IMG/VR virus record: IMGVR_UViG_3300023173_000014
Location: 6,791-70,790 of that record
Direction: 5' to 3' (one strand)
DNA length: 64,000 nucleotides
Origin: a virus
Taxonomy: Duplodnaviria > Caudoviricetes
Part shown: positions 1 through 64,000 of the stretch, in pieces
Position numbering within the stretch: the stretch's first letter is position 1
Layout of the letters: each line of letters opens with the position of its first letter
The notes under the pieces: generated by a model
Databases searched by the model: none
Told to the model about the DNA's origin: nothing
Seen by the model: only the letters and a program-made list of their open reading frames with translations
Made by a program: the position numbers and the translations under genes

Positions 1-665
1 CTGCCTTAGTACCTGAGTTAGGTGACATAGACACAGTGCTACGCTTTAAAGGTACTTGGTCACCGTCTGGTGCGTTGTACCCCGACCATACACAACATGA
101 AAACAACTCTGTGTTCGAGGCTATTGATTCAGGTGTTGTCGGAGGCGTTACGTTCAACAAAGGGGACTTGATCCGCATGACAGATGCTGGGTGGGTGCGT
201 TATGGGAGTACGAGTGCTCCTTATCCTCTGACCCAGACTTCTACTATTTCATACGACTCACCTCAAGGTGCAGGAGCACCAGGAACAGTACAAGGCACCC
301 ATAAATTGGCGCGATCCATTGAACAACGCCAAGAGACTCCTTTAGGGTACAACTCAATCCTCCACATCAACTCAGAAGGCGGAGTGACGCTGACAGGTGC
401 TACAGGGAACTTACGTATCCCTTTGAGTATTCCGGAGGACTGTTACCACTGGGGTATGTTGACGTGCTATTTGAAACTGTCACGTACAGGACAACCCGAT
501 CAAATCATCAACCATGCGATGCACTTTTATGCGACGCCTACTCAACAGTACGTAGAGCTTCTGGATGAGTCTGGATCTGTTATTAGCTTAAGTGGTGAAG
601 AAGTTGCAATTGAATATTTGATTTCAGGTAGCCTCACTTACATCTACAGCGGTGGACAGTTCTAA
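1..665 (+). CDS. C-terminal part of a tail fibre / receptor-binding protein (runs off the window start)
   Basis: The frame of the 36..665 ORF stays open back to base 3. Gly/Ser/Thr-rich, beta-type composition; late-strand orientation. Confidence 0.55.
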   Translation, partial: ALVPELGDIDTVLRFKGTWSPSGALYPDHTQHENNSVFEAIDSGVVGGVTFNKGDLIRMTDAGWVRYGSTSAPYPLTQTSTISYDSPQGAGAPGTVQGTHKLARSIEQRQETPLGYNSILHINSEGGVTLTGATGNLRIPLSIPEDCYHWGMLTCYLKLSRTGQPDQIINHAMHFYATPTQQYVELLDESGSVISLSGEEVAIEYLISGSLTYIYSGGQF

Positions 666-670
666 AGGAG

Positions 671-958
671 ATGAGAATGAGTAAATTCCGTAAAGTATGG
701 CGCTTCCTGTTAACCAATAAAGTGGTTGGTTTCGTTGGCGATGTTGTTACTGGTTTGACCTTGAACAAGGTAGATGACGCTATGTGGCGTGCACGTAAAG
801 CCCTGGTTCAAGGAGACACTGAGGCTTTTGAAAAGGAGCTGTCGGCTACCTTGGATGAAGGCAAGAAAGTGGTTGAACACAAAGCTGAGAAGTTGAAGCA
901 GAAGCTGGAACGTAAAGCAAAACAGAAGCTGTTCTTCCGTTTGCTGAGCAATAAATAA
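671..958 (+). CDS. hypothetical protein, basic coiled-coil C-terminus
   Basis: AAGGAG RBS directly upstream; followed by a terminator. Confidence 0.7.
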   Translation: MRMSKFRKVWRFLLTNKVVGFVGDVVTGLTLNKVDDAMWRARKALVQGDTEAFEKELSATLDEGKKVVEHKAEKLKQKLERKAKQKLFFRLLSNK

Positions 959-960
959 AC

Positions 961-981
961 AAGGGGCCTTAACGGCCCCTT
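961..981. terminator. bidirectional intrinsic terminator
   Basis: AAGGGGCC-TTAAC-GGCCCCTT between convergent genes, with A/T tracts on both sides. Confidence 0.85.
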
Positions 982-985
982 TCTT

Positions 986-1375
986 TTAAGTATTGTTGCG
1001 GCACCAACTTTCCGGCCGTCCTACTTCCCAGTCGATAGATTTACGACAGTGATCGGGATCTACGACATCCAACATTTCCCCCACAATAACGTCCAGGAAC
1101 AACCAGTTGAATACTGGAGGGTGTCCGTGGAATCGAGACTTACCCAAGCAACTGGAAATAGTTTCTCGGTGGTCATGGAAACGTAGAGCGTTACAGTACT
1201 TATCGTACGAAATCCAGATGTGGTAAGCACGCGTTGCTGCCCACTTACGCGTAGCTTTCGGGATACACAGTAACAGTAAACCGATACCCAGGACCGGTAG
1301 TAACAGTGTTCCCGCGATTACTGCCAATCCAATCAGAAAGGTAAGGATGGCGATACAAAATGCCTTAAGCGTCAT
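986..1375 (-). CDS. membrane protein of a type often found beside phage tail genes
   Basis: Start reassigned to MTLKAF (GAGGAG RBS). Hydrophobic N-terminus; ETISS..GK and LD.VDPDHC..SI motifs. Confidence 0.7.
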   Translation of the reverse strand: MTLKAFCIAILTFLIGLAVIAGTLLLPVLGIGLLLLCIPKATRKWAATRAYHIWISYDKYCNALRFHDHRETISSCLGKSRFHGHPPVFNWLFLDVIVGEMLDVVDPDHCRKSIDWEVGRPESWCRNNT

Positions 1376-1760
1376 AGGCAATCTCCTCTTCGTTAATGTG
1401 TTCTGGTTGGGTGAGTTTCTCCGCCTCTGCTCGCATCTCAAGGACCATAGCGTCGATCTCTTCTAACGGGGTAGGTAACGTACGCTCCTGTACCAAATTA
1501 CCTTCTTCATCGAATTGATCTAACATCTCGCGCAAGATGAAGAGTTCCTGCTTGCTCAGGAACCAGCTAGGAGAGACTGGCTCACCTTCAGCATCGGTAA
1601 AGCCTTCGGTACCACACAAGATAACGATCTCGAGCGGATGACCTGATGCTGTTACTTCGATTGGTTTAGGCGTAAGGAAATGGTGATTAGGTCGTGGGGT
1701 AACGGTGCCGGCCACGAATAAAGAGCACCATGCCCCTGCTTGACGTTTTGAAATACTCAT
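1365..1760 (-). CDS. hypothetical protein (possible tail-fibre-associated)
   Basis: ATG overlaps the TAA of the upstream gene (TAATG coupling). Confidence 0.7.
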   Translation of the reverse strand: MSISKRQAGAWCSLFVAGTVTPRPNHHFLTPKPIEVTASGHPLEIVILCGTEGFTDAEGEPVSPSWFLSKQELFILREMLDQFDEEGNLVQERTLPTPLEEIDAMVLEMRAEAEKLTQPEHINEEEIAYDA

Positions 1761-3166
1761 TAGACGATCTCCCATTTCTGTCTCACGTAAATACCGGAAT
1801 ACTGTACTGTCCCGTAGTCAGTACCTGGCATGAACAAGCGGAAGTTATTAGTGTGCGAACTTATGATGTCGCCACCAATGAAGCGAGTACCTGAAAACTT
1901 TCCTCCCGTAAAACGGAATAGGTTGTTTGCAGGTACTGCATTCTGCGTTGACCAACCATAAGCTGCGTGCTTGACAGCCTCACCCGAAATGATGGCACCA
2001 AGGGTAACGAGGCGGTTAGGGATATTAGGTGCTATGTCCCAATACAGATAACCGTTAGTGATGTACTCGTTTGGTAACTTGGCCTCAGTTTGGTCTGCCA
2101 GGTTTTTACCTAACCAGTACGACCATTCCCACCGCTTTTCCAGGTAAAGCCAATTCCCTTCTTCACCGTGCACCATGTTCTGAAGAATACAACCTTCCCA
2201 CTCGCTGATGGTGATTGAGGAATACACCGAAGAATCTCCAATTGCACTTCCGGAACGAAGGTAAACATGGATAGAGGAGGTTTCAGGGACCACAACGAAT
2301 TCTGAGACGCCCTCAAAAGAAGGTACCCAACCTGTGTAGTAATTCCACTGAGGTACACTGGGGTTACCTACAGCAAGTGAGTTTTCTCCTGAAAGTCCGT
2401 CAGCCCTACGTACACGTATTTTATACGCTTGACCGGGTGTTAAGTTGTGAAGAGCCATTACAGCACTACCGCCACCAGGAGAAGTACGTGTAACACGAAA
2501 ACTACCATCACTCATTTCCGTGGTTTCTGCTGCACTCTCGGGAACAAAACTATCAAAACCTTCTAAGAGTAGACTCCCACCCAGGGCCGCGATATTAGGT
2601 TGATAGTCTGTGTTATGCAGTGACATGGGGTAATGAGCTGCAGTTTGCATCTCCCCAGTCTCAGAGGGGCGCTCAAGTTTAAAGTCGAGAATACAACCTT
2701 TTAAGTAGACGGTTGCCGATGAATTCCGTCCAAATGCGTCAATTGATAGGCCTTCTGTACGTCCGGAACCATAAAGGTCAGTGATGTCTTGACCTTGGAA
2801 AAATAGACGCCCTCCTTCTCGTTTGAACACTAATGTGTTCACCTTATGCGGTACAAATGTACCTTCAGGGAAATCATAGTTTCCTGAAAGAAGACGGATT
2901 GAGCCGTTACCTGGACCGAACACAGAGAGACGACTACCCCAATTAGTTTGGTTTCCGTAGATGTAATTATGGGTGTCAGGATCAAAAATGAAGGTACAGG
3001 TAAGTACGAAATCCTCGTTATCGTCTACGGTAACCTTACGTGTAAGCAGCCCGTTCTGCGTCCCGTCCCACTCAGGGACCACGCGCTTAATCAGATGTAA
3101 CCCTTCTTTAAGACGTACAGGAATCTTCCAGGGACGAAGATTCCCTAAACGTGCAGGCAACTGCAT
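1760..3166 (-). CDS. 468-aa beta-rich protein, probable virion appendage with lectin/carbohydrate-binding-like domains
   Basis: Start reassigned to MQLPARL (TAATG coupling with 3166..3441). Aromatic/Gly-rich beta-sandwich-like sequence; the fold is inferred. Confidence 0.55.
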   Translation of the reverse strand: MQLPARLGNLRPWKIPVRLKEGLHLIKRVVPEWDGTQNGLLTRKVTVDDNEDFVLTCTFIFDPDTHNYIYGNQTNWGSRLSVFGPGNGSIRLLSGNYDFPEGTFVPHKVNTLVFKREGGRLFFQGQDITDLYGSGRTEGLSIDAFGRNSSATVYLKGCILDFKLERPSETGEMQTAAHYPMSLHNTDYQPNIAALGGSLLLEGFDSFVPESAAETTEMSDGSFRVTRTSPGGGSAVMALHNLTPGQAYKIRVRRADGLSGENSLAVGNPSVPQWNYYTGWVPSFEGVSEFVVVPETSSIHVYLRSGSAIGDSSVYSSITISEWEGCILQNMVHGEEGNWLYLEKRWEWSYWLGKNLADQTEAKLPNEYITNGYLYWDIAPNIPNRLVTLGAIISGEAVKHAAYGWSTQNAVPANNLFRFTGGKFSGTRFIGGDIISSHTNNFRLFMPGTDYGTVQYSGIYVRQKWEIV

Positions 3167-3441
3167 TAGTACTGTCCAATGCAGTAAGTGAAGGTTGCAC
3201 CCGTTGCGACAGGTACTAACTGAATTTCGGTGATCAACGGAGTGTTGAAAAGTCCACCTTGGTTTGCGGAGAGATCCCCATCTTCTAGTACAACGAATTC
3301 GTCCATACCCAAACACTTAACGCGAATTACGGCGTCAACAGAACAAGCAACAGATAAGCCACTGTAGTTGGGTGAGAGAGGTTTGGTTAAGTCACCTGTG
3401 TTTGTGCCTTGTTTTTGAGTTGTAAGGTTAATGTGGGCCAT
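3166..3441 (-). CDS. small beta-rich hypothetical protein, first gene of the 986-3441 cassette
   Basis: CAGGAG RBS; coupled to the next gene. Confidence 0.75.
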   Translation of the reverse strand: MAHINLTTQKQGTNTGDLTKPLSPNYSGLSVACSVDAVIRVKCLGMDEFVVLEDGDLSANQGGLFNTPLITEIQLVPVATGATFTYCIGQY

Positions 3442-3448
3442 AACAAAG

Positions 3449-3476
3449 CTCCTGTAGTTGAATTACAGGTACTTTA
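3449..3476 (-). promoter_or_regulatory. SD-occluding hairpin with an upstream -10-like TAAAGT
   Basis: Minus strand reads TAAAGT-A-CCTGTA-ATTCAAC-TACAGG-AG; the stem covers the CAGG of the SD. Confidence 0.45.
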
Positions 3477-3510
3477 ATGAACTAAGAAAAGATTATTGAG
3501 AAAAGGAAGG

Positions 3511-3526
3511 AGGCTCTTACGAGCCT
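3511..3526. terminator. intrinsic terminator
   Basis: AGGCTC-TTAC-GAGCCT followed by TTT on + and by a pyrimidine tract on -. Confidence 0.7.
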
Positions 3527-3576
3527 TTTAGGGAGTGCTTACGACAACAGATGTTGCGTTACACGTTGGAAAGATA

Positions 3577-3710
3577 TGTTTAGTAGTTGACTCTCTCCTT
3601 GGAGCAGGAAAATGGCTAAAACCTATAAAGAAGAAAGCCAACTACTAAACAGTCTTAAAGGGAGCTTGGCCGCTCATCAACTGCGGAGCAAGGCAGGCCT
3701 GAAAGACTGT
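3577..3710. ncRNA. putative structured RNA (two large stem-loops)
   Basis: Perfect 13-bp inverted repeat 3577-3589/3639-3651, plus an 8-bp inverted repeat 3649-3656/3703-3710 enclosing CCGC/GCGG and CTTG/CAAG stems. Confidence 0.4.
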
Positions 3711-3731
3711 ATTGAAAGAGTACTCCTATGA
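3612..3731 (+). CDS. putative 39-aa peptide MAKTYKEESQLLNSLKGSLAAHQLRSKAGLKDCIERVLL
   Basis: Hand-translated; GGAGCAGGA upstream of ATG; below the ORF-track size cutoff. Confidence 0.4.
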   Translation: MAKTYKEESQLLNSLKGSLAAHQLRSKAGLKDCIERVLL

Positions 3732-3974
3732 GACAGAAGTACAGGAATTTTTGCGTATTGGTGAATATCTCGTTGTCACGATTCTCCGGTTTACGACTTA
3801 CACCGGTATTACCTCCAAACCATTACCCTCCAATGTACCGAGCCTTTGGCGGTAGTCATGTACTCTAAGGTCTTTTTACGGCAGTTCACTGTAGTGATTG
3901 CTTACAGAGCAATAGGCTATCTCTTGCAGCATTCTACATTACCTGCCGGGAGTATATTCACGCACCGGGACTCT

Positions 3975-4157
3975 TTAATCAGCTATGACAGCTCCGATGC
4001 TGATATAGTTGTTTGCCCAATCAGAAGCGTACTGTTCAATGAGCTTGTCTCGTTCTTCTTCGTTACTACTTTCCCACTCTTCCTCGTCAATATCGATGAT
4101 GTCTTCTTGACGTGCGTTAGCGAATCCGATCGAGAGGGATACTTTAAGCTGGGGCAT
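3975..4157 (-). CDS. 60-aa acidic phage protein
   Basis: Start reassigned to MPQLKV (CAGGAGG RBS); DIDEEEW...DWANNYI pattern. Confidence 0.75.
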   Translation of the reverse strand: MPQLKVSLSIGFANARQEDIIDIDEEEWESSNEEERDKLIEQYASDWANNYISIGAVIAD

Positions 4158-4399
4158 GAAACCTCCTGTTGAGTGATTGAGGTGGCTGGGAGTGAAGCCA
4201 GCATACAAGCCCTTACCCTTAACCGGTGTAGGTAAGAGTTCAGACGGTATTCTCTAGGTCCGCGTCTTTCGGAACTCATTTCATGTACTTCGTATGTGAT
4301 CTGCATACAAAAGCCCAGGTCACCATCCTGGATTCACCTCAAAACTGGTTTAAATTCTTATTGGCTGATGCTTCTCTGTCTCGTGGTCTTTGAGCAATT

Positions 4400-4506
4400 C
4401 TGTGTACCTAAGCAGGGAATCGAACCCTGAACCTCTACTAACCGCTGCGGCCGCCATGTTGACCGACTTCTGCGGGGGTTTAAGGGGCCATGTCGTACCC
4501 TCAGAA
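4400..4506 (-). ncRNA. degenerate tRNA-like element 2 (canonical T-arm only)
   Basis: CAGGG-TTCGATT-CCCTG at 4429-4413; weak 6-bp acceptor-like pairing TCTGAG/CTTAGG; no CCA. Confidence 0.3.
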
Positions 4507-4530
4507 CAGAGAAGTATCACCAATAAGAAC

Positions 4531-4635
4531 TGGATGGTAACGGAGGAATCGAACCTCAGAATCAGTATGCGCCTACTGTTCACGCCCTAAAGCAACCAGC
4601 TAAAGCATTCCAGGACTGCTGACGTGACGTTACCA
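4531..4635 (-). ncRNA. 105-nt tRNA-like RNA with CCA end and a long hairpin in place of the D-arm
   Basis: Perfect acceptor TGGTAAC(G)/(C)GTTACCA, T73, CCA; T-arm GAGG-TTCGATT-CCTC; CAGTA-GGCGCA-TACTG arm; about 47-nt irregular hairpin. Confidence 0.65.
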
Positions 4636-4665
4636 ATATACTGCCCTACTTTATCGAGAGCATAA

Positions 4666-4688
4666 AAAACCCGGAGGGTTTCCGGGTT
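4666..4688 (-). terminator. intrinsic terminator (can alternatively fold as AAACCC-GGA-GGGTTT)
   Basis: Minus strand AACCCGGA-AACCC-TCCGGGTT-TTTT. Confidence 0.75.
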
Positions 4689-4719
4689 CTCTTGTTGGTA
4701 CCTGTGTTAACTAACGTAC

Positions 4720-4860
4720 CTAACCATATTCCATCTGTTCTGGGCGGTTGAGCAGCATACTGTTTTTCTCAAAAACAGGACCGAACAAGACAGATGGAAA
4801 GGTTAAGCATGTCTCCGCCTGGTTGCGTACAAATGCAACTTCGATGAGGAACTTGAACAT
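4720..4860 (-). CDS. 46-aa hypothetical protein MFKFLIEVAF...
   Basis: Hand-translated; AAGGAG RBS. Confidence 0.55.
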   Translation of the reverse strand: MFKFLIEVAFVRNQAETCLTFPSVLFGPVFEKNSMLLNRPEQMEYG

Positions 4861-4897
4861 GAACTCTCCTTTCAACATTTGGTGACCTTAACAAAGG

Positions 4898-5098
4898 TCA
4901 TTTTATTGTTTCTGGTTTTTTGTTCTTCTGGTACTTCCACCAGAGGTAATGCCCCAAGAGCGTCAGAGGCCAGAAGGTCAAACAGAAGTAGAAGACGAGA
5001 GAACGTCTTGCCTGGAAGAAATACACCACCCCTCCAAACCAGATAACGTAGAGCAGTAACAACGTTATGTGGAGGACGATACCTTGCTCAATTGTCAT
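4898..5098 (-). CDS. small membrane protein (2 TM)
   Basis: Two hydrophobic segments; ATGA overlap with the upstream gene. Confidence 0.75.
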   Translation of the reverse strand: MTIEQGIVLHITLLLLYVIWFGGVVYFFQARRSLVFYFCLTFWPLTLLGHYLWWKYQKNKKPETIK

Positions 5099-5436
5099 GG
5101 TTCTTGGGATAGCTGCGGAATCGTGGGGTAACGTGGGTAAGGCTCTTCTTTACAGCGGGTAAGTCCGTGAAAACGGTGGAGGTACACGCCTGTAGGGCAC
5201 TGCAACAAGATAGGTAAAGCGTTTGTACCAACGATACATTTAGTGTATCCGTCGGTCTGGCTACCAGAGCATGACAGGCGTGTGCGCTGGATGTTGTGCG
5301 TTTCAATGAACGCTTCTGCAGCCTCCATAGCACGAGATTCAACTGCTGAAGGGGCGTTGTACAGGCCGACGTAAACACCTGCAATGGATGGTACTGTGAT
5401 GACAAGCATTACCAGTACGGTCATAAGGGAAGGCAA
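5095..5436 (-). CDS. membrane-anchored exported protein with Cys pairs
   Basis: N-terminal TM segment; AAGGAG RBS before TTG; CSG..DGY.KC...CPTG motif. Confidence 0.7.
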   Translation of the reverse strand: MPSLMTVLVMLVITVPSIAGVYVGLYNAPSAVESRAMEAAEAFIETHNIQRTRLSCSGSQTDGYTKCIVGTNALPILLQCPTGVYLHRFHGLTRCKEEPYPRYPTIPQLSQEP

Positions 5437-5489
5437 AGTGATCTCCTTTTATTGTGTTCAGTTTTTAGGGTGAAGCGTCGGAGACGCCT

Positions 5490-5864
5490 CTAGTGCAATG
5501 TGGTAGATGGCTGGTGGATGAACTTACCTTCCAGATCAAGAGGACGTTCTTCATCCTCTACTACGTCCTGTACTTCTTCCTGGTGATGTTCCAAAGCACG
5601 CTGAACTACAAGGTTTACTGTTCTTTCTGATGTCAGGGTGTCCCAGGTTTCTTGTTCGATGTCTTCGATGTATCCACCATCCTCTTGTACTACTGGGTAA
5701 GAGAAGGTAGCCAATCCTACTGTCCCTGATGGGACGCCTCGTACATCTTGTAAGAAGAATGAATACACCACTTCTGCAGTGCCTTCGTCAGAGTCAGAAG
5801 CAGGTACGCGAGTGACTCCAACCTGGGCACCACAAGCCTCTACTACTGTGAAACGGTCAGTCAT
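5490..5864 (-). CDS. acidic hypothetical protein
   Basis: Start reassigned to MTDRF (GGAGG RBS). Confidence 0.75.
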   Translation of the reverse strand: MTDRFTVVEACGAQVGVTRVPASDSDEGTAEVVYSFFLQDVRGVPSGTVGLATFSYPVVQEDGGYIEDIEQETWDTLTSERTVNLVVQRALEHHQEEVQDVVEDEERPLDLEGKFIHQPSTTLH

Positions 5865-6035
5865 AACTGCCTCCAAAGTTATCCACATTACTGCGGGAAA
5901 GATGTTGTTTGTTTTGTATACAGGAGAGAGAAGAAAAGTTCGTAATAACTGACGTAAGTTGTTGATTCTTGGTAGGGCGTTTCAGGAGGTAGTATTACAG
6001 AACTTTCTTCTGGGACCCGCATGGTTACGGGATCA

Positions 6036-6089
6036 AGCAGCGGATTGAAAATCCGCGTGTCGGTGGTTCGATTCCGCCTCTGGGCACCA
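6036..6089 (+). other. attP core: 3' 54 nt of a tRNA-Phe(GAA) gene
   Basis: AGCAGCGGATTGAAAATCCGCGTGTCGGTGGTTCGATTCCGCCTCTGGGCACCA contains anticodon arm (GAA), T-arm, acceptor 3' strand and CCA. The 5' half is absent. It lies 126 bp past the integrase stop. Confidence 0.9.
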
Positions 6090-6215
6090 CTTATTACAAG
6101 GGTTGTGGGGTTAGTGACCAATCCGGCAATCCAAGATTCGGAATACTCTTTCGGAATATAAAATCCACAAGAATTTACTGCTTTCCGCTCACAATGTGAG
6201 CAGTCTTGTGGATTT

Positions 6216-7322
6216 TTACTTAGTCGCCTTCCCTTTCTCAAGTTTCAGTCGATAGCGTTCTGCCATCTCCCGCGTCTTGTGTTTCAAGTCTTTACCATCT
6301 GTACCTGCCTTCTTCTTCAAGTCGTGATTCCAGAAGTTCTTCACGCCCGTAACACGCATCATGTTGTAACGTGCTTTGTTGATGGCAGACTGCGTAATGC
6401 GTTGACCTCGTGTGTTCTGTACGATCGGAGTCTGGGAAGGTTCCCTTCGATCACCTGGTTTGTGCAGAGCGGTGGCGAAATCGATAGCAAACTGCAAGTC
6501 TTCTGAAATTTCGACCAACTCTCCCCGAGAACCCTTTCCTCGAATACAGCGTAGGTACTTCTTACCGTCTTCGTACAGGATGTCTGACATGTTGAGGTTC
6601 CAGACCTCATGGACACGTAACCCACACAGGTAAGCGATCTGCCAGAACGGGTAGACCCATTTCTGCCGGCTTTGGAGTGCGGCTTGGAGTAGCGCATCGT
6701 AATCTACGTCTTCGGTATAGACCTGACGAATGTTCTCAGGGAACTTCATAGTCTGTTCTGCGGGATTACCCTGCATCCCTTCAACGTACTGGGTAACCCA
6801 CTTGAAGTAAGTGATAAGGCAGCTACGGTGCCGGTTAGCGACGATCGGTTTGCCTTCTGTTTCGATGACTTTACCGTTGGCTTTGACAACTTTCTGCGGA
6901 GTGTTCCAGTAATCCAGGTACTTACGTACATGGGTTGGACGTACTTCTTGTGGGTACATGGCACCGAAGACGTGACGTAGCCCATTGTGAGTCGCTCGAC
7001 TGTTCAGCTTGTCAGGATCTACGACAATGTTGATGTAAGTCTCGTACTGCTTGTCCTTTAACCGTGCAAACTCAGGGGAAGCCAGGTATTGATCAAACCA
7101 GTAACTGTTATTCTTCGGTTGGAGTTGTTCTGCAAGATGGTCCTCGTAAGCCTTGTAGAGAGCCGCTTTCACAGCAGCATCTTCGATGATCTTCCCGTTG
7201 ACCTTCTTAAACTTAAGTAAGGTCGTAGCTTTCGCTTTCAAAGGGCGATAAACATAACCAGTTTTATCGCGGTACACGCGTTCCGGCATCCACCGGTCAG
7301 CAGGTTTACGTGGACGTCCCAT
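6216..7322 (-). CDS. int: tyrosine recombinase / phage integrase
   Basis: MGRPRK N-terminus; GLR (Arg I), KG (Lys), HDLK box, H and ERY (Tyr). Confidence 0.93.
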   Translation of the reverse strand: MGRPRKPADRWMPERVYRDKTGYVYRPLKAKATTLLKFKKVNGKIIEDAAVKAALYKAYEDHLAEQLQPKNNSYWFDQYLASPEFARLKDKQYETYINIVVDPDKLNSRATHNGLRHVFGAMYPQEVRPTHVRKYLDYWNTPQKVVKANGKVIETEGKPIVANRHRSCLITYFKWVTQYVEGMQGNPAEQTMKFPENIRQVYTEDVDYDALLQAALQSRQKWVYPFWQIAYLCGLRVHEVWNLNMSDILYEDGKKYLRCIRGKGSRGELVEISEDLQFAIDFATALHKPGDRREPSQTPIVQNTRGQRITQSAINKARYNMMRVTGVKNFWNHDLKKKAGTDGKDLKHKTREMAERYRLKLEKGKATK

Positions 7323-7543
7323 TACAAGTTGAACCTCTCATCTGCGGTCGTGTTCTCTGTGGTGTCACGGAGGTCGACACTGGTTATCGGTACTATTGGT
7401 TTCCCATCGTTACGGGTAAAGAAACGGATACCGTAGTTTTCCAAGGCACGGCGTTGTGTAGCAAAACGTTTGGCGTTAGTCATATACACAACTTCGGCAT
7501 CGGTAAGGAATGCGCTGGGAGGGTTAGGAGCTGCATCGGTCAC
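7322..7543 (-). CDS. xis: excisionase-like protein (DUF4224-type)
   Basis: FLT.AEV..MT..K....Q...L...GI.F....DG.P.V pattern; coupled to int. Confidence 0.75.
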   Translation of the reverse strand: MTDAAPNPPSAFLTDAEVVYMTNAKRFATQRRALENYGIRFFTRNDGKPIVPITSVDLRDTTENTTADERFNL

Positions 7544-7592
7544 TGGGATTACTCTCCTGGTTTGTCTGTTTGTCTTTCTAAGGCGATAAAAA

Positions 7593-7618
7593 ACCCCGGA
7601 TCACTTATGTGCCGGGGT
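7593..7618 (-). terminator. intrinsic terminator after the holin
   Basis: ACCCCGG...CCGGGGT followed by T-run on minus. Confidence 0.8.
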
Positions 7619-7637
7619 CCCTAACCATCTGAGTACA

Positions 7638-7967
7638 TCACTTTCGAGCAGCGTTCCCTAAAAATCGGGAGTATCTTTTCAACATCTGCGTCTCGACTTC
7701 CTGGAACACTTTACCACCGACATGGGCTGCAAAAGCAACCGCAATAGGGAGAGTGAACCATTCTGGCGTCTCAGCAGGAAGAAAAGGGTATGCAGTGAAC
7801 ATCATGTAACCACACAGAATAGCGGTGAGAAACTCACTCACTACCCATAACAGTGAAGCCTGGTAACCGTTAGTTACCCGCCGTGCTATGGAAATGAAGC
7901 CACTGACCACACTTACAATGATCGCTCCTATTAGGCTTTGTACCTCTGAGAAATAATCATTTCCCAT
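7638..7967 (-). CDS. putative holin
   Basis: 109 aa, about 3 TM segments, basic C-terminus; holin-like pattern. Confidence 0.65.
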   Translation of the reverse strand: MGNDYFSEVQSLIGAIIVSVVSGFISIARRVTNGYQASLLWVVSEFLTAILCGYMMFTAYPFLPAETPEWFTLPIAVAFAAHVGGKVFQEVETQMLKRYSRFLGNAARK

Positions 7968-7973
7968 AATATG

Positions 7974-8018
7974 TCCCTCTACTTCAAAGTCGGAGGGATT
8001 GTAGCTTTACTGAATTTT
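7974..8018 (-). promoter_or_regulatory. putative late promoter plus SD-sequestering hairpin of the holin
   Basis: Minus strand AAAATTCAGTAAAGC-TACAAT-CCCTC...GAGGGA-CATATT-ATG. Confidence 0.55.
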
Positions 8019-8032
8019 GGGTTTCTCTTTAA

Positions 8033-8260
8033 TTACGTCAGCACGGAACGAGATGTTCCTTTGCTGAGGTTGTAAGAGATAAGGTCGTTTAATCTTCGTG
8101 CATAAGTCTTTGCCTCCTGCTCGTCTCTGACCTTGGTCTTTCGACCAGGCAGTAACCAAAATACCCCCTGCTCGTCCTGATCGGCTTTGATGTCAGCCAG
8201 TCCCACACGTATGTCGTTGGTTGCAGCTTCTTTAGCTTTGGAACGAAGAGATACACCCAT
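8033..8260 (-). CDS. small hypothetical protein
   Basis: Start reassigned to MGVSL (GGAG RBS); GVFWLLPG motif. Confidence 0.7.
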   Translation of the reverse strand: MGVSLRSKAKEAATNDIRVGLADIKADQDEQGVFWLLPGRKTKVRDEQEAKTYARRLNDLISYNLSKGTSRSVLT

Positions 8261-8347
8261 AAAAGTCTCCCGAGGGAAGTTAAAGTGAAAGAGGTTCGGC
8301 ATCAGGGCCTAATCTCGAACTGACTTGGGTGAAGGTCAGTCATTTGC

Positions 8348-8461
8348 TCAGCGAGTACGTTGAGACTCATTCACTTGGTTTGAGGCTGCACTCTCAGCCG
8401 GGAAGGAGAACCCTCCACTACTGAGTAAAAGCAACACTCCAATGGCTTTGAGTATGTGCAT
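8348..8461 (-). CDS. 37-aa peptide with signal-peptide-like N-terminus
   Basis: Hand-translated MHILKAIGVLLLLSSGGFSFPAESAASNQVNESQRTR; GGAGG RBS. Confidence 0.5.
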   Translation of the reverse strand: MHILKAIGVLLLLSSGGFSFPAESAASNQVNESQRTR

Positions 8462-8493
8462 AAGCACCTCCAAAGCAGTGCCCGGAAGGCACG

Positions 8494-8955
8494 TTATGCT
8501 CGTTTCTTCTGGGCTACGTGCAGCCCTGGGATCTTCTGCAGTAGTTCCACACCGGTCATATCGTCATGTTTGTAGTCATAAAACACGGCAGATAAACCAA
8601 GAGTGCAGATACGTTTAGCGCATTGGAGACAAGGTGCTCGGGTAACGAACAAGACTGCGCCTTCGGCAGGTACGCCTTGACGTGCCATCTTATCGAGAGC
8701 GTTCTGTTCGGCGTGCAGTACTTCAGGATTTGTCTTAGGACGGATACCGTCTGGATGGGCATCACAGCGAACGTAAGTGCTCTCACATTCATTAGGGAAG
8801 CCAGAAGGCATACCGTTCCACCCTACTGAGATCATGCCCGTCTTAGTTACAACAACAGCACCGACACGATGACGGGTTGCTACCGATTCACGGGCAGCGG
8901 CGTAGGCCATTTCCCAATACAGCGAGTGGTACTTTTCTTTTTGGGGATCAAGCAT
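8494..8955 (-). CDS. dCMP deaminase
   Basis: VGAVVV, GWNG.PSG, HAEQNA and PCxxC zinc motifs. Confidence 0.92.
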   Translation of the reverse strand: MLDPQKEKYHSLYWEMAYAAARESVATRHRVGAVVVTKTGMISVGWNGMPSGFPNECESTYVRCDAHPDGIRPKTNPEVLHAEQNALDKMARQGVPAEGAVLFVTRAPCLQCAKRICTLGLSAVFYDYKHDDMTGVELLQKIPGLHVAQKKRA

Positions 8956-9011
8956 TGAAGTCTCCTTTGCTTAATTCTCTATACACAAAGGAAAAAGAGA
9001 TTGTTGAAATT

Positions 9012-9203
9012 TTACTCAGTCCATTCGTAGTCGCAGGCGCGACACATGAACTCGTTGGTTAGGTCGGTTTCATCACGGTGGGTATGAAAACCTTCAGGCG
9101 CTACATCCTCACCTTCGCTGTCTACTGCTACAAAGAATGCGGCATATTTACGAGACAGTTGGTCCTGACATCCACACTTAGGACAGGAGTATCCAGTACT
9201 CAT
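9012..9203 (-). CDS. small zinc-ribbon protein
   Basis: CPKC ... CRAC. Confidence 0.7.
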   Translation of the reverse strand: MSTGYSCPKCGCQDQLSRKYAAFFVAVDSEGEDVAPEGFHTHRDETDLTNEFMCRACDYEWTE

Positions 9204-9439
9204 GCCGCAAGCAGTTCGCGTCTGAGACGATAAGAGATGGTGAAGCCAACAGCATCGGCTACTGCGAACAAGGTTCTTGCTTGAGGTGTTTCTACAGCAC
9301 CACGTAACCAGTTATTCAACGTGGCAGTAGTTACACCTGCGTAGTCGGCAACTTCCTGTTTGTCGTAAAGCTGGAGACGCTTTTTAACGTCTTCAAAGAG
9401 CTTACGTAGCTCTTTAGGAGTTTCTGTTGCAGGTGTCAT
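9200..9439 (-). CDS. XRE/Cro-family HTH protein
   Basis: QEVADYAGVTTATLNNWLRG helix-turn-helix. Confidence 0.8.
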   Translation of the reverse strand: MTPATETPKELRKLFEDVKKRLQLYDKQEVADYAGVTTATLNNWLRGAVETPQARTLFAVADAVGFTISYRLRRELLAA

Positions 9440-9789
9440 TTGAACATCCTCTCAGTGACAAGACCGAAATGTTTGAATTGTCCAGCCAAGGTGGAAACAA
9501 GCATCGTGGCTGGTGTGGTATCCCCTGTTTCAGGGTCGAAACCTGTAATAAGAACAGGACCCAAGACAGGTTCCAGGCCGTACCAGGAATAGACATTGAT
9601 AGGCGTACCTACCAAGTCATCAGGGGTACGTAACAGGATCTCGTCATCAGCCCATGCAGCGTGGTGTGCATCGGGATAACCCAGTCCTGTTACGGTGTTG
9701 GTTTGGCAGTGTTCCTGGATGGATGCGAGAGTATCTTCCCCCAAAGTAACGGCGGAGATGACCGCACCATTAATCAGTAGTGCTCTCAT
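9436..9789 (-). CDS. DUF3846-like protein
   Basis: Start reassigned to MRALLING; DDE...P.N...GPVLITG.D...G.T pattern. Confidence 0.55.
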   Translation of the reverse strand: MRALLINGAVISAVTLGEDTLASIQEHCQTNTVTGLGYPDAHHAAWADDEILLRTPDDLVGTPINVYSWYGLEPVLGPVLITGFDPETGDTTPATMLVSTLAGQFKHFGLVTERMFK

Positions 9790-10531
9790 GCGTACCCTCC
9801 AGTGCAGGGAGTAGACGGGCACTTGTGCCCAGGCTACGACCCAGGATGTTCTGAGTCATCTCGATAACCTTGTCACCGCCTGTAGTGTTCTTCAGTTCTT
9901 CAACGAGTAACGTGGCTTCCAGTTCTTCCATGTACTCATCGATGTTGTACAGGCGATCTTGTAACTCTGAGATTCGTTCTTCACATTTAAGTACGGCTCG
10001 ACGTAGGGCAAAACCTTTCTCGATCTTTTGGATTTGTTGTTCGGATAACTCAACAGCAACTGTACGTGCAGCGATATTGCTGGTGTCCCCGTCTTTAAGA
10101 CACACATAACAATCAATCCCTTCGATACGTACAGCAACATCGAATGTGTATCCAGGTTTGTGGAGGACTTCTGAGATACGTTCCAACTGAGGGGAGGCAA
10201 ACCAGCTACGTATTGTGTGTACGATTGAGTATTCCGAGAAGGTTAAGGAAACTTCTTCACGTTCTTCCAGATCGGAGAGTTCGCTCAAGGTTTTAAGTGC
10301 TAAATACACTTCGTCAGATTCGACTACCGTTACAGCATAATGACCAAGTTCTGACACCAAATTATCGATGAAAGGTGTTGTATAAGAACGTAACTCTTCC
10401 TTACGCTCTACCCACTCTTTCTCGGCATCTTCTTTAAGGGTTTTAAGCTCAGTCTTCATAGCTTGTTTGCCAATTTTCAGTGCGTGCTGGCGGTTGATGT
10501 CATTCTGGTTTGGTACGATTTCAGTGCTCAT
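9770..10531 (-). CDS. hypothetical coiled-coil protein
   Basis: 253-aa ORF coupled to its neighbours. Confidence 0.75.
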   Translation of the reverse strand: MSTEIVPNQNDINRQHALKIGKQAMKTELKTLKEDAEKEWVERKEELRSYTTPFIDNLVSELGHYAVTVVESDEVYLALKTLSELSDLEEREEVSLTFSEYSIVHTIRSWFASPQLERISEVLHKPGYTFDVAVRIEGIDCYVCLKDGDTSNIAARTVAVELSEQQIQKIEKGFALRRAVLKCEERISELQDRLYNIDEYMEELEATLLVEELKNTTGGDKVIEMTQNILGRSLGTSARLLPALEGTHESTTD

Positions 10532-11145
10532 GTTCGAGTTCCCTCGGTAAGTTCAACAGACCAGCCATAGTGGTTCTCGTTGATATTTAAAATGTATCGT
10601 CCTGCTGGTGGACGGGATTGAAGAAAAGCATCGACCTCTGTCTCTACGTTGTAGAACAGGTTGGATGCGTCAATTGGGTCGTGGAAACGTTTCTCAATTT
10701 TCAGGAAACCACGACAGAAGTGGGTTCGGATGCTTCGGAGAGACAGGAAATCAATCTCACCTTGTTCGCGCAGCTTCTCTGACACCTGTCCCCAAATCTC
10801 TGAGAGGTATTGAGGAACGCTCTTGAAGGGTTCAGGGTGAGGATCGTCCCAAGGTACTCCGTCGAACATCGCGAGAAGATCATTCACAACAAGCTGAGTA
10901 GGACAGGATTCAGCAAGCTGCCCTAAACCACGTACGAAGTACACTGCTCCGAGGGCTTCTACTTCATCCCACTTGGTACCAAACACCTTGAAACCGTTTA
11001 CATGTTCAATGACGTCGTGGGCTAACATTAAGCCGGTACGTGATGGTGTGACTTCCTTGTGATAGGCCTGCCGTAGCAAGCCTGAAGGTAATACGTGAGG
11101 AACTCCCTCGGGATAGGTAAGTTCCAAGGGAATTCGTCTTTTCAT
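10528..11145 (-). CDS. hypothetical protein
   Basis: Start reassigned to MKRRIP, since the upstream part overlaps the 67-aa gene. Confidence 0.7.
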   Translation of the reverse strand: MKRRIPLELTYPEGVPHVLPSGLLRQAYHKEVTPSRTGLMLAHDVIEHVNGFKVFGTKWDEVEALGAVYFVRGLGQLAESCPTQLVVNDLLAMFDGVPWDDPHPEPFKSVPQYLSEIWGQVSEKLREQGEIDFLSLRSIRTHFCRGFLKIEKRFHDPIDASNLFYNVETEVDAFLQSRPPAGRYILNINENHYGWSVELTEGTRT

Positions 11146-11152
11146 ATTTGGT

Positions 11153-11356
11153 TTACTTCTGAAAGGGTTTACGGCGCTTACCTGTACCCTTCCACTTCTC
11201 TTCTCTTGGAGGGGTGAGGGCACCGGCATAGTGATGCAGGAGAGATTGAGAGGTGACTTCTCGGTTCTCAACTAGAGCTATTCCAGGAGACTCTTTGAGG
11301 CTTTTCGCTATACATTCAGCGAGTGATCCTCTACCTATTACGGCTACTCGGGGCAT
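11153..11356 (-). CDS. small basic protein
   Basis: Fits the gap between neighbours; GAGG RBS; GKRRKPFQK tail. Confidence 0.65.
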   Translation of the reverse strand: MPRVAVIGRGSLAECIAKSLKESPGIALVENREVTSQSLLHHYAGALTPPREEKWKGTGKRRKPFQK

Positions 11357-12108
11357 TCGTTCACCTCCTTATGTATTTTGCAGGCTCTGTCCCAGCCCAC
11401 GTTAAAGTGACTCTTTATAGCGTTCTTACTGTTACGTAACTCTTCTCGGTGGATGAGTAACGCGGCAGCGGGTGTGTAGGAGTCCAGAGGCTCTACTTCC
11501 TCTTCAAGAGGAGCCTCGTCTTCTTCCGGGACTACCTTTCCCTCAGAAGGAATTGAGAGAGGTTCCTGCATGGTTGTCAGGAATAAGCATCGGATACTTA
11601 CAACATCGATCAGGACAGCTATAAGCAACATGAGTACTTGGTTAACCCAGTAACGTGCAGTATCTGCGTGTACGCCTGGATGCAACTCTATTGCCTCAAT
11701 TCGCTGCAAAGACTGTGCGGCCATCTGACGTTGGAGGTCTGCTTTCTCTTTGAAGTTGATCTTTTCGTATTCCTCAGCTTTCGTCAGTGCTAATTCCCTG
11801 TCTTCTTTCATGGCTTCCACCAGATAAGAGAGGTCAGGAGAGGTTTGCACGTCAAAAGCTGTATTCATGGCTTGCCAGGAACACCCAACAGAAACCATGA
11901 AGAGAATGGCAGGAAGTACCTTATCTCGGGAGAGAGTAAGAGAGTATCTTGCTACTTCAAGAGAGGTGCCAGCCATTGCCCCGGTGTACTGAACCAGGAC
12001 AGGATAAGCAGCCATAAGTTGAAACAGGTAGTAGGCAGTCGCTGCCGTAGAGAGTGAAGCTAAGAACAACCCTACCCAGAGGTTGATCCGCTGAGTGAGG
12101 TTTTGCAT
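11344..12108 (-). CDS. multi-TM membrane protein with coiled coil and a C-terminal FtsK-gamma-like winged helix
   Basis: 3-4 TM segments; C-terminal AIKSHFNVGWDRACKI. Confidence 0.6.
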   Translation of the reverse strand: MQNLTQRINLWVGLFLASLSTAATAYYLFQLMAAYPVLVQYTGAMAGTSLEVARYSLTLSRDKVLPAILFMVSVGCSWQAMNTAFDVQTSPDLSYLVEAMKEDRELALTKAEEYEKINFKEKADLQRQMAAQSLQRIEAIELHPGVHADTARYWVNQVLMLLIAVLIDVVSIRCLFLTTMQEPLSIPSEGKVVPEEDEAPLEEEVEPLDSYTPAAALLIHREELRNSKNAIKSHFNVGWDRACKIHKEVNECPE

Positions 12109-12117
12109 GTTGTTCCT

Positions 12118-12231
12118 TTAACTATCGTCAGAGCATGTGATGCACGTACGTGGGTACCCTACCGCAGGTCCGATGAGGACACCGCAACAGGAACAGAGAC
12201 TACCTTCAATGATTTGTTCAGCAATGCTCAT
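12118..12231 (-). CDS. 37-aa Cys-rich zinc-binding peptide
   Basis: Hand-translated MSIAEQIIEGSLCSCCGVLIGPAVGYPRTCITCSDDS; fills the gap exactly. Confidence 0.6.
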   Translation of the reverse strand: MSIAEQIIEGSLCSCCGVLIGPAVGYPRTCITCSDDS

Positions 12232-12234
12232 GGA

Positions 12235-13128
12235 TCACCCCATATCGATTGGATCACGCCATCCAAGGAACACAGGCAGGCGTGGACGGTCTTTACGGCC
12301 ATGCGGTTGATGTTTGAACTTCACCAACTTACCCAGGTACTTGTCCCGGTTGTGCCAGATATGTTCACGTTGTGCGATAGTGAAGCCGGTACCGATCTCA
12401 AAGGTGATGTCTGCACCAGGTTCACGGCATACCAGAGTACCCATCATGTTCATTGGTACTTTGCCTGCCTTCGAGGTTGAACGTTCGGTGTTACCCAAAG
12501 CATTCTTCTTGGCCTCATTGGCGTTGTGCAATTGCTCCACAAAACCAACAACTTCAGCTTCAGCATCTTCAAAGACTTTCAGTTTGAGAAGGATGCCTTG
12601 CTTGTCGGTACTGCGGCCGTACTTATACGGGCCGTTAGGATCACGTACCATGACGCCTTCGTAACCTTCAGCCAGCTTTTCCGCTTCGTACTCTGCTAAC
12701 TTTTCCGGGGAATGTACCAGAACCTGCTCAACCATAGTGAATGGTGCGCCATACGTAGCCGCCAGTGCATGAGCTTCGTGTGCGCGCTCACTGAAAGGTG
12801 CGTCAGGGTTATTGAAACAATCAAACACGTAGAAGTTTGCTTCTGCTGGTTTGTCGTGAGACATCACTTCGCTGACTGTTACGCTGTACGCATCGGGAGC
12901 AGTAGGTGAACCAACAATCAACTCACCATCCAGTCCGTTGAACTTAGGGTCTGACAGGTATTCCTGGAGTTTTTTGTTTGGGATTGGTTTGAGAGATCGG
13001 GCCAGAAGTTGACCATCTTTAATGATGGCGCGAATACCATCCAGCTTCGGTGAAGCAACTACCGGGTAGTTGAGTGCAGTAAGGTCAGTCACTTTCCCCG
13101 ACAGGAGAGGTTTGAATTTCTTGTTCAT
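12235..13128 (-). CDS. ATP-dependent DNA ligase
   Basis: KLDGIR adenylation motif, DGEL, EGVMVR, LLKLK, GTGF, PRLPVF. Confidence 0.95.
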   Translation of the reverse strand: MNKKFKPLLSGKVTDLTALNYPVVASPKLDGIRAIIKDGQLLARSLKPIPNKKLQEYLSDPKFNGLDGELIVGSPTAPDAYSVTVSEVMSHDKPAEANFYVFDCFNNPDAPFSERAHEAHALAATYGAPFTMVEQVLVHSPEKLAEYEAEKLAEGYEGVMVRDPNGPYKYGRSTDKQGILLKLKVFEDAEAEVVGFVEQLHNANEAKKNALGNTERSTSKAGKVPMNMMGTLVCREPGADITFEIGTGFTIAQREHIWHNRDKYLGKLVKFKHQPHGRKDRPRLPVFLGWRDPIDMG

Positions 13129-13510
13129 GTTGGAACTCTTTCAGTGCCTGTTTCCAGACGTGGTTGGCATCCAGGAGTGTGTAGTCCTGCATGGCGATAT
13201 GAGGTAAGCCAGGGAGTAATGCTTCAAAGGCTTTTTCGAGACGGTTGCCTGCATTGATGAGGGCTTGGTGATCTCGTTGGAAGTTCTTCAGGATTTCGTC
13301 ACGAATGTTGATGCTATCTTCAAGGCGTTCACTATAAATACAGATGCGTTGTTCGTGGCGACGTGTCCCTACAACCAGTTTGGACGTATCTACAGTATCA
13401 ATAGTGGCCGCAGGGAACATGAATTCTCTGTCATCCGGCGGGATATTAACCCCTTCAGTAAGGAGTAAATTACCGATCTTCGCTTTATTCATACGCTTCT
13501 GTTTCTCCAA
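13085..13510 (-). CDS. hypothetical protein
   Basis: ORF in a coupled gene run. Confidence 0.7.
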   Translation of the reverse strand: MEKQKRMNKAKIGNLLLTEGVNIPPDDREFMFPAATIDTVDTSKLVVGTRRHEQRICIYSERLEDSINIRDEILKNFQRDHQALINAGNRLEKAFEALLPGLPHIAMQDYTLLDANHVWKQALKEFQHEQEIQTSPVGESD

Positions 13511-13637
13511 TCCAGCAGTCTTCTCCCCGCTGGAGGTAATAGGTTAATCGGATTTGGGCTTCATCATAGGTGAGACCTTTTTCGAGAATCTGGTCGTCAT
13601 CAGTGACGATGCACCATTTATGGTTTCCGTCCTTCAT
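13485..13637 (-). CDS. 50-aa hypothetical protein
   Basis: Start reassigned to MKDGNHK (GGGAGG RBS). Confidence 0.6.
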   Translation of the reverse strand: MKDGNHKWCIVTDDDQILEKGLTYDEAQIRLTYYLQRGEDCWIGETEAYE

Positions 13638-13893
13638 ACATGACCTCCCAGGATGTGATTTTTTGATTGTAGAGGTACTCTTCGTGCTGTTCTTCTCTAC
13701 GTCCACAGTGTGGACAGCGTTTACGGTATGGGTTGCCTTTGTATGGCCACTCCATGATGTCGTGGCAGTTGTCGCAACGAAGACCGTACCGATCGGCCCG
13801 GTAAGCCAGATACAAGATAAGAAACACGCATACGACTTTGGCGAGGATTGTCGCTCCAAATAGCCCTGCTGCCATTAGTGCATCGTTTTCCAT
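13618..13893 (-). CDS. membrane-anchored zinc-finger protein
   Basis: Start MENDAL; TM segment followed by CxxC...CPHC. Confidence 0.65.
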   Translation of the reverse strand: MENDALMAAGLFGATILAKVVCVFLILYLAYRADRYGLRCDNCHDIMEWPYKGNPYRKRCPHCGRREEQHEEYLYNQKITSWEVMYEGRKP

Positions 13894-13894
13894 A

Positions 13895-14206
13895 TCACTG
13901 CACCGTTTTAGGTGTATGTCCGATAAAACCCACACCACAATCAGCACACGGCCAACCACCGGCATTCATACGAATACCACGCACCAGGAACATTGCTCCG
14001 GACTTGCTGCGGGCAGTCACTACGTAGAAATTCGATGCTTTGGCGTACTGGAATTTCCAGGTAAGAGGTTCTTCGATACCTTGCTCGCGGATGCGCTTTT
14101 TAGCATAACGAAAGAGACGCTCTTCCAGGTCTTTACCGTGGTCGTAATTGATGTGAGGTTTGAAATTGAGAGAGGACTGCTGTCCCCATGTTTGTTGTAA
14201 GGACAT
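13895..14206 (-). CDS. hypothetical protein
   Basis: GGAGG RBS; C-terminal CxxC. Confidence 0.7.
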   Translation of the reverse strand: MSLQQTWGQQSSLNFKPHINYDHGKDLEERLFRYAKKRIREQGIEEPLTWKFQYAKASNFYVVTARSKSGAMFLVRGIRMNAGGWPCADCGVGFIGHTPKTVQ

Positions 14207-14233
14207 ACAGCCTCCAGTGGTTAATGTACGTAG

Positions 14234-14250
14234 GGTGACCGGAGGTCACC
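14234..14250 (-). promoter_or_regulatory. C-GGA-G hairpin element (putative middle promoter)
   Basis: GGTGACC-GGA-GGTCACC; the same 16-mer occurs at 22806; GGTTAA lies 16 nt from the loop in both. Confidence 0.55.
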
Positions 14251-14257
14251 TGTACAC

Positions 14258-14407
14258 TTAGGGTTTGTTTTTACCTTTTGCGCGTGAAGCACTGAGTTTA
14301 CGTAGCTCAGCCAGAGCACGCTGATCACCAATATCGAAACAGTGATCAGCCCACTTCAGTTCTTCTGCCGTGAGGTTTTCGTACTCAGGAAGAGGTGTAG
14401 TCATCAT
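14258..14407 (-). CDS. small hypothetical protein
   Basis: Start reassigned to MMTTP (GAAGGTA RBS). Confidence 0.55.
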   Translation of the reverse strand: MMTTPLPEYENLTAEELKWADHCFDIGDQRALAELRKLSASRAKGKNKP

Positions 14408-14723
14408 TACCTTCTTCGATTTGACGAACGAGGGTTTCTGCACTGTCTTGCAGATCTTCCAGGTCCATACCTTCGTGCATCTCTACAAGGAAGAGTTGAC
14501 CATCGTCAGTACGGATTTCTAGAGAACCGTTGTCGAGTTCAACGGAAGTTACTTCAGCCGTGTGTGGCTCCTTATTGGTTAGTTGGTTGAGGGTTAAGCC
14601 GAGGGAGACGTAAACCATTAAAAAGGCAATACCTCCCAGCAACAGAAATTCGTTCTTGAGTGAAAAGACCGTAGCAACAACGCTTAGGAAGAAGAGGGTT
14701 GCGTAAATACATGTTTCCGTCAT
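14385..14723 (-). CDS. membrane protein (2 TM, acidic C-terminal domain)
   Basis: Hydrophobic N-terminal half; GAGGAGG RBS. Confidence 0.75.
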   Translation of the reverse strand: MTETCIYATLFFLSVVATVFSLKNEFLLLGGIAFLMVYVSLGLTLNQLTNKEPHTAEVTSVELDNGSLEIRTDDGQLFLVEMHEGMDLEDLQDSAETLVRQIEEGNDDYTSS

Positions 14724-14732
14724 ATAGCCTCC

Positions 14733-14879
14733 TCAGCAGTTAACAGGGTTGGCGATGATGTCAAAGATCCAAATGGCAGTGAGCAAAGCCCCTAAACCAT
14801 AGAGGCTCCCTTCATCTGCAAATAAGGAAGCAGCCGTGAGCACTACGAACATGATTATTAATGCTGTGAGTGAACTCAT
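14733..14879 (-). CDS. 48-aa two-TM peptide
   Basis: Hand-translated MSSLTALIIMFVVLTAASLFADEGSLYGLGALLTAIWIFDIIANPVNC; ATGA-coupled to the polymerase stop. Confidence 0.6.
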   Translation of the reverse strand: MSSLTALIIMFVVLTAASLFADEGSLYGLGALLTAIWIFDIIANPVNC

Positions 14880-17506
14880 GCAGCCTCCTTACGGGCGTAG
14901 ACAGCCTCTCGGCACTTTTTTCGGATGTCTTCTACCGAGCACTTGGGTTTGAGGCCAATGGTGTGTGCCCATGATGGCCAGAAGATGTCCAGTTCTGCAC
15001 CGATCTTAACGGTGTCGTGGTGAAGCTCTGGGAGTTCTTGCCATGACATACAATCCACCAGGTTACGGTTTACCCAATCAACAATGTTCACGTCATCACG
15101 GATGATGAGGTAAATCGCATCATGGATAAGTGCAATCGGGAGGATGTCGTTACGGTAAGTAGACTTCCATACGCGCCCCATGAACTCGTTAAACGCTCGA
15201 TTGTTGAGTAAGCCATAGGACTGACCCATGGCATTACCTGCAGTACGACCTTCAGCTTCCGCTTCAGAGAAACGTCTGCCTGTCCCACGGCCGGCAGCTT
15301 TCAGGAGTGGAGTACGTAAGCGCAGACCGAAAGCAACGTCGACGTACCCGTCAACAGAGGCTTGGTCTAAGCGGTTCTGAACGTACTCATCACTGACTTT
15401 GTACAGCTCGTGGTAGTTAGCTTCAATCGCCTTGGCTTCAGCTTCAGAGAAGCCCAGGTTCTTCACCAACGTAATCCAGGTACCCTGGTAAGTCAGTGCA
15501 AAGGTAGGGTTCTTTGAGCGGCTACGGACAGCATCCAGAAGAGGATCTTTCTTAACTGCGAAAGACAATTCTGGTGTGATCTCATCAAACGGAAACTTGT
15601 GAGGCCAGTAACTGAATGCCCGGAGACTGTGACCGTCATACCCGTCGATATACACTTTCAACTTGTTAGGGTCTTTGGTCGTTAACGCACTGATGTAATC
15701 CTCGAGAGAATTAAAGTCAGCACCAACCATGATCCAACCTTTAGGAGCAGTGAAACACTCTTTAATCAGTTTGGCGTATACCGAACCAGAAGGGATATTC
15801 TGGAGGTTAGGATCGGATGACGACAGTCGTCCGGATACCGTACCCCCCAGGTTGAACGAACCATGCAACCAGCGAATATCGTTACCGTCAGCATCAGAGT
15901 GCTTAATGGCACGTTTGAATGCTGGGATGAACGCGGATAAAACCTTACTGGCTTTGGCGTGCGCTACTAACGTTTCCAGGATGCTTCGTACAGACTCATC
16001 TTTCGCGTGGTTGATCAGCTTGTCCAAGGTCTTCGCTCCGACTGCTGGTGCTTTAGCAGGCGTACGATCGATTACCGGTAAACCAAGCATGTCGTACAAC
16101 AGTTCCCCTACTTGCTGGTTACTGTTCGGATTGAACCGGATATGCTGGAAGGCACTGAGCGGATGACGTTTCTTCTTGAGCGTTGCATTCTTGGCTTCCA
16201 TTGCACGCACTTGTAGCATGGCTTCCAAGCGGTTCACTTCAGGGATGCGGTAGAAAGACTGCATACAGTCGTCAATGATCTTCTCCAACTTCGCTTCCGC
16301 TTTCAGGACCTTTGTAGGGTCCAGAGGCATACCTGTCAGCTCCAGTTGGATGATCGTTTGCAAGGACTCCTTCATCAAACCCTGGTAGAGGTTCAACTGG
16401 TTATCCTGGACCATGACTGGATACTGCTTGTCGTACAGGTAGTTGGTACACAGCCCGTCGACCAAGTTGTAACGCAACAGGCGATCAACAGGCACCTTGG
16501 TAATGTCCTTCACGTCTTCTGCATAGTTGCCTGCAAATTCGTGCGTCTGGGCTTTCAGGCCCAGTTCATTACCACCACATGAGTTTGTAGCCAGGTAAGT
16601 GATGATCTTGGTGTCGTCAAAGTTACGTGTCATGTAACGTAAGCCTGTGAGCAGACCTTCGTTGTTGGTGTTGTCTTCCAACATCCACAACACGTAAATG
16701 AGTACTTTGACGTCGTACGTTGCGTTATGGAAACGCATGTTGCCCTGATAATTCTCGAAGAACTCCCGCAGCCAACGACGCACCTGCATGTTAGGTGAGT
16801 AGTAGCTGTAACACTTATCTACTGGCTCTGAGTACTCCACCAGGTCGACCGGGAAAGCAATACCGTCGTGTTGAGACCAGGCAAAGGAGATCGTCCCGAT
16901 ACCTGCTTCGTTGTGACGTAAGCTGAAGGCTTCGATGTCCACAGACAAGAAAGGCTTATCCATCAGTGACTTCAAGGCTTCCTGGATGTCTGGATTACTC
17001 CGGGGATAACTTCCGTTCTTCACAACATCAAGCTGGAAGGTAGGGGCAGCACCGACCACTTCTTTAATGAGGGTATCGATGGACATCATCAATTTACCTT
17101 CATTAAGCGGGTTGTAGATCAGTGACTTGTGGTTCACACCCAAGGTCACCTGCATGTTTTCAAAACCCTTCACTTTACATGGCAACACGTAACCCAAGTG
17201 AGGCTCTGCTTTCCGTTCACCGGTTAAGATCTTGAAGTACGCAGCATCCGCGCAGTAGATCAGTTGTGTGCCTTTATCTTTCAGGTGTGGAAGCAGATCG
17301 TTCAGGTACTCTTTAATGAGTTTGACCGGTGCCTTACCTGACGAGTTGTAGTACAGGGAAGTAACGATGAGATCTTCTTCCGGTACGCCACCTGCAATAA
17401 AAGGCTTCAGGTAGTTATGCTCGACCTCTGCGCGGTCGAAGGCAGCAGATTTGATAAGTACTGCTACGTTACGCTTCCCGGTAGGGGTAAGGGTGAATTC
17501 TTGCAT
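14876..17506 (-). CDS. family A DNA polymerase with 3'-5' exonuclease (N4 gp39-like)
   Basis: DIE, FHN..YD and YN..D exonuclease motifs; GRLSS.DPNLQNIP; motif A DFNSLE, motif B K...F..TY.G, motif C HDA. Confidence 0.96.
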   Translation of the reverse strand: MQEFTLTPTGKRNVAVLIKSAAFDRAEVEHNYLKPFIAGGVPEEDLIVTSLYYNSSGKAPVKLIKEYLNDLLPHLKDKGTQLIYCADAAYFKILTGERKAEPHLGYVLPCKVKGFENMQVTLGVNHKSLIYNPLNEGKLMMSIDTLIKEVVGAAPTFQLDVVKNGSYPRSNPDIQEALKSLMDKPFLSVDIEAFSLRHNEAGIGTISFAWSQHDGIAFPVDLVEYSEPVDKCYSYYSPNMQVRRWLREFFENYQGNMRFHNATYDVKVLIYVLWMLEDNTNNEGLLTGLRYMTRNFDDTKIITYLATNSCGGNELGLKAQTHEFAGNYAEDVKDITKVPVDRLLRYNLVDGLCTNYLYDKQYPVMVQDNQLNLYQGLMKESLQTIIQLELTGMPLDPTKVLKAEAKLEKIIDDCMQSFYRIPEVNRLEAMLQVRAMEAKNATLKKKRHPLSAFQHIRFNPNSNQQVGELLYDMLGLPVIDRTPAKAPAVGAKTLDKLINHAKDESVRSILETLVAHAKASKVLSAFIPAFKRAIKHSDADGNDIRWLHGSFNLGGTVSGRLSSSDPNLQNIPSGSVYAKLIKECFTAPKGWIMVGADFNSLEDYISALTTKDPNKLKVYIDGYDGHSLRAFSYWPHKFPFDEITPELSFAVKKDPLLDAVRSRSKNPTFALTYQGTWITLVKNLGFSEAEAKAIEANYHELYKVSDEYVQNRLDQASVDGYVDVAFGLRLRTPLLKAAGRGTGRRFSEAEAEGRTAGNAMGQSYGLLNNRAFNEFMGRVWKSTYRNDILPIALIHDAIYLIIRDDVNIVDWVNRNLVDCMSWQELPELHHDTVKIGAELDIFWPSWAHTIGLKPKCSVEDIRKKCREAVYARKEAA

Positions 17507-17508
17507 TG

Positions 17509-18042
17509 TCAGACCATCAACAGGTTAGTCATCGCCCGTTGCTCCAACATAGCAATGGATTTCTGGCTTTGTGAAAGCATGGAGTCGATGAGTTCTTGAG
17601 AAAGTTCCGCGTTACGGCATGGACAGTCTTGTTTCAACTTATCCAAGATCGGATGCAGTAACGTAGGGAACAACTTGTAGTAGTCCTCAAAGCCGTTTGA
17701 GACGTTGAGGACCTGGTTAACGTATCCCAAGACGAAAGGTAATTCGTCGTTATTTATCCGGTCTTTTTCTTTCATCAAAGCCAGATAACGAGGCTCCAAA
17801 GAAGGATGTAGAGAGTTGATTTTGGAGGCAGGGACGCGTGAATTTTTGTCGTACTGCGAGTGGTATTTGAACTCACCACGGTACTTCATTAAGCGTTGTT
17901 GATTCTGGTTTAGGCCTGAATTTTCGATGATGAGTGCGTCCATTTGGTTACTGAACTTCTCATCAACTTGTTCGTACAAGGCCGCGTAGATTGAATCTTT
18001 GATGTGGGCCTTAGTTTCAGGTCCATAAACCATGTCGCTCAT
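17509..18042 (-). CDS. conserved N4-like protein between helicase and polymerase (gp38-like)
   Basis: Synteny; 177-aa ORF. Confidence 0.65.
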   Translation of the reverse strand: MSDMVYGPETKAHIKDSIYAALYEQVDEKFSNQMDALIIENSGLNQNQQRLMKYRGEFKYHSQYDKNSRVPASKINSLHPSLEPRYLALMKEKDRINNDELPFVLGYVNQVLNVSNGFEDYYKLFPTLLHPILDKLKQDCPCRNAELSQELIDSMLSQSQKSIAMLEQRAMTNLLMV

Positions 18043-19280
18043 TTAATATCTCCGAACAAGTAGACGTTGTGACGGGCACGGCTCGCCCCTACATAGAGGA
18101 GACGTGCGATTGTTTCCTTGTCGAAGCAACCGCCTACATCGTTGAGGTCAATGAATACAGAGTCGTAAGTACTACCCTGCGATTTGTTGATTGTTTGTGC
18201 GTAAGCCGGTCGGAGATCGGCCCAAGTTTCCATCAATTCCTTAATTTGAAACTTAGCTCCAGCCGCTCGAAATTCCTGAAGGAGTCGTGAGTGCTCGGCG
18301 CTGTTATCAGGAACGAAATAACGACGCCCTCTGACAAGGTAAGAACACCCGTCGACGCCGTGTTTCTGTTCTTTCAGTGGAGCGTGTACAGTCACCGTCT
18401 CGTTGTTCTTGAGTGGCTCTTTACCGTGTACGTAGCTGTTTACGAACGCTGTACTTCCATCACGCATGTGAGAGTGTCCTGTGAGGTGTTCAGCGATGTA
18501 GTTGTTGTACTTGGTTACTGTCTTGTTTCGCCAAGCCAAGATACGAGAATCTTCTTTACCTTCACTAAAGACGGCACAGGCCTTGGCCATGAATGTGTCA
18601 CCATCCAGGTGTTGGATAACGTTTCCATCTGGATGGAACTGTTGGAACTGCTTGGTATATACCGCATTTCGCAGCATGGTAGATAGGTCAATAATGGGAT
18701 TACCTTCCGCTTGCCGTACGACCTGTGTAAGGCGTGAGGTTGGAAACCCTACATTAAACACAGGGGCTGTTTGGGCACCTACTCCCAGTAGCTGCGCTGG
18801 GTCACCGATAAATAACACTTTGACAAACTTTGCTGCATTGGCTCGATCTACGATGATCTTAAGCAACTTATCGTCTGTGTAGCTGGCTTCGTCGATGACC
18901 AACAGGACGTTAGATAAGGGTGTGGTGTAGTCGCCTACGATAGACGTAGCACCCGTACCGTAGTTGGTGTGTACACGCAGACCGAGGTAGGAGAAAACAG
19001 TGGTAACGTCCATTCCTGTTTTCTCACTCAGTGCCTCCGCTGCCTTATGGGTAGTAGCAGTAAGTGCCACTTCAATATCCAGGCCAGGGTGACTCGGAGT
19101 GATGAGGGTGCATGATTTAAGTTGAGTGCGCAGCCCTTTCAGGACATCTTGCATCAGTGTGGTTTTACCGGTGCCACTGTAACCTTCCAGTACATGAAAC
19201 TTGGAGGTAGGGTCGGCAATGAATCCAAAGATCTCTTTCTGGGCTTGCGCCTGATCTCCGGTTAAAGAAAAGGCGCTCAT
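18039..19280 (-). CDS. SF1B (Dda/RecD-like) DNA helicase
   Basis: GYSGTGKT, IDEAS, GDPAQL, VVRQA, YAQTINKSQGST, YVGASRAR. Confidence 0.95.
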   Translation of the reverse strand: MSAFSLTGDQAQAQKEIFGFIADPTSKFHVLEGYSGTGKTTLMQDVLKGLRTQLKSCTLITPSHPGLDIEVALTATTHKAAEALSEKTGMDVTTVFSYLGLRVHTNYGTGATSIVGDYTTPLSNVLLVIDEASYTDDKLLKIIVDRANAAKFVKVLFIGDPAQLLGVGAQTAPVFNVGFPTSRLTQVVRQAEGNPIIDLSTMLRNAVYTKQFQQFHPDGNVIQHLDGDTFMAKACAVFSEGKEDSRILAWRNKTVTKYNNYIAEHLTGHSHMRDGSTAFVNSYVHGKEPLKNNETVTVHAPLKEQKHGVDGCSYLVRGRRYFVPDNSAEHSRLLQEFRAAGAKFQIKELMETWADLRPAYAQTINKSQGSTYDSVFIDLNDVGGCFDKETIARLLYVGASRARHNVYLFGDIK

Positions 19281-19297
19281 ACGGTGTCCTTGGTTTG

Positions 19298-20392
19298 TTA
19301 GTCAGTGGGCGGATCGAAGTGGATAGTTCGACCCCAAGGTGCTTTATAGCTCGGGTTCTCGTTGATGATCCAAACCCAGTTAGAGGAGTCACGGCGCTTC
19401 GGTTCGTAGAAGTAACCGTCCGTAAACACCACAACAATGTTGGGTTTGTGCTCCGCTACCCAATCACATACAGGCTGTACTCGGGTCCCGCCGCCACCGT
19501 TGAATTCGACCTTATCGAAGTCTGTCTTCGTACGGACTTGATCCACGCCTACCAGACCAGATGAGAACTGAATCAGAGTCATCTTGCTTGGTTTCATTTT
19601 CGACATGATGCCATAGGCTTCATTAACGAAATGCTGGAACTGTTGCTTAGACACAGAACCTGAAACATCAATCACCACAGTGATCTGTTCGAGCTTCTCT
19701 GAATGACGTGAAGGCAGGATCGTAGGGAGGAAACGACGGTTAGGTCGGGATAAGGTGAAATCCCCTTTCATCGTTCCATTTAGGTACTTACGCAACAACG
19801 TAAACCAAGGAAGTTTAGGGTTGGTCGCTTTCTCTACCATCCGTCTCACTTCACTTGGGATGTAGGCGTCGGTACCACCTTTTGTCTGGTTCTGTGCACG
19901 GATCGCCGCTTTGGTGATCGCTTGACTGATGTCTTTAGCGTCTTTGGCGTTCGGTGCTTCAATCAGATCTTCGTGGTCTGGTTTCGCGTCGTCAGGCAGA
20001 TCGTTGTAGATCTCATCTGCAGACAGTCCAGCGTACTTATGTTCATACAAGCCACCGGCCGGCATGGTCATACCAATCTTGATGAGTTCCGCGTTGATTG
20101 CGTAGTCACACGCTGCATTCCAGCGACGCATATCACGTCCTGCCAGTCGCAGCATGTGTTGCAACACAACGTGGAAAGTTTCGTGCATTAACAGGAAGTC
20201 ACGTTCAGAAGGCCCCAACGACTCAAAGAAGTTGGGATTGATGAGCAAGTTCTTACCGTTTGTAGCTGCAGTTGGTACTTCTTCGGTGATGCGCCAGTTC
20301 AGACTGAACAGCACACCAGCAAAGAATTTCAACTTAGGGTTTGCCAGGACGCTCACCTTAGAACGCATTACGGCTTTTTCGATGGGCGTCAT
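19298..20392 (-). CDS. DUF2201-type metallopeptidase-like + VWA protein
   Basis: TAATNG, HETFH (HExxH), WN.ACDY.IN; MIDAS DVSGS, GGGT, FTDG. Confidence 0.9.
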   Translation of the reverse strand: MTPIEKAVMRSKVSVLANPKLKFFAGVLFSLNWRITEEVPTAATNGKNLLINPNFFESLGPSERDFLLMHETFHVVLQHMLRLAGRDMRRWNAACDYAINAELIKIGMTMPAGGLYEHKYAGLSADEIYNDLPDDAKPDHEDLIEAPNAKDAKDISQAITKAAIRAQNQTKGGTDAYIPSEVRRMVEKATNPKLPWFTLLRKYLNGTMKGDFTLSRPNRRFLPTILPSRHSEKLEQITVVIDVSGSVSKQQFQHFVNEAYGIMSKMKPSKMTLIQFSSGLVGVDQVRTKTDFDKVEFNGGGGTRVQPVCDWVAEHKPNIVVVFTDGYFYEPKRRDSSNWVWIINENPSYKAPWGRTIHFDPPTD

Positions 20393-20401
20393 AACGATTC
20401 C

Positions 20402-21457
20402 TTAACCGAGGATGTGAGTATTGTTAAGTTTCCAAGTAGTGATTGCTTGGTGTTGGGCCAGATCTTTGTTACGAGAACAAATCTCACGGAAGGTAGTGAT
20501 CGTGAACTCGATCGGCATACGTGCAATGAACTTCACCATGTCGGTCAGGTTCTTGTCATTTGCACCCGCTCCCAGAGCACCGGTAAGCGCGTAAAGCACA
20601 GAAGGTTCATCAGGGACTTTCAGTGTTTCTGGATTGGCCAGGATGTCCTTCAACTGAGGAAGTGATTGGTGAACGTCCAGGAACGCATCAAACTCAGTTG
20701 CAGCACCTTGACCAATCATGCCACCCAGAGCGATACGATCAGCGTCAGTAAGGCCTGTCTTGTTCTTCATGTACTTGTGAACGAATTCCCAGGTACGTGG
20801 GCAAGGGTAAGTAACGTCAGGGCTGTCTGGATCGAACTTATGCAGAAGCTCAGGTTTGAACGACAGGAAGGACGTAACACGGGTGTCGACGTTGCTGTTA
20901 CGTGCCCATTCCAACCATTCATTCAGATCAACGTGTGTCTTCAGGTGAACCAAACGTGACTGAAGTGCTGAAGAGAGTTCTTCAGTAATGGCATTGTCGT
21001 CGTCCAGGTTACCTGCACACACCATCACTACGTTTTTGTGGATGTGGTGTTGACCTACCATACGGTCCAGAACCAGTTTGTAAGCAGCACGCTGTACTGA
21101 ACGGTCAGCAGAGTTGAACTCGTCCAGGAACAGCAACCACCCTGTTTTATTCGCTGGCTTTTCATCTGAAGCCAGAGGAATGTAGCTTGGTGGTGCGTAG
21201 GTAGAACGTCCGCCTTCAGTGGAAGGGAAACCCTGAAGGTCAGTTGGATCACACTGACTCAGACGAAGGTCAATCAGTTCCAGGTTATGTTTGTTGGCGA
21301 AGGCGTGCACGATGGCTGACTTACCCAAACCAGGACTACCTTTAATGAAAGGTACCAGGCCTGCATGAGCGCACTGGTCGACGATGTTGGTGGCAGTAGC
21401 CAAACTAGCAGAAGGAGCACCTACAAACTGCCCTTCGATGTTTTCGTTATCTGACAT
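20402..21457 (-). CDS. MoxR-type AAA+ ATPase
   Basis: GSPGLGKS, RLSQCDPTDLQG, LFLDEF, AGN, ALQSRL, PCPRTWE. Confidence 0.9.
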   Translation of the reverse strand: MSDNENIEGQFVGAPSASLATATNIVDQCAHAGLVPFIKGSPGLGKSAIVHAFANKHNLELIDLRLSQCDPTDLQGFPSTEGGRSTYAPPSYIPLASDEKPANKTGWLLFLDEFNSADRSVQRAAYKLVLDRMVGQHHIHKNVVMVCAGNLDDDNAITEELSSALQSRLVHLKTHVDLNEWLEWARNSNVDTRVTSFLSFKPELLHKFDPDSPDVTYPCPRTWEFVHKYMKNKTGLTDADRIALGGMIGQGAATEFDAFLDVHQSLPQLKDILANPETLKVPDEPSVLYALTGALGAGANDKNLTDMVKFIARMPIEFTITTFREICSRNKDLAQHQAITTWKLNNTHILG

Positions 21458-21469
21458 GGAATGTCCTTG

Positions 21470-21970
21470 TTAAAATGATTCGATGAGCTTCGTCATCTTG
21501 TTACGTTTTGCATACTCTTCCTGGTTTTCAAAGGAAGGTACTGCGGTGATGTTCTTGGCGTATTCGACGCGGGCCTTTAACTCTGCAATAACGTCAGGAT
21601 CATTGAAGTCTTGATCGTAGAACGTCGTCCAAGGTACTTGGAAATCCTGCATAACGGCCTGTTTCTCAACAGAGTTGCCTTTATCGTCGAATACGTAGGA
21701 ATAGCGTGAAAGAGGTGGATCACCTCGAAGAAGTGCACCTTCAGCAAAAGATTCCAGCATGAAAGGGATCGACTCCTTTCCAAAGGCGTCAATAGTCTCC
21801 CTCCAGTGCTCCGGACCCGAATTAGCAAGCGTGATTGCTTGAACCTGACCGATTGCACCATCCCCATCTTTGATAGGGCTTTGCAGTACAGGTGCGATGT
21901 CAGAGGAATCAAGGATCTCTTTCGCTTTCTCCCAACCAGCCGGAAAGGTTAAGCGAGTTTCAGTCCCCAT
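21470..21970 (-). CDS. hypothetical protein with the shared C-terminal motif (KMTKLI)
   Basis: ORF coupled to the ClpX-like gene. Confidence 0.75.
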   Translation of the reverse strand: MGTETRLTFPAGWEKAKEILDSSDIAPVLQSPIKDGDGAIGQVQAITLANSGPEHWRETIDAFGKESIPFMLESFAEGALLRGDPPLSRYSYVFDDKGNSVEKQAVMQDFQVPWTTFYDQDFNDPDVIAELKARVEYAKNITAVPSFENQEEYAKRNKMTKLIESF

Positions 21971-22775
21971 TCTGGTTACCCCATGCCATAGGGTTAAATG
22001 GCACTACTTCAGCAGGTGCTTTATCGAAACCACCTTCAATGAAGTACTGGTGAACCAAGCGGATCAGAAGACGAACACCTACCGTGTTGGAGGCGTACTC
22101 TTCTTTCACCTTCTCCATAATGGCGCTGAGAGCGTCTTCACGAGGAGAATCAGGGAACACACGTAAGTAGTTTTCCAGAAGTTTCATGTCCTTCAGGATG
22201 GCGTACATTACGTCCAGAGAGGCTTTCTTCAGGTTGTAAACCAGACTGACACGACCCAGGAATTCTGTCTTAACTCCCAGTTCAGCCAGACGGTCTGTGG
22301 TGATGTTGTCTTCACCATTGAAAGCACCTGCGAAGATAAACAGAAGGTTCTCTGCCGGTACTTCGTGGTACTTACCGTAATCACCAAAGACAGTAGCGTT
22401 ACCGCCATCAAGGATCTTCAGAAATTCGTTCTGAACACCATTGGTGCTTTCGTGTGCCAGGTCGCAATTGGCATTACCACTGATGAACAGCTTGTCGAAC
22501 TCATCCACAAATACGATTGCAGGTTGGTTCTGAACGTTGAAGATACCAGTCAGTGCCTTAGACAGACTGTTACCGGATAAACCTTCTTTGGTCAGGTTGG
22601 CTGCATTCACTGAGATCAGCGGCAGATCTTTCTCTTTTGCCAGGGTCTCAATGTTGTGGGTCTTACTGCTGCCGGAAGGACCGGTTAAGAAAAAGTGAGG
22701 ACGGATCTCACCGGAAGTGTTTTTAAAGATTTCCAGTATCTGACGGATACTGTCTACAGATTGTGTGTTGTCCAT
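21960..22775 (-). CDS. ClpX/HslU-like AAA+ ATPase without ZBD or IGF loop
   Basis: GPSGSSKT, LTKEG, VFVDEFDK, GVQ..LK, FIFAGAF, EFLGR, GVR.L. Confidence 0.85.
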   Translation of the reverse strand: MDNTQSVDSIRQILEIFKNTSGEIRPHFFLTGPSGSSKTHNIETLAKEKDLPLISVNAANLTKEGLSGNSLSKALTGIFNVQNQPAIVFVDEFDKLFISGNANCDLAHESTNGVQNEFLKILDGGNATVFGDYGKYHEVPAENLLFIFAGAFNGEDNITTDRLAELGVKTEFLGRVSLVYNLKKASLDVMYAILKDMKLLENYLRVFPDSPREDALSAIMEKVKEEYASNTVGVRLLIRLVHQYFIEGGFDKAPAEVVPFNPMAWGNQNGD

Positions 22776-22805
22776 TTTGCTCTCGTTCTTGGTTAAGATT
22801 CGAGA

Positions 22806-22821
22806 GGTGACCGGAGGTCAC
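22806..22821 (-). promoter_or_regulatory. C-GGA-G hairpin element (putative middle promoter) upstream of the ClpX-like gene
   Basis: GTGACC-GGA-GGTCAC, identical to 14234-14249. Confidence 0.55.
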
Positions 22822-23201
22822 ATGGTGATGAGGTTACCTAGCTGCTGCACTTTCCAACGTTCGTATTGCTCAGTCCAGTTTGTAGATTCTTTAAAAGGGT
22901 TCCGTTCACCAGACATTGAGTATTCATACCTGCGCTTACCTTGGGAGGTTAAAGTAAACCGTATGAATAAAGTCTTCCAGGTATTAGACAACCCTGGGAT
23001 GTGTTCTGTTGGGTAGATCAAGATTGCCGGAAGCTCAAGTGCCTCTAAGAACTCCATAAGAGACACAGGCACCGGTTTGTGAATATCGAAAGTCTCTCCT
23101 GATGCTCTACGCTCAAGGGTAATCCAATGTCTTTTAATTGGTTCGACGTTTTGTAGAGCTTCTTTACAGGCTCCACAAATGAAGACTTGCACTACTTCCA
23201 T
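22818..23201 (-). CDS. hypothetical protein with N-terminal CxxC and the shared C-terminal motif
   Basis: Ends WTEQYERWKVQQLGNLITM. Confidence 0.8.
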   Translation of the reverse strand: MEVVQVFICGACKEALQNVEPIKRHWITLERRASGETFDIHKPVPVSLMEFLEALELPAILIYPTEHIPGLSNTWKTLFIRFTLTSQGKRRYEYSMSGERNPFKESTNWTEQYERWKVQQLGNLITM

Positions 23202-23269
23202 AACTTATAGCCCTAGTAGTTTTAATATTCTTAATAGCATACGGGCACGTGACTCCGACGTTATGTACA

Positions 23270-23572
23270 TCAATCCTTGGGATCAGAAAGCCTAAAATCA
23301 GCAGTAGCGTAAGAACCAAGATGCAGCTCCAAGAAATCAATCTCTTCCGCGTACTGCTTTTCGTCGGTCATCCATGCGATCACCTGGCTTGTGTTCAGGC
23401 GGGGTTGCCTACCCTGTTCAGAGTGCTCCGCAAGGTATTCTTCCTGCATGACCTTGGTATCTATCTCTATGAGGGCTTTGCACACTGTCAGCGTGCAGTA
23501 ATCGCTATATTCCTCGGCAGTAACAGTAAATACAGCGTCTTTAGGTATAACTTTTATTTCTCTGAACATCAC
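23270..23572 (-). CDS. acidic hypothetical protein
   Basis: GGAGAG RBS; 100-aa ORF. Confidence 0.7.
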   Translation of the reverse strand: MMFREIKVIPKDAVFTVTAEEYSDYCTLTVCKALIEIDTKVMQEEYLAEHSEQGRQPRLNTSQVIAWMTDEKQYAEEIDFLELHLGSYATADFRLSDPKD

Positions 23573-23670
23573 TCTCTCCGAACTAAATCTGGTGTTATTT
23601 AGGTGTTTTTAATGTGCGCCTTCTAAGGTAGGGGTAGTTTAAGACGTCGCTTACGCTCTGGCCAAAAGGT

Positions 23671-23964
23671 TTATATGGTTTGTAGTTGATGTTCGTAATA
23701 CCACGAAACTTCCCCAACCCCATCGATGTCAAGGCAGTAGTTTTTCACATTGTCCCCTCCATAAGCATGGGCATAGGTGTACTTCACAGTGGCTTCCTTT
23801 CCGCTTGGAAAATGCGACATAGATGTACCGAGATCGTCAATAATCTTTACCCTTGTTCCGGGCTGGAACTTTTGTCCCTTCGGTACAGGCTTGTTTTTTA
23901 CATTCTCTATACCTTGTTGGTATATTGAGTTTGCCTGATCTGCGCGTTCTTTGTAGCTTGTCAT
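23671..23964 (-). CDS. SH3/KOW-like small protein
   Basis: KFQPGTRVKI...G.EATV...YCL.....SWY.E.QL; AGGAG RBS. Confidence 0.7.
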   Translation of the reverse strand: MTSYKERADQANSIYQQGIENVKNKPVPKGQKFQPGTRVKIIDDLGTSMSHFPSGKEATVKYTYAHAYGGDNVKNYCLDIDGVGEVSWYYEHQLQTI

Positions 23965-24014
23965 TTCTTTTCTCCTGTTAAAGCGTCATATAGCCAGTAG
24001 GTGTGAGGTATATC

Positions 24015-24380
24015 TCACAACCCTAATAACTTGTTCATTTTATAGATCTTCCAACGTTCCCTCTGCACTTCCCAGTTTATGTGTTGTAGATCTTGGTTAG
24101 GTCCACTACCCCGTAATGTAAGGTACCCACTTTCATTTAACAGATTCGACCCTGCGTAAGAACCTAACGTACCGGTGTGGACTACGTAAGGGAAATTAAG
24201 GTTAAGGTAGACCGTACTGGACTGCACCGGCATGCAAGTGATGAAGCAACAAGAGAGTTCAGTACCGGGAACTTCATACGACCAAGGTGTCCAGCTATAC
24301 AAGTGACCTTCTAGTAGAGACGCTACCTCACTTTCAGGGAGTCCTGAGACAATCCAGACGTTTCTATACTGCTTAGACAT
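24015..24380 (-). CDS. hypothetical protein with the shared C-terminal motif
   Basis: Ends WEVQRERWKIYKMNKLLGL. Confidence 0.8.
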   Translation of the reverse strand: MSKQYRNVWIVSGLPESEVASLLEGHLYSWTPWSYEVPGTELSCCFITCMPVQSSTVYLNLNFPYVVHTGTLGSYAGSNLLNESGYLTLRGSGPNQDLQHINWEVQRERWKIYKMNKLLGL

Positions 24381-24729
24381 TAAGCAGCTCCGTGAGTTTA
24401 TTCACTTGGAATGCCTTCACTTGTGCCGGAGCATCTGCCCAAAACTTAGCCTCGAAGTGTTCATCAGGCTCAAAGAAGGCTGTACCTTTTTGACGGCGCA
24501 CGAACCCGTCAAGCTGATCATGCCAGAAGTACCACCCACTTTTACCATCCCATGTGTAGATGCCTGGTACTTGGTTATCAATAAGGCGATTGAAAGCATT
24601 AGGCGTAGAGGCAGGCTCTATTTGCCAGTGATAACGTTCACGTCCCAGACGTTTGGTAGTGGTATACGGAACATCTGCAAAAGAAGGATGTGCATCTTCT
24701 GGTTTCACAGGGGATATGAAGTAAATCAT
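24373..24729 (-). CDS. hypothetical protein with the shared C-terminal motif
   Basis: Ends QVKAFQVNKLTELLNV. Confidence 0.8.
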   Translation of the reverse strand: MIYFISPVKPEDAHPSFADVPYTTTKRLGRERYHWQIEPASTPNAFNRLIDNQVPGIYTWDGKSGWYFWHDQLDGFVRRQKGTAFFEPDEHFEAKFWADAPAQVKAFQVNKLTELLNV

Positions 24730-24732
24730 GGT

Positions 24733-25083
24733 TTATTCTTCCAGTAGTTGAGTCATGCGGTATAACTTCCACCGCTCATATTGTGTTGCCCACCATTCAT
24801 CCGATTGCTGCCAACCAGCCTCTTCCTCGTAATGGTACAAAGCACCTCCTTCACTCAAAACCATGAATGAGTAAACACCGCCACCATGATTTTGAACCAG
24901 TTCCCCTGGAAAGTTAGGTGTCAGGAAGCTGATGCAGGTGATGTAGTGTTTGAAGAGGGTCCCGTCTTTCAGTGGTTTCTGGTTCAGATTCTTTATCGAA
25001 TAGCTTCGTTCGACGGCATGAAAAGGCTTAGACATTCCTGTTATCTGTTCTACAGACAGAGGTGTTATCAGGAAGTACTCCAT
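24733..25083 (-). CDS. hypothetical protein with the shared C-terminal motif
   Basis: Ends WATQYERWKLYRMTQLLEE. Confidence 0.8.
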   Translation of the reverse strand: MEYFLITPLSVEQITGMSKPFHAVERSYSIKNLNQKPLKDGTLFKHYITCISFLTPNFPGELVQNHGGGVYSFMVLSEGGALYHYEEEAGWQQSDEWWATQYERWKLYRMTQLLEE

Positions 25084-25091
25084 AGCTCACC

Positions 25092-25274
25092 TCACTGAAT
25101 GTTTTTCTTGGCTTCTTCCAGCACAGTATTTCGGTACATCATCAGTAAAGGATGAAGATCTGAGGCACTGACACCGAGTTGAGCTTCAATGATTTGTTCG
25201 GCTGCTTCTGTGGAATGTGCCGTCTCGAACATGGGATTAGGTTGGGATGGGGACTGTTGTGGGTTGTGTTGCAT
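25092..25274 (-). CDS. small hypothetical protein
   Basis: 60-aa ORF directly upstream of the tagged gene run. Confidence 0.65.
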   Translation of the reverse strand: MQHNPQQSPSQPNPMFETAHSTEAAEQIIEAQLGVSASDLHPLLMMYRNTVLEEAKKNIQ

Positions 25275-25389
25275 AGGCTGTCTTCTTCCAGTTTCCAGGC
25301 TGTCTGTCTACAGGCCTTACGTTATAGGGTCCATATAGTTGATAAAGACTAAATCTGGAAAGTTAGTATGTAGGTTTACCTTAAAAAGA

Positions 25390-25410
25390 AACCACCCATA
25401 TAGGGTGGCT
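25390..25410 (-). terminator. intrinsic terminator after RNAP II subunit 2
   Basis: CCACCC-TATAT-GGGTGG followed by TTTCTTTTT on minus. Confidence 0.75.
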
Positions 25411-25435
25411 TTAAAAGGTGTGATGATCTACAGCA

Positions 25436-25450
25436 AGGTACGGAGTACCT
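25436..25450 (-). promoter_or_regulatory. C-GGA-G hairpin element
   Basis: AGGTAC-GGA-GTACCT, 3 nt after the RNAP subunit stop codon. Confidence 0.45.
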
Positions 25451-25453
25451 CTG

Positions 25454-26704
25454 TCAATTGATTGGGTAGTTAGCTACTTCAATGTATTGCGTGAGGTCCA
25501 TATCTCTCTGGATTGTGGTAGGTACTCCATTCAACTGGGTCAGGATGTCTTCCATAATCCGTCCCTGATTGATCTGTACCATGATTTGGTTGTAGTGCTT
25601 ACGTAAGTGGTTCATGTTGTTTGGATGACACTTGAACTCATCGTGTACCGATAGGATCGGGAACGGTTTGTGCTCTAGTGACTGCATGACCATGCAATAC
25701 ATAGCCTCCAATAAAGCATCTGGAAGGTACTTTACCGACTCTTCATCGATTAAAGAGATGAAAGCCAGATCAGCAATACCAGATTCTTCGTACCGTGTGA
25801 GCATAGTACTGAAGTCATCTTCTACTTCTGACTGTACCGAAGCGACTTCCACATTAGCGAAGGTCCGACGTAACATTTCGTCTTGCATCAAAGACTTAAC
25901 AGCAAGGAACCGCACTGGATCGTAATTACAACGACGATCCAGAGACCGGAGCAGCCAAGCATCCACGCTGTGCACTACATTAGCAGCGTTAGAGACACTG
26001 TAGTCTTGTGGTTCATTGGTTTTGAAGGCGTACGTAAAGGTGGAATGAGCAAGCTCATCTACCTCAATACGCTTCTCCTCTGTAACCATAACGGGAATGT
26101 AGACATAGTGATTGTCCGGCATTCTCCAGGAATGCGAGAGCGCGTCTGGGTTCCAAGAGGCAACCAGATCATTCAGTAAGTGCATAGCACCCGGAGCCAC
26201 TTCCCACATGGATTTGTAGAACTCGACAAGTTCAGATGTATCCCTGCCGAACAACTTCTCAGGTTCTTTCTTTGATCCGTATAGCACCGTCATTACAGCC
26301 TTCTTGACGTCATCACGGAGGAATCCTAAAGAACCTCCCAGGTAATGCGCCATGAACTCTGCAACAGTACGGTAAGCGTCAGAGCGTACGTCTTGCTCAA
26401 TCAACCCTGTCGCTTTGGCACCAGAGTAACAACCTGTCGCCGCAGACATGATCTGCATCCCAGAACAGACAGCATCAAAACCAACGAGATGACCGGTGGC
26501 GATACCCTGCTGAGCTTTACGGATAGTCATTACCGTTTTCTTGAACAGAGGTAACGTCTTCTTCTTGCAGCTCTCATACATTTCTTCCAGTTTGTTTAGG
26601 TGAGTATTAGCCCAATCTAAACGCTCTTCATAACGTAACCCATCGAGACCATAGTGATTAGCTACGTCGATGAGCAGGTATTCCCAACCGGTAAATTCTT
26701 TCAT
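25454..26704 (-). CDS. RNA polymerase II subunit 2 (N4 gp16-like)
   Basis: FTGWEYLLIDVAN..GLD; GFDAVCSGMQ (motif A); R.DVKKAVMT..YG (motif B); SVHDEF (motif C). Confidence 0.93.
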   Translation of the reverse strand: MKEFTGWEYLLIDVANHYGLDGLRYEERLDWANTHLNKLEEMYESCKKKTLPLFKKTVMTIRKAQQGIATGHLVGFDAVCSGMQIMSAATGCYSGAKATGLIEQDVRSDAYRTVAEFMAHYLGGSLGFLRDDVKKAVMTVLYGSKKEPEKLFGRDTSELVEFYKSMWEVAPGAMHLLNDLVASWNPDALSHSWRMPDNHYVYIPVMVTEEKRIEVDELAHSTFTYAFKTNEPQDYSVSNAANVVHSVDAWLLRSLDRRCNYDPVRFLAVKSLMQDEMLRRTFANVEVASVQSEVEDDFSTMLTRYEESGIADLAFISLIDEESVKYLPDALLEAMYCMVMQSLEHKPFPILSVHDEFKCHPNNMNHLRKHYNQIMVQINQGRIMEDILTQLNGVPTTIQRDMDLTQYIEVANYPIN

Positions 26705-26991
26705 TGGTCGATCTCCAGTAATGAGTCCATCTTTCGTAAGTTGATGGCTTTATCGAGTTGTCTGATGCTTTCTTGAAGTGCTTCTATCTCTGCTGTTGAG
26801 AGACGGTCAGCGTTACGGAGGTAGGTGTTTTGTAAGTTTTGTCTTGCGGCTTCTAAGCTACTCTCTACAGTGAAAGGACTTTCCCAGTCACCCAAAAGAC
26901 GTTTTCTAAAGGTATCTAGGTTTGTAGTATGTAGTAGGGTGCTGCCAGTGAGACCTACAGTAGAGAAAGCGTCTGCTTTATCATCTTTCAC
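26701..26991 (-). CDS. hypothetical protein with the shared C-terminal motif
   Basis: Ends LDKAINLRKMDSLLEIDQ. Confidence 0.75.
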   Translation of the reverse strand: MKDDKADAFSTVGLTGSTLLHTTNLDTFRKRLLGDWESPFTVESSLEAARQNLQNTYLRNADRLSTAEIEALQESIRQLDKAINLRKMDSLLEIDQ

Positions 26992-27257
26992 GGGTCCTCC
27001 AATAGTTGCCCTAGTTTCAGGTAATTAAGTCGTTTGTTGATCCAGCCCCACTCTGTGGTGTCCTCACCAGGATGAGGGTTACCCGGACGTATAAAAGACC
27101 AGTACAGGGACGCCCTCACTTCTGACAGTTGCTGCTCTGTGAATGTTTTGTAGATTTCTCTAGGAGGTTCAGGGAACCCCTTCATATCGATATTTCGAGC
27201 GTCTACTTCACAGGTGAAGCAACAGTAGGTGATGTTCCCGTGCTTACAATGGGACAT
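26988..27257 (-). CDS. hypothetical protein (Cys/His N-terminus) with the shared C-terminal motif
   Basis: Ends INKRLNYLKLGQLLEDP. Confidence 0.75.
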   Translation of the reverse strand: MSHCKHGNITYCCFTCEVDARNIDMKGFPEPPREIYKTFTEQQLSEVRASLYWSFIRPGNPHPGEDTTEWGWINKRLNYLKLGQLLEDP

Positions 27258-27441
27258 TGAGATGAGCCACTAAATTACGAGCACCAAACCCTTTCACTTT
27301 GGTTTGACGATCGAACCACTTACCGGTGGTAGGCCAGAAGTCAATATACCCTTCGTTACCTTCCACCACATAGTGATGTTCAGACTTGGCTTCAAAGACA
27401 ATGCTCTTTTCTTTCAGTAGCGCGAGTGCTGCTTCTTTCAT
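27244..27441 (-). CDS. small hypothetical protein
   Basis: IDFWPTTGKW motif; coupled to neighbours. Confidence 0.75.
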   Translation of the reverse strand: MKEAALALLKEKSIVFEAKSEHHYVVEGNEGYIDFWPTTGKWFDRQTKVKGFGARNLVAHLNVPL

Positions 27442-27692
27442 GCTGCCATTTCCTTGTTCCAGTTAATGAAGAACTCTTGAGCCTTCTCCAGAGTGACATC
27501 AAGGTAGTACGCCACATGCTCCGCAGCACGGATCAACGAAGTTGGGTCCATGTTCTGTAGAGTGTGGAGGAATGCCGAAGCATCCTCTTGGTTAGGTTCA
27601 CGCCAGGTTGCTTTACGCATTGATCCCGGCTGCATCACCTGCATACCTTCAAGAGGTCTGCCATGTACTTTCTTCTTACGTATTTTCGCCAT
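27438..27692 (-). CDS. small basic hypothetical protein
   Basis: AAGGAG RBS. Confidence 0.75.
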   Translation of the reverse strand: MAKIRKKKVHGRPLEGMQVMQPGSMRKATWREPNQEDASAFLHTLQNMDPTSLIRAAEHVAYYLDVTLEKAQEFFINWNKEMAA

Positions 27693-27703
27693 TTGGTTTC
27701 TCC

Positions 27704-28624
27704 TTAAATTCCAGGTACGCCGGTAACCACTTCGGTATCGGCAAGATCAACACAGGCTTTCTTGTAAGCCGTGCCTTGTGGGTTGATGTGATAGCCCTGA
27801 ACGTACATACGTCCACGTTTATCGTATTTGTTGAGCATGTAGAACCGATTGCCGGCAAGGGCCATGCGTCGGTACACCATCTTGCTGGTGGACACATGTT
27901 GCTGCCAGCGTTGCTGCGCCTCTACGGTCTCAGGTTCGTTCTTTGGGGTCTCAGGCACACTCATCACGAAGTCCATGTCCAAGGACAAAGGAACAGCGTT
28001 ACGAGCGTTAATAACATCCAGAGAAGCGCACTGACTGTGCTGGTTGTACTTACGGAGAATCACTGAGTCCTTCACAGTCAGGTACCCTGATTGGAAGTTT
28101 GTAGTGATTGGTTCAGGCTCACAGATCATCGGTGGCAGATACTCTGCTTGTAAGATGTTCTGTACTAACTCTTCAGATAACGTGAAGTTGCACTGGACCA
28201 TCAGAGACCCTTGAGCACCATTTTTGAAGATGTCGAAAGCATCTGTCTCACAGAGAACTGCGAGGATCTCAGCCGCAGTAGTAACGGCCGGCACACGATC
28301 AGACCAACGTAATGACTCTGCGAATTTACCGGCGATGTTCACCAGAGTTTCTGGGTACTGGCAATGAGCCACACAGACGAAAGCACTCACAACTAAATGC
28401 TCGAATTGCTTTGGTCGGATGGCATCTAACCGTTGGTTTTTGGAATCGTAATAATCCTTTACATGCCACTGCTGAAGCAGAGCAATACCTTGTGAGATCT
28501 TGCCTGTAAGAACAGGACTCTCACGTATTTCCTTTTCAATATCTTGTTCAATGAAGTGTTTCCCCAGGCTACATTCCACTTGGATTTGCGCCTGAGTGGG
28601 TGAAAGACGGACGTGCGAATTCAT
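27704..28624 (-). CDS. RNA polymerase II subunit 1 (N4 gp15-like)
   Basis: LPPMICEP, SVIL, LD.IN..N..PLSLD, KYDKRGR.Y.QGYHINPQG..Y.KA. Confidence 0.92.
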   Translation of the reverse strand: MNSHVRLSPTQAQIQVECSLGKHFIEQDIEKEIRESPVLTGKISQGIALLQQWHVKDYYDSKNQRLDAIRPKQFEHLVVSAFVCVAHCQYPETLVNIAGKFAESLRWSDRVPAVTTAAEILAVLCETDAFDIFKNGAQGSLMVQCNFTLSEELVQNILQAEYLPPMICEPEPITTNFQSGYLTVKDSVILRKYNQHSQCASLDVINARNAVPLSLDMDFVMSVPETPKNEPETVEAQQRWQQHVSTSKMVYRRMALAGNRFYMLNKYDKRGRMYVQGYHINPQGTAYKKACVDLADTEVVTGVPGI

Positions 28625-28641
28625 ACCTAACTCCTTGATGG

Positions 28642-28668
28642 ATAAGTCCTTGGTTGGCCGCTAGGCCA
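28642..28668 (-). promoter_or_regulatory. putative vRNAP hairpin promoter for RNAP II
   Basis: Template strand TCC-N10-GCTA, stem TGGCC/GGCCA. Confidence 0.55.
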
Positions 28669-28686
28669 TTTAGAGATGAAAAAGAA

Positions 28687-28706
28687 AGAACACCCGAAGG
28701 TGTTCT
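28687..28706 (-). terminator. UUCG-loop terminator after the gp2-like gene
   Basis: AGAACACC-TTCG-GGTGTTCT followed by TTCTTTTT on minus. Confidence 0.85.
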
Positions 28707-28715
28707 GGAGTGCGC

Positions 28716-28985
28716 TTAGTCGAGGACTAAGGCGTTGCTGGTAGCACCGATCTCTACGAATTCGTAGATGACCATGCCATCGCCCGCGAGCTTCTTACAG
28801 TTGTTTTCAGGGTCCTTACGTAACCACTCAATCAACTGCTTCTCACGTTCACGCGAGTTACGTAACGGAGTTCCAGCGATCTTTGCACGACCTTCGGCAG
28901 TAGGAAGGTAAGCGTTAAGGTAAGCGTCAGCTTTCCAGCTAGAGCCTGTGCCATTTTCTTGACGGTTATCTTGAACAAAAGCCAT
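28716..28985 (-). CDS. ssDNA-binding RNAP II cofactor (N4 gp2 / Drc-like)
   Basis: WKADAYLNAYLP...KIAG.PL...EKQLIEWL..DP pattern; located upstream of RNAP II. Confidence 0.75.
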   Translation of the reverse strand: MAFVQDNRQENGTGSSWKADAYLNAYLPTAEGRAKIAGTPLRNSREREKQLIEWLRKDPENNCKKLAGDGMVIYEFVEIGATSNALVLD

Positions 28986-29055
28986 TTTTATTCCCTCTGG
29001 GTTGTGGATTAGTCCTAAGTTGGGCCTGTGGCCCTTATTGGTCTGTAGCGACCAG

Positions 29056-29069
29056 AAAAGTCAGTAAAG
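29056..29069 (+). promoter_or_regulatory. intergenic TCAGTAA motif
   Basis: ACCAG-AAAAGTCAGTAA, nearly identical to ACCAGC-AAAAGTCAGTAA upstream of vRNAP. Confidence 0.45.
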
Positions 29070-29137
29070 TCGCAAAATTTGCACAATTCTACTAATAAAG
29101 TATTAGCTATCAATAGATCTTCGACGAGTTTTTGACG

Positions 29138-29326
29138 TTAGTTGCCTAGCAAAAGGTCAACTGAAGTGGGTACGTTAGGTGACGGTTTATCGTCACTTAC
29201 TTCAACGTGGACAGAATTCAATTCCCATTTCTTTTGGTATTTTGCGACATCTTCTGGTTCTACTGCGTGTACTACAACAGAGAATCCTGTCGTAAAAGAC
29301 CCAACTACAACGATGATGTATTTCAC
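29138..29326 (-). CDS. early hypothetical protein
   Basis: 62-aa ORF; GAAGGG RBS before GTG. Confidence 0.6.
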   Translation of the reverse strand: MKYIIVVVGSFTTGFSVVVHAVEPEDVAKYQKKWELNSVHVEVSDDKPSPNVPTSVDLLLGN

Positions 29327-29390
29327 TGATAAGCCCTTCTTTCAGGTGTAATTGACGTTAAGGAAATTGAGTATTTCCATCAGCGCATGG

Positions 29391-29594
29391 TTAGTGGTAC
29401 GACGGATTAGTTACTTCGTCGATGGAGGAGAGTTGTTCAGATTCAGGGACAGCTTCTTCATCCACTGAGATACGTACGAGGTTTGGTGCAAGGTTCCAGT
29501 ACGCCTCAGCCTCCACACGATGTGCTTCGTCTTGAATTGCGAACCGGAACTCATGCACACCCTTGTCATTTTTGAGGTGTACTACGAGTTCCAT
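29391..29594 (-). CDS. early hypothetical protein
   Basis: AAGGA RBS. Confidence 0.7.
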   Translation of the reverse strand: MELVVHLKNDKGVHEFRFAIQDEAHRVEAEAYWNLAPNLVRISVDEEAVPESEQLSSIDEVTNPSYH

Positions 29595-29603
29595 AAATGT
29601 TCC

Positions 29604-30098
29604 TTACGCTTTGATTTCGTCAGGTTGAGCGTTGGTGTTGAGTGAGATGAATGCGGTCTTGCCGTGCACAGCGGCAGAACAATCAGCGATGAACTGGACG
29701 TCATCTTGAGTATCCAACGTGAGGGTCAACAAGATACGACCAGCCAGAGAATCGAGCTTTGCAGCGTGAATGTTGTGACCATTCAACATCGGTGAACTAC
29801 CACGCATGAAGTGGGTAGAGATGTTCTGGTAGTAAAGCTCGAGTGTTTCCAGAGCGATACGCTTAGCGTGACCAGGAGCATTCGCACGCATGTAACGTTG
29901 TGCCAAACGTTTTACTGTACGTTCCACCATATCCTGAGATGCGTTTGGTAATGCAGTAGTCAAGAACGTCTCAGCAAGATCAATTGCTAAGTCTTTAGCA
30001 CCTTCCTGATCATCTTTGTAGGTGTCCAAGTTAAGAGCAGCAGTGAAGATTGCGTTAACAACTTGGGTGGTACTTACAGCTTGTTCAAAGATATTCAT
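29604..30098 (-). CDS. early hypothetical protein
   Basis: GGAG RBS; 164 aa. Confidence 0.75.
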   Translation of the reverse strand: MNIFEQAVSTTQVVNAIFTAALNLDTYKDDQEGAKDLAIDLAETFLTTALPNASQDMVERTVKRLAQRYMRANAPGHAKRIALETLELYYQNISTHFMRGSSPMLNGHNIHAAKLDSLAGRILLTLTLDTQDDVQFIADCSAAVHGKTAFISLNTNAQPDEIKA

Positions 30099-30135
30099 TT
30101 CTTACTCCGGTTTAGTTAATTGAGGGATTGTTCCC

Positions 30136-30157
30136 ACCGGAGATGTCCGTAGGACAT
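30136..30157 (-). promoter_or_regulatory. putative vRNAP hairpin promoter
   Basis: Template ACC-N10-GTA; ATGTCC-GTA-GGACAT (C-GNA-G triloop). Confidence 0.6.
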
Positions 30158-30416
30158 TTGTAACTACATTGGAGTTAGGTTGTAGGTAGATATAGGTTTA
30201 ACGTGAAAAGCAGTTAGGGTATGGATTTGGTTGTATGTGCTTGGTTAGGTACTACCTAACCTCAGAATTATCTCTATCTCTCTCACGTATAGAGTTAAGT
30301 GAGTAGTACGAAGCTAAGGTGCTGTCTTCTTGAACGTACTGTCTCCAATGTGTATGTGTTTGTGTTGTGTACTGAAATAAAAGAGATCCCAACCATTAGG
30401 CTGAGATCTGTTGTTG

Positions 30417-30656
30417 TTACTTGAAGGAGACTTCGAGGTTGAGTTCCTCTGCTTTCTTCTTCGCTTTACCGAGTGCCTCCAGTTCGTAGAGTTCGGCTGT
30501 ACGATTGGTGACTACACCTGTACGTCGGAACGCGTCTGCGTATTCTTCTGTACCTTCGAGCACTTTGACTGCGGTATTACCACCGCTAACGATGACCTTC
30601 TCTGTTACTTGAAAGGCAGTCGAGATTGTTGCGTTGATAGTTGATAGTACTGACAT
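30417..30656 (-). CDS. first early protein
   Basis: AGAGGA RBS; first gene left of the junction. Confidence 0.75.
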   Translation of the reverse strand: MSVLSTINATISTAFQVTEKVIVSGGNTAVKVLEGTEEYADAFRRTGVVTNRTAELYELEALGKAKKKAEELNLEVSFK

Positions 30657-30689
30657 GATTAGAGTCCTCTTGTTAGGTTGTTGATCGGT

Positions 30690-30710
30690 ACCACTGCTGG
30701 CCGGTAGGCC
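30690..30710 (-). promoter_or_regulatory. putative vRNAP hairpin promoter (first early promoter)
   Basis: Template ACC-N10-GGTA; GGCC-GGTA-GGCC. Confidence 0.55.
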
Positions 30711-30733
30711 TTAAAACTCTGAGTGAAAGCTAT

Positions 30734-30742
30734 GGGGGGGGG
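30734..30742. other. G9 run at the early/late divergence, candidate genome-terminus region
   Basis: Nine consecutive G in the intergenic region where the two transcription directions diverge. Confidence 0.4.
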
Positions 30743-30890
30743 TATGTTTCCTTTTTCTGCTTTCCTGCGTCAGTACTGCTCTCATACCTAATTATGAAAT
30801 TTTGCTGTAACCCTCCGGGTAAACTTTTCTGAAATTACTTTCCGACTGTCTGTATGTTCGCGTAACACTTAATTCTTACTAAGGTTCGTT

Positions 30891-31415
30891 ATGACAACTG
30901 AACATTACATCGGTACTAAGCAAGTAGTTGCTACTGAAATGACACGCGCACAGTACAACCATTACCGTGGTTGGGAACTTCCTACTAACGAAGACGGTAA
31001 CGACGAAGGTTATCTTGTTGAGTACTTGGATGGTGGTGAAGCCAATCATCCTGATCATAAGGGTTACGTTAGTTGGTCACCTAAAGACGTGTTCCAACGT
31101 GCATACCAAAGTAACGGTGCAATGACATTTGGTCATGCGTTGGAGCTTGCTAAAGACGGGCACAAGGTTGCGCGTGCAGGTTGGAACGGTAAGAACATGT
31201 TTGTGGTGTACATGCCTGGTATGTTGTTAGCCCTCGCTAATTCAACAGAAGGTGGTGTGAAAGTGAATGCACGTACCTCCAAGTTTATCGGTGAAGATAA
31301 GGCACTGGAAGTGTTGCCGTACTACGCGATGTATACCGCTGATGGTAAGTGGTTACCTGGCTGGTCGGCTACACAGTCTGATATGAACGCTACTGACTGG
31401 TACGTTGTTAAGTAA
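30891..31415 (+). CDS. two-domain protein with C-terminal DUF2829 (Tad2-like) domain
   Basis: MTFGHALE...GHKVARAGWNGKNMFV...PY..M.TADGK..PGW.ATQSDM.ATDW; N-terminal YIGTK.V.A...GYLVEY...SWSPKDVF..AY domain. Confidence 0.8.
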   Translation: MTTEHYIGTKQVVATEMTRAQYNHYRGWELPTNEDGNDEGYLVEYLDGGEANHPDHKGYVSWSPKDVFQRAYQSNGAMTFGHALELAKDGHKVARAGWNGKNMFVVYMPGMLLALANSTEGGVKVNARTSKFIGEDKALEVLPYYAMYTADGKWLPGWSATQSDMNATDWYVVK

Positions 31416-31517
31416 CGCCTCCGCCCTGGTACTTTCTGTGCTGGGGCATTTTCCCAATAATTATTTCCCTCATTGTTATAACGGCGACTGTCTTGATTTA
31501 AAAATAAGGTAGTTACC

Positions 31518-31973
31518 ATGTCTGATCGTATTGTCCTCACCCGTACTGCTTACCTGCCTGACGGTACCTTTGGTGAGTTGGTGTTCCCTAACGGCATTAA
31601 GCTGTTCACTGTCGAGAAACCATGGAAAGAGAATATCGTCAGTGAGTCGTGCATTCCTGATGGCGTGTATCGAATGGGGATGCGTGAGTCTCCGGTTGTT
31701 CGTCGTAGTTCTGGCGGTGAGTTCCACGAAGGTTGGGAAGTACTGGATGTGGAAGGACGTTCTTACATTATGCTCCACCCAGGTAACTGGCCGTGCAATT
31801 TCCAAGGTTGCATCGGTGTCGGTGATTCGCTTTCTTACATGACGGACAAACGCGGCCGGATGACGTTAGCCGTAACCAATTCCCGTAACACCTTCCGCCG
31901 TTTGATGGAAGAGTTAGATACTCGTTATGAATGGGAACTGGAAATCCGTCCTACCACTGGTGCAGTTCTTTAA
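31518..31973 (+). CDS. putative endolysin (DUF5675-type)
   Basis: T.G.L...FTVEKPW..N...SCIP.G.Y...GRS.I..HPGN...QGCI.VG. Confidence 0.75.
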   Translation: MSDRIVLTRTAYLPDGTFGELVFPNGIKLFTVEKPWKENIVSESCIPDGVYRMGMRESPVVRRSSGGEFHEGWEVLDVEGRSYIMLHPGNWPCNFQGCIGVGDSLSYMTDKRGRMTLAVTNSRNTFRRLMEELDTRYEWELEIRPTTGAVL

Positions 31974-31980
31974 CTGGTTT

Positions 31981-32000
31981 TGCCCTGCTCCGGTAGGGCA
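31981..32000 (+). terminator. intrinsic terminator
   Basis: TGCCCT-GCTCCGGT-AGGGCA-TTT. Confidence 0.6.
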
Positions 32001-32068
32001 TTTAAAAATCTCAATAAAGTTTTTCACGATCCATACCATCCAGGGTAACGACGTACTGGAGAGTGTTT

Positions 32069-32761
32069 ATGGATACTCAAACAATTGATCAATTTAAGAA
32101 CTTACTGCCTGCCAATGTACGTAAGGTATTTGGTCAGCAGGTTATTGATCAAATTAATGCAAAATTAACCGACCCGGATCTCTTTGAGACCTATCGTGAC
32201 AACCTACTCGGTTATTCCGGTGTCCTGGCGAATGGTAAGTTCAAATTAGAACAGTACGTTGATGCGGTGAAGTACTGCAGCCACCGTCTATCTGGTATGT
32301 CCCAGATCGAAGCCTATACGCGCACCTTTCCGGACCGCATGGCGCGGTACGCAGCCAGCGGGACGTCGGACAAAGACATTTCCAGCTACGTTTACTCCTA
32401 CAACAACACCAAGCTCGTCACGTTAATCATGGAACAGGCGGCCATTCCTGTATGGCTGGCGAACATGGATAAGTTCCAGAAAGCCTTGAATGTGCAGTAC
32501 GAGCTGATGACGTCAGCAGCCAGTGAGAAGGTGCGCTGTGATGCAGCTAACTCTGTGCTGACCCACCTGAAACGTCCTGACTCCGCGAAGATCGAGCTGG
32601 ACGTGAATGTGAAAGAAGACAGTGCCATCGCAGCTCTCCGGGATACCACAGAGAAACTGATTGCACAGCAACGTCAAATGCTACAAGCCGGCTCAGTGAA
32701 CGCTGAGCAGGTGGCACACAGTCCAGTCGTTGTCGACGGACAAGTCGAGCGTCTCTTTTGA
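32069..32761 (+). CDS. putative terminase small subunit (N4 gp69-like)
   Basis: Start set at the ATG after GGAG; directly upstream of terL; Y..AVKY.S, SEKVRCDAANS.L.HLK.P pattern. Confidence 0.75.
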   Translation: MDTQTIDQFKNLLPANVRKVFGQQVIDQINAKLTDPDLFETYRDNLLGYSGVLANGKFKLEQYVDAVKYCSHRLSGMSQIEAYTRTFPDRMARYAASGTSDKDISSYVYSYNNTKLVTLIMEQAAIPVWLANMDKFQKALNVQYELMTSAASEKVRCDAANSVLTHLKRPDSAKIELDVNVKEDSAIAALRDTTEKLIAQQRQMLQAGSVNAEQVAHSPVVVDGQVERLF

Positions 32762-34410
32762 ACGTAGAGTTGAATAAAGCCACGCAAGGGATACGTGGCC
32801 TGAAACCAGCAGACGCTATTACAGAAGCCTTGCAGTCTGTGGTGACCGTTGATGATTACCTTAACCAGGTTAACTACGCGATCCCGCCTGATTACGTACC
32901 CAGTGATTTTGCTCTTGGTTTCGTTACGTTCATTAAATTGGTGAACGGTGAAGATGGTGAAGAGAATAAGACACCTATTGTTCACTACTACATGCTGGAT
33001 ACCCTTACCCATGGCGGTAAGCGTGTAATCAATCTCTGTCATCGGGGTATCGCAAAAACCACAGTAATGGGTGAATACCTGTTCCTGTACATCGCGGTGT
33101 ATGGCGGCCTACCCGGTATCGATATTGATCTGGCTTTGTACGTGTCCGACTCCATTGAGAATGGTGTAAAGAACATGAGGAAGAACCTGGAGTTCCGTTG
33201 GGAGAACTCCGACTTCCTCAAGATGTATTTACCTACCATCCGGTTTACCGATATTCGTTGGGAATTCAATAACATAGACGGTAAACGGTTCATCGTTAAG
33301 GGGTATGGTGCTAAGACCGGTGTGCGTGGTGCCAAGGAGATGGGTCGACGCCCACAACTTGCTGTACTGGATGACTTGATCAGCGATGAAGATGCACGTT
33401 CAGCCACAGTGATCGCGGCAGTCGAAGATACGGTATACAAAGCAGTGAACTACGCACTGCACCCGAAGAAGAACCTGATTATTTGGTCGGGTACACCCTT
33501 CAATGCAAAAGACCCTCTGTATAAAGCAGTTGAGTCTGGTGCATGGGAAGTCAACGTGTTCCCGGTCTGTGAGAAGTTCCCTTGTTCCCGTGAAGAGTTC
33601 CTGGGGAGCTGGCCTGACCGTTTCACTTACGATTATGTACTTGAGCAGTATGAGAATGCTGTGAAGCTCGGGAAGGTAGAAACCTTCAACCAAGAGTTGA
33701 TGCTCCGGATTATGTCCGAAGAGGATCGGGTGATCCTGGATAACGATCTCCGTTGGTACTCCATACGTCAACTGCTCCAGAACAGAGATAACTTTAACTT
33801 CTACATCACTACTGACTTTGCAACGAGTGCTAAAGAAGCCAGCGACTTCTCTGTAATCAGTGTCTGGGCATACAACAACAACGGGGACTGGTTCTGGGTC
33901 GACGGTGTTTGTAAACGTCAGCTCATGGATGCCAACATACGGGACCTCTTCCGTCTAGCCGCTAAGTGGCGACCTTTATCGGTAGGTATTGAAGTGAACG
34001 GTCAACAAGGCGGATTCATCCCGTGGATTCAAAACGAGATGATGCAGAGGAATGTTTACTTCGAGCTTGCCTCCAGTAACAACGAGAGTAATCCAGGACT
34101 TCGCCGCATCACTGATAAGATCACGGCCTTCTCTACGACTGTGCCTTGGTTTAAAGCAGGGAAAATGTTCTTCCCACTGGAAGCCAAGGAGACTGAGGCC
34201 ATACGCGAGGCGCTTGATGAACTCTCTTTGGTCTCTCGTTCTGGTTTCCGCAGTAAGCACGATGACTTCTGTGACACCATTTCTATGTTGAGCCAGTTAC
34301 GGCCGTTCGCACCTTCAGAAGAAGTTGACGTTGCGCAAGAGGACGACGGTATGTGGGGTATTGGTGAAAAAGAGGAAGAAACTTATGCGATCAACTCTTA
34401 TATTGTCTGA
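32758..34410 (+). CDS. terL: terminase large subunit
   Basis: HRGIAKTT, RPQLAVLDD, GTP, nuclease TDFA and HDDFCD. Confidence 0.95.
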   Translation: MNVELNKATQGIRGLKPADAITEALQSVVTVDDYLNQVNYAIPPDYVPSDFALGFVTFIKLVNGEDGEENKTPIVHYYMLDTLTHGGKRVINLCHRGIAKTTVMGEYLFLYIAVYGGLPGIDIDLALYVSDSIENGVKNMRKNLEFRWENSDFLKMYLPTIRFTDIRWEFNNIDGKRFIVKGYGAKTGVRGAKEMGRRPQLAVLDDLISDEDARSATVIAAVEDTVYKAVNYALHPKKNLIIWSGTPFNAKDPLYKAVESGAWEVNVFPVCEKFPCSREEFLGSWPDRFTYDYVLEQYENAVKLGKVETFNQELMLRIMSEEDRVILDNDLRWYSIRQLLQNRDNFNFYITTDFATSAKEASDFSVISVWAYNNNGDWFWVDGVCKRQLMDANIRDLFRLAAKWRPLSVGIEVNGQQGGFIPWIQNEMMQRNVYFELASSNNESNPGLRRITDKITAFSTTVPWFKAGKMFFPLEAKETEAIREALDELSLVSRSGFRSKHDDFCDTISMLSQLRPFAPSEEVDVAQEDDGMWGIGEKEEETYAINSYIV

Positions 34411-34419
34411 GGCCTTTCA

Positions 34420-35118
34420 ATGAAACTGTCTGATATTTTTAATCACCTTTCCTATGGTGAGTTTGCTCAACTACACATCGGTGAACGCGAGTCTAATGGT
34501 GAGTTGTGTCATACGAAACAACTGAAACTCCTGAGCCATATCAACGCTGCATTGGCAGAGTTGTACAGTCGTTTCACACTACGTCGCGGAAGTTTCCGTG
34601 TGACTCTTACTGACGATCGGACGTTGTATTACTTACGTCCCGAGCACGCACACTCGAACGCTCGCAGTCGTGCCGATAAGTACATCGAAGATCTCGAGAT
34701 GCCTCTGAAAGCGCCGGTTAAGAAGGTTCTAAGTGTATCCGCCAACGGTTCCGAACTTGATTTAAACGTGCCTACGGTATGTAGCGTACATACGCCTTCT
34801 TTCGACATCTTGAAGGTGCCGGAGGCACTTGGGGCAACTGAGTTGGAAGTAGAGTACCGTGCAACGCCTGAACTATTAGGTGAAGAAGTTCTGCACCAGG
34901 AACCTGAGTATGTGGATGTTGAGTTGCCTTACGTGTACATCAACGCGCTGGGATACTTCATTGCTTCGCGGGTACTGTCTGCTATGAATGGGGAATCGGC
35001 TTTGGCGGGTAATAGTTATCTGATGAAGTTTGAGAAAGCCTGTCTTGATCTGAAGGATCATGGGGAGGATTTGGATGAAGGGTCTGTAGAGGATATTCGT
35101 AAAAACGGATGGGTGTGA
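34420..35118 (+). CDS. virion structural / head-completion protein (N4 gp67-like)
   Basis: Synteny after terL; L.YGE...L...IN.AL.ELY.RF pattern. Confidence 0.75.
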   Translation: MKLSDIFNHLSYGEFAQLHIGERESNGELCHTKQLKLLSHINAALAELYSRFTLRRGSFRVTLTDDRTLYYLRPEHAHSNARSRADKYIEDLEMPLKAPVKKVLSVSANGSELDLNVPTVCSVHTPSFDILKVPEALGATELEVEYRATPELLGEEVLHQEPEYVDVELPYVYINALGYFIASRVLSAMNGESALAGNSYLMKFEKACLDLKDHGEDLDEGSVEDIRKNGWV

Positions 35119-35123
35119 TGAAC

Positions 35124-35143
35124 GAGGGGCAATTAAGCCCCTC
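35124..35143. terminator. bidirectional terminator
   Basis: GAGGGGC-AATTAA-GCCCCTC-TTTT between convergent genes. Confidence 0.85.
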
Positions 35144-35149
35144 TTTTGT

Positions 35150-35578
35150 TTACTGGCCTGTGTGACCGAAACCACCCTCTCCACGCTCAGTAGAAGGCAG
35201 CTCATCAGTCAAGGTAAGGTCTGGGGTACCTACTTTAACCAGTACCACCTGGATGATTCGGTCCCCTGCTTCCCATGATACAGGCGCACCATCACGTACA
35301 CGTAAGTTAGCAATCCATTCACCACGGTAATCTGAATCGATAACACCTACTGTGTTGTTTAACGAGATACCTTTCTTGGCGCCGGCACCGGAACGAGGCA
35401 ACAAGAACGCAGCGTAACCTTCGGGAACGGCAGCACTGAAACCAAGTGGTACAGCAACACCACGTTCAGCACCTGGAGTAAGGCTCCCCGCTTCTGGCAT
35501 GTAGATGTCATAACCTGCAGCTAACTCAGTAGAACGTACAGGAAGTTTGAAATTTGGGTGGATTGGTTTGATCAACAT
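35150..35578 (-). CDS. dut: trimeric dUTPase
   Basis: AGYD, PRSG, GVIDSDYRG, RIIQ, RGEGGFGHTG. Confidence 0.96.
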   Translation of the reverse strand: MLIKPIHPNFKLPVRSTELAAGYDIYMPEAGSLTPGAERGVAVPLGFSAAVPEGYAAFLLPRSGAGAKKGISLNNTVGVIDSDYRGEWIANLRVRDGAPVSWEAGDRIIQVVLVKVGTPDLTLTDELPSTERGEGGFGHTGQ

Positions 35579-35642
35579 TATCGGAAAATTCCTTAATTAG
35601 GTTGGATAAGATCGGCGCATTCGATTTATTGGAAAGCGCATT

Positions 35643-37793
35643 ATGAATGATTCTGAATATGAAGCAGGAGATTCTCCGTCACTCACTCAGTGGGGACAGG
35701 AACCTACCTTAAGGGAATTACAAAAAGACCTGACGCTTGCCGGGAAGTTACATAATGACCAAAGCACGCGTATTGAAGGTTGGTTGGATAACCTCCATGT
35801 GACAGGTAAAGCCAAAGTTAAAACAGACGGGAATCGTTCTTCGTTAGTCCCTCGCCTGATCCGTAAGCAAGCTGAATGGCGTTATGCCTCTTTGAGTGAG
35901 CCTTTCCTCAGTGATGACGACATTATCGAAGTCTCTCCTGTTACTTGGGAAGACGCTGAAAATGCTAAGCAAACTTCGTTATTACTTAACCACCAGTTCC
36001 GTACTGCACTAAACCGTGTTGGTTTTATCGATGAGTACGTACGTACGGGCGTCGACGAAGGCACTATTTTGGTCCGTACGGGCTGGGAGTATGAAGAAGA
36101 AGAGGTTGAGGTCACTGTCCCTGCTTATGACTTCCTTCCTGATCCAACAATGCAGCCAATCCTGGAACGTGCTGTTATGTTGGAACAAGCGAACCCTACC
36201 GAGTATCAAAATCTTGACCCTGGTTTACAACTGGCCGTCGAACACCTCAAAGAAACAGGGCAAGTGGTACGTCCTGTACAAACCGGTGAGGAAGAAGGCG
36301 TACAGATAACAACCACGAAAAACCAACCTACCGCTGAAATTTGGGCGTACGATGATGTTTTCATCGATCCTCTGTGTAAGGGGGATATTTCAAAAGCACG
36401 CTTTGTGATTTTCCGTTCTCATCCTTCTCGTTCTGATTTAGAGAAGGCCGGTAAGTACCACAACCTTGATCAACTTAACAACAATGCTGAAAGCATTTTA
36501 GGGGCCTCTGATGATAAAGTTTCAGAACACGTCGATAGCAATTTTGATGATGACGCCCGTAAGAAACTTACCCTTTATGAATACTGGGGATTTCGTGATA
36601 TTGACGGTTCTGGTGTTGTTAAGCCTATCGTAGCTTCTTGGGTAGGTGACACCATCATCCAGATGGAAGAGAACCCTTACCCAGACAAAGAAATTCCTTT
36701 GGTTGTTGTTCAGTACCTTCCTGTTCGTAAGCATATCTATGGGGAACCTGATGGTGCACTTCTGGAGGATAACCAGAAAGTGTTAGGTGCCACTATTCGG
36801 GGAATGATCGACATCATGGCACGTTCTGCTAACGGCCAGATGGGCGTGAAGAAAGGTGCTCTCGATACCATCAACCGACGTCGCTTCCGTGCAGGGGAAA
36901 ACTACGAGTACAACTCGGCCGGCGATCCTCGTAACAGTTTCCACATGCACACCTTCCCTGAAATCCCAGTATCCGCACAATTTATGATGCAGATGCAGAA
37001 CTCTGAGGCGGAATCTCTGACAGGGGTTAAGGCATATAACCAGGGTATCTCGGGTCAAGCTCTGGGAGAAGTAGCCGCCGGTGTACGTGGTGCGCTTGAC
37101 GCTGCCAGTAAACGTGAACTGGGTATCCTGCGCCGTATGGCAGAAGGTATCACAGCGATCATGCGTAAATGGTTGATGATGAGTGCTGAGTTCCTCAGTG
37201 ATGAGGAAGTCATCCGCATTACCAACTCTGACTTTGCAACGGTACGTAAAGACGACTTGGCCGGTAAGTTCGATCTGAAGCTGTCTATCTCCACAGCAGA
37301 AGAGGATGCAGCTAAAGCACAGGAACTGGCTTTTATGTTGCAGACTGTCGGACCAAATACTGATTTTAATGTCGTTAAGATCATCCTGATGGAGATTTGC
37401 CGTCTTCGTAAAATGCCTCATGTAGCCAAGCTGATTGAGGAGTTCCAGCCTCAAGCAGACCCTATTGAGCAAGAGAACAAACGTCTCGAAGGGATCAAGC
37501 TACGTGCAGAGATTGCAGAGATCCAGGCACGTACTCAAGAACACCTCTCCAACGCACGCCTTGATGATGCTAAAGCCCACAAAGAAGTGGCAAATGCTCG
37601 CAGCATTCAAAGCGATGCAGACCGTAAGGACTTGGACTTCCTTGAACAAGAATCCGGTGTACATCAGGAACGTGAACTAGAACGTTTAGGTGCTCAAGCT
37701 CAAGGCAACATTGAGTTAGAAAACCATAAATTCGCGTTGTCTGAACGTGCTAAATCATTGGAATCTTTAAGGAATTTCCGTAGCTCTCAATAA
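35643..37793 (+). CDS. portal protein (N4 gp59-like)
   Basis: 716 aa; P.LIRKQAEWRY.SLSEPFL, GE.DGALLEDNQK..GA..RGMID.M.RSANGQ. Confidence 0.93.
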   Translation: MNDSEYEAGDSPSLTQWGQEPTLRELQKDLTLAGKLHNDQSTRIEGWLDNLHVTGKAKVKTDGNRSSLVPRLIRKQAEWRYASLSEPFLSDDDIIEVSPVTWEDAENAKQTSLLLNHQFRTALNRVGFIDEYVRTGVDEGTILVRTGWEYEEEEVEVTVPAYDFLPDPTMQPILERAVMLEQANPTEYQNLDPGLQLAVEHLKETGQVVRPVQTGEEEGVQITTTKNQPTAEIWAYDDVFIDPLCKGDISKARFVIFRSHPSRSDLEKAGKYHNLDQLNNNAESILGASDDKVSEHVDSNFDDDARKKLTLYEYWGFRDIDGSGVVKPIVASWVGDTIIQMEENPYPDKEIPLVVVQYLPVRKHIYGEPDGALLEDNQKVLGATIRGMIDIMARSANGQMGVKKGALDTINRRRFRAGENYEYNSAGDPRNSFHMHTFPEIPVSAQFMMQMQNSEAESLTGVKAYNQGISGQALGEVAAGVRGALDAASKRELGILRRMAEGITAIMRKWLMMSAEFLSDEEVIRITNSDFATVRKDDLAGKFDLKLSISTAEEDAAKAQELAFMLQTVGPNTDFNVVKIILMEICRLRKMPHVAKLIEEFQPQADPIEQENKRLEGIKLRAEIAEIQARTQEHLSNARLDDAKAHKEVANARSIQSDADRKDLDFLEQESGVHQERELERLGAQAQGNIELENHKFALSERAKSLESLRNFRSSQ

Positions 37794-37883
37794 AAATTAG
37801 GAAAAAGTATTTTCCGCTGGTTTAAGGTCTCTGCCAATGAGGCCTTGCCCACCAGTTTATTAATTTTAAAGAGAGTGAAATCA

Positions 37884-38204
37884 ATGCAAGAAGAGATCGA
37901 AGTGGAAATCGCTGAAGTACGTCAAAAGATTGCCCTGGCAGGTGCTTTGGAACGTCTTCGCGCAAATCCAGATTATCAATTGCTGATCCAACAAGAGTAC
38001 CTGGAGAAACAACCTCAACGTATCGCCATGGCGCGTGGTAACCCGAACCTCTCGGAAGAGCAGCGTTCAATGGTCCTGCGTGACTTGGATGGTATTGGTT
38101 CGTTTGCTGGTTTCCTGAATACCGTCATTTTTGAAGGTTTCCATGCTGAAGAAGCATTGGCAGCACACCAAGAAGACCTGGTAGAGGAAGAAGCGAATGA
38201 CTGA
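37884..38204 (+). CDS. conserved late protein (N4 gp58-like)
   Basis: Start reassigned to MQEEIE; ALERL..NPD...LI..EY. Confidence 0.75.
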   Translation: MQEEIEVEIAEVRQKIALAGALERLRANPDYQLLIQQEYLEKQPQRIAMARGNPNLSEEQRSMVLRDLDGIGSFAGFLNTVIFEGFHAEEALAAHQEDLVEEEAND

Positions 38205-39309
38205 TTTTTCTCACCTCTCTGACGAGGAATTCCTCGCACTCTCTGACTCCGATTTTACAGAAGCCTCTGAAGTAGAGGCGGCTGAATCTACGGTACCTGA
38301 AGACACCTCAGATACGTCTGAAAGTGTTGACCAGGAACCTACAGAGACAGTCGACCAAGCCGAAGAGACTTCTGATGTTGATGAATCCGAAGTAACTGAT
38401 TCCACGGATACTGATGAACCTTCTCCTGAAACTGCAGAGCAGGATGAAGACACTCAGCAGGACTCTAAAGATGAAACTGTCGATTCTGAGAACGAAGGTA
38501 CTGTGGACTTCGAGTCTGAGTACAAGCGCCTACTTGCCCCTTTCAATGCCAACGGTACACAGATGCAAGTAAACACTGTCGATGAAGCGATCACCTTGAT
38601 GCAAAAAGGTGCGAACTACTCGAAGAAGATGCAGGCACTTAAACCAAGCCTCAAGACCCTCAAGTTGCTGGGGAATCACGACCTCCTGGAACCTGAGAAA
38701 GTATCTCTGATGATTGATGCTTCTAAAGGGAATAAAGAAGCACTCACTCAGTTAATTAAACAGAGCGGGATTGACCCTCTGGACCTGGACGTGAAAGCCG
38801 ACGATTCGTACTCCCCGACTCAATATTCCGTTGATGACCGTGAGATGGCATTCGACGAAGTAATGGAAGATCACAAAGATCTGCCGCACTTCCAAGAAGC
38901 CATGGCTGTAGTTGTCGATGAATGGGACGAGTCTTCCAAGAAGATTGTAGCAGACCAACCTCGGATTCTTGCGGATCTGCGGACGCACATGGAAGCCGGT
39001 ATTTACCAGAAGGTGAAGGCAGAAGTGACGCGGCGACGCTTACTTGGCGGCCTAGAAAACATGTCGGATCTCCAAGCGTACAAGCAGGTAGGCGAAGACT
39101 TGAATAATCAAGGCGCCTTCTCTGAAAAACCCCCTGCGGCAGCACCGGTACGGAAAGCGGTAAAAGCGCCTGCACAGAAAGGGGACGCTGGGTTACGACA
39201 ACGCAAGCGTGTAGCAGGTGCTCCTGCTCAACGGCGTTCTCAACCGGCTACACCTCAGCAAGATGTGCTGGGTATGTCGGATGAAGAATTCCTGGCTACT
39301 TTCGGTTAA
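38197..39309 (+). CDS. acidic scaffold-like protein (N4 gp57-like)
   Basis: Very acidic N-terminus; P.NANG..M.V.TV.EAI.LMQKGANY.KKMQ; upstream of the capsid gene. Confidence 0.8.
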   Translation: MTDFSHLSDEEFLALSDSDFTEASEVEAAESTVPEDTSDTSESVDQEPTETVDQAEETSDVDESEVTDSTDTDEPSPETAEQDEDTQQDSKDETVDSENEGTVDFESEYKRLLAPFNANGTQMQVNTVDEAITLMQKGANYSKKMQALKPSLKTLKLLGNHDLLEPEKVSLMIDASKGNKEALTQLIKQSGIDPLDLDVKADDSYSPTQYSVDDREMAFDEVMEDHKDLPHFQEAMAVVVDEWDESSKKIVADQPRILADLRTHMEAGIYQKVKAEVTRRRLLGGLENMSDLQAYKQVGEDLNNQGAFSEKPPAAAPVRKAVKAPAQKGDAGLRQRKRVAGAPAQRRSQPATPQQDVLGMSDEEFLATFG

Positions 39310-39328
39310 TTATTCGTTTTAAGGAGAG

Positions 39329-40516
39329 ATGCTTATGCCTTTAGAAGCTCCGCATCAGTATAAAGACCCTGCTGGAGGTGTACCGTCTACTATGGGCGGT
39401 CAGATGAACACCTTTAAGTGGGATAAAAAAGCCATCATCGAAGCCCGCAAAAAGCAGGTGTTCGGTCAACTTGGTTCCACTGTCGGTCTGCCTAAGCACA
39501 TGGGTAAGGCCATCAAGAAGTACGTCAAGATCCCTCTGCTGGATGACGCCAACATTAACGACCAGGGTATCGACGCTGCCGGTGCAGTGATCGCTAATGG
39601 TAACCTCTACGGCTCCTCTAAGGACGTGGGTACCATCCTGAGCAAGCTGCCGACTCTGACTGAGAACGGTGGTCGTGTGAACCGTGTTGGTTACACCCGT
39701 AAAGAAATCGAAGGCTCCATCGAGAAGATGGGTTTCTTCCACGAGATTACTCAGGAAGCAATGGACTTCGACTCTGAAGAATCTCTACACGAAGACATTC
39801 ACCGTGAAATGGTCAATGGTGCAATGGAGATGTACGAAGACAACCTTCAGATTGATCTGCTGACTGCGGCTGGTGTTGTGAAGTTTGCCGGTGCTGCATC
39901 TCAAGATTCAGAAATGGATGACACCTGTAAAGCCACTTACGGTGGTCTGCTGCGTCTGTCAATCGACCTGGATAACAACCGTACTCCGAAGCAAACCAAA
40001 GTCATTACTGGTACTCGTCTGATCGATACCGTAACTGTGGCCGGTGGTCGCATCATGTACGTTGGTTCCGAACTCGTACCCCTGCTGGATAGCCTGGTAG
40101 ATAACCACGGTCGTCCTGCGTTCATCCCTGTACACAAGTACGCGGCCGGTACCAACGTTCTGAACGGTGAAGTAGGTTCAGTGGGTTACTTCCGTATTGT
40201 CGTAGTACCTGAAATGGTGAAATGGGCTGGTGCTGGTGCAAGTGCTACTGACGATGCCATCCATTACCAGACTGACGACAAGTTCGACGTGTTCCCAATG
40301 CTGGTGGTTGGTGACGGTGCATTCTCTACTATTGGTTTCCAGACCTCTGGTAAAGACGTGAAGTGGAAGATCACCACTAAGCTGCCAGGTACTGCTACTG
40401 CAGACCGTAACGATCCGTACGGTGAAACTGGTTTCAGTTCTATCAAGTGGTACTACGGTACTCTGATTGAGCGTGACGAGCGTATCGCAGTCTACAAAAC
40501 CACTGCTGTGCAGTAA
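39329..40516 (+). CDS. major capsid protein (N4 gp56-like)
   Basis: LPKHMGK.IK.Y..IPLLDD.N.NDQGIDAAG, GNLYGSSKD.G.I..KLPTL.ENGGRVNRVG, DPYGETGF.SIKWYYG. Confidence 0.95.
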   Translation: MLMPLEAPHQYKDPAGGVPSTMGGQMNTFKWDKKAIIEARKKQVFGQLGSTVGLPKHMGKAIKKYVKIPLLDDANINDQGIDAAGAVIANGNLYGSSKDVGTILSKLPTLTENGGRVNRVGYTRKEIEGSIEKMGFFHEITQEAMDFDSEESLHEDIHREMVNGAMEMYEDNLQIDLLTAAGVVKFAGAASQDSEMDDTCKATYGGLLRLSIDLDNNRTPKQTKVITGTRLIDTVTVAGGRIMYVGSELVPLLDSLVDNHGRPAFIPVHKYAAGTNVLNGEVGSVGYFRIVVVPEMVKWAGAGASATDDAIHYQTDDKFDVFPMLVVGDGAFSTIGFQTSGKDVKWKITTKLPGTATADRNDPYGETGFSSIKWYYGTLIERDERIAVYKTTAVQ

Positions 40517-40524
40517 GTAAGACG

Positions 40525-40542
40525 GGGCAGGTAATCCTGCCC
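40525..40542 (+). terminator. terminator after the capsid gene
   Basis: GGGCAGG-TAAT-CCTGCCC-TTTCTT. Confidence 0.8.
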
Positions 40543-40576
40543 TTTCTTCTATTTCCGTTATTACTGGAGACATTCC

Positions 40577-41134
40577 ATGTCAGAGAAAAACGAACAAAAC
40601 CTGGATAACGCTGAAGCTGCTGCAGAAATGGAAGCACTGAAAGCGCAGGCAGATACCCTGGGTATCAAATACAAAAGCAACATCACTGCAAAGACTCTCT
40701 CAGAACGTATTGCAGAAGCAACTGCAGAAGATGAAGCTGAAGTCGAAGAAGCGCCTCTGGATGCGAACGCTATCCGCTTGCAGAAGAAGCAGGAACAGAC
40801 ACGTCTGCGTCGTGTACGTATCACCTGCATGAACCCTGCTAAACGTGAGCGTGAAGGTGATTTCATCAAATGTGGTAATGACTTGGTAGGTTCGCTTACC
40901 CGTTATGTCCCGTTCAATGTCGAATGGCACGTTCCTCAGATGATGCTCAACGTGATGCAGGCGAAAAAATTCCCTCAGTTTTACACAGTGAAACTGCCAC
41001 AAGGCGGTAATGTTCGTGAGCATCGCTTGGTCCCTGAGTATGCGATTGAGATCCTCCCGGAGTTGTCTGAAGCAGAACTCAAGGCGCTGGCACAACGTCA
41101 GGCGATGGCGGCCGGCACAGCAGCGGCTGAATAA
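40577..41134 (+). CDS. late protein (N4 gp55-like)
   Basis: LK..AD.LGI.Y..NI...L..RI, RVRITCMNP.K.E..G. Confidence 0.8.
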   Translation: MSEKNEQNLDNAEAAAEMEALKAQADTLGIKYKSNITAKTLSERIAEATAEDEAEVEEAPLDANAIRLQKKQEQTRLRRVRITCMNPAKREREGDFIKCGNDLVGSLTRYVPFNVEWHVPQMMLNVMQAKKFPQFYTVKLPQGGNVREHRLVPEYAIEILPELSEAELKALAQRQAMAAGTAAAE

Positions 41135-41145
41135 GGAGCTTCCAG

Positions 41146-41808
41146 ATGAGTACAAGCATCCTCCCAGAACAGATTACTGAAGGTAAAGACGGTGTAGGCG
41201 TCTTTGATGTTCTGATGCGTTCGGTGAATACCCACATTCAGGGTGAGTACTCATCTGGCCGTATTTCAGGTCCTGAATATTCGCAAGTGTATTTAGGAGT
41301 CGTTCAAACGGTCCTGCAACAAGCTATTCAGTTTGTCCTGGCGAAACCACGAGCTGAGCTGGAAAGCGATCTCTTGGCAGCACAGGTGGTCACTGAAGGT
41401 AAGAACCAGTCGTTACTGGATCAGCAAATTCTGAATGCTGGTGCGGAGTTCACGAAGATCCAATCTGAGAAATGTCTTCTTGATGCTCAGTACGACAGTG
41501 CAGTCCAACAAGCCTTGCGTATCGCAGCAGAGGCTGCCTTACTGGCTCAGAAGAAACTGACAGAACAGGCACAGATCAGTGCGACTTCTGTGGATGTGGA
41601 TTCTGTTATTGGACGTCAGAAGAGCCTGTATGAAGCCCAGACATCCGGTTACGCACGGGATGCTGAGCAGAAGGTAGCCAAGATTCTTGCTGATTCATTT
41701 GCGGTACAAATGTCGGCATCAGGCGTTACATCAGAAGGGTCAGGACTGGATGCACCTCATGTACTTCAGGCCGTGACTAAGATGCTGGATGGTATCAGCG
41801 CAGCTTAA
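41146..41808 (+). CDS. structural protein (N4 gp54-like)
   Basis: G.GVFD.LM.....H...EY..GRI.G..Y..VY pattern; synteny. Confidence 0.75.
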   Translation: MSTSILPEQITEGKDGVGVFDVLMRSVNTHIQGEYSSGRISGPEYSQVYLGVVQTVLQQAIQFVLAKPRAELESDLLAAQVVTEGKNQSLLDQQILNAGAEFTKIQSEKCLLDAQYDSAVQQALRIAAEAALLAQKKLTEQAQISATSVDVDSVIGRQKSLYEAQTSGYARDAEQKVAKILADSFAVQMSASGVTSEGSGLDAPHVLQAVTKMLDGISAA

Positions 41809-41832
41809 GTGACCTGCGGGACCGTTTGATCT

Positions 41833-41850
41833 AGGGGCTTTTAGGCCCCT
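41833..41850 (+). terminator. intrinsic terminator
   Basis: AGGGGC-TTTTAG-GCCCCT-TTTTT. Confidence 0.85.
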
Positions 41851-41868
41851 TTTTTATTGGAGTTATTT

Positions 41869-44043
41869 ATGGGTTGGTTTGATAGCGAAGAAGAGATCCA
41901 GGTACAGTCCAGTGCCATGCAGGTCTTCGGTAACGATGAAATGCCTTCGATCATTCAGACTGCTGTTGCAGAGATGGTATTTGAAGGTAAAGACTTTGCT
42001 CAAAGCATCATCGAGTCCTCTGTTAACTCACGTTTCCTCGACTTCAAGAACTTCCTTAATTACGGGAAGGACACATACCATCTGGGACTTCCCTCCTTCT
42101 ACTTCAACTCTGAAGCTGAGGTTCGTGGTCTCGTAGGACCGGCATTAGGTATTGAAGCGGATTCCATGGTGTACGTCCGGACAGGTGACGTAAACCTTGC
42201 TCACGTTACATGGCAGGTACTTCGTACTACTTACGGTTATGACCCAGAAACCAATGCGTTAACAGCTTATGAGTTGCCTGAAGGTGCTACCGGCTACGTC
42301 GACAATATTGAAGTCTTTATTCCCGGACTTAATCCTGAGCAAGTCTCTCAATCGTATACCTGGGACACCACATCATTAGGGAATTCTCCTACTAAGCCTG
42401 GAGAACGTTCCGATAAACCTAAGCTGGTGAGTACGACTGAGGACGTACCTAAAGTCGTGGTGACTGTCGCTTACTCTGATGCAGCCGGTTTAGTACATAC
42501 CGAGGAATTTGAACCAGACATACAAGACTTCCTGTTACCTGGTTTCTACTACATGGCTCATTACCTTACCGAGACGGGACATGAGTATTTCACTTACCGC
42601 GCTGGTGAAGGGACCTACCCTACCTTAGACACTGCACGGGAAGTAGAAGGGACGTCTATGAACCTGGGGAGTTTTTACCCAGTCGTCCCGTTCATTGCTA
42701 ACGGTGAGTATCTGGCTTCCCCTGAGTTACGGGATAGTACTGAGTACAAAGAAAAAGTGGCTTTGATGCGGCACTTAAGTCTGGATTATCAAGAACTCGC
42801 TAACAGCATTTACGACAACGCACAGTCTAATGACGTACAGCAAGCCGTGTTCATGTTAGGGGTTTCTTTGACTACAGAGCATCAAACGGAACTGTCTTAC
42901 CTGTATTCCTTTTTCGACAAGTTACAAGACAACCTGCAAATCCAAGATAAAGAAAACTTGCTCAGCGGTTGGATTAAGAATGACACGCGCACTGACGGGT
43001 ACAAACTGAACTACGTAGAAGGCGACTTCGATATGTCGATGACCTTCACGGACCTAACTCGAAGGGTAGTGCCTGGAACGATCGGTGAGGTTGGCGAGTG
43101 TACGTCAGAATTCGGGACACTGACTCGAGATGTGAATACTGGACCTCACACTACTAACCCCATTGGGACCCGTAAATTAACTTCCAAAGTTTTCTACATA
43201 CGTAAACAAGTACTACCGGGCTTGGTTTACGAAATTGCTGTCGAAAACTTACGTCAGTACCAGCGTATCTACAAAGGTGAGAAAGATCACATTAAGTACG
43301 ATGAAGATAACTTCCTTATCCCGTTGGATCACGACTTAGTAAAAGACTTGGATGCCCGTACACGGGATAACTTGCTGTTACGTAGTATGTATTTCGTCGT
43401 GAATGCTTACGACGTGCAGACGATCAAATGGTACGAAAGCACTTGGTTTGGAGCCTTGCTGACATTCGTTGCTTTGGTACTTACAGTGATTACGTTAGGT
43501 GCCACATGGGAGGTACTGGCGGCCGCTTGGGCGGTAGGTACCACCGCTTTCGCGTTAGCAGTTCTCTCTGTCTTGCTTAAAGCACTGGTCATCACTTTGG
43601 TTACTCGTTGGGTTGCCGAACGCATAGGTCCTCGTTGGAGCTTGTTGTTAGCAGTAGTCCTGGCAGTCGCTTCATTCTCTGTCGAAGGTTCAGGATTACT
43701 TTCCGCAGAAAACCTGATGGCTGCCAGTACGTCACTGGCTCGCGCTACTGATGCGATAAACCAAGAGGAAATAGAAGAGACCTTGAAAGAGTACGAACGG
43801 GAACGTGCCCTTTATGAGGAACGTATGGAGGAGATAGAGGAAATCCAGGAGATGCTGAAAACCCCTGTGCTCATTGACGCCTACATGTTTATCGGCCAGG
43901 AACCTGTAACCATACCTGGAGAGTCCCCTTCAGCATTTTATGAACGTACCGTACATAACGGGAACCCTGGTGTCCTCTGTTATGACTATTTGCACAATTA
44001 CTTTGATGTAAACCTACAATTGCCGAAAGCAAATCTGGAGTAA
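41869..44043 (+). CDS. virion protein with C-terminal TM segments (N4 gp53-like)
   Basis: Start MGWFD; KWYES..F then hydrophobic helices; synteny. Confidence 0.8.
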   Translation: MGWFDSEEEIQVQSSAMQVFGNDEMPSIIQTAVAEMVFEGKDFAQSIIESSVNSRFLDFKNFLNYGKDTYHLGLPSFYFNSEAEVRGLVGPALGIEADSMVYVRTGDVNLAHVTWQVLRTTYGYDPETNALTAYELPEGATGYVDNIEVFIPGLNPEQVSQSYTWDTTSLGNSPTKPGERSDKPKLVSTTEDVPKVVVTVAYSDAAGLVHTEEFEPDIQDFLLPGFYYMAHYLTETGHEYFTYRAGEGTYPTLDTAREVEGTSMNLGSFYPVVPFIANGEYLASPELRDSTEYKEKVALMRHLSLDYQELANSIYDNAQSNDVQQAVFMLGVSLTTEHQTELSYLYSFFDKLQDNLQIQDKENLLSGWIKNDTRTDGYKLNYVEGDFDMSMTFTDLTRRVVPGTIGEVGECTSEFGTLTRDVNTGPHTTNPIGTRKLTSKVFYIRKQVLPGLVYEIAVENLRQYQRIYKGEKDHIKYDEDNFLIPLDHDLVKDLDARTRDNLLLRSMYFVVNAYDVQTIKWYESTWFGALLTFVALVLTVITLGATWEVLAAAWAVGTTAFALAVLSVLLKALVITLVTRWVAERIGPRWSLLLAVVLAVASFSVEGSGLLSAENLMAASTSLARATDAINQEEIEETLKEYERERALYEERMEEIEEIQEMLKTPVLIDAYMFIGQEPVTIPGESPSAFYERTVHNGNPGVLCYDYLHNYFDVNLQLPKANLE

Positions 44044-44048
44044 CACTT

Positions 44049-44465
44049 ATGGATCAATTTCTCCCTTCTTATGTCGACCCTTCCTTGATGGGTCAAGCAC
44101 CTCAATACCAGTCCTTGACGGGGTTGAACCTGAATACCGGTGAGTGGTCCTCCCCTATTCTAGGCGATGCTCTCAATGAAGGTGGTAAGACACCGGCCCC
44201 TCAGTCGGCTATCTGGGGTAACACCATGCAAGGCATTAATGCTGCTACCAACCTGTTTAATGGTTGGGTCGGTTACCAGCAGATGAAAGCAGCTCGTGAA
44301 GGCCTCCAAGAAAGTAAGCGTCAGTTTGATATGAACTGGGGTGCACAGAAGCAGCTTACTAATCAGCAACTCTGGGAGCGCCGTAATGCACAGATTGCAG
44401 CGGCAGGTGGCGTAAACAACGGCCTGACTCCTGATGAGTACGTTATGCAGTGGGGAGTTCAATAA
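44049..44465 (+). CDS. small virion/ejection protein (N4 gp52-like)
   Basis: G...Q...A...L....RQF..NW.AQ....N.QL..R pattern. Confidence 0.75.
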   Translation: MDQFLPSYVDPSLMGQAPQYQSLTGLNLNTGEWSSPILGDALNEGGKTPAPQSAIWGNTMQGINAATNLFNGWVGYQQMKAAREGLQESKRQFDMNWGAQKQLTNQQLWERRNAQIAAAGGVNNGLTPDEYVMQWGVQ

Positions 44466-46081
44466 TGCCTATTACCTGGAGACAACTCACCAGCGATGTT
44501 ACCGGTGTCACTAATGCTGCAGTTCGTGGCATGGAGAACGGCCGTAAGAATATCGCCGGTATGTTAACTGGTTTCCGAAATCAGCTTCGGGACCATGTGG
44601 ATGAACGTACTGCACAAAACGAAGCAGACTTACGTAGTTATTTAGACGGGTTACAGACACCTGACGCTTTCACAGAAGCACAAGCGTCTGGCGCAATCCA
44701 GGAACGTATTGCCGGTTATGGAGAGTTCGCTCCGGCCGATCGCTTTCAGTCCTTGGTTTCGGATTACCCGGACACGCTACGTAAACGTGTTACGGATGAG
44801 CAAGCCTTTAATGATGCCCAAGCAGAACGCTCACTGAAACCAGTCTACGATGACATCTACTCCCGTTTACGTAATGGGGATACTGCAGGTGCGAGCGAAC
44901 TGATGGACCAGCACGATCTGGGTAGCCGTGAAGGTGCTATGACGGACTTACTGCGTCAAGAAGAGGCTCGCCTTAAGGGCCGTGCCAATGAGGCAAGTTC
45001 TCGTAAGTACTTTGCAGAGTTGAGTACACCTGGGGCTTTCAACACCCAAAAAGATCTGGATGCGTTCACGCAACGAGTAGCCTCTGATCCAACGTTGTCA
45101 GCCGCTACACGTGAAGCTCTTTTGAGCAACGCACAGCAACGCGCTGCAGATGGGTCAATGGGTGCTGTAGATTCGCGTAACTTCAAGCAGTTCGCTGCGA
45201 ACCTCGGTACGTCTATGGGCATTACGAATAACATGTACTACCAGGAGAGCCAGAATCCAGATGCGTTCAGTGATACGTTGAACAGTGCAGCAGGGATTAA
45301 AGACGAGTTGCTGAAGAGTGGTATGTCTGAAGGTGATGCTACTAACTTCAGTGCAGGTCTTTTTGAAGTGGTGGCTCGTGGTGTTCCTGACGGTAATGGG
45401 GGTTATGCCCGACTGCCTATGTCCCCTGCGTTGGTCCGCATGATCAAAGACCAGGCAACAGACTTGTGGTTGAAGAACGATCTGACGGCCTCGGAAGTGG
45501 CTGAGCAGGCGATTCACTCGTTAGGTCTGGCTCAGCAGTATGCCAACTATACTCAGTACGAGAGTGCGCTCACACAAGAACGCGCACGTTTACTACAGGA
45601 GTCAGGAAGACGTCCTACGCCAGAGCCTGTTAACCAGACGGACACTACACCAGAAACACCTAAAGAAAAGGCGCCTGTGCCGTCCCCTGTAAGCCCTAAA
45701 GGACCTACTTCTCCGGTACAACGTACGGAAGACTTGATCACCGCATTACGTGGTGTGAGTGAAAGTAATATCAAGTTGTCACCAGAGCAGGAACGGAAAG
45801 CGTCCAGCTACACCGACAAAGCCTGGGGCCGGCAACGTGCACAGAAAGCTCAAATGAGTGAGTTGCGAGACTTACGTGGTGAGTACATCGAGCTGATGCA
45901 GGAACTCTCGTCAGAGGTTCCGCCTTCTTTCATCGATGAAGCACGTCGGGGTAATAACTTAGGAGCTGAAAGTGGTAAATCCCGTTCAGGACGCACTGTA
46001 CGTCGTACTGAAGGTACCAAAGATAAACTGAGTCGTATGGTGGAGCTTGAGAATAAGCTCCGGGAGTTTGTCACTCAGTAA
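44465..46081 (+). CDS. ejection protein (N4 gp51-like)
   Basis: MPITWR N-terminus; TAATG coupling; precedes vRNAP. Confidence 0.75.
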   Translation: MPITWRQLTSDVTGVTNAAVRGMENGRKNIAGMLTGFRNQLRDHVDERTAQNEADLRSYLDGLQTPDAFTEAQASGAIQERIAGYGEFAPADRFQSLVSDYPDTLRKRVTDEQAFNDAQAERSLKPVYDDIYSRLRNGDTAGASELMDQHDLGSREGAMTDLLRQEEARLKGRANEASSRKYFAELSTPGAFNTQKDLDAFTQRVASDPTLSAATREALLSNAQQRAADGSMGAVDSRNFKQFAANLGTSMGITNNMYYQESQNPDAFSDTLNSAAGIKDELLKSGMSEGDATNFSAGLFEVVARGVPDGNGGYARLPMSPALVRMIKDQATDLWLKNDLTASEVAEQAIHSLGLAQQYANYTQYESALTQERARLLQESGRRPTPEPVNQTDTTPETPKEKAPVPSPVSPKGPTSPVQRTEDLITALRGVSESNIKLSPEQERKASSYTDKAWGRQRAQKAQMSELRDLRGEYIELMQELSSEVPPSFIDEARRGNNLGAESGKSRSGRTVRRTEGTKDKLSRMVELENKLREFVTQ

Positions 46082-46536
46082 CAGTAAGAAAAGGTACCAA
46101 CAGAATTACAGAATGTCGTTGTGTTGGTACCTTCCTTTGCAGCTTGTGCCATATCGTCTGCGAGGGCCTGGTTTTCTTTTTGTTGCTCAGAAGCCAAGGC
46201 GTTGTAGTTATTAACAGACGCTTGCTGTTTCAGTGCTTCTGTTTTCAATCCATCCTGACAAACAGTTAACGATGGTGCTGGCGTCGACACGTATGACTGT
46301 TTCGCGTACTCATTAAGCATCACTGGATCGAAATCCCATAGCTGGATCGACGATCGCATGACCTCTGCAATCCGTGTTTGATCATAAACACTCAGCATTC
46401 CTTGTTCTCTACACTTGTAGAGCAAAGCGTCTACCGCACCGAAGTATTTGTAATTCTCTACCGGCATAGTCTGTTTGGTTGCGCAGCCTACAAGGGAAAA
46501 CATCACACAAATACACAAAGCAGAAGCAATTCTCAC
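46075..46536 (-). CDS. lipoprotein
   Basis: Signal peptide with lipobox LVG-C; C-terminal TTTFCNSVGTFSYCY. Confidence 0.8.
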   Translation of the reverse strand: MRIASALCICVMFSLVGCATKQTMPVENYKYFGAVDALLYKCREQGMLSVYDQTRIAEVMRSSIQLWDFDPVMLNEYAKQSYVSTPAPSLTVCQDGLKTEALKQQASVNNYNALASEQQKENQALADDMAQAAKEGTNTTTFCNSVGTFSYCY

Positions 46537-46566
46537 AATCTCGTCCTTAACAGTAACTTCGCCTTG

Positions 46567-46595
46567 AGTGTAGCACTGCCCTGTCCGACAGATAA
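46567..46595 (-). promoter_or_regulatory. sigma70-like promoter for the lipoprotein
   Basis: TTATCT-17 bp-TACACT with extended -10 TG. Confidence 0.5.
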
Positions 46596-46625
46596 ACCAG
46601 CAAAAGTCAGTAACCGTTTCATAAT
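46596..46625 (+). promoter_or_regulatory. putative vRNAP gene promoter/operator
   Basis: ACCAGCAAAAGTCAGTAA motif followed by -10-like CATAAT, 30 nt before the ATG. Confidence 0.5.
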
Positions 46626-46654
46626 GCCTGCCATTACTTTGCGGGAGATCTTAA

Positions 46655-49600
46655 ATGGAACCATCCATCTACCAAAAACTTTCCGGGGCTACGTCCGAGA
46701 AAGCATTGAACGTGGAAGAAGCACGTACACGCAAACAACAAGCGTTGGATCGTATCAGCGCAAGCGTCGCTTACCGTAACTCATGGGAAGGTCAGGTTGC
46801 AGGTCTGGGAACGAATAGCGACCTCGCCCGTTCTTTCTCCTCCGGGGTTGTTGGAGGTACCGGCGCCATTGTTGATGGTGTTGCCGGATTAACAGGTAGT
46901 GAAGCCTTAGAAAACACAGGTGATTGGTTTGCTGAAGGTGCTCAAAATATCCGTCAATCACGTTCAGGTGAGTATCAGGATAACGTAACCAAGGCTACTC
47001 CTACTGGTGACCTGTTCTCCCCTAGTACCTGGGATCTTGGTGACGGTAACTTGGAAGGTCTTGGTGGATTACTGGCAGAGACCACCGGTCAGATGGCTCC
47101 TCAATTGGCTGCTGGTGCTGTAACCGGTGGTGTAGGTGCCGCTGTTGTAGGAGGGGCGCAAGCCGCAGGCGGAGCGTCCCGTCAACAATGGGAATACGTT
47201 GATGCGCTTTCTCACGATGAGTTGATGAACGAGTCTGGTTTGTACCGTGATCTGGTGGTTACCGGATCTTCACCTGAAGACGCCCGTAAAGAGGTTCGAG
47301 AAACTGCCGCCCGTGCCGCAGGTTTACCTGCTGCTGTTATTGGCGGTGCTGGTGGTGCGGCAACTCATTACATTTTGTCTGGTTTACCTTCCGCATTGTC
47401 TAAGGCTTTACCGGACACGTTACCAGGGAAAGTAGCGTCTCACGCAAGTACTGCTGGTATTAGTGCGGTAGAAGAAGGGATACAAGAAGCTGCCGAAGCA
47501 GTAACCTCCAAGAGCGTAGCTAACGCTGCCATTGATAGCGATCAACAAATCGATGAAGGTGTATTTACCGATCTGGTGTTGGGTGCAGGTACTGGCGGTG
47601 CAATTTCTGCTGGTAAGAGTAGCCTCAAAACCATTTCTGCAACGGCAGATTTGATCGATAAGGGGCTTGCCAAAACCAACCGTGCTGAAGCTACGCCTGA
47701 AGAGGTGGCAACACTCTCGGACCCTACCAGTGACGCATACGATCCCGTACGTGTTGCGCGTACTGCGTACAAAAAGTTGAAAGAAGATCCAGAGTCTGAT
47801 GGCGCAGCTCAGATTGATTCCTTGGTTTCCGAACAACAAAGCCTGATTGAAAATATCAAACTGCGTGGTATGGCCTCTACCGAGGAAGGACGTGCACAAC
47901 TCCAGGCTGTTGTTGAACGTGCAGAAGCTCGCTTGGTAGGCGAAACAGATACTGAAGAACGTTCTGCCCTTGAGAACACCCGCGATACATTTAACGCCCT
48001 TCTACAAGAAGGTGAGGATGCGGATACAGAGGTTATCCGTGCTGAGCTTGGGAAAGCTAACACTACCCTAAGTAAACTGGAGCGTTTCCGCGATGCTGCT
48101 CAAACCAACCAAGATGTAGGGGAGGATCTGCTATCTGAGTCTGGTACAGACACTTCAGAGACGCGTGTCAATCGTACTGTTGTACGTGCAATGAATAACC
48201 CTGATGCCTACACGCCAGAGCAACTGTCATCTCTTGTTACTCAGTCAGGAAACGGCCTGACCTCAAACCAACGCGCTTACCTTCGTGCTTTAGGTACTTC
48301 ACAGGAGCGTTTGAACACCACTGGTGATAATGCGCCGTCGTTGGCGAACACGCAGAAAGGGGTCTACTACGGTACCGATGGTTTCAAAGGCCTGAAACAG
48401 TACCGTAAAGATATGGCTACTGCCGTCCGTGGCGGTAATGTGGGTGCCATTAATCGAGAACTTCAAGGTATTCGTTTATTCCGTCAAAGCCATACCGAAA
48501 AAGCATCTGCAGTGCAGGCTGCCTATGCTGATGCACAACAAACAGGTTCACCGGTCCAGGTGGTACGTACTTTGGCAGGTAATTGGGAACCAAGTACAGA
48601 GACCCTTACTGACGCTGCTTTACGTGAGAATGGCGGCCTGTTGATCTCTGCTCGCTCTGGTTCTTTGGTATCCGCCATCCAGGAAGAAGCTGCGACTATC
48701 GGTGTCATCGAAGCAGAATTGAAAGCCTTAAAAGACGTGCGTAATCCCGTTACCGAAGAACCTACTAATTTTGGTGAAATTAGTACTTCGGAGACTTCAT
48801 CCTCTGAAACACAGACTGTACCTGCTTCGGAGCCTGCTGAAGGGTTAGTAGATACTGCAGAAAGTACGCCTGAACCTGAATCTGTACCCAATGTACAAGA
48901 GCTGATTGAAGAGGCGCCTACCGATGAGACGAATGACACAGAGGCAGAGGCAGAAGAAAGCACAGAACAGGAAGCGCCAGCAGAGCCTGAAGAAGTAGAA
49001 GCAGTTAAATTGGAAGCAGGAGCATTGCAGTTCCCTGCAACACCTTCTACCAAAGACGGGACCGAGGTTACAACTAACTTACTTCATAAGTACGGGAAAC
49101 AGTCAGCAGGTTCTTCGGAGGCTCCCAAGGCGTTAGTCACTATCAAAAACCTGGCTTCTTATGTGAAAGCAGAAGGTGCAAGTGTCTTGCAGGACCTTAC
49201 CGGTAAAGTTCTGACTGATACCGATCTCAGTGCGTTAAGTACCTTGTTAGAGGATGCAAATGTACTGGGGGATACCGTTCAAGTGTTGTTCCGTGAAAAG
49301 AAGGAAGGTTTCCAACACCAGGACTGGCTAGGGTACTTCAGTGAAGCCGGTGAACTTCCGGAGAATGTAACGACGGCTATCGGTATCGCTGCGATCGACT
49401 GGGCGGGTTCTAACGTCTCTTCACTTGGTTTCAATACTGATGAAGACATTCGTCGCATTCTTTCCATGGATAAGAGTGAGCAAATTCCGTCACATGCACG
49501 CAACACGTTACGTAAAGCCGGGGCACGTCGTGAATTTGTCGTACGCGACATTGGCCGTTCTGCTGTACGGATGTTGGGCATCTCACTGACGAATGCACCA

Positions 49601-52600
49601 AAGAACTATCGCAGCAATCTTGAGACTGCGTTGGGGATGTACGGTGTCATGGCACTACAAGAACAAGGCGTTCTTGGGCAGCAACGTGTAACGGGAATGC
49701 GCAGTTTGGTCACAGACACTCCTGATCCTGATGATAAGACTAATGCGACCTTTCTGCCGCCGGTACTGGAAGGTAATCGGCTCCCTTCTCAAAGCGCAGC
49801 ACTCGTGCGTGAAACCAAAGCAGTACGTAATCTCCTTCCGGTCGTGTTCGGAAGTGAGTCTGCTGTGGTAGGGCCAGTACTGGAGTCGCCTGAGAAGTGG
49901 AGCCAGAAACGGATTAACAACAGTTTACAGGGCGTACCTGCTGCTTTGGCTGAGGCACAAGAGGCGGCGTTTAAACGTCCCTGGCACATTCGCTCGAATG
50001 GTCCCGCTTCGTCTTTCCTGGCGCTATCTCGGGAAGCACAGGAGCGTATTGTTGGTATTCAGGCTGTGACTCCTGCAATGCACGTCAATGAACAAGAGCG
50101 TATCGAGTCTAAGAATGAGGGTTTACGTCGTGAACTGAACCACTTCCAAGACTTCATCGATACAGCTCCAGATGGGTTAAGTCAGCGATTCTGGTTACGC
50201 CCTGTCGTCTGGAGTGTCCAGCGTGCAGGCTTACAGTCACAACAGATAAACCCGCAGACCAGCAAAATCCATCGTCACCTGGTTTCCTTGAACGACTGGC
50301 GTACGCCGGTATCTACTGATCGTCGTAGCAAGAGCTTTCGTCGTTTCTCTCTGGCTCTGGCAGTAGGTCTCGGTATTGATGTGGATAAACAACCTCTTGA
50401 CCACACCTACAAGCAGATGCAGGACAAATGGGTTAAGTATGCGGAAGCTATTGATGTACTGATCCCAACATTGGACGGTGAGGTACTGACGTCTGAGCAG
50501 GAAGCGATTGTCGCAGAAGCCGTGGCAGATGCTGGTGAAGCAATGCACTCATTCGATGCCTTGGTGAACATGGCGCAATGGGAAAAAGCGAAACGTACAG
50601 GACAGAAAGAGTTCACCACAGACATCATGTTTGAAGTCGACGGTGTGACTAACGGACCTATGCTCACGCACTTATTCATGGGCGTAGAAAATACGGCCGA
50701 GCCTCTACAGAACCTTGTTGAACGGGGCGGTTTCTTCAAACGTGGTAGTGAGTTCAAGAGTTTTGGTGATTTCAAAAACCAGAAGAAGAATGACCTCTAC
50801 GAGACCTTGGCCACGACGTTACACCATGTCCTTAATGAGAAGGAACAGTCACCTGCAGGTCAGGCTATTCAGAGCCTGGTAGGTAATATCTTCGATGAAG
50901 AGACAGGTACCGCAGCGAAGGCCGGCCGTAATCTCGTGAAAACCCCGGTCACTGCATCCACCTTCGGTTCATCGATCGGAAAGGTCCTGAGCAGTATGGC
51001 GGACGAGGTACTGACCAAAGTAGAACGCCAGATTGAGGCTTTGGCTGCCGAGGGTGCAGATGCTTCTGAGTTAATCAGTAAAGTGAACACAGTCCTCCAA
51101 GCGGGCGGAGCCACGCAGAACGAAATGCTGCCGCCTACTACTGCAGTAGCATTACTCAAACACCGCTGGACACCAAAACAAGTTCAGGCTTTCAACAAAG
51201 GGTATGAAGGTACCTATGGACAGGCGGTAAAAGAAGCCATCGAACGTCAGTCTGATGGGTTCCTGGAAAACCGTAAAACCATGAACAACATTGCCAATAC
51301 TTCTTACGAAGCATTCAAGGTGGTGTATGAAGCAGTGCGTGAAGATTTTAAGAAAGAGTTACTGCGTAAGGGACGTGTTAAGTACCGGACCAACAATAAA
51401 GGCGAGCGTATTGCGATTGCTGATCTGACTCCACAACAAGAGAAAGAATTGGATACTCGCTTGAAGAACGCACTCCCTATTGTCCATACCTACTTCTCGA
51501 AATTAGAGGGTGTACTGCAGAACGGTCTTGGGGTTTATAAGCAAAAGAATGTTCCCGGTAGTACCGGTAATGGTGAAGAGTACTTACAAGAAACAAACGT
51601 TGCTCGTGCTGTAGATGTTACAGGCGACAAGCCGTATAAATCCATGTCAATTCAAGGACTTATCAACGTACTGGCAAGTCCAGGTGTAGGTACTTTGATC
51701 AAGCAGGTGCACTCGTCTGACAGTGCCATCTCAGCGTCTGTGTATGGAAAACTTCCAACACTGAATCTTCACGATGCGAACGGGATGGCGATAAACCAAA
51801 TTGAAGAAGTTGCTGAAGCGATGAATAAAGCAACCTTCGATGTCCTGGCTAATTACTCCATCCCAATGGAGAACGTCAGTAACCTAACGCGTGTTCTGAA
51901 AGGGACCACAGAACTACAGCAACGTTACCCGTCTGTTGCGAATGCCTTGGCGTCTGCAAACCTGGCTTCCCTCTTCCAAGGTAATTTAGAGAAGATGGTC
52001 GGTAAGGGTGCCGGCATGGATGCGTACCTGCGTATGGCCAAAGGAAATCCAATCAACGCGTACCTTATGGCAGCTCATCAGGCAGCCACACAAATGGAAC
52101 GGAACAAACTCCATACGTTGAAGAACGTTGGTCAAGTCAATCAGTATTCCTTCGAGGGCGGTCATTACCAGATCACGAAACAAGACCGTGACTTGCTGGA
52201 CACCCGACTGACTGAACTGGAGGCTTTACCTAACCCAGGTCAAACACTGGATACTCAATCCTTGGTTTCAGGGGAAGTCGCACCGCGTACAGTTACTGCA
52301 GAACCAGAGGAGCTGATCCCGTTAGTACGTGAGGCTCTCCGTAATGACCGAGGTAATCGTGGCTTACGTCAGGCACTGAAGCACCTTGTACGTGGTGACA
52401 CTACTGAAGAGGTAATGAAGAACCTGCCAGAGGCATCAGCTAAGGAAGTGACTGATCTTATTCTGAGCACAGAAGATAACCAGGCAGTGGCGAAAGACAA
52501 GTTCATGCTTACGAACCAAGCACGGGTTGTACTGCTGGCAGAACAGCTTCAAGGCCTGTACCCACAATGGGACGCTGACCTGACTTCCTTTGTTCGTTAC

Positions 52601-55600
52601 GTGAAAGAGGAGTCGAACACACCAAATGACGCTCTGGATCGTATGTTCTCTGGAGACGTGTTCCGTAAAACGGCCTTCACCGACTTCTTATCCCGTGCGC
52701 ATCAAGCATTTACTCCTACACCTTGGGGACCGTTAGGTGAGCCTGTTCAGAGCAGTGACCCCGAGTTGGTTGCTTACTTAAGTGAAGGTAAACGTACGTC
52801 AGGTGAGGTGTTAAAGCATTTGATTCGTACGTTACAAGCAGGCCCTTCCAAAGATACTCAAGAAGGTAAGTACTACGTGGAAATGGCCAAGCAGCTCTTA
52901 CGTGTGGCGGATCGTGACGTCCCAGTGAAACTGGTTACTCCGCGTACGAAGGAGGTAGAAGGAACCTACGACTACCCAGTTACCGCTGCTGCACTCTATG
53001 TGAAAGGTAAGTCCGAGCAGATCCTGGTTAAAAGTCCTGAGTTCAAATACTCCAACGTGACACCAGAAGCCTTGATACATGAGATGGTCCATGCAACCAC
53101 GACGGTAGAGATCCAGAACCCAGGTTCTGCACGGAGTAAAGCAGCCGTTGAACAGTTGGAGGCAGTTCTGGACGTTGTGAAAGGACATCTGGCTACTACA
53201 CCAGAGCAAGCAAAACGGTTTGCACCTGCGGTAACGAACGTAGACGAGTTATTGGCTTGGGGTTTAACCAACCGCGACTTTCAGAAGTATTTATCAGGTA
53301 TAACCTTTAAAACCGGGAAGAAGCCCGGAGGGCTTGTCTCTGCCCTTCGCTCCTTCCTCTCTGCTGTGGCTGATCTTTTAGGTATTAAGGACAGGAATAA
53401 CGCCTTAGCGGCCGTCGTCATTAATGGTGCTGAGTTGATGCAGTCTCGGGAACAGGACGCAGATGCACGTACAGAACGCGTAGTACGAAGCATGGACGTA
53501 GGTGATGGAACTTCTATCCGCGACTGGACAGCTAAAGAGGTACTCTCCGCTTTGAATGGTCCCGACGAACCGCGTTTAACCTCTCTGATGGATTCCATTG
53601 TAGAGAAGGTGCATGGGCCGGCAGGTACTGTGAAAAACGAAGTGGATTCAATGGCAGCGTACAATCCAAGAGACGTGTATCTATCTGCTTTGGTAGGCGG
53701 GAAGATGCCTTTCTACTCTCAAGTACGTAACCATTTCCGTCTGAGTGAGAAAGAGGCATTTGTTTTGGAGCAGGTGCAACTGTCTGTGGACGCTGCCTTG
53801 GAACCTACCTCCCTTCTCTACCGGGAAATGCGGAAACTACATAACGAAGCCAAGAAGGTACTTAAACCCTCAGACTTCCATCAAGGTGACTGGGCGCGAG
53901 CAAATACTCGAGAGAAAGCGCAAGCAGAGGCGCAATACAACTTCCTCTTTGATGTACGACCGGCAGCAGGAGGGCGAAGTAATTACCTGAGTGAGTTTGC
54001 TGCCTTGGTTTCCGTATACGCTCCTCTACGTGATCGGTTGAATCAACTGCAGGGAACTGACCTGGATACCCCTCAGTCTCTTGTAGAGCGTGTGGAAAAC
54101 TGGATCTCCCGTCTACTCGATCTTCTTGCAGGTAAACTGTACGGAGTTACCTCAGCAGGGTCCTTAGATAAGCGCATGGAAAGTTTGCTTCAGGGCCTGG
54201 GCCAGGTGGAGGCGAACCGTAAGATGACACTGGAGCATACCCGTGCTAACTCTCTCCAGGATCGTCTCGAAATGTTTAACACCGCTACTGATCGTTTCCG
54301 TGGGATGGTTGGAGCGTTAGGGGAACGCTTGCAAAATAACAGCTCAAGTTATGTAGGCGCTTTGGGGACCGTGCTTACTCTGAATGCGGATGATCGTATC
54401 GGTGCTTGGGAAACTCACGCGCAAAAAGTCCGTAACCGGATGTTTGAAGGGCGTCAGGGCTTGATTGCAGGGCTGGTCACTGAGATCAAGGGTGAGACTG
54501 AAGCCAACACTCAATCCTACGCCTTGCTCCGTGAAGCCAATAAAGTAGAGAAAGCCGTCGTACAGGAGACAGAGAATGTACGAAGACTAGCGCGTGAAAG
54601 TTTCGACGATGCCGGGTCGTACCTGACAGAGGAAGATACCTACGCTCTTACCGCGTCTCTAATGGAAACAGACCTGGTTTCTACGTTGGGTGAATACACT
54701 CTCAATGATTGGGAGAACATGATCCTGGACGATGATGCACTCGAGGCAGAGATCACACGACTGAGTGAACAAGTACGCACTCATTTTGGTGTGTACGGTG
54801 ATTACGTTGTTCGCGGTGCTTTAGATCTTGGTTTCTACCAGGCGACAGGGATCAACCGTAACCCTAACCTGGCACTTAATGTACATACCCTCCTCTCTCT
54901 GAAAGGTACGACAGAAGCTGGAAACATCGCAGCAGACCTGATTGATGAGCACGCGGGTGTTGTTGATGTCTTGGCTTCCTTAATGGCAGTACGCAGTACT
55001 TCTTACGAACACCGGGCAAAGACGTATGCCGTCATGCAACGCGAGAATGCGCGTGGTGATCAGAGCGGTGTACTGACTTTGCTACGGTTGCAGGAGAAGT
55101 TCAAAGAAGAATCCATGGAGAAGCTCTTCGGAGGTAATCCTCACTTGATGCGTAAAGGCTTCATTAAAGAGATTTTCAATCACCATAACGACGTGGTGGT
55201 GGCCTCTGAAACAGAAGGCCGTGACTTAGAGGCACTGGGTTATCGGAAAGCACATGAAGTACAAAGTGATCCAGCCGATCCTGACATCAACAGCAAGCAT
55301 ATTTACGTTGCTGATGGTGCGGGTTTACGTCGCCGTGAAACAGGTATCGTGAATTTCGTTAACAAGAAAGCACGAGGCTCATCGATCGATAGCGTTGATG
55401 TAACGGAAATCACCGAACAGAAACAGTCATTAGTTAAAGGCTTGTTTTCAATGCAAGGTGGGTACAACCCTGAACAGAACGGTGCACAGTACTTAGTACC
55501 TCTTCGTAATGACGCCGGGGATATTGTCGCCTATCGCTACACCATGACTACACATTCAAAAGATACGTTGATGGAACGTCATAACGCTTTTGATGATGTG

Positions 55601-56890
55601 CTTGGAGGTATGGCCGGCAACCTACTGAACAAGACGGAAACCAAAGAGACCAATACCAAGGCCGTGCAGTTACTTAAAGACCTCTACACGTCTGGTGATT
55701 ATGATCCTGAAGACTTTGTTCTGGTTCATGCTGATGCTGATGATCCCGAGATCAAAGAGACCTTCCGACTGATGTCTACCGATATGCGCAATGCCATTCG
55801 CCAGGTGTGGGGTGGTGACGAGATATACGTCCCTGTGGAGCTGTACGATCTTTTCTTTGGTTATCGGCGTAAGAGCCTGTCTGGGGTCTTCGATAAGCCA
55901 GAGGAAGCACGTAATGCGCTGGAACAGGTATTGGTAAATACGTTAGAAGCGTTCTTCGGTAAAGAAGCAGCCCTGAAATTGACGCGTGCCGAGAACATGT
56001 GGATGGAGGCTATCAACGTACTGAAGGACATCTTGGTTATTAAGAACCTGTTTACTCTCGTCGGTAACATTGTCAGTAACTTCTCGGTACTGGCTATGCA
56101 CGGGGTTTCATTGAAGGAGCAAGTTAAGAACCATAAGATCGCTACACAGTCGTTAGTGGACTATCAGCGTGACTCAGGTGAACTGCTACGACTTCAGAAA
56201 CTTAAGGATGCAGGGATTAATACCGGAAGAGGTCTCGAGCAAGACATTACACGCCTAGAGGATGCGATTGCACGTAATCCTATCAAGGTGATGGTAGATG
56301 CCGGTTTGGTGCACACGATCGTAGAAGACATCGAGAACGACGATGATCGGTTCAGTTATAAAACACGTTTTACGAATTGGGTGGAAGATAAAGCAGAGAA
56401 AGTGCCGGACGGCTTAAGGGAGGTAGGGAAACACCTGCTAATGACGCATGATACGCCTCAGTACAAACTGTTGTACCGAGCTACAAGCACCAGTGATTTC
56501 GCAGCACGCTTTGTGCTTTTGCGTCACTTAATGCAGCGTTCAAGTAACCCGCTTACTCAAGAAGAAGCGTTACGTCGTGTGGATTCGGAGTTCGTTAACT
56601 ACGATATTCCTACACACAGTACGATGGATTACTTTAACCGTATGGGGTTCGCTCTCTTTACCAAATACTACTTACGGATTCAGAAAGTGCTATTCACGTT
56701 GTACCGTGAACAACCTCTACGATCATTGCTGGTTTCCTTATTGGGGAACATGATTGATGGGGTGCAGACCCTTTCGGATTCTGCGTTCTGGGGTCGGTTT
56801 GGTAATCTTACCTCATCAGGGGTCCTGGAGCTTCCAGGGGCTGTCGACGAGATCGTACCGTTGAAGGTACTCACTTCTTTGACAGATTAA
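46655..56890 (+). CDS. virion-encapsidated RNA polymerase (N4 gp50-like)
   Basis: 3411 aa; FEVDGVTNGP (motif A), R.LVK.PV....FG (motif B), LHDA (motif C); no Cys seen by eye; HEMVH in the C-terminal region. Confidence 0.97.
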   Translation: MEPSIYQKLSGATSEKALNVEEARTRKQQALDRISASVAYRNSWEGQVAGLGTNSDLARSFSSGVVGGTGAIVDGVAGLTGSEALENTGDWFAEGAQNIRQSRSGEYQDNVTKATPTGDLFSPSTWDLGDGNLEGLGGLLAETTGQMAPQLAAGAVTGGVGAAVVGGAQAAGGASRQQWEYVDALSHDELMNESGLYRDLVVTGSSPEDARKEVRETAARAAGLPAAVIGGAGGAATHYILSGLPSALSKALPDTLPGKVASHASTAGISAVEEGIQEAAEAVTSKSVANAAIDSDQQIDEGVFTDLVLGAGTGGAISAGKSSLKTISATADLIDKGLAKTNRAEATPEEVATLSDPTSDAYDPVRVARTAYKKLKEDPESDGAAQIDSLVSEQQSLIENIKLRGMASTEEGRAQLQAVVERAEARLVGETDTEERSALENTRDTFNALLQEGEDADTEVIRAELGKANTTLSKLERFRDAAQTNQDVGEDLLSESGTDTSETRVNRTVVRAMNNPDAYTPEQLSSLVTQSGNGLTSNQRAYLRALGTSQERLNTTGDNAPSLANTQKGVYYGTDGFKGLKQYRKDMATAVRGGNVGAINRELQGIRLFRQSHTEKASAVQAAYADAQQTGSPVQVVRTLAGNWEPSTETLTDAALRENGGLLISARSGSLVSAIQEEAATIGVIEAELKALKDVRNPVTEEPTNFGEISTSETSSSETQTVPASEPAEGLVDTAESTPEPESVPNVQELIEEAPTDETNDTEAEAEESTEQEAPAEPEEVEAVKLEAGALQFPATPSTKDGTEVTTNLLHKYGKQSAGSSEAPKALVTIKNLASYVKAEGASVLQDLTGKVLTDTDLSALSTLLEDANVLGDTVQVLFREKKEGFQHQDWLGYFSEAGELPENVTTAIGIAAIDWAGSNVSSLGFNTDEDIRRILSMDKSEQIPSHARNTLRKAGARREFVVRDIGRSAVRMLGISLTNAPKNYRSNLETALGMYGVMALQEQGVLGQQRVTGMRSLVTDTPDPDDKTNATFLPPVLEGNRLPSQSAALVRETKAVRNLLPVVFGSESAVVGPVLESPEKWSQKRINNSLQGVPAALAEAQEAAFKRPWHIRSNGPASSFLALSREAQERIVGIQAVTPAMHVNEQERIESKNEGLRRELNHFQDFIDTAPDGLSQRFWLRPVVWSVQRAGLQSQQINPQTSKIHRHLVSLNDWRTPVSTDRRSKSFRRFSLALAVGLGIDVDKQPLDHTYKQMQDKWVKYAEAIDVLIPTLDGEVLTSEQEAIVAEAVADAGEAMHSFDALVNMAQWEKAKRTGQKEFTTDIMFEVDGVTNGPMLTHLFMGVENTAEPLQNLVERGGFFKRGSEFKSFGDFKNQKKNDLYETLATTLHHVLNEKEQSPAGQAIQSLVGNIFDEETGTAAKAGRNLVKTPVTASTFGSSIGKVLSSMADEVLTKVERQIEALAAEGADASELISKVNTVLQAGGATQNEMLPPTTAVALLKHRWTPKQVQAFNKGYEGTYGQAVKEAIERQSDGFLENRKTMNNIANTSYEAFKVVYEAVREDFKKELLRKGRVKYRTNNKGERIAIADLTPQQEKELDTRLKNALPIVHTYFSKLEGVLQNGLGVYKQKNVPGSTGNGEEYLQETNVARAVDVTGDKPYKSMSIQGLINVLASPGVGTLIKQVHSSDSAISASVYGKLPTLNLHDANGMAINQIEEVAEAMNKATFDVLANYSIPMENVSNLTRVLKGTTELQQRYPSVANALASANLASLFQGNLEKMVGKGAGMDAYLRMAKGNPINAYLMAAHQAATQMERNKLHTLKNVGQVNQYSFEGGHYQITKQDRDLLDTRLTELEALPNPGQTLDTQSLVSGEVAPRTVTAEPEELIPLVREALRNDRGNRGLRQALKHLVRGDTTEEVMKNLPEASAKEVTDLILSTEDNQAVAKDKFMLTNQARVVLLAEQLQGLYPQWDADLTSFVRYVKEESNTPNDALDRMFSGDVFRKTAFTDFLSRAHQAFTPTPWGPLGEPVQSSDPELVAYLSEGKRTSGEVLKHLIRTLQAGPSKDTQEGKYYVEMAKQLLRVADRDVPVKLVTPRTKEVEGTYDYPVTAAALYVKGKSEQILVKSPEFKYSNVTPEALIHEMVHATTTVEIQNPGSARSKAAVEQLEAVLDVVKGHLATTPEQAKRFAPAVTNVDELLAWGLTNRDFQKYLSGITFKTGKKPGGLVSALRSFLSAVADLLGIKDRNNALAAVVINGAELMQSREQDADARTERVVRSMDVGDGTSIRDWTAKEVLSALNGPDEPRLTSLMDSIVEKVHGPAGTVKNEVDSMAAYNPRDVYLSALVGGKMPFYSQVRNHFRLSEKEAFVLEQVQLSVDAALEPTSLLYREMRKLHNEAKKVLKPSDFHQGDWARANTREKAQAEAQYNFLFDVRPAAGGRSNYLSEFAALVSVYAPLRDRLNQLQGTDLDTPQSLVERVENWISRLLDLLAGKLYGVTSAGSLDKRMESLLQGLGQVEANRKMTLEHTRANSLQDRLEMFNTATDRFRGMVGALGERLQNNSSSYVGALGTVLTLNADDRIGAWETHAQKVRNRMFEGRQGLIAGLVTEIKGETEANTQSYALLREANKVEKAVVQETENVRRLARESFDDAGSYLTEEDTYALTASLMETDLVSTLGEYTLNDWENMILDDDALEAEITRLSEQVRTHFGVYGDYVVRGALDLGFYQATGINRNPNLALNVHTLLSLKGTTEAGNIAADLIDEHAGVVDVLASLMAVRSTSYEHRAKTYAVMQRENARGDQSGVLTLLRLQEKFKEESMEKLFGGNPHLMRKGFIKEIFNHHNDVVVASETEGRDLEALGYRKAHEVQSDPADPDINSKHIYVADGAGLRRRETGIVNFVNKKARGSSIDSVDVTEITEQKQSLVKGLFSMQGGYNPEQNGAQYLVPLRNDAGDIVAYRYTMTTHSKDTLMERHNAFDDVLGGMAGNLLNKTETKETNTKAVQLLKDLYTSGDYDPEDFVLVHADADDPEIKETFRLMSTDMRNAIRQVWGGDEIYVPVELYDLFFGYRRKSLSGVFDKPEEARNALEQVLVNTLEAFFGKEAALKLTRAENMWMEAINVLKDILVIKNLFTLVGNIVSNFSVLAMHGVSLKEQVKNHKIATQSLVDYQRDSGELLRLQKLKDAGINTGRGLEQDITRLEDAIARNPIKVMVDAGLVHTIVEDIENDDDRFSYKTRFTNWVEDKAEKVPDGLREVGKHLLMTHDTPQYKLLYRATSTSDFAARFVLLRHLMQRSSNPLTQEEALRRVDSEFVNYDIPTHSTMDYFNRMGFALFTKYYLRIQKVLFTLYREQPLRSLLVSLLGNMIDGVQTLSDSAFWGRFGNLTSSGVLELPGAVDEIVPLKVLTSLTD

Positions 56891-56894
56891 ACGT

Positions 56895-56914
56895 AAGGCA
56901 CCTTCGGGTGCCTT
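56895..56914. terminator. bidirectional terminator
   Basis: AAGGCACC-TTCG-GGTGCCTT between convergent blocks. Confidence 0.9.
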
Positions 56915-57086
56915 ATTTTTTGTCTACGTTCTTGGTCTCTTGGCGAGTCCAGGAGTAAATTACTACTACGGCCACAATGATCCCAAAGAATGTCATCACC
57001 GGCACCATTGCGTATGCGGTACCGATGACAACACCCAGGGTCACGCCTGCCACCAGAAACAATTTCAGTAACTGGAAAACAGACAT
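56913..57086 (-). CDS. 57-aa two-TM membrane protein
   Basis: Hand-translated MSVFQLLKLFLVAGVTLGVVIGTAYAMVPVMTFFGIIVAVVVIYSWTRQETKNVDKK. Confidence 0.65.
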   Translation of the reverse strand: MSVFQLLKLFLVAGVTLGVVIGTAYAMVPVMTFFGIIVAVVVIYSWTRQETKNVDKK

Positions 57087-57091
57087 CAGGC

Positions 57092-57547
57092 TTAACCGAA
57101 CAGGCTGGTAGTTGGTGGTGCTTCTTGCGTTGCTGCCGCGACAACAGGTGTTTCCGTCTCGAAAGGCGGCGTATCTGTCGCAGTTTCTGTCATAGTCACC
57201 ACTGGCTCGTTGGTATCTGCACCTTCAGAGGTTGTTTCCCCTTCGGTTTCAGTGACCGGAGCCTTAGCTTCTGTTGCAGCAGATCCAGAAGTAGTTTCTT
57301 CTTTGTTTGCCTGGTTCTTACTACGACGGGTGCGGCGCTTCTTCGGTTGTGCTTCTTCCTGTTTAACAGGCGCTTTACCTAAAACTTCGGAAAGAGAGGC
57401 ACCATCCACCGTAATGTCAGCGGAGGTCATACCAGTTTTCTCGTCGGTTACGAGTTCGATGTCCACGCCTTGGGTGTTCATACCCAGGCCGGTTAAAAAC
57501 GCTGTAATAGCCTCTTCAACTTCAGACGGTTCAAGTGTGAATTTCAT
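57092..57547 (-). CDS. conserved N4-like protein, low-complexity C-terminus
   Basis: EVEEAI..FL...G.....VDIEL.......SA.I.V N-domain; AAGGA RBS. Confidence 0.75.
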   Translation of the reverse strand: MKFTLEPSEVEEAITAFLTGLGMNTQGVDIELVTDEKTGMTSADITVDGASLSEVLGKAPVKQEEAQPKKRRTRRSKNQANKEETTSGSAATEAKAPVTETEGETTSEGADTNEPVVTMTETATDTPPFETETPVVAAATQEAPPTTSLFG

Positions 57548-57555
57548 AAGTATCC

Positions 57556-58125
57556 TTATCGGTACAGTTGGAGGAGTTGACGAAATTGGTCAGAATTCTT
57601 CCCAGCGTGAGCGGCTGCTATCGCATCAGCCATGTGTTCGGCTTTCCCTTCTACGATCCGCCTTACCCCTTTCTTAGTCTCGAAAGGCCAAGGGAGGTTT
57701 GGGTGTTGGTCGTATGCCCACTGGATCATGTCTCGCTTTGAGGCGGTTTTACTGCCAGGACCTGCCAGTTTGATTTCGGTCGGTGTCAGTTCAATAAAAG
57801 GGATGCCTTGGGCACGTAACGAAGCCAAAACACCCACACAGATCCCGTATGACGCCATAGATCTCGCTGACTGGCTTCCAACCGGGACCTCAACGAAAAC
57901 AACATTTGTGTTTCGGAGGTATTCCAGTGAACCTTTAGCGAGTTGCTCGGCACGGTGTAGATCTTTGCTGTTATTTCTGACTTGTTTCCCTTCCAGCGCC
58001 GTTGGCTGGATGATACTGATGTCGTCGAGAATCAGTTCTTGGCTAGGTACGACAAAATGTCCTGCGGCCATGCCCCAGTTTCGGAGGGATGGGTCGAACG
58101 CGGCGATACGGAGCAGTTTACTCAT
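57556..58125 (-). CDS. RuvC-like Holliday junction resolvase
   Basis: DPSLRNWG, FVEVP.GSQS, P.EIKLAG.G.K.ASK..MI.WA, HMADA. Confidence 0.88.
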   Translation of the reverse strand: MSKLLRIAAFDPSLRNWGMAAGHFVVPSQELILDDISIIQPTALEGKQVRNNSKDLHRAEQLAKGSLEYLRNTNVVFVEVPVGSQSARSMASYGICVGVLASLRAQGIPFIELTPTEIKLAGPGSKTASKRDMIQWAYDQHPNLPWPFETKKGVRRIVEGKAEHMADAIAAAHAGKNSDQFRQLLQLYR

Positions 58126-58369
58126 TCGCTGCGGCTTCTTTCTGAAGGTAGATTTCGTGGTCGACGGCTTTGTTTAACGCAGCGTCATACGCATACTGGT
58201 TTCCCAGGTCTTCGTTGTATTCTTCTGCGTTGGCACAATGTGCTTCGCCTACAACACTGAAACCACTGGCAAGAGTGACACAGCAAGTGTGCGTCATGGT
58301 GCCAGGGAACTTATGGTACTGCACTGCGTCGATTTTATTCTTCACAGTGGCGAGGATGTCTTTACTCAT
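58118..58369 (-). CDS. N4 gp49/Sf6 gp66-family protein (Acb4-like sponge candidate)
   Basis: T.C.VTL.SGF.V.GEAHC...EY..DLG..YA...A..K pattern. Confidence 0.7.
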   Translation of the reverse strand: MSKDILATVKNKIDAVQYHKFPGTMTHTCCVTLASGFSVVGEAHCANAEEYNEDLGNQYAYDAALNKAVDHEIYLQKEAAANE

Positions 58370-58424
58370 CAGGAGGTTCCTTGAAAGGGATCAAGGAGGA
58401 GTGGCCCTCCCCTCCTTTCACGGA

Positions 58425-59201
58425 TTAACCGAAGAGACCGCTACCGCCCGCTGGGGCTGCTGCAGTTTGTGTGGTGGCTTGTGCTGGAGTGGTAGCTGCA
58501 CCCGCCATTGGAGAAGCTGCACCTGGAGCTTGTGCCGGCGCATCCGCTTTAAAGCGATCAACTACCTGACCAGAGAAACGTTCAACCCAGGCATTGAAAT
58601 GCTGGGGTTCTGTTGCACCGGAGATCACTTCAGGCAGGGTCATCTTGTCAGCGACACGGAAGACCTTATCAATGCTGTTGAGTTCTTTCGGTTGGTTGAT
58701 TGGGTGGTACTTACCATCACCACCCTTCTCAGTCTTGTTTTCTTTAATGCGCTGAATGCCCAGGTAAAGCTCAGCACCGCCAAGACCGTTCACCAGCTCA
58801 ACAGTAGTCGCAACTTCTTTACGTGCCTGAGAGTTCCAAACAGGAACCACGCCCTGGGATGTACCCAGTTCTTTCAGGGTCTTACCTGTAGCCAGTTTGC
58901 ATACGGCATTAACGGTGATGTAACCAGGCAGTTGGTGCTTCACGCCGTCACGAGAGTACTCAGTCTCACCGTTACGGTTGGTGAAGTAGATGACTTCACG
59001 GTGCTCGCCCAGGCTACCATCGGCTTTCTTCACTTTGACGCGAAGGTTCATAGCCAAGGCACCACCTGTGCTTTTGGTTAGGAAGGCTTGTTCGATTTTG
59101 GTTGGGTAAATACCTGAATCCAGGAGGAAGCTACCGCCGCCCAGAGTATCGGTTTCGCCCTTAGCGTCATTGCTGGTTTGTACAGAATCGAGAAGTGACA
59201 T
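58425..59201 (-). CDS. ssb: single-stranded DNA-binding protein (N4 gp45-like)
   Basis: D.LGG...LDSG.Y...I..A.L.KS.GGA, LPG...VN..C.L; C-terminal SLFG-type tail (GLFG). Confidence 0.88.
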   Translation of the reverse strand: MSLLDSVQTSNDAKGETDTLGGGSFLLDSGIYPTKIEQAFLTKSTGGALAMNLRVKVKKADGSLGEHREVIYFTNRNGETEYSRDGVKHQLPGYITVNAVCKLATGKTLKELGTSQGVVPVWNSQARKEVATTVELVNGLGGAELYLGIQRIKENKTEKGGDGKYHPINQPKELNSIDKVFRVADKMTLPEVISGATEPQHFNAWVERFSGQVVDRFKADAPAQAPGAASPMAGAATTPAQATTQTAAAPAGGSGLFG

Positions 59202-59211
59202 AAATGTCTCC

Positions 59212-59940
59212 TTATACGTAGAATTCGCGCAGGCGATCGATCACGCTCTGCATGTTGTTATCGATGAACGTTTCTTTCCGGTCCCACATACCCAGGGGAC
59301 TACGCAGACGCTCACCAACAGTGTCTTTGGTCAGACGAGTCTGGAACACGTACTTGTAGCCGAGTTCTTCATCGTCTTCGGTGATGTTCAGCATTGGAGA
59401 TGAGGAACCTTCCAACTGAGACACCTTGATTTTCTTCGCAGAAATAATGCAGGAGAACCAGGACTCGATACCGTTGTTCTTAAGAGAACCTTTTACCGGC
59501 ACCTTGGTTTCCATGACCATTTCTTGCTCATTCAACTGATCCGCAACGTGAGCAGTGAAGATGATGTTCTTAGTAGACGCCGCTACTTTCTGGGACATCA
59601 GGACCTTCATGTACTGCGCAAAGTCACCCCACGCTTTCATGGTGTTCGTTGAATTGAGTACGTACGTCGACTCATACATGTCCAACAGATAAGTCAGAGA
59701 GTCGATAACGATCGTATGTACGTCAGGTTTGGTTTCTGCGACATCCAGTGCTTCGTACACCTGCATTGGATCAGTGATGGTGTATTCCTTGAACTTGCTC
59801 TTGAAGGGTAATTTCTTACCGGCTTCACAGTTCAAGTACATAACACCTTCAGGGTTTTCAATGCCCATCAGACTGGCAGATTTACCGGCAGAAGATTTAC
59901 CGCACAGCAGTACCAGATGGTCATTCACTTGGTTTGACAT
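59212..59940 (-). CDS. AAA_24/Sak4-like ATPase (N4 gp44-like)
   Basis: GKSSAGKS, LNCEAGK.LPF, IDSLT, RSP.GM. Confidence 0.88.
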   Translation of the reverse strand: MSNQVNDHLVLLCGKSSAGKSASLMGIENPEGVMYLNCEAGKKLPFKSKFKEYTITDPMQVYEALDVAETKPDVHTIVIDSLTYLLDMYESTYVLNSTNTMKAWGDFAQYMKVLMSQKVAASTKNIIFTAHVADQLNEQEMVMETKVPVKGSLKNNGIESWFSCIISAKKIKVSQLEGSSSPMLNITEDDEELGYKYVFQTRLTKDTVGERLRSPLGMWDRKETFIDNNMQSVIDRLREFYV

Positions 59941-60015
59941 GGATTTAGCCTCCTTTCGTAGGCACGTAAAGTTGAAAACTTTCTACCAACCGCCAGGAAG
60001 GCGGCTGATACTGAA

Positions 60016-62178
60016 TTACATGTCCCGCTTCGCTATCGCTTTGCCGGCTGTTTTCATAATGGTGGTAGTGATCTCAAGCTCATCGAGTTTGTCAGCAAGT
60101 TTGCTATTCAACTCAGTAACCTTAGAGAGCACAGTTTCATAACTGCCACCGGCATCCACGAGAACCATCGCATAACGAAGTAACTGGTTGTTCCGGTTAC
60201 CGTCACCTGTGTTGTTGAGTACCCAACGTTCCAGGTTACTGAGCTGTTGTTGATCCTGGAGGACCTTCTTACGCTCTTCGTTTTTGCTGGTTTTAGGGAT
60301 GAATGGGAGGATGTCCAGGAGCTTACCGTCGTTGTACTGGTACTGTCCGTCATGGGAAGCCCACTTACGGGCACGCTGTCCGGTAACGTCATCAACTTCA
60401 AATGGAAGCCAGGAATACACAGCTTTCATAAATTCGTTGAATTCGTCTGCATCCAACTTCAGTCGATGACTGGTTGGGATAACCAGGCGATAGCAGTGCT
60501 TATCTGCAGCGTGCGACTTAGTGGTATAGAGCAGGAACTTGTAGTCTTTCAACAGACCTGCGACCACGTTGATCGGAGCATTGCCATCGATGTCCAGGAC
60601 AATGGTGTTGAAGCCTGCAATGGCCTTACCTTCTTCACGGTGACCGTCCAAGAGATGATGGTTAGTCCAGTGATAGTCCTTCATCTGAGTCAGACGATGG
60701 AGCTGGTCAAACTTCACTTCTTCGTTGGTGTACCCGTAGGCAATGTCCTGGGAGTACGAGACGACGATCTCATCCAGATTGGTTTCCTGTAAGGCTTCGC
60801 CACGGAGGAACTCAATACCATCTTCAAATGCTTTCTTGATGATGATGTTGTTCTGATAACCAAAGGCAATTGCCAAGGTCATCATTTCGTTCTTCTGTGC
60901 AGTTGATCCCTTGTAGAAAGGGAGATCCTCTACAAGATCGGCCTGGGTTACCTGATGCCCCACAGAAGCAATGTAACGTGCCAACTTGGCGTAGTTGCGT
61001 TCACGCTTCATCAACATGTCGAAGGACTCACCTGACGCTTCTACGAGCTTGATGGCCTGGTACAGGTTGAGCATCGTGATCTCAGGGGAATCGTCAACGA
61101 AAGCGTATGCACCGGCTACCTTCAGAGCTTTGAAGTAACGGTGAGCCATCTCAGCTTTACGCATCTCATCGTGTTCAGGCATCGCCTCTGCTTTCTGTTC
61201 ACATTGCAGACGGTACTCAATGAGTGCCATTGCAACGTCCTGCTGCATCACCAAGGCCTTATTGGCGTTGATCATGTTAGCCAGGTTACAGAAACGCTTA
61301 GAGAGGTCGTCCAGGTAGTTGTTGGACACCTGCGATGTGTGCATGTCGTAGACTTCACGGACAGTCATGCTGTGGTCACGTTTGTGTTGACGTACGTACC
61401 CAAACAAGCAACGGCGTGCGTAACCGGTGTCCAGCATAGAAAGAAACTCTTCCTCTACCTTGTCACCATTCAAGAGCTTGCTTGGTGTACCGAACAGCAA
61501 CATGTTTGCTGGGGTTCGGCCTTGGATCTCTTCGGCACGTTGGTTGTCAGTCGTGTTCTTCACCAGTTTCTGTTTGATACGGCCTACGTCGTACAACTCC
61601 AGGAACGTGGTAAGCACTTCAGCCTGACCCAGTAACTTAGAACCAATCTCATCGATCTGAAGGTTCAGTGAGCCTGTACCTGCCAGCAACAGCTTGTGAC
61701 GTGCTTGTTTAACCGCTGCTTCAGTACCTGAATCGAAGATGGGGATCATAGGACCCTGGCGGCGATACTCTGCAACCAACTTTTCAAACTCATCGTCGTT
61801 GTCAGTACCGTTACGTAATGCTCGCTGGTTTCCCAAGTCTGCTAAGCGACGCTCCGCCAAGATAGGTAGTGTTTCCTGAGTGAACACATGAAAGAACTCT
61901 TTCAGGACTTGCTCTTCCAGCAGACTGGTAGACAAGCCTTTGCCCATACCCGAAGTACCCAGGTTAATGGCATACGCATTGACTGGAATATCTCCACGAT
62001 CGTGAGTACGTACCGTAGTGCCCATCATGGCTGCAGCTACTGAAAAGTAGTAACCCACTAACACACGGAAAAAGTCCGGGTTAGTGTTTTGGGTTTTCTG
62101 CATCAAGATGGAGGTTAACTTTTCACTGTCTGGATGGAAGGTCATCTGTTCGACAGGAATGAGGAATGATTCACTCAT
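60016..62178 (-). CDS. DNA primase (N4 gp43-like)
   Basis: SGMGKG, DEIG.KL, LDIDG, YTTKSH, GNRNNQL.RYA. Confidence 0.88.
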   Translation of the reverse strand: MSESFLIPVEQMTFHPDSEKLTSILMQKTQNTNPDFFRVLVGYYFSVAAAMMGTTVRTHDRGDIPVNAYAINLGTSGMGKGLSTSLLEEQVLKEFFHVFTQETLPILAERRLADLGNQRALRNGTDNDDEFEKLVAEYRRQGPMIPIFDSGTEAAVKQARHKLLLAGTGSLNLQIDEIGSKLLGQAEVLTTFLELYDVGRIKQKLVKNTTDNQRAEEIQGRTPANMLLFGTPSKLLNGDKVEEEFLSMLDTGYARRCLFGYVRQHKRDHSMTVREVYDMHTSQVSNNYLDDLSKRFCNLANMINANKALVMQQDVAMALIEYRLQCEQKAEAMPEHDEMRKAEMAHRYFKALKVAGAYAFVDDSPEITMLNLYQAIKLVEASGESFDMLMKRERNYAKLARYIASVGHQVTQADLVEDLPFYKGSTAQKNEMMTLAIAFGYQNNIIIKKAFEDGIEFLRGEALQETNLDEIVVSYSQDIAYGYTNEEVKFDQLHRLTQMKDYHWTNHHLLDGHREEGKAIAGFNTIVLDIDGNAPINVVAGLLKDYKFLLYTTKSHAADKHCYRLVIPTSHRLKLDADEFNEFMKAVYSWLPFEVDDVTGQRARKWASHDGQYQYNDGKLLDILPFIPKTSKNEERKKVLQDQQQLSNLERWVLNNTGDGNRNNQLLRYAMVLVDAGGSYETVLSKVTELNSKLADKLDELEITTTIMKTAGKAIAKRDM

Positions 62179-62187
62179 AAACCCTCC

Positions 62188-63168
62188 TTAAAGTTTGAGT
62201 GAGCCGTCTGCAAGATAAACATCTTTCTGAGTGCAGACAGAAAAGGCTGGACAGTATTTACAAGCCTTCACCGTACCTGGCACTTCGACCACCACACCGA
62301 CATTACCGTCTTCTGAGAGTCGGATATTGGCGTCGTGTAGGTTGTCAAAGTTTTTGGTGGAACGGCGGCGGCTGTCAGGATTTTTGTAGTACTTAAACAC
62401 TGGTGCATCACGCCACAGCTCCTTGTCGGTGCAGTGAGGTAACTCTGGTTCCGGAGTGTCTTTGTACTTGTCGATGGCCATCAGCTTCTGAGAGATGAAT
62501 GCTTCCGTTTCGGGAATAGTCATCAGCGGGATAAGCTGAGGCACCACACGATTTGGTGGATAGTTGTTACCGTGTGCTTGCCCTGGTTTCCAGTCGGTAA
62601 AGATGAACGTAATACGCATTTCATCTTCAGTGACTAATTCCGGGTTAAGCCAACGATAGATACTGCCTTGAAGACGGTAATCTTCTGTTTTGTTCTGGTT
62701 TGACCAGGTAAACGTACTGGTGGTCTTAAAGTCTTCGATACGACCTTCAGCGAGGAAGTCGTACTTACCCGAGATCGTGACTCCCAGGATCTCTTTGTAA
62801 GACCGTTGTTCCAGATACACCGGGATGTCATCTTCTTCCAGCTCGTCTGGTACTGGGTTGACCTTAATACGGTCGATGACACGCTGTGGGAAGTTCAGTT
62901 TGCGTAGAGCATGTTCAGGACCGTCGGTCCAAGACTTCTCGATAGCATCGTGAATTGCTTGCCCTACACGGCTGGCAACCAGATCAGAGACGTCCACAAT
63001 ACCGTCTTCCGGAGGAACACGTTTACTGAGGATAATCTGACGTAAAGGCTTCAGTAATGCAGTGGCACTGATGGTTTTATCATCGTGATCGTAATTATCT
63101 GAGGCCAGGAACACAGCAACCGACAGGGGTAATGCTGCTGAATTAGCATAGCGTGCTACTTCTGCCAT
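62188..63168 (-). CDS. PD-(D/E)XK exonuclease (N4 gp42-like)
   Basis: SAT.LLKP.RQ.IL, G.AIH, SGKYD, DFKTTS, C.YC....C.Q; start position uncertain. Confidence 0.85.
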   Translation of the reverse strand: MAEVARYANSAALPLSVAVFLASDNYDHDDKTISATALLKPLRQIILSKRVPPEDGIVDVSDLVASRVGQAIHDAIEKSWTDGPEHALRKLNFPQRVIDRIKVNPVPDELEEDDIPVYLEQRSYKEILGVTISGKYDFLAEGRIEDFKTTSTFTWSNQNKTEDYRLQGSIYRWLNPELVTEDEMRITFIFTDWKPGQAHGNNYPPNRVVPQLIPLMTIPETEAFISQKLMAIDKYKDTPEPELPHCTDKELWRDAPVFKYYKNPDSRRRSTKNFDNLHDANIRLSEDGNVGVVVEVPGTVKACKYCPAFSVCTQKDVYLADGSLKL

Positions 63169-63226
63169 AGGAGAATTCCAAAGTTGAGTGTGAGGTAAAA
63201 GGTGTGGGGCTTTCGCCCCGAAGGGA

Positions 63227-63652
63227 TCAGTTAAGGTGGGCTTCTCGGTACGCACTCTCTGCTGCGAGTGAGGCATACGATACGCCGTCGACGAGGCTGT
63301 CCTCGTGATACCGTCCTTGTGATCGAACCATTTTCAGGATTTCCATGAAACGCCATCCGTCAGTTTCGGAAATGGAAAGTCCTGTGAGGGTGTTGAACAT
63401 CTTCACAACTTTACCCATCGATCGTTCGTTAACGCCTTCAGGGTCATACTCTGCAGCCCGTGAATCCTGTGTTTCTGACGCTTTATGCAGGTACTGCTTG
63501 GACGTTTGTCCGTGAGCGGCGCATACATCGATGTCAGACATCAAAGGGGAATCGGGTTGTTCTTCATTCACATGAAGGCAGGTGATGCAGAAGTCGTGGT
63601 CGAGGTGTCGTGGGTTGTTGCAGCCAATGTTATTGCAAGTCTTGACAGGCAT
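63227..63652 (-). CDS. protein with N-terminal Cys/His cluster and a DUF6378-like domain
   Basis: ERSM..V...FN..TG........W.FM..LK..R.....H.DS..D...Y..L..E. Confidence 0.7.
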   Translation of the reverse strand: MPVKTCNNIGCNNPRHLDHDFCITCLHVNEEQPDSPLMSDIDVCAAHGQTSKQYLHKASETQDSRAAEYDPEGVNERSMGKVVKMFNTLTGLSISETDGWRFMEILKMVRSQGRYHEDSLVDGVSYASLAAESAYREAHLN

Positions 63653-63776
63653 TTTGATTTCTCAAGGTTTCGTGAAGAAGGGCCTTGGAGTAAACCATGC
63701 ACAATTTCTAAAATTTTGACTTTTTAGTAAGGAGCGGGTTTAATCCGCGCCCCTCTTTACTGATTGTTATCATAAA

Positions 63777-63791
63777 CCTCCCGGAGGGAGG
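63777..63791 (-). promoter_or_regulatory. C-GGA-G hairpin element
   Basis: CCTCCC-GGA-GGGAGG, 16 nt after the nrdA stop; a TCAGTAAAG motif follows on minus at 63763-63755. Confidence 0.45.
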
Positions 63792-63807
63792 CTTCCCTTC
63801 TACTGAG

Positions 63808-64000
63808 TTACGCAGAACAAGCTACGCACTCATTGTTAATCACTACACCACTACGAGAGTAGATGTAGTACAGGCTCAGGATGTTTTCGTCCAAGAAAGC
63901 CTTGCGATGCAAGCGAGCAATCCGTTCTTCATCACCGTCTTCAGAGACGTAGAAGTTCAGGGATTGTCCCTGACACAGATACGGTTGACGTGGAGGTACA
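63808..64000 (-). CDS. nrdA: ribonucleotide reductase alpha subunit, C-terminal fragment
   Basis: Hand-translated ...RQPYLCQGQSLNFY...LHRKAF...LYYIYSRSG...ECVACSA* (QGQSLN, LYY and terminal CxxC). Confidence 0.85.
   Translation of the reverse strand, partial: VPPRQPYLCQGQSLNFYVSEDGDEERIARLHRKAFLDENILSLYYIYSRSGVVINNECVACSA

Follow-up and report, generated by a model that had tools for sequence, protein, structure and literature searches.

Genes and features of the locus

The DNA analysed here, a stretch of 64,000 nucleotides referred to as the window, comprises bases 6791–70790 of a 70,790-bp IMG/VR virus record that is rated complete. The virus is an N4-like phage (Schitoviridae). It carries N4-type genes for an RNA polymerase II subunit, a DNA polymerase, a primase, a portal, a major capsid protein and a terminase, and a 3,411-aa open reading frame (46655–56890) that corresponds, by place and size alone, to the virion RNA polymerase of N4. 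The major capsid protein shares no more than 60–70 % identity with any relative, cultured or uncultured.

This N4-like phage is temperate. A tyrosine integrase gene adjoins a sequence that ARAGORN and Rfam both call as a full tRNA-Phe, yet the 5′ acceptor strand of this tRNA is mismatched. The 3′ part of the sequence corresponds to attP/tRNA-Phe cores found in phages of Burkholderia and Rhodovulum, and we therefore identify it as the attachment site of the phage. Lysogeny genes are already known from uncultured N4-like genomes (PMC10654107). Two related N4-like IMG/VR records (G002 and G012) are of the provirus class. tRNA genes are absent from 10 of 12 related N4-like records; the remaining two carry Gln/Tyr/Arg or Met genes.

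At a distance of 1.4 kb from the integrase and attP (tRNA-Phe), a variable, orphan-rich gene island contains two tRNA-like sequences, which we call element 1 and element 2. The features around them are as follows.

6216–7322, minus strand: tyrosine integrase gene, adjoining attP
6015–6089, plus strand: attP, the 3′ part of tRNA-Phe and the sole tRNA call in the window
4720–4860, minus strand: 46-aa orphan ORF with a strong ribosome-binding site, upstream of element 1
4668–4688, minus strand: GC-rich hairpin with a T-run, intrinsic-terminator-like, at the end of the 46-aa gene and 28–33 nt upstream of element 1
4531–4635, minus strand: element 1, 105 nt, a non-decoding sequence of clear tRNA derivation as judged from sequence and fold, without ARAGORN or Rfam call
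4404–4473, minus strand: element 2, a heavily decayed tRNA-like piece about 60 nt downstream of element 1
4314–4332, minus strand: weak terminator-like hairpin (hairpin prediction) that closes the non-coding unit
3975–4157, minus strand: 60-aa DUF7167 gene (E 2.7e-20), downstream of element 1

Both elements lie within a non-coding gap of about 510–563 nt, the largest in the 10-kb locus. An initial annotation of this DNA had placed element 1 in a non-coding gap just after a terminator. This description is borne out by the terminator-like hairpin at the end of the 46-aa gene and by a gene caller, which finds no gene across the 563-nt gap on an identical contig. Directly downstream of the DUF7167 gene, about 530 nt (3441–3975) form another large gap of the island, which contains only a 39-aa ORF on the plus strand.

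Element 2 has retained an intact T-arm (CAGGG-TTCGATT-CCCTG), but its anticodon stem is broken, it has no CCA, and no convincing partner strand for an acceptor stem could be found. Rfam gives it a mascRNA-like match of 17.2 bits, and blastn against 50,697 phage records returned generic T-arm matches only. The plain decay of element 2 shows that tRNA sequences are degenerating at this locus.

The island was acquired horizontally and recently. Pfam and PHROG searches with the flanking 46-aa, 113-aa and 132-aa ORFs gave no match, and the 518-aa and 132-aa neighbour proteins have no relatives in IMG/VR. Among 5.8 billion proteins, the 468/518-aa protein matched itself alone, and the 60-aa DUF7167 protein found a single distant homologue (47 %) at word-based sensitivity. 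The language-model neighbours of the 468-aa orphan protein (P0001; 1760–3166, minus strand) are mostly phage lectins of the Laminin_G_3/ConA-like type (score 0.96). Beyond the 468-aa gene lies a cassette on the opposite strand with a Phage_Tail_Tip protein. The island may be a host-range module.

Fold and decoding capacity of element 1

On the minus strand, element 1 can be divided into the following parts.

4628–4635, minus strand: 5′ acceptor strand TGGTAACG, pairing with 4535–4542
4580–4627, minus strand: expanded D-region of 48 nt, drawable as a three-part hairpin (z −0.70)
4587–4613, minus strand: internal direct repeat CTGGAATGCTTTAG / CTGGTTGCTTTAG, read from the sequence
4563–4578, minus strand: 5-bp arm CAGTA-GGCGCA-TACTG with a 6-nt loop at the position of the anticodon arm (pair probability 0.98)
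4543–4557, minus strand: T-arm GAGG-TTCGATT-CCTC, recognised from its sequence and from the T-loop motif count
4531–4542, minus strand: 3′ acceptor strand CGTTACCA, discriminator T and encoded CCA

The strands TGGTAACG and CGTTACCA form eight of eight Watson–Crick pairs, followed by T and CCA. In this respect, and for the T-arm and the arm next to it, our reading from 4635 to 4531 is an exact match to the initial annotation. The acceptor/T branch can be drawn as an 8/4 stack, or as a 7/5 stack, in which case U49·C65 is a mismatch. Position 8 is a G instead of U8, and U(−1), U73 and the encoded CCA are present. The minimum-energy fold calculated with ViennaRNA (−33.3 kcal/mol) is the structure that had been drawn initially. 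All 17 Watson–Crick pairs of the three canonical helices are intact, with ensemble probabilities of 0.96 for the acceptor stem, 0.98 for the anticodon-like stem and 0.99 for the T stem. Compared with shuffled sequences, the fold of the whole element has a z-score of −1.57.

Three copies of the T-loop motif GGTTCGAWTCC are present in the window (in element 1, in element 2 at 4416–4426, and in attP) against an expectation of 0.03, and none of 100 shuffles reaches this number. The 140 nt upstream of the 3′ acceptor strand would contain a perfect complement to it by chance with a probability of about 0.002 for 8 nt and about 0.01 for 7 nt. Because the motif count exceeds expectation to this extent (3 against 0.03) and because the 8-bp acceptor stem has a chance probability of P ≈ 0.002, element 1 is, to judge from its sequence, clearly derived from a tRNA. 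These two observations also confirm the tRNA shape that had been noticed at the acceptor, the T-arm and the CCA end, and they leave an origin by chance as the least credible of all the explanations considered here.

The D-region requires a more cautious reading. The giant hairpin that had been described at this position is indeed the minimum-energy fold, but it is no better than the folds of shuffled sequences (−13.9 kcal/mol, z −0.70, equalled by 39 of 200 shuffles), and a repeat lies inside it. The inner helices have pair probabilities of 0.72 and, for the innermost helix at the tip, 0.29. This region is about 30 nt longer than in a tRNA. The score of its internal repeat is reached by 20 of 2000 shuffles (about 1 %, in a post hoc test); the repeat is too short for a call by Tandem Repeats Finder, and its two copies have already diverged. 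The second copy holds TGGTTGC (4598–4592), a second, degenerate version of the 5′ acceptor strand. With the setting -ps80, ARAGORN uses this strand to propose a 68-nt "tRNA-?(cg)" that starts at 4598 and has a 3-bp D-stem, but the ensemble probability of this alternative acceptor is essentially zero when it competes with the perfect upstream strand. A hairpin at the level of shuffled sequences, a direct repeat and a degenerate extra copy of the acceptor strand all suggest that the D-region arose by slippage or duplication and was not built as a module. The region also cautions that a striking minimum-energy hairpin can equal chance.

Element 1 cannot decode. ARAGORN makes no call under default settings, a 2.8-kb Rfam search reports no tRNA (RF00005), tRNA-Sec or tmRNA match to element 1 even at E ≤ 10, and an exhaustive scan for hairpins finds, apart from the T-loop, no 7-nt loop with U33 and R37 in any register. 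On these grounds we can agree with the earlier view that this is not a decoding tRNA. The canonical features that remain are the 12-bp acceptor/T branch, the consensus T-loop, the discriminator and CCA, and those that are missing include U8 and a normal-sized D-arm with G18 and G19. The arm at the anticodon position closes on the 6-nt loop GGCGCA, which has no U33. The GCA in this loop and U73 had initially been read as a hint of tRNA-Cys identity. This reading has to be abandoned: U1–A72 and the acceptor stem match phage tRNA-Asn, and GCA lies outside the position that an anticodon takes in a 7-nt loop. In intron mode, ARAGORN suggests a "tRNA-Leu(tag)" with a 31-nt intron, which we rejected on account of two mismatches in the acceptor stem and a start outside element 1. 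A one- or two-piece tmRNA was likewise rejected, since the tmRNA search of ARAGORN came back empty, also at a relaxed threshold, and the tmRNA models of Rfam gave no match.

Relatives and ancestry

A model built from element 1 (R1) scores its own sequence with 129.9 bits and matches itself only. It found no match in 25 related N4-like records and only ordinary tRNAs in the tRNA regions of two relatives. Exact and degenerate scans of IMG/VR, with either the 3′ end or the 6-nt loop plus T-arm as the pattern, returned nothing except two chance hits inside an ORF. The 24-nt 3′ end, searched without constraint on the T-stem, does not occur in any of 185,579 GTDB species genomes; in JGI metagenomes the 3′ end matched 18 sequences, but 16 of these do not resemble tRNAs. 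In the gap, the sole other contig that we fetched with this phage (Logan assembly L003) has 100 % identity and therefore gives no variation. At the level of exact-pattern scans and these 25 records, on which the absence of homologues rests, element 1 is unique to this phage and without relative in any collection searched. The initial annotation had suggested that it serves as a substrate or decoy for tRNA-handling proteins; we found no evidence for such a role, and a homologue is absent from all collections searched.

Phage RNAs of comparable appearance have been described. T4 species 1 RNA (rnaC, NC_000866 70908–71046) is a stable RNA of unknown function that is encoded within the T4 tRNA cluster. 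Both rnaC and element 1 are oversized tRNA-like phage RNAs without a usable anticodon arm and without an Rfam family, and they share a predicted topology, consisting of a closing stem, a long irregular hairpin, a hairpin with a 6-nt loop, and a canonical T-arm near the 3′ strand. They differ in several respects. rnaC is strongly structured (z −4.57, compared to −1.57 for element 1) and has GUA instead of CCA at its annotated end. It lies amid eight working tRNA genes, whereas element 1 has a decayed fragment as its neighbour, and its phage possesses no working tRNA. A model built from the single T4 sequence (R2) scores element 1 with 4.8 bits (E 1.3), and we therefore rejected membership in a T4 species 1 RNA family; conversely, rnaC reaches no higher score with R1 than ordinary tRNAs do. 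The best Rfam match of rnaC itself (L106 1109–1247) is tRNA-Sec, with 17.5 bits, and in its predicted fold a 10-bp hairpin, capped by a 6-nt loop, comes a single base ahead of the T-arm.

Irregular 8/4 tRNAs and allo-tRNAs have been reported from bacteria and from phages, among them phages that infect alpha-proteobacteria, and some of them have extra loops, are pseudogenes or appear not to take part in translation (Mukai et al. 2017, PMC5389517). Element 1 has the 8/4 split of the 12-bp branch, U73 and the canonical T-loop in common with them, but it contains no recognisable counterpart to the 7-nt anticodon loop, the long variable arm or the long-stem/tetraloop D-arm of allo-tRNAs (PMC5389517). 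It consists of three serial hairpins only, none of which has a 7-nt anticodon loop. That element 1 could be an irregular tRNA of this 8/4 type with an extra loop, still charged or decoding, is hard to credit. The 8/4 branch, U73 and CCA would suit such a molecule, and tRNAs of this kind do exist, also in phages (PMC5389517). Against it stand the missing U33/R37 loop, the lack of separate long variable and anticodon arms, G8 in place of U8, and the silence of the Rfam tRNA and tRNA-Sec models at E ≤ 10.

A third comparison is offered by tRNA-Other of Bacillus cereus, a pseudo-tRNA that flanks a genomic island and is reported to have a regulatory rather than a translational role (PMC3399842). 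Both are non-decoding tRNA-like genes beside an integration hot spot, but tRNA-Other is chromosomal, conserved within its lineage and associated with experimental phenotypes, whereas element 1 is a phage sequence without a homologue in the collections searched.

The two true tRNAs among the 18 JGI hits are both tRNA-Asn(GUU) genes in phage-like arrays, one on a contig with 27 tRNAs and one on a contig with 3.

L099, 419–495: phage tRNA-Asn(GUU) gene, sharing its first 9 nt with element 1
L093, 4280–4354: phage tRNA-Asn(GUU) gene in a metagenomic tRNA array

These genes have an acceptor stem that is identical or nearly so to that of element 1 (UGGUAAC/GUUACCA, with U1–A72), a similar T-arm and an encoded CCA. 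A U1–A72 pair is typical of bacterial tRNA-Asn and tRNA-Gln. They are of normal size (75–77 nt) and have the loop CUGUUAA and G73, whereas element 1 has the 6-nt loop GGCGCA, U73 and an additional 30 nt in the D-region. The ancestor of element 1 was probably of tRNA-Asn type, as far as the acceptor sequence tells. Since a comparison with 34 tRNAs does not single out Asn outside the acceptor stem, we regard this ancestry as a lead and not as proof. If it is true, element 1 has lost both main identity elements for AsnRS, the GUU anticodon and G73. The larger of the two arrays (L093, 414–5241) places 27 tRNA genes in a single row on a 9.4-kb metagenome contig, probably from a large phage, and its tRNA-Asn and tRNA-Gln genes begin with U1.

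Origin and possible roles of element 1

Element 1 is a real tRNA-derived, non-decoding element that falls within the known phage pseudo-tRNAs and tRNA-like RNAs. We consider it what remains of a tRNA gene carried by a phage, probably one for tRNA-Asn, and no longer able to decode, and we assign a probability of about 0.5 to this interpretation. A small piece of the tRNA array of another phage would have been captured and would now be decaying. Transcription of the gap, if any, would occur by read-through of the upstream terminator. If a transcript is made, RNase P should still be able to cut it, since the 12-bp minihelix is intact and both U(−1) and CCA are present, and this cut would release a CCA-ended RNA of about 105 nt that has no decoding role and no demonstrated selected function. 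Descent by decay is suggested by the tRNA origin combined with the inability to decode, the partly duplicated D-region, the acceptor stem shared with two phage tRNA-Asn(GUU) genes, the condition of element 2, the absence of a homologue, the orphan proteins nearby, the scarcity of tRNA genes among relatives and the lack of a sigma-70-like promoter. Several observations point in the opposite direction. The 17 of 17 flawless pairs, the consensus T-loop and CCA are intact even though the copies of the internal repeat have diverged, and neutral decay might be expected to damage stems, as it did in element 2. The gap is large for an otherwise compact phage genome, and T4 species 1 RNA shows that a tRNA-like RNA of this layout, although oversized, can be a real and stable phage product.

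These same observations are the basis of the main, if tentative, alternative, according to which element 1 is a working non-decoding tRNA mimic, released by RNase P as a stable CCA-ended RNA whose 8/4 "top half" (the acceptor/T minihelix) binds or occupies a tRNA-handling factor. Such a factor could be a host defence or toxin that acts on acceptor ends, a synthetase, the CCA-adding enzyme or EF-Tu; the RNA could also be a regulator, a role that has been suggested for T4 species 1 RNA and for B. cereus tRNA-Other. Intact helices, T-loop, U(−1), U73 and CCA would all be expected of such a molecule, which would moreover have a terminator-bracketed non-coding unit of its own and the topology of rnaC. 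There are also precedents: irregular 8/4 U73 tRNAs, some of them non-translating, in bacteria and alpha-proteobacterial phages (PMC5389517), a functional pseudo-tRNA beside a genomic island (PMC3399842), and phage tRNAs as known tools of counter-defence (PMC10264068, PMC11464382, PMC11555353). On the other hand, conservation of any kind is absent in the collections searched, the rnaC model returns 4.8 bits (E 1.3), the D-region has no significant structure, a promoter was not found, the companion element has decayed, and element 1 offers no anticodon loop, the target of most known tRNA nucleases. A more specific version, in which a stable 105-nt CCA-ended 8/4 mimic is the N4-like counterpart of T4 species 1 RNA and titrates or misleads a host factor that acts at the acceptor end of tRNAs, seems doubtful. 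If it is true, the target should act on acceptor ends of the Asn/Gln type (U1–A72), as for example a defence or toxin tRNase might, and the location in a cargo island by attP could allow expression in lysogens. Since no relative was detected in any collection searched, a decaying or repurposed relic is more likely than a proven new tRNA mimic.

Two further explanations assign a role to the locus rather than to a mature RNA. Element 1 may be an RNA-processing handle, at which RNase P would cut to separate or stabilise the mRNAs of the 46-aa gene and the DUF7167 gene in the manner of tRNA punctuation. A minihelix with CCA is a minimal RNase P substrate and would suffice for this purpose, element 1 is located between two genes on the same strand, and it has no detectable promoter of its own. 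This explanation is nevertheless unlikely, as a strong terminator already ends the upstream gene 28–33 nt before element 1, the downstream gene is about 370 nt away, past a second terminator-like hairpin, and the arrangement is not conserved in relatives. Far less likely still is a fossil or secondary attachment site, that is, the 3′ part of a host tRNA gene left by an earlier integration specificity. The integrase and the tRNA-Phe attP are only 1.4 kb away, and 3′ fragments of tRNAs are typical att cores. Yet the 24-nt 3′ end occurs in 0 of the 185,579 species genomes, and the 5′ strands of the acceptor and of the anticodon-like stem are present and perfectly complementary, although an att fragment has no need of them.

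To our knowledge, non-decoding phage look-alikes of tRNAs have been recognised since T4 species 1 RNA and are still unexplained. Defences that cut tRNAs are now known to be opposed by phage tRNAs. As the probable relic of a captured tRNA gene, element 1 is of value as an example of how such a gene can be remodelled when part of its D-region is duplicated, its anticodon loop lost and its discriminator altered. If element 1 is instead a mimic, its 8/4 minihelix would extend the non-decoding look-alikes to a new lineage, represented by a temperate N4-like phage, and provide a testable case.

No sigma-70-like promoter was detected in the stretch from the upstream terminator to element 1. The hairpin at about 4667–4688 can adopt two folds, either a 9-bp terminator stem or AAACCC-GGA-GGGTTT, which is preceded by AAA on the template (plus) strand. 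We take the latter to resemble the promoters of the N4 virion RNA polymerase, which presumably consist of a stem with a GGA triloop. If this is a true N4-type hairpin promoter, transcription would start near 4663, and element 1 would be transcribed with a 28-nt leader.

Follow-up and report, generated by a model that had tools for sequence, protein, structure and literature searches.

A likely lysogeny cassette with an intact tRNA-Phe attachment site in the free genome of an uncultured marine N4-like phage

Here, we describe a locus that is likely a lysogeny cassette with an intact tRNA-Phe attachment site (attP), carried by the free form of an uncultured marine N4-like phage and most likely encoding a lambda-style integrase (Int) and excisionase (Xis) that would recombine in or near the anticodon loop. 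Phage N4 is the textbook example of a lytic phage that carries its own RNA polymerase into the cell. The reading is supported in silico by a conserved tRNA fragment, tRNA targeting across the integrase family, purifying selection, repeats in the arms of the attachment site and an integrated N4-like relative. The window, i.e. the whole stretch of 64,000 nucleotides analysed, covers bases 6791-70790 of a 70,790-bp IMG/VR record (IMGVR_UViG_3300023173_000014) that is rated complete by CheckV and has a G+C content of 48%. The features of the locus and its surroundings are as follows (positions are those of the window).

5889..6035, plus strand: P arm, non-coding, 113/147 identical to the relative L124, containing the third repeat
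5939..5947, plus strand: third repeat, TTCGTAATA, within the P arm
6036..6089, plus strand: attP identity block, 54/54 identical to tRNA-Phe(GAA) positions 23-76, from the 3' strand of the D-stem through CCA
6090..6096, plus strand: CTTATTA, directly after CCA, lengthening the match to 61 nt in Thalassolituus maritimus 5NW40-0001 only (among the loci listed)
6137..6158, plus strand: two direct copies of TTCGGAATA, 13 nt apart, in the P' arm; candidate arm-type Int-binding sites
6160..6216, minus strand: terminator-like hairpin with a U-rich run, 13-nt perfect inverted repeat (-26.6 kcal/mol, z -6.2)
6216..7322, minus strand: tyrosine integrase, 368 aa (PF00589, E 5.9e-12; phrog_1 'integrase', E 2.6e-21)
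7322..7543, minus strand: excisionase-like gene, 73 aa, DUF4224 (PF13986, E 1.6e-9; phrog_1266 'excisionase', E 1e-10)
7589..7622, minus strand: terminator-like GC-rich hairpin with U6, between the holin-like gene and xis (-22.9 kcal/mol, z -2.9)
7638..7967, minus strand: holin-like gene (phrog_6854, E 8.7e-31), 59-72% identical in L127, L128 and L158
9200..9439, minus strand: Cro/CI-type HTH protein, 79 aa (PF01381, HTH_3, E 5.4e-7; weak matches to repressor PHROGs), the sole candidate regulator recognised
46655..56890, plus strand: virion RNA polymerase, 3411 aa (phrog_2206, 1717 bits, residues 62-3400), an N4 hallmark

The phage is a member of the N4-like (Schitoviridae-type) group, as it combines the giant virion RNA polymerase with a two-subunit RNAP II (phrog_2051 and phrog_2166, 'N4-like RNA polymerase'), N4-type genes for the portal (phrog_1216), MCP (phrog_1357), primase (phrog_2135) and DNA polymerase (phrog_17), and a genome of ~70 kb. 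Its portal is at most 53% identical to that of any cultured N4-like phage (nearest: Litunavirus and Pollock), which places it in a distant lineage of this group. The first 126 bases of the record are found again near its end, and the exact int occurs on 13 contigs, 11 of which measure 50-200 kb. Of these 11, the three displayed are ~70.78 kb long, come from different samples and assemblers, begin at different points and are identical in the attP region. The sources of the ~70.78-kb contigs include JGI 3300017967 and 3300023116, ENA ERZ27313105 and SRR7154899. Together, the terminal overlap and the differing starts of the ~70.78-kb contigs indicate a complete phage genome that was assembled as the free form, abundant enough for complete assembly in at least three, and probably 11, samples. 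The initial annotation had regarded the sequence as the unintegrated (attP) form on the grounds that phage genes continue on both sides of the cassette. This agrees with the overlap and the contig starts as well as with the identity of the flanking genes, which include tail fibre, RNR and thymidylate synthase genes on one side and deaminase, ligase and DNA polymerase genes on the other.

The core of the cassette is the xis-int pair. The match of Int to PF00589 (46.1 bits) is above the curated cut-off of 27.1, and its catalytic positions, R236, K263, H333, K336, H348 and Y357, are invariant in 14 family members. Here, K336 replaces Arg II, and this change to an invariant Lys (HDLKKKAG) is found family-wide; HDLK in place of HxxR is also shared with the Int of the temperate coliphage mEp390 and with integrated members of the family (L122 and L147), which suggests that the replacement is a trait of the subfamily and no defect. 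The excisionase-like protein matches three 'excisionase' PHROGs, and its gene is coupled to int, as its TAA stop and the ATG of int share one base (TAATG). Being small, predicted to bind DNA and located directly upstream of int, the DUF4224 gene has the expected properties of an excisionase or recombination directionality factor, and it is probably one; the same partner accompanies int in L124, L147, L148 and L150. Terminator-like hairpins stand at both ends of the cassette. One follows directly after the int stop within the P' arm, and the other, which was undetected by a simple terminator scan because its loop is long, would insulate xis-int from the upstream operon. The dN/dS values against L124 are 0.033 for int and 0.056 for xis, with synonymous sites saturated in int (pS 0.70), and thus both genes appear to be under strong purifying selection.

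The tRNA-Phe block lies 126 nt beyond the int stop on the opposite strand, so that the two are convergent, and it is present in a single copy in the phage genome. Its 54/54 identity holds for the tRNA-Phe(GAA) genes in most of at least 120 genome loci, and the exact match (in L124 a 48-nt version, BLAST E 4e-24) excludes chance. The 5' half of the genuine gene, positions 1-22, is GCCCAGATAGCTCAGTCGGTAG. The block is best classed as a predicted tRNA-gene attP core: it reaches the 3' end of the tRNA, adjoins int and is conserved together with int in the relatives. These results bear out the initial annotation, which had described a tyrosine integrase, a coupled excisionase-like gene and a 54-nt 3' tRNA-Phe(GAA) fragment ending in CCA just past the int stop, and had proposed comparing the 54-mer with bacterial tRNA-Phe genes for an exact match; the strand opposite to int is added here. 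It had further stated that identity starts before the anticodon arm, and the block indeed begins at tRNA position 23, 5' of the anticodon loop. Across all relatives, the shared identity starts immediately before this loop, at position 29-30, and would be compatible with a crossover in the anticodon loop without locating it. A framework of tRNA sublocation classes is reportedly that of Williams from 2002.

The attP as a whole comprises the non-coding region 5889..6215 (330 nt). The repeat motif TTCGKAATA has four matches in the 64 kb, three of which are in the attP region (5939, 6137 and 6150), while 0.76 would be expected in the whole window. The tandem TTCGGAATA pair of the P' arm is unchanged in L124, and in L150 the pair covaries, with TTTTCGGAAA occurring twice in tandem equally far from the core. 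Repeats flanking the core in this manner are the pattern expected for arm-type Int-binding sites, for which they are candidates.

The closest relatives of the integrase, L124 and L125 (TARA scaffold) with 90% and L150 with 72% aa identity, all have a tRNA-Phe 3' fragment that follows the int stop at a distance of ~125 nt and is inverted relative to int as in the window. The identity block of L124 is 48 nt long, corresponding to tRNA-Phe positions 29-76 (from 23 in the window), and the fragment of L150 represents another natural tRNA-Phe variant, with CCCCG in the anticodon stem. The window, L124/L125 and L150 represent three independent lineages that have kept the fragment. Between the window and L124, 6042..6091 is identical at 50/50 positions and the non-coding arms at 77-83%, with int synonymous sites ~30% identical; such identity of core and arms despite saturated synonymous sites indicates that both are under constraint. 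In IMG/VR viral contigs, no close relative of the integrase was found besides the window's own record.

More distant members of the integrase family (41-53% identity) come from temperate phages of the lambdoid type, which also encode CI/S24, Cro and the DUF4224 partner. In four integrated copies (L122, L147, L151 and L154), int is convergent on a full tRNA-His gene with host genes alongside, and seven free phage forms have a 47-51-nt 3' fragment of tRNA-His starting at position 26-30. Together, these integrated copies and free-form fragments point to a family of tRNA-targeting integrases with a fixed sublocation, in which the subclade of the window has moved to tRNA-Phe. The lambdoid prophages (free forms L148, L152, L153 and L123 included), which are of both marine and freshwater origin, resemble the window phage in Int family, in the DUF4224 partner, in a tRNA 3' fragment that begins at the anticodon stem and, for most of them, in an int convergent on the tRNA. 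They differ in the tRNA-His target and in their genes, with CI/S24, Cro and GpJ-like tail genes on a backbone that is lambdoid rather than N4-like. A scan of metagenome contigs with the family profile returned 41-50% relatives only, all of the tRNA-His type.

Among cultured phages, the best-matching Int proteins are those of lambdoid temperate phages such as mEp390 (JQ182729) and ST64B (Salmonella), at 25% identity. In mEp390, as in the window, the end of a small excisionase gene overlaps the start of int, and attP lies within ~100 nt after int. However, both cultured phages are very distant in sequence and have siphovirus-type genomes with CI/Cro immunity regions, which are absent in the window phage. 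At the nucleotide level, the att region matches no GenBank phages other than the P2-like phages phiX216, phiE52237 and PhiBP82.3 of Burkholderia (88% over 60 nt), whose annotated attP consists of the 3'-terminal 45 bp of tRNA-Phe(GAA). These are unrelated myoviruses with other integrases and a betaproteobacterial tRNA-Phe variant.

Integration within the N4-like clade itself is observed in the IMG/VR record IMGVR_UViG_3300025195_000023 (L127, L158 and L167), which has an MCP 67% and a dCMP deaminase 66% identical to those of the window. Both L127 and L128 (MCP 66-67% identical to the window's) have ORFs, of 3727 and 3381 aa, that match the virion RNA polymerase. Synteny of the window with L127, L128 and L158 ends after the holin-like gene, the last shared gene before the slot in which the lysogeny module resides. 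In both L127 and L128, the slot is occupied by a P4-type integrase, unrelated to that of the window, and a small AlpA-like gene. The module of the integrated relative (Int of 410 aa with an Arm-DNA-bind_3 domain) has a tRNA target, as in the window, but its att site is confined to the final 22 nt of tRNA-Leu(TAG), and its int runs in the same direction as the tRNA. Within one N4-like clade, the slot thus accommodates two integrase modules that are unrelated to each other. L127 is classified as a provirus in IMG/VR, and its integrase lies within a 367-kb bacterial contig, straight after folD and tRNA genes Pro, Arg, His and Leu(TAG). At the far end of the prophage, the tail-fibre genes give way to a 22-nt direct repeat that copies the tRNA-Leu 3' end, and then to tig, clpP, clpX and lon, and hence L127 has a complete attL/attR pair enclosing an N4-like prophage.

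This agrees with the proviruses of Zheng et al. (2023, mSystems; PMC10654107), who, using IMG/VR data, reported 54 N4-like genomes with 'lysogenic hallmark genes', 14 of them marine UViGs, and N4-like proviruses in 40 bacterial contigs, mostly of Moraxella. The initial annotation was therefore correct in regarding integrase-bearing N4 relatives as not unprecedented, as such genomes have been known since 2023 (PMC10654107). The main text of that study treats gene presence and proviral regions and mentions tRNA once, for host prediction, so that these genomic hints of temperate N4 relatives came without attachment sites or mechanism (PMC10654107). The window phage is of the same kind; what is added here is the att anatomy with its tRNA-Phe target, the shift from tRNA-His to tRNA-Phe and the swapping of modules in one slot. 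A parallel exists in another phage family with other integrases, the T7-like pelagiphages. The study of integrase-bearing members of that group reportedly describes integration via int and a tRNA-derived attP. These podoviruses were deemed strictly lytic, and some of them integrate into host genomes (bioRxiv 10.1101/410191).

According to the preferred reading, the cassette would have been acquired from lambdoid temperate phages, with the target shifting from tRNA-His to tRNA-Phe, and would occupy the slot after the holin-like gene in which related N4-like phages hold the P4-type module. Int, helped by its arm-binding N-terminal part, would pair attP with the host tRNA-Phe gene, and strands would be exchanged inside the block common to both, with the anticodon loop as the most likely place. 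At attL, the tRNA gene would be completed by the phage-borne 3' part, with int convergent on the tRNA, and the displaced host 3' part would lie at attR, ~70 kb away. Xis together with Int would reverse the integration. The locus is as such a fully specified system: int and xis are present together with an attP of 330 nt that includes candidate arm sites, and the 54-nt target is defined.

Neither an integrated copy of the window phage or its 72-90% relatives nor attL or attR was recovered when metagenome, viral and selected bacterial genomes were scanned with patterns and proteins; the junction search that the initial annotation had proposed, run here on genomes and metagenome contigs, gave none for this phage. 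An exact pattern from the part of the P' arm that L124 shares with the window had no match in metagenome or viral contigs, so no attL junction was recoverable by that route, and an exact look-up for attR with the 132-aa protein on the P-arm side (5490..5888) returned no record. At E 1e-5, the integrase had no match in two Thalassolituus maritimus strains, Oceanospirillaceae RS342 or DS_MAG134. In the Pfam and PHROGs searches, which covered ~50 ORFs including a subset of the small ones, no S24/CI-type repressor or other maintenance function was recognised. One Logan contig ends 24 nt into the tRNA block, which could have pointed to a mixture of attP and attL forms; it was discarded as evidence, since any bacterium with the same tRNA-Phe would break the assembly graph there, the graph presumably being built with k=31. 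The claim of lysogeny made by the initial annotation accordingly stands in part: the cassette and attP are supported by comparison, but all full-length copies examined are free and a repressor was not recognised.

Two alternative explanations question the locus itself. Many large lytic phages have tRNA genes, and 6015..6089 could be a working phage tRNA-Phe gene that supplements host translation and is no attachment site, in line with the 75-nt tRNA-Phe(GAA) called there by ARAGORN and with the full-length Rfam tRNA match of 34.2 bits, above the gathering score of 29. We regard this as very unlikely and the full-length call as an over-call. No real tRNA-Phe matches the 5' 21 nt (6015..6035), the acceptor stem has two mismatched pairs, and the Infernal score of 34 bits is half of the 67-71 obtained for genuine tRNAs scored alike; in L124 the 5' part differs and yields no tRNA call while the 3' 48 nt are identical, and the fragment adjoins int in a geometry common to the whole integrase family. 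A 9-nt likeness of 6014..6024 (GACCCGCAT) to the leader upstream of the Arsukibacterium and Rheinheimera tRNA-Phe genes is not collinear with the tRNA and was attributed to chance. For annotation, the lesson is that this attP will be mislabelled as a phage tRNA-Phe gene by tRNA finders. As the integrase family otherwise occurs in lambdoid siphovirus-type prophages, the locus might also be an assembly chimera, in which the integrase region stems from a host or an unrelated temperate phage and the remainder from an N4-like genome. This can practically be dismissed, given that the exact int recurs on the 11 contigs of 50-200 kb, with the three displayed assemblies described above agreeing across samples, assemblers and starting points, and that the independent relatives L124 and L125 share with the window the gene order deaminase, holin-like gene, xis, int, attP.

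The other two alternatives concern the use of the cassette. N4-type early transcription requires the virion-delivered RNA polymerase. A prophage dependent on such a polymerase would have to stay silent and then restart, which counts against the lysogeny reading. The cassette could be intact in a phage that is practically lytic, with the module recently acquired or rarely used, or Int could serve in concatemer resolution or in transient, unstable integration. In integrase-bearing marine T7-like phages, int has reportedly long been suspected of being recently acquired or rarely used. An explanation of this type would fit with the free-form genomes, the only form among the copies examined, with the missing repressor, with the reliance of early transcription on injected polymerase and with the terminator-like hairpins that bracket the cassette, which may therefore be poorly expressed. 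We nevertheless consider it rather unlikely, as int and xis are under apparent purifying selection, the tRNA core is perfectly conserved while synonymous sites are saturated, and the related N4-like phage with the P4-type integrase is integrated in several large bacterial contigs. More speculatively, and with a low probability as a joint reading, the N4-like clade might maintain lysogeny without a classical immunity repressor. Since early genes would be read only by injected polymerase, an integrated genome would be silent by default, and for induction, host RNAP would have to drive a route leading to the virion polymerase or to xis-int. Unrelated modules would then be exchanged at a plug-in site, the slot that follows the holin-like gene, lambda-type with tRNA-Phe here and P4-type with tRNA-Leu in the relatives.

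In regard to the host, the initial annotation had proposed the fragment as a host-prediction barcode, a proposal that has to be weakened. The exact 54-mer is found in Rheinheimera (~42 of the 120 listed loci), Arsukibacterium, Alishewanella, Thalassolituus, Simiduia and Fluctibacter, and additionally in the alphaproteobacteria Roseibium/Labrenzia (~23 of the 120), this list of taxa being a lower bound (at least 120 genome loci). Being common to many gamma- and alphaproteobacterial genera, it is a weak barcode that names the target gene and not the host, a lesson that applies to tRNA-derived att cores more generally at the level of host genus. Among the loci listed, only L060, L070 and L050, of Thalassolituus/Oceanospirillaceae type, extend the match beyond the 40-nt search pattern, by 10, 9 and 9 nt (7, 6 and 6 past CCA), and by our own estimate an extension by 6-7 bases would arise with a probability of ~0.02-0.05 among ~100 independent tRNA-Phe flanks. 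L124 departs from the window after CT past CCA. The CTTATTA extension may thus be a weak hint of a Thalassolituus-type host. When 301 genomes from the order to which T. maritimus belongs, including the centre genome, were searched with a longer att pattern running from the T-arm to 12 nt past CCA, there was no match with up to three mismatches, and the 61-nt match to L060 therefore stays an isolated hint. The GlnRS of the integrated relative is only ~60% identical to those of five candidate gammaproteobacteria. A gammaproteobacterial host is the better guess, based on the G+C content of 48%, on the gammaproteobacterium-like context of the integrated relative and on the cultured phages with the nearest portals, which mostly have gammaproteobacterial hosts.

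A relative of the window's phage is found in integrated form on a 367-kb bacterial contig, where the N4-like prophage IMGVR_UViG_3300025195_000023 (L158:9754-11233, L167:6369-6736) is bordered on one side by folD, tRNA-Pro/Arg/His and then tRNA-Leu(TAG), and on the other by tig-clpP-clpX-lon. The prophage is flanked by directly repeated copies of the last 22 nt of tRNA-Leu (TCAAGTCTCTCCTCTCGCACCA), and a P4-type integrase lies at the junction. Further, within one N4-like clade including this prophage (L127) and a second related record (L128), the slot after the holin-like gene is occupied by two unrelated integrase modules:

Module 1, window 5889-7600: DUF4224 gene and lambda-type integrase
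Module 2, L127:11300-16219 and L128:11600-17610: AlpA-like gene and P4-type integrase

As these unrelated modules share one slot, the comparison points to a hot spot for module exchange in the clade.

With regard to tRNA-Phe as a target, Thalassolituus maritimus DSM 24913 (NZ_FTOH01000007.1, about 20.9-31.8 kb; L038, L105) has a complete tRNA-Phe gene and, about 10.9 kb away on the same strand, a 3' fragment spanning at least 42 nt. The pair marks a further island integrated in tRNA-Phe; a search of this genome for the window's integrase gave no close homologue. The 3' part of this tRNA-Phe also occurs as an orphan fragment at the loci L064 and L029 and in Simiduia aestuariiviva CECT 8571 (L055, L063), where one such fragment sits about 4 kb from the complete gene. 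In these bacteria, integration appears to target tRNA-Phe often.

The first 126 nt of the full virus record (G000:C1:1-126) are identical to window 63867-63992, and this terminal overlap ends 8 nt short of the record's end. The overlap is consistent with circularity of the assembly or with a terminal repeat, despite the record being labelled 'linear' in IMG/VR. A 19.3-kb Logan contig of the same phage (SRR7154899; L165) breaks off 24 nt into the tRNA-Phe block. By itself this break is no evidence of integration, since a second sequence with the same tRNA-Phe in the sample predicts the same break; a stop inside the block is expected because of the host, or any other bacterium with that tRNA-Phe, if present in the sample.

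Two distantly related members of the integrase family have a tRNA-His 3' fragment (L155:9167-9213, L157:467-514) that is co-oriented with the integrase gene, whereas in other members the gene is convergent on the tRNA fragment. Across the family, module geometry is variable rather than fixed. Residues 333-340 of the window's integrase (6216-7322) read HDLKKKAG, which is invariant in the family, and thus lysine stands at the expected Arg II position of the tyrosine-recombinase signature throughout. The integrase of coliphage mEp390 (HDLKAKG) likewise has lysine there.

Two tRNA-like relics lie 1.4-1.6 kb from attP:

4395-4470, minus strand: relic with T-arm-like GGTTCGATTCC motif
4531-4635, minus strand: relic with T-arm-like GGTTCGATTCC motif

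Neither is called as a tRNA by ARAGORN or the Rfam tRNA model; the sole match for the two is a weak mascRNA-type one at 4406..4451.

Follow-up and report, generated by a model that had tools for sequence, protein, structure and literature searches.

Adaptors of the SspB type carry a flexible, LRVVK-like XB peptide at the C-terminus, by which they dock on the zinc-binding N-domain of ClpX. In phages, the best-known case of similar C-terminal peptides reaching one ring-shaped hub is the T4 sliding clamp gp45, whose clients gp43, gp33 and gp55 have a hydrophobic C-terminal tail in common. Lineage-specific tandem paralog families are also found among phage early and middle ORFans; they form arrays whose copy number varies between close lineages, diverge quickly in their N-terminal parts and are absent from isolated phages. 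Finally, MoxR-type AAA+ ATPases are known to act through VWA partners, as in the RavA-ViaA, NorQ-NorD and CbbQ-CbbO pairs (PMC9976466, PMC4660213).

The locus considered here lies in a window, that is, the whole 64,000-nt stretch of viral DNA analysed, and comprises seven small genes with similar C-termini (tags 1-7) next to genes for two ATPases and a VWA protein (Table 1). With SspB/ClpX it has in common a short C-terminal element on different bodies and an adjoining gene for an AAA+ unfoldase-like protein; however, the phage ATPase starts 31 residues before Walker A, without the zinc-binding domain, and in the model the phage tail forms a 17-residue helix within a folded domain instead of a flexible peptide. 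As with the T4 clamp clients, several phage proteins have a similar C-terminal peptide, but those clients are unrelated and carry an extended peptide at the very end, whereas here at least five carriers appear to be paralogous, the element is helical with up to 16 residues after it, and no clamp gene was seen. The likeness to the MoxR/VWA pairs is that a MoxR-type ATPase precedes a VWA protein containing a MIDAS-like DxSGS motif, a family gene lying inside this module in every lineage seen. Nevertheless, no third component of this fold or tail has been described for such pairs, the phage VWA protein also has an HExxH domain, and the pair occurs without the tagged family in many N4-like phages. 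The tandem ORFan families are matched in all the traits listed above; the difference is the 17-residue C-terminal helix retained across copies, together with an origin in a widespread single-copy family.

The common gene ends and the neighbouring ATPases

The seven ORFs were present with the C-termini from which a tagged set had been predicted, and the motif [KRQ][ML]..L[LI].{2,4}$ was matched by 7 of the 82 called genes of the window, against a mean of 0.06 and a maximum of 2 in 3000 shuffles; it was absent from the ends of 273 off-frame ORFs. Anywhere in the 20,084 residues it occurs 14 times, 7 of them C-terminal. All tagged copies lie within one 6-kb stretch, with arrays at 24015-25083 and 26701-27257, and no further copy was found in the remaining genome (G000 1-7200). 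Since the codons differ between copies, with Leu and other codons varying freely and the six core codons differing throughout, the signal is at the protein level and not at that of the DNA, so that both the common motif and its protein-level nature, as originally predicted, were upheld.

An origin of the motif in chance, in Shine-Dalgarno or promoter-hairpin sequences lying over gene ends, or in a DNA repeat is highly improbable. Residues after LL are partly forced by the Shine-Dalgarno of the next gene, CTG GAG at 26701 and TTG GAG GAC at 26988, the GGAG of the ribosome-binding site thus encoding L-E after the core; at 24373 the Shine-Dalgarno ACG GAG falls inside the core motif and encodes T-E, and a hairpin stem overlaps the tag2 end. 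This overlap accounts for residues next to the core, not for the core motif itself. Moreover, four tails are free of any overlapping signal, and orthologues keep the tail, as do 114 of 120 family members from other phages. The artefact is therefore largely refuted by the codon, shuffle and family-tail evidence.

Table 1. Tagged genes, look-alike ends and adjoining hub genes of the window
Feature	Position	Strand	Description
VWA protein	19298..20392	-	HExxH metallopeptidase-like + VWA protein (N4 gp25-like); DUF2201_N + DUF2201, MIDAS-like DxSGS
MoxR-type AAA+ ATPase	20402..21457	-	N4 gp24-like; Pfam AAA_5, phrog_1297
tag1	21470..21970	-	166 aa, tail FENQEEYAKRNKMTKLI+ESF; diverged sequence within a large N4-like phage family of uncharacterised proteins
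ClpX/HslU-like AAA+ ATPase	21960..22775	-	271 aa; Pfam AAA_2 and AAA only
tag2	22818..23201	-	127 aa, A1-like paralog, tail WTEQYERWKVQQLGNLI+TM; blastp to tag5 E 7e-4
tag3	24015..24380	-	121 aa, A1-like paralog, tail WEVQRERWKIYKMNKLL+GL; blastp to tag5 E 5e-5
tag4	24373..24729	-	118 aa, diverged A1-like paralog, tail FWADAPAQVKAFQVNKLTELL+NV
tag5	24733..25083	-	116 aa, A1-like paralog, tail WWATQYERWKLYRMTQLL+EE
tag6	26701..26991	-	96 aa, only core KMDSLL+EIDQ in common; fits regular expression
tag7	26988..27257	-	89 aa, Cys-rich, core KLGQLL+EDP and Trp 16 residues upstream
65-aa ORF	27244..27441	-	end resembles tag4 tail only
177-aa gene	17509..18042	-	conserved N4-like gene, ends AMTNLLMV; look-alike

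The ClpX-like ATPase has its Walker A (GPSGSSKT) at residues 32-39 with no Cys cluster before it, and Pfam finds no ClpX zinc-finger family in it; a zinc-binding N-domain is thus lacking, and the proposed analogy with SspB and ClpX is not supported. Only about 15 residues separate its GAFNG and EFLGR segments; in E. coli ClpX the ClpP-docking (IGF-type) loop between the corresponding segments has about 55 residues. Among the called ORFs of the window, which is partly annotated, no clpP was seen. With matches in 218 phage records and 2043 clusters, but in none of the 32 RNAPII-fetched loci, the ClpX-like gene is an accessory gene common to many unrelated phages.

The MoxR gene (AAA_5 24.6 bits, cut-off 22; phrog_1297 E 3.4e-119) is kept in related N4-like loci. 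Its own end, earlier noted for a loose resemblance to the tag, is part of the conserved W...ELF terminus of the MoxR family and has no score with the tail profile. The VWA protein matches DUF2201_N and the VWA-like DUF2201 (E 8.6e-36 and 3.5e-23), and H70, E71, H74, D242, S244, G245 and S246 are invariant in 13 homologues (alignment A9). Judged by these motifs, the window holds a MoxR-VWA pair, with a MoxR-class ATPase adjoining a VWA protein that carries a MIDAS motif. A complex prediction of MoxR, the VWA protein and tag1 gave a score of 0.00, which counts neither for nor against binding.

A phage protein family and its probable tandem paralogs

By sequence, tag1 belongs to an unnamed family of about 150-165 aa proteins of uncultured N4-like phages, in which a profile built from six members reached 236 clusters. 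From tag1 alone, jackhmmer recovers the members of five lineages (L055-L059) with E between 1e-56 and 2e-36. The best-conserved segment of the family is the C-terminal 17-mer WDNQxEYGKxYRxxQLI, where Q4 and L16 are conserved in 100%, K9 in 99% and W1 in 97% of the 114 family tails, and which sits 1-16 residues from the protein end. The tail of tag1 reads F-E-N-Q-E-E-Y-A-K-R-N-K-M-T-K-L-I for a family form of W-x-N-Q-x-E-Y-G-K-x-Y-R-x-x-Q-L-I, and is scored at E 3.1e-8 by a tail profile built without the window's sequence. In addition, dN/dS is lower for tails than for N-terminal parts, being 0.019/0.294 for the tag1 tail against 0.081/0.643 for its N-terminal part; with the tail conserved also in the orthologues (P0004, L049, L050), the prediction that the C-terminal element is kept while the N-terminal parts diverge was borne out.

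The AF2 model of tag1 (pLDDT 86.9, pTM 0.80) places the tail in a helix at residues 150-165, whose blocks have a mean pLDDT of 94 and 91. The tail is thus confidently predicted to be the last helix of a compact ferredoxin-like domain, its packing being read from pLDDT and pTM and not from coordinates. The idea of a free tag gives way here to a modelled structural element (pLDDT above 90) at a variable distance from the end. An Atlas cluster aligns to the model over residues 1-165 (TM 0.70). Fold searches with the tag1 model yielded nothing beyond generic matches (ferredoxin-like, ACT, PII, Cas2 and SAM-lyase; Z 6.4 or below), and the BFVD matches to YubB-like and uncharacterised viral proteins were weak; no function can be assigned from them. 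Typical family members have weak matches to phrog_31558 along their whole length (E 1.3e-5 to 5e-4), but tag1 of the window has none. The family has no Pfam match, was not found in isolated phages, and a typical member had no tblastn match among 50,697 phage records. It is accessory and lineage-restricted.

Tags 2-5, together with similar genes of two relatives (L049 and L050, with ClpX-like proteins 68% and 62% identical), form a second paralogous group, referred to as A1-like. In these relatives there are two and three further A1-like genes, respectively, and two members of the tag1 family apiece, arranged in tandem and ending in the same tail. In leave-one-out tail profiles, tag3 and tag4 were found at rank 1 (E 7.6e-5 and 1.5e-3); furthermore, the N-terminal part of tag4 resembles that of tag5 (z 3.5), and tag4 has a mid-protein hydrophobic-Pro strand in common with the A1-like alignment (A10). 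The orthologue of tag2 (P0004) is 55% identical overall and keeps the tail, while dS is saturated in its N-terminal part and only 0.15-0.26 in neighbouring genes. Between genomes with flanks 98-99% identical in protein, the tag2 allele is swapped for a distant one, a pattern that points to a mosaic allele between close relatives. Searched by megablast and tblastn, the region and tag5 had no match among the 50,697 phage records; a profile of tags 2, 3 and 5 found only their own orthologues among 1.8 billion representatives, an IMG/VR scan matched patterns and no relative, and a PDB sequence search with A1 gave nothing significant. Three further matches to the profile of tags 2, 3 and 5, in large proteins, align only to its N-terminal or middle part. 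The AF2 model of the A1-like group (pLDDT 37.5) is unusable beyond a nominal C-terminal helix, and the model of tag5 in ESM Atlas is also poor.

The tagged proteins had been described as unrelated, a statement that is not supported, since tags 2-5 are paralogs of one another. Furthermore, hhalign matched the tag1-family profile (A7) to the A1-like profile (A10) with P 1.9e-4 and a probability of 47% over 63 columns, covering the conserved-Pro strand, the RFT strand and the tail and skipping one helix. Because of this match at the profile level, five of the seven proteins are read as diverged tandem paralogs, and outside the tail the apparent likeness of tag1 to the A1-like group depends on this one profile-profile match. 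No A1-like protein is recruited by jackhmmer from tag1. A tail profile of the tag1-family proteins of other phages places tag5 at rank 2 of 631 ORFs (E 0.035), tag5 being the sole A1-like protein found, and tag3 only at rank 15.

The shared end is thus probably a conserved last helix belonging to a single phage protein superfamily, and not a peptide grafted on unrelated proteins. The founding form would be a protein of about 155 aa, present in a subset of uncultured N4-like phages, in which two helices come after a ferredoxin-like beta-alpha-beta core and the second of them bears W-D-N-Q-x-E-Y-G-K-x-Y-R-x-x-Q-L-I. Tandem duplication would have occurred several times in the lineage of the window and in its two intermediate relatives, the copies being shortened and their N-terminal parts diverging past pairwise recognition. 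The last helix would have been held by purifying selection, and would therefore be the part that the eye picks up. It may have been retained for folding, for oligomerisation or for one common partner of the domain, and the variable surfaces may give the paralogs different ligands or targets, as for fast-evolving middle-gene proteins of host takeover or counter-defence.

Synteny and candidate roles

In all eight lineages examined (the window, L049, L050 and L055-L059), a family gene lies between a gene for the ClpX-like or MoxR ATPase and that for the VWA protein, and the first 11 nt of tag1 are also the last of the ClpX-like gene, which suggests translational coupling. Together with the tail being the most constrained part of fast-evolving proteins and with the mode of action of MoxR ATPases cited above, this would suit an adjusted adaptor model, in which the helix docks paralogs with different N-terminal surfaces on the MoxR and VWA-metallopeptidase pair or on the ClpX-like ATPase. 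Nevertheless, this model is unlikely. The coupling to hub genes that the original prediction had assumed is not supported, as MoxR and/or VWA genes occur in at least 11 N4-like loci that lack a family member, four phages (Pollock, 12VC501, R7M and S0112) have a ClpX-like gene without tags, and L057 and L058 have the family with no ClpX-like gene within 7 kb. The synteny itself is weak evidence, since the MoxR-VWA interval is highly prone to insertions, with ten additional genes in L056, and the structural points made above, namely the missing zinc-binding N-domain and a helix modelled inside a compact domain, also tell against it. In 32 N4-like metagenome and 2 IMG/VR loci, fetched via RNAPII (35-53% identity), there were no tagged genes and no tail-profile matches, the motif background in such loci being 4/589.

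A docking role of the helix is possible. Its more specific form, in which the last helix is a docking handle by which diversifying paralogs present different host proteins that they have captured, such as defence proteins, to the MoxR/VWA-metallopeptidase machine, is distinctly doubtful; if true, it would give the first client or adaptor family for this conserved pair.

Rather unlikely, too, is that the helix binds one host protein, a hub of the marine host, with the paralogs as arms-race variants of one host-takeover or counter-defence effector. The tagged genes do belong to the middle-gene region, with the RNAPII subunits on one side and the replication genes on the other, their family is accessory and lineage-restricted, copy number differs between close lineages, and the tag2 replacement amid nearly identical flanks would fit such an arms race. 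However, the tail fits none of the known bacterial docking motifs considered, and a purely structural helix fits the same data.

As it stands, the case is one of ordinary paralog expansion with uneven divergence and not a demonstrated adaptor system. What is gained is the definition of a widespread protein family of uncultured N4-like phages, which one marine N4-like lineage seems to have amplified into a tandem array with the last helix as the only recognisable common part. The 17-residue element provides a concrete handle on the ORFan middle genes of these phages, and could bear on what the MoxR-VWA pair, present in many N4-like phages, does.

Tags 6 and 7 and look-alike ends

Tags 6 and 7 have the six-residue core alone in common with the rest (P about 0.0015); they may be the most strongly eroded of the copies, or else may carry this core independently. 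Their tails resemble each other (z 5.35). Tag6 gave no significant hhalign match to the A1-like profile; tag7 fits a motif derived only from tags 1-5 (P 0.0014 from shuffles), and in hhalign its tail was aligned in register with P only 0.13.

Other ends were considered and either rejected or judged doubtful. The 65-aa ORF is doubtful as a further copy, with z 7.1 against tag4 yet rank 233 in the leave-one-out profile, and the 177-aa gene has no score with the tail profile, its homologues in distant relatives having varied ends. Readings as beta-clamp motifs (QLxLF, QLxLxL) or as a PIP-box were set aside because the spacing does not fit, the tails having M/L-x-x-L-L without a Gln three residues before. 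An ssrA-like C-terminal degron was also discarded, as LL lies 1-16 residues from the end across the family, with a distance of 12 for one L050 paralog, so that the position is not fixed. As a minor observation, the ORF of tag7 is left uncalled in the public annotation of identical contigs.

Seven middle genes with a common C-terminal end

The window covers 64 kb of the 70.8-kb IMG/VR record and holds an N4-like gene set (3411-aa virion RNA polymerase, split T7-like RNAPII and DNA polymerase A), the seven genes with the shared tail, tag1-tag7, being located on the minus strand in the middle-gene region. The motif described in the original prediction, [KRQ][ML]xxL[LI] at 2-4 residues before the end, is real and statistically solid: it is present in 7 of the 82 called genes and in 0 of 273 ORFs in other frames, with a mean of 0.06 in 3000 shuffles, and half of its occurrences across 20,084 residues (7/14) are C-terminal. 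The Leu, Lys and Thr codons of the six core positions differ in every copy, which confirms that selection acts on the protein. Overlapping signals were considered as the source of the motif and rejected, since they affect the flanks and do not create the core: a ribosome-binding site of the following gene places its GGAG where the Glu after LL stands in tag6 and tag7, another such GGAG coincides with the Thr-Glu inside the tag4 core, and the tag2 end overlaps a hairpin stem. Two look-alikes, a 65-aa ORF (27244-27441) and a conserved 177-aa gene (17509-18042), failed the tests as further copies, and no additional tail was found in the 6.8 kb of genome outside the window.

Features of the region in transcription order, with values for the window against TARA contig L010
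Feature	Position	Strand	Place	Protein identity	dN	dS
RNAPII small subunit	27704-28624	-	first in the region
3-4 small ORFs		-	between RNAPII subunits
tag7	26988-27257	-	between RNAPII subunits
tag6	26701-26991	-	between RNAPII subunits
RNAPII large subunit	25454-26704	-	after tag6
60-aa ORF	25092-25274	-	after RNAPII large subunit
tag5	24733-25083	-
tag4	24373-24729	-
tag3	24015-24380	-
Two small ORFs		-
tag2	22818-23201	-		56%	0.373	saturated in N-terminal part
Hairpin	22795-22822	-
ClpX-like ATPase	21960-22775	-	after tag2	99%	0.006	0.15
tag1	21470-21970	-		87%	0.072	0.59
MoxR ATPase	20402-21457	-		98%	0.011	0.26
VWA-metallopeptidase	19298-20392	-
Helicase, 177-aa gene, DNA polymerase		-	after VWA-metallopeptidase

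Relationship among the tagged proteins

The best explanation of the shared tail is a tandem expansion, in this lineage, of an uncharacterised family of N4-like phages that is most conserved in its C-terminal helix. The carriers had been described as unrelated, which appears not to hold for at least five of the seven. Tags 2, 3 and 5 match each other (blastp, E 5e-5 to 7e-4), the N-terminal part of tag4 is similar to tag5 (z 3.5), and a leave-one-out tail profile ranks tag4 first (E 1.5e-3). The decisive evidence came from two related phage loci reached through their ClpX-like proteins, L049 (68% identical) and L050 (62%), which contain two and three further genes, respectively, of the group formed by tags 2-5 (A1-like; example ends WGNQTELYRKYKINRLLGI, WGTQAEQYRQFKLNQLLYL and WKQQAERYRQKQVMGLLHLS), in tandem with a tag1-like gene present in two copies in each. 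Besides the tail, the aligned A1-like proteins have in common a strand in mid-protein where one Pro is invariant.

Profile searches assign tag1, as a divergent member, to a large family of 236 clusters (147-188 aa, many on ~70-kb contigs; profile built from six sequences), which matched phrog_31558 weakly, with no match in Pfam or among 50,697 isolated-phage records. The tail is the best-conserved stretch of this family: the consensus W-[DE]-N-Q-[VE]-E-Y-G-K-x-Y-R-[TAMV]-[KR]-Q-L-I, with Q4 and L16 invariant, occurs in 114 of 120 members and is followed by 1 to 16 residues. The AlphaFold2 model of tag1 was confident (pLDDT 86.9, pTM 0.80, 123-row alignment) and predicted a ferredoxin-like beta-alpha-beta-beta-alpha-beta core followed by helices 125-142 and 150-165, the latter being the "tag" (blocks of mean pLDDT 94 and 91). 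A cluster in the ESM Atlas, most of its proteins viral, matches residues 1-165 at TM 0.70. Solved structures gave only generic matches (Z 6.4 or below), and no function can be deduced from the fold. One family member (P0142) is annotated on a 284-kb contig of the bacterium Stutzerimonas stutzeri and an integrase lies beside the family gene on a related 70.8-kb phage contig (L058 100-1143), both consistent with temperate N4-like phages.

Homology between the tag1 family and the A1-like group is suggested by their consensus tails, which concur at W1, Q4, E6, K/R9, Y/F11, K/R12, L16 and I/L17, and by comparison of the two alignment profiles (P 1.9e-4, 63 columns), the match spanning the Pro-containing strand, the RFT strand and the tail and leaving a deletion at the penultimate helix. 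The link is suggestive and not conclusive, since the probability of this match is 47%, jackhmmer found no bridge between the groups, a tail profile from other phages recovers tag5 only (E 0.035, rank 2/631), and AlphaFold2 gave no usable A1-like model. Tags 1-5 are taken to be diverged tandem paralogs in which the last helix eroded least. Alternatively, the helix-coding end may have been captured by recombination, which fits a mosaic boundary just upstream of the tag2 tail.

Under tandem expansion, tags 6 and 7 may be the most eroded copies. They share just the six-residue core with the other tags, and profile comparisons of them gave no significant match; tag7 conforms to a motif built from tags 1-5 alone (P 0.0014), the two together conform to the original motif (P 0.0016 within the remaining 77 genes), and their tails are similar to each other (z 5.35). 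The tag7 ORF (89 aa) has a Cys-rich N-terminus, CxxxxxxxCCxxC, and is uncalled in the public annotation of identical contigs, where a 253-nt gap is left (L051 5532-5785).

Relation to the ClpX-like, MoxR and VWA genes

The family gene always lies in the interval from the ClpX-like or MoxR gene to the VWA gene, adjoining MoxR in the window and in the related loci L050, L055 and L057, and adjoining VWA or standing one gene away in L056-L059. Unrelated genes are often inserted in the same interval, ten of them in L056, and at least 11 N4-like loci carry MoxR and/or VWA without the family; the family may still work together with MoxR-VWA. The ClpX-like gene is accessory, 57-60% identical across many unrelated phages and often located in replication modules; no tagged genes were seen in the four phages examined, and in L057 and L058 the family occurs with no ClpX-like gene within 7 kb. 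In the SspB-ClpX system the tails are received by the zinc-binding N-domain of ClpX, which the ClpX-like protein of the window lacks. The MoxR C-terminus, formerly likened to the tag, is part of that family's own conserved W...ELF end. On these comparative data a dedicated tag-hub system is not supported, and the adaptor reading of the tagged proteins is a minority possibility.

The ClpX-like ATPase family comprises 2043 clusters (E 1e-10 or better) and is unusually uniform, its identity range holding across Schitoviridae, Queuovirinae and other phages; in Alteromonas phage R7M it is flanked by the genes for RNase H and thymidylate synthase, which suggests a replication-linked rather than proteolytic role. 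An HNH/NUMOD4 homing endonuclease gene splits MoxR in two independent N4-like phages (L057 5103-6999; phage Pollock, L012 5579-7367). In L057, a TARA N4-like contig, a CsrA-family gene (58 aa, 7583-7759) lies between the tag1-family and VWA genes.

Divergence of the tagged genes and the tag2 mosaic

In the comparison with L010, both tag1 and tag2 show stronger constraint on their last 22 codons than elsewhere; for tag1, dN/dS is 0.019/0.294 in the tail vs 0.081/0.643 in the N-part. Evolution or recombination is therefore faster in the tagged genes than in the adjacent ones, with the tail kept. The tag2 allele, compared with L010 458-835, is mosaic, its N-terminal 103 codons being saturated (pS 0.80) beside the ClpX-like gene at dS 0.15, and the gene upstream is also replaced (100-aa vs 73-aa ORF). 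A perfect hairpin, GGTGACC-TCC-GGTCACC, conserved in contigs L010/L011, begins within the last tag2 codons and precedes the start of the ClpX-like gene by 30 nt. DNA identity between the window and L010 changes there from about 65% to about 98%; in shape the hairpin resembles a terminator or the hairpin promoters of N4 type.

The 60-aa ORF that follows the RNAPII large subunit encodes a conserved small protein. Its homologues occur in five distant N4-like loci as well as in L049 and L050 (E 8e-13 to 5e-4), and in these last two the gene stands directly upstream of the tagged array. For the first late-arm gene (30891-31415, plus strand; L051 1361-1885), the Pfam annotation precomputed for an identical contig lists a Tad2-like match (PF11195).
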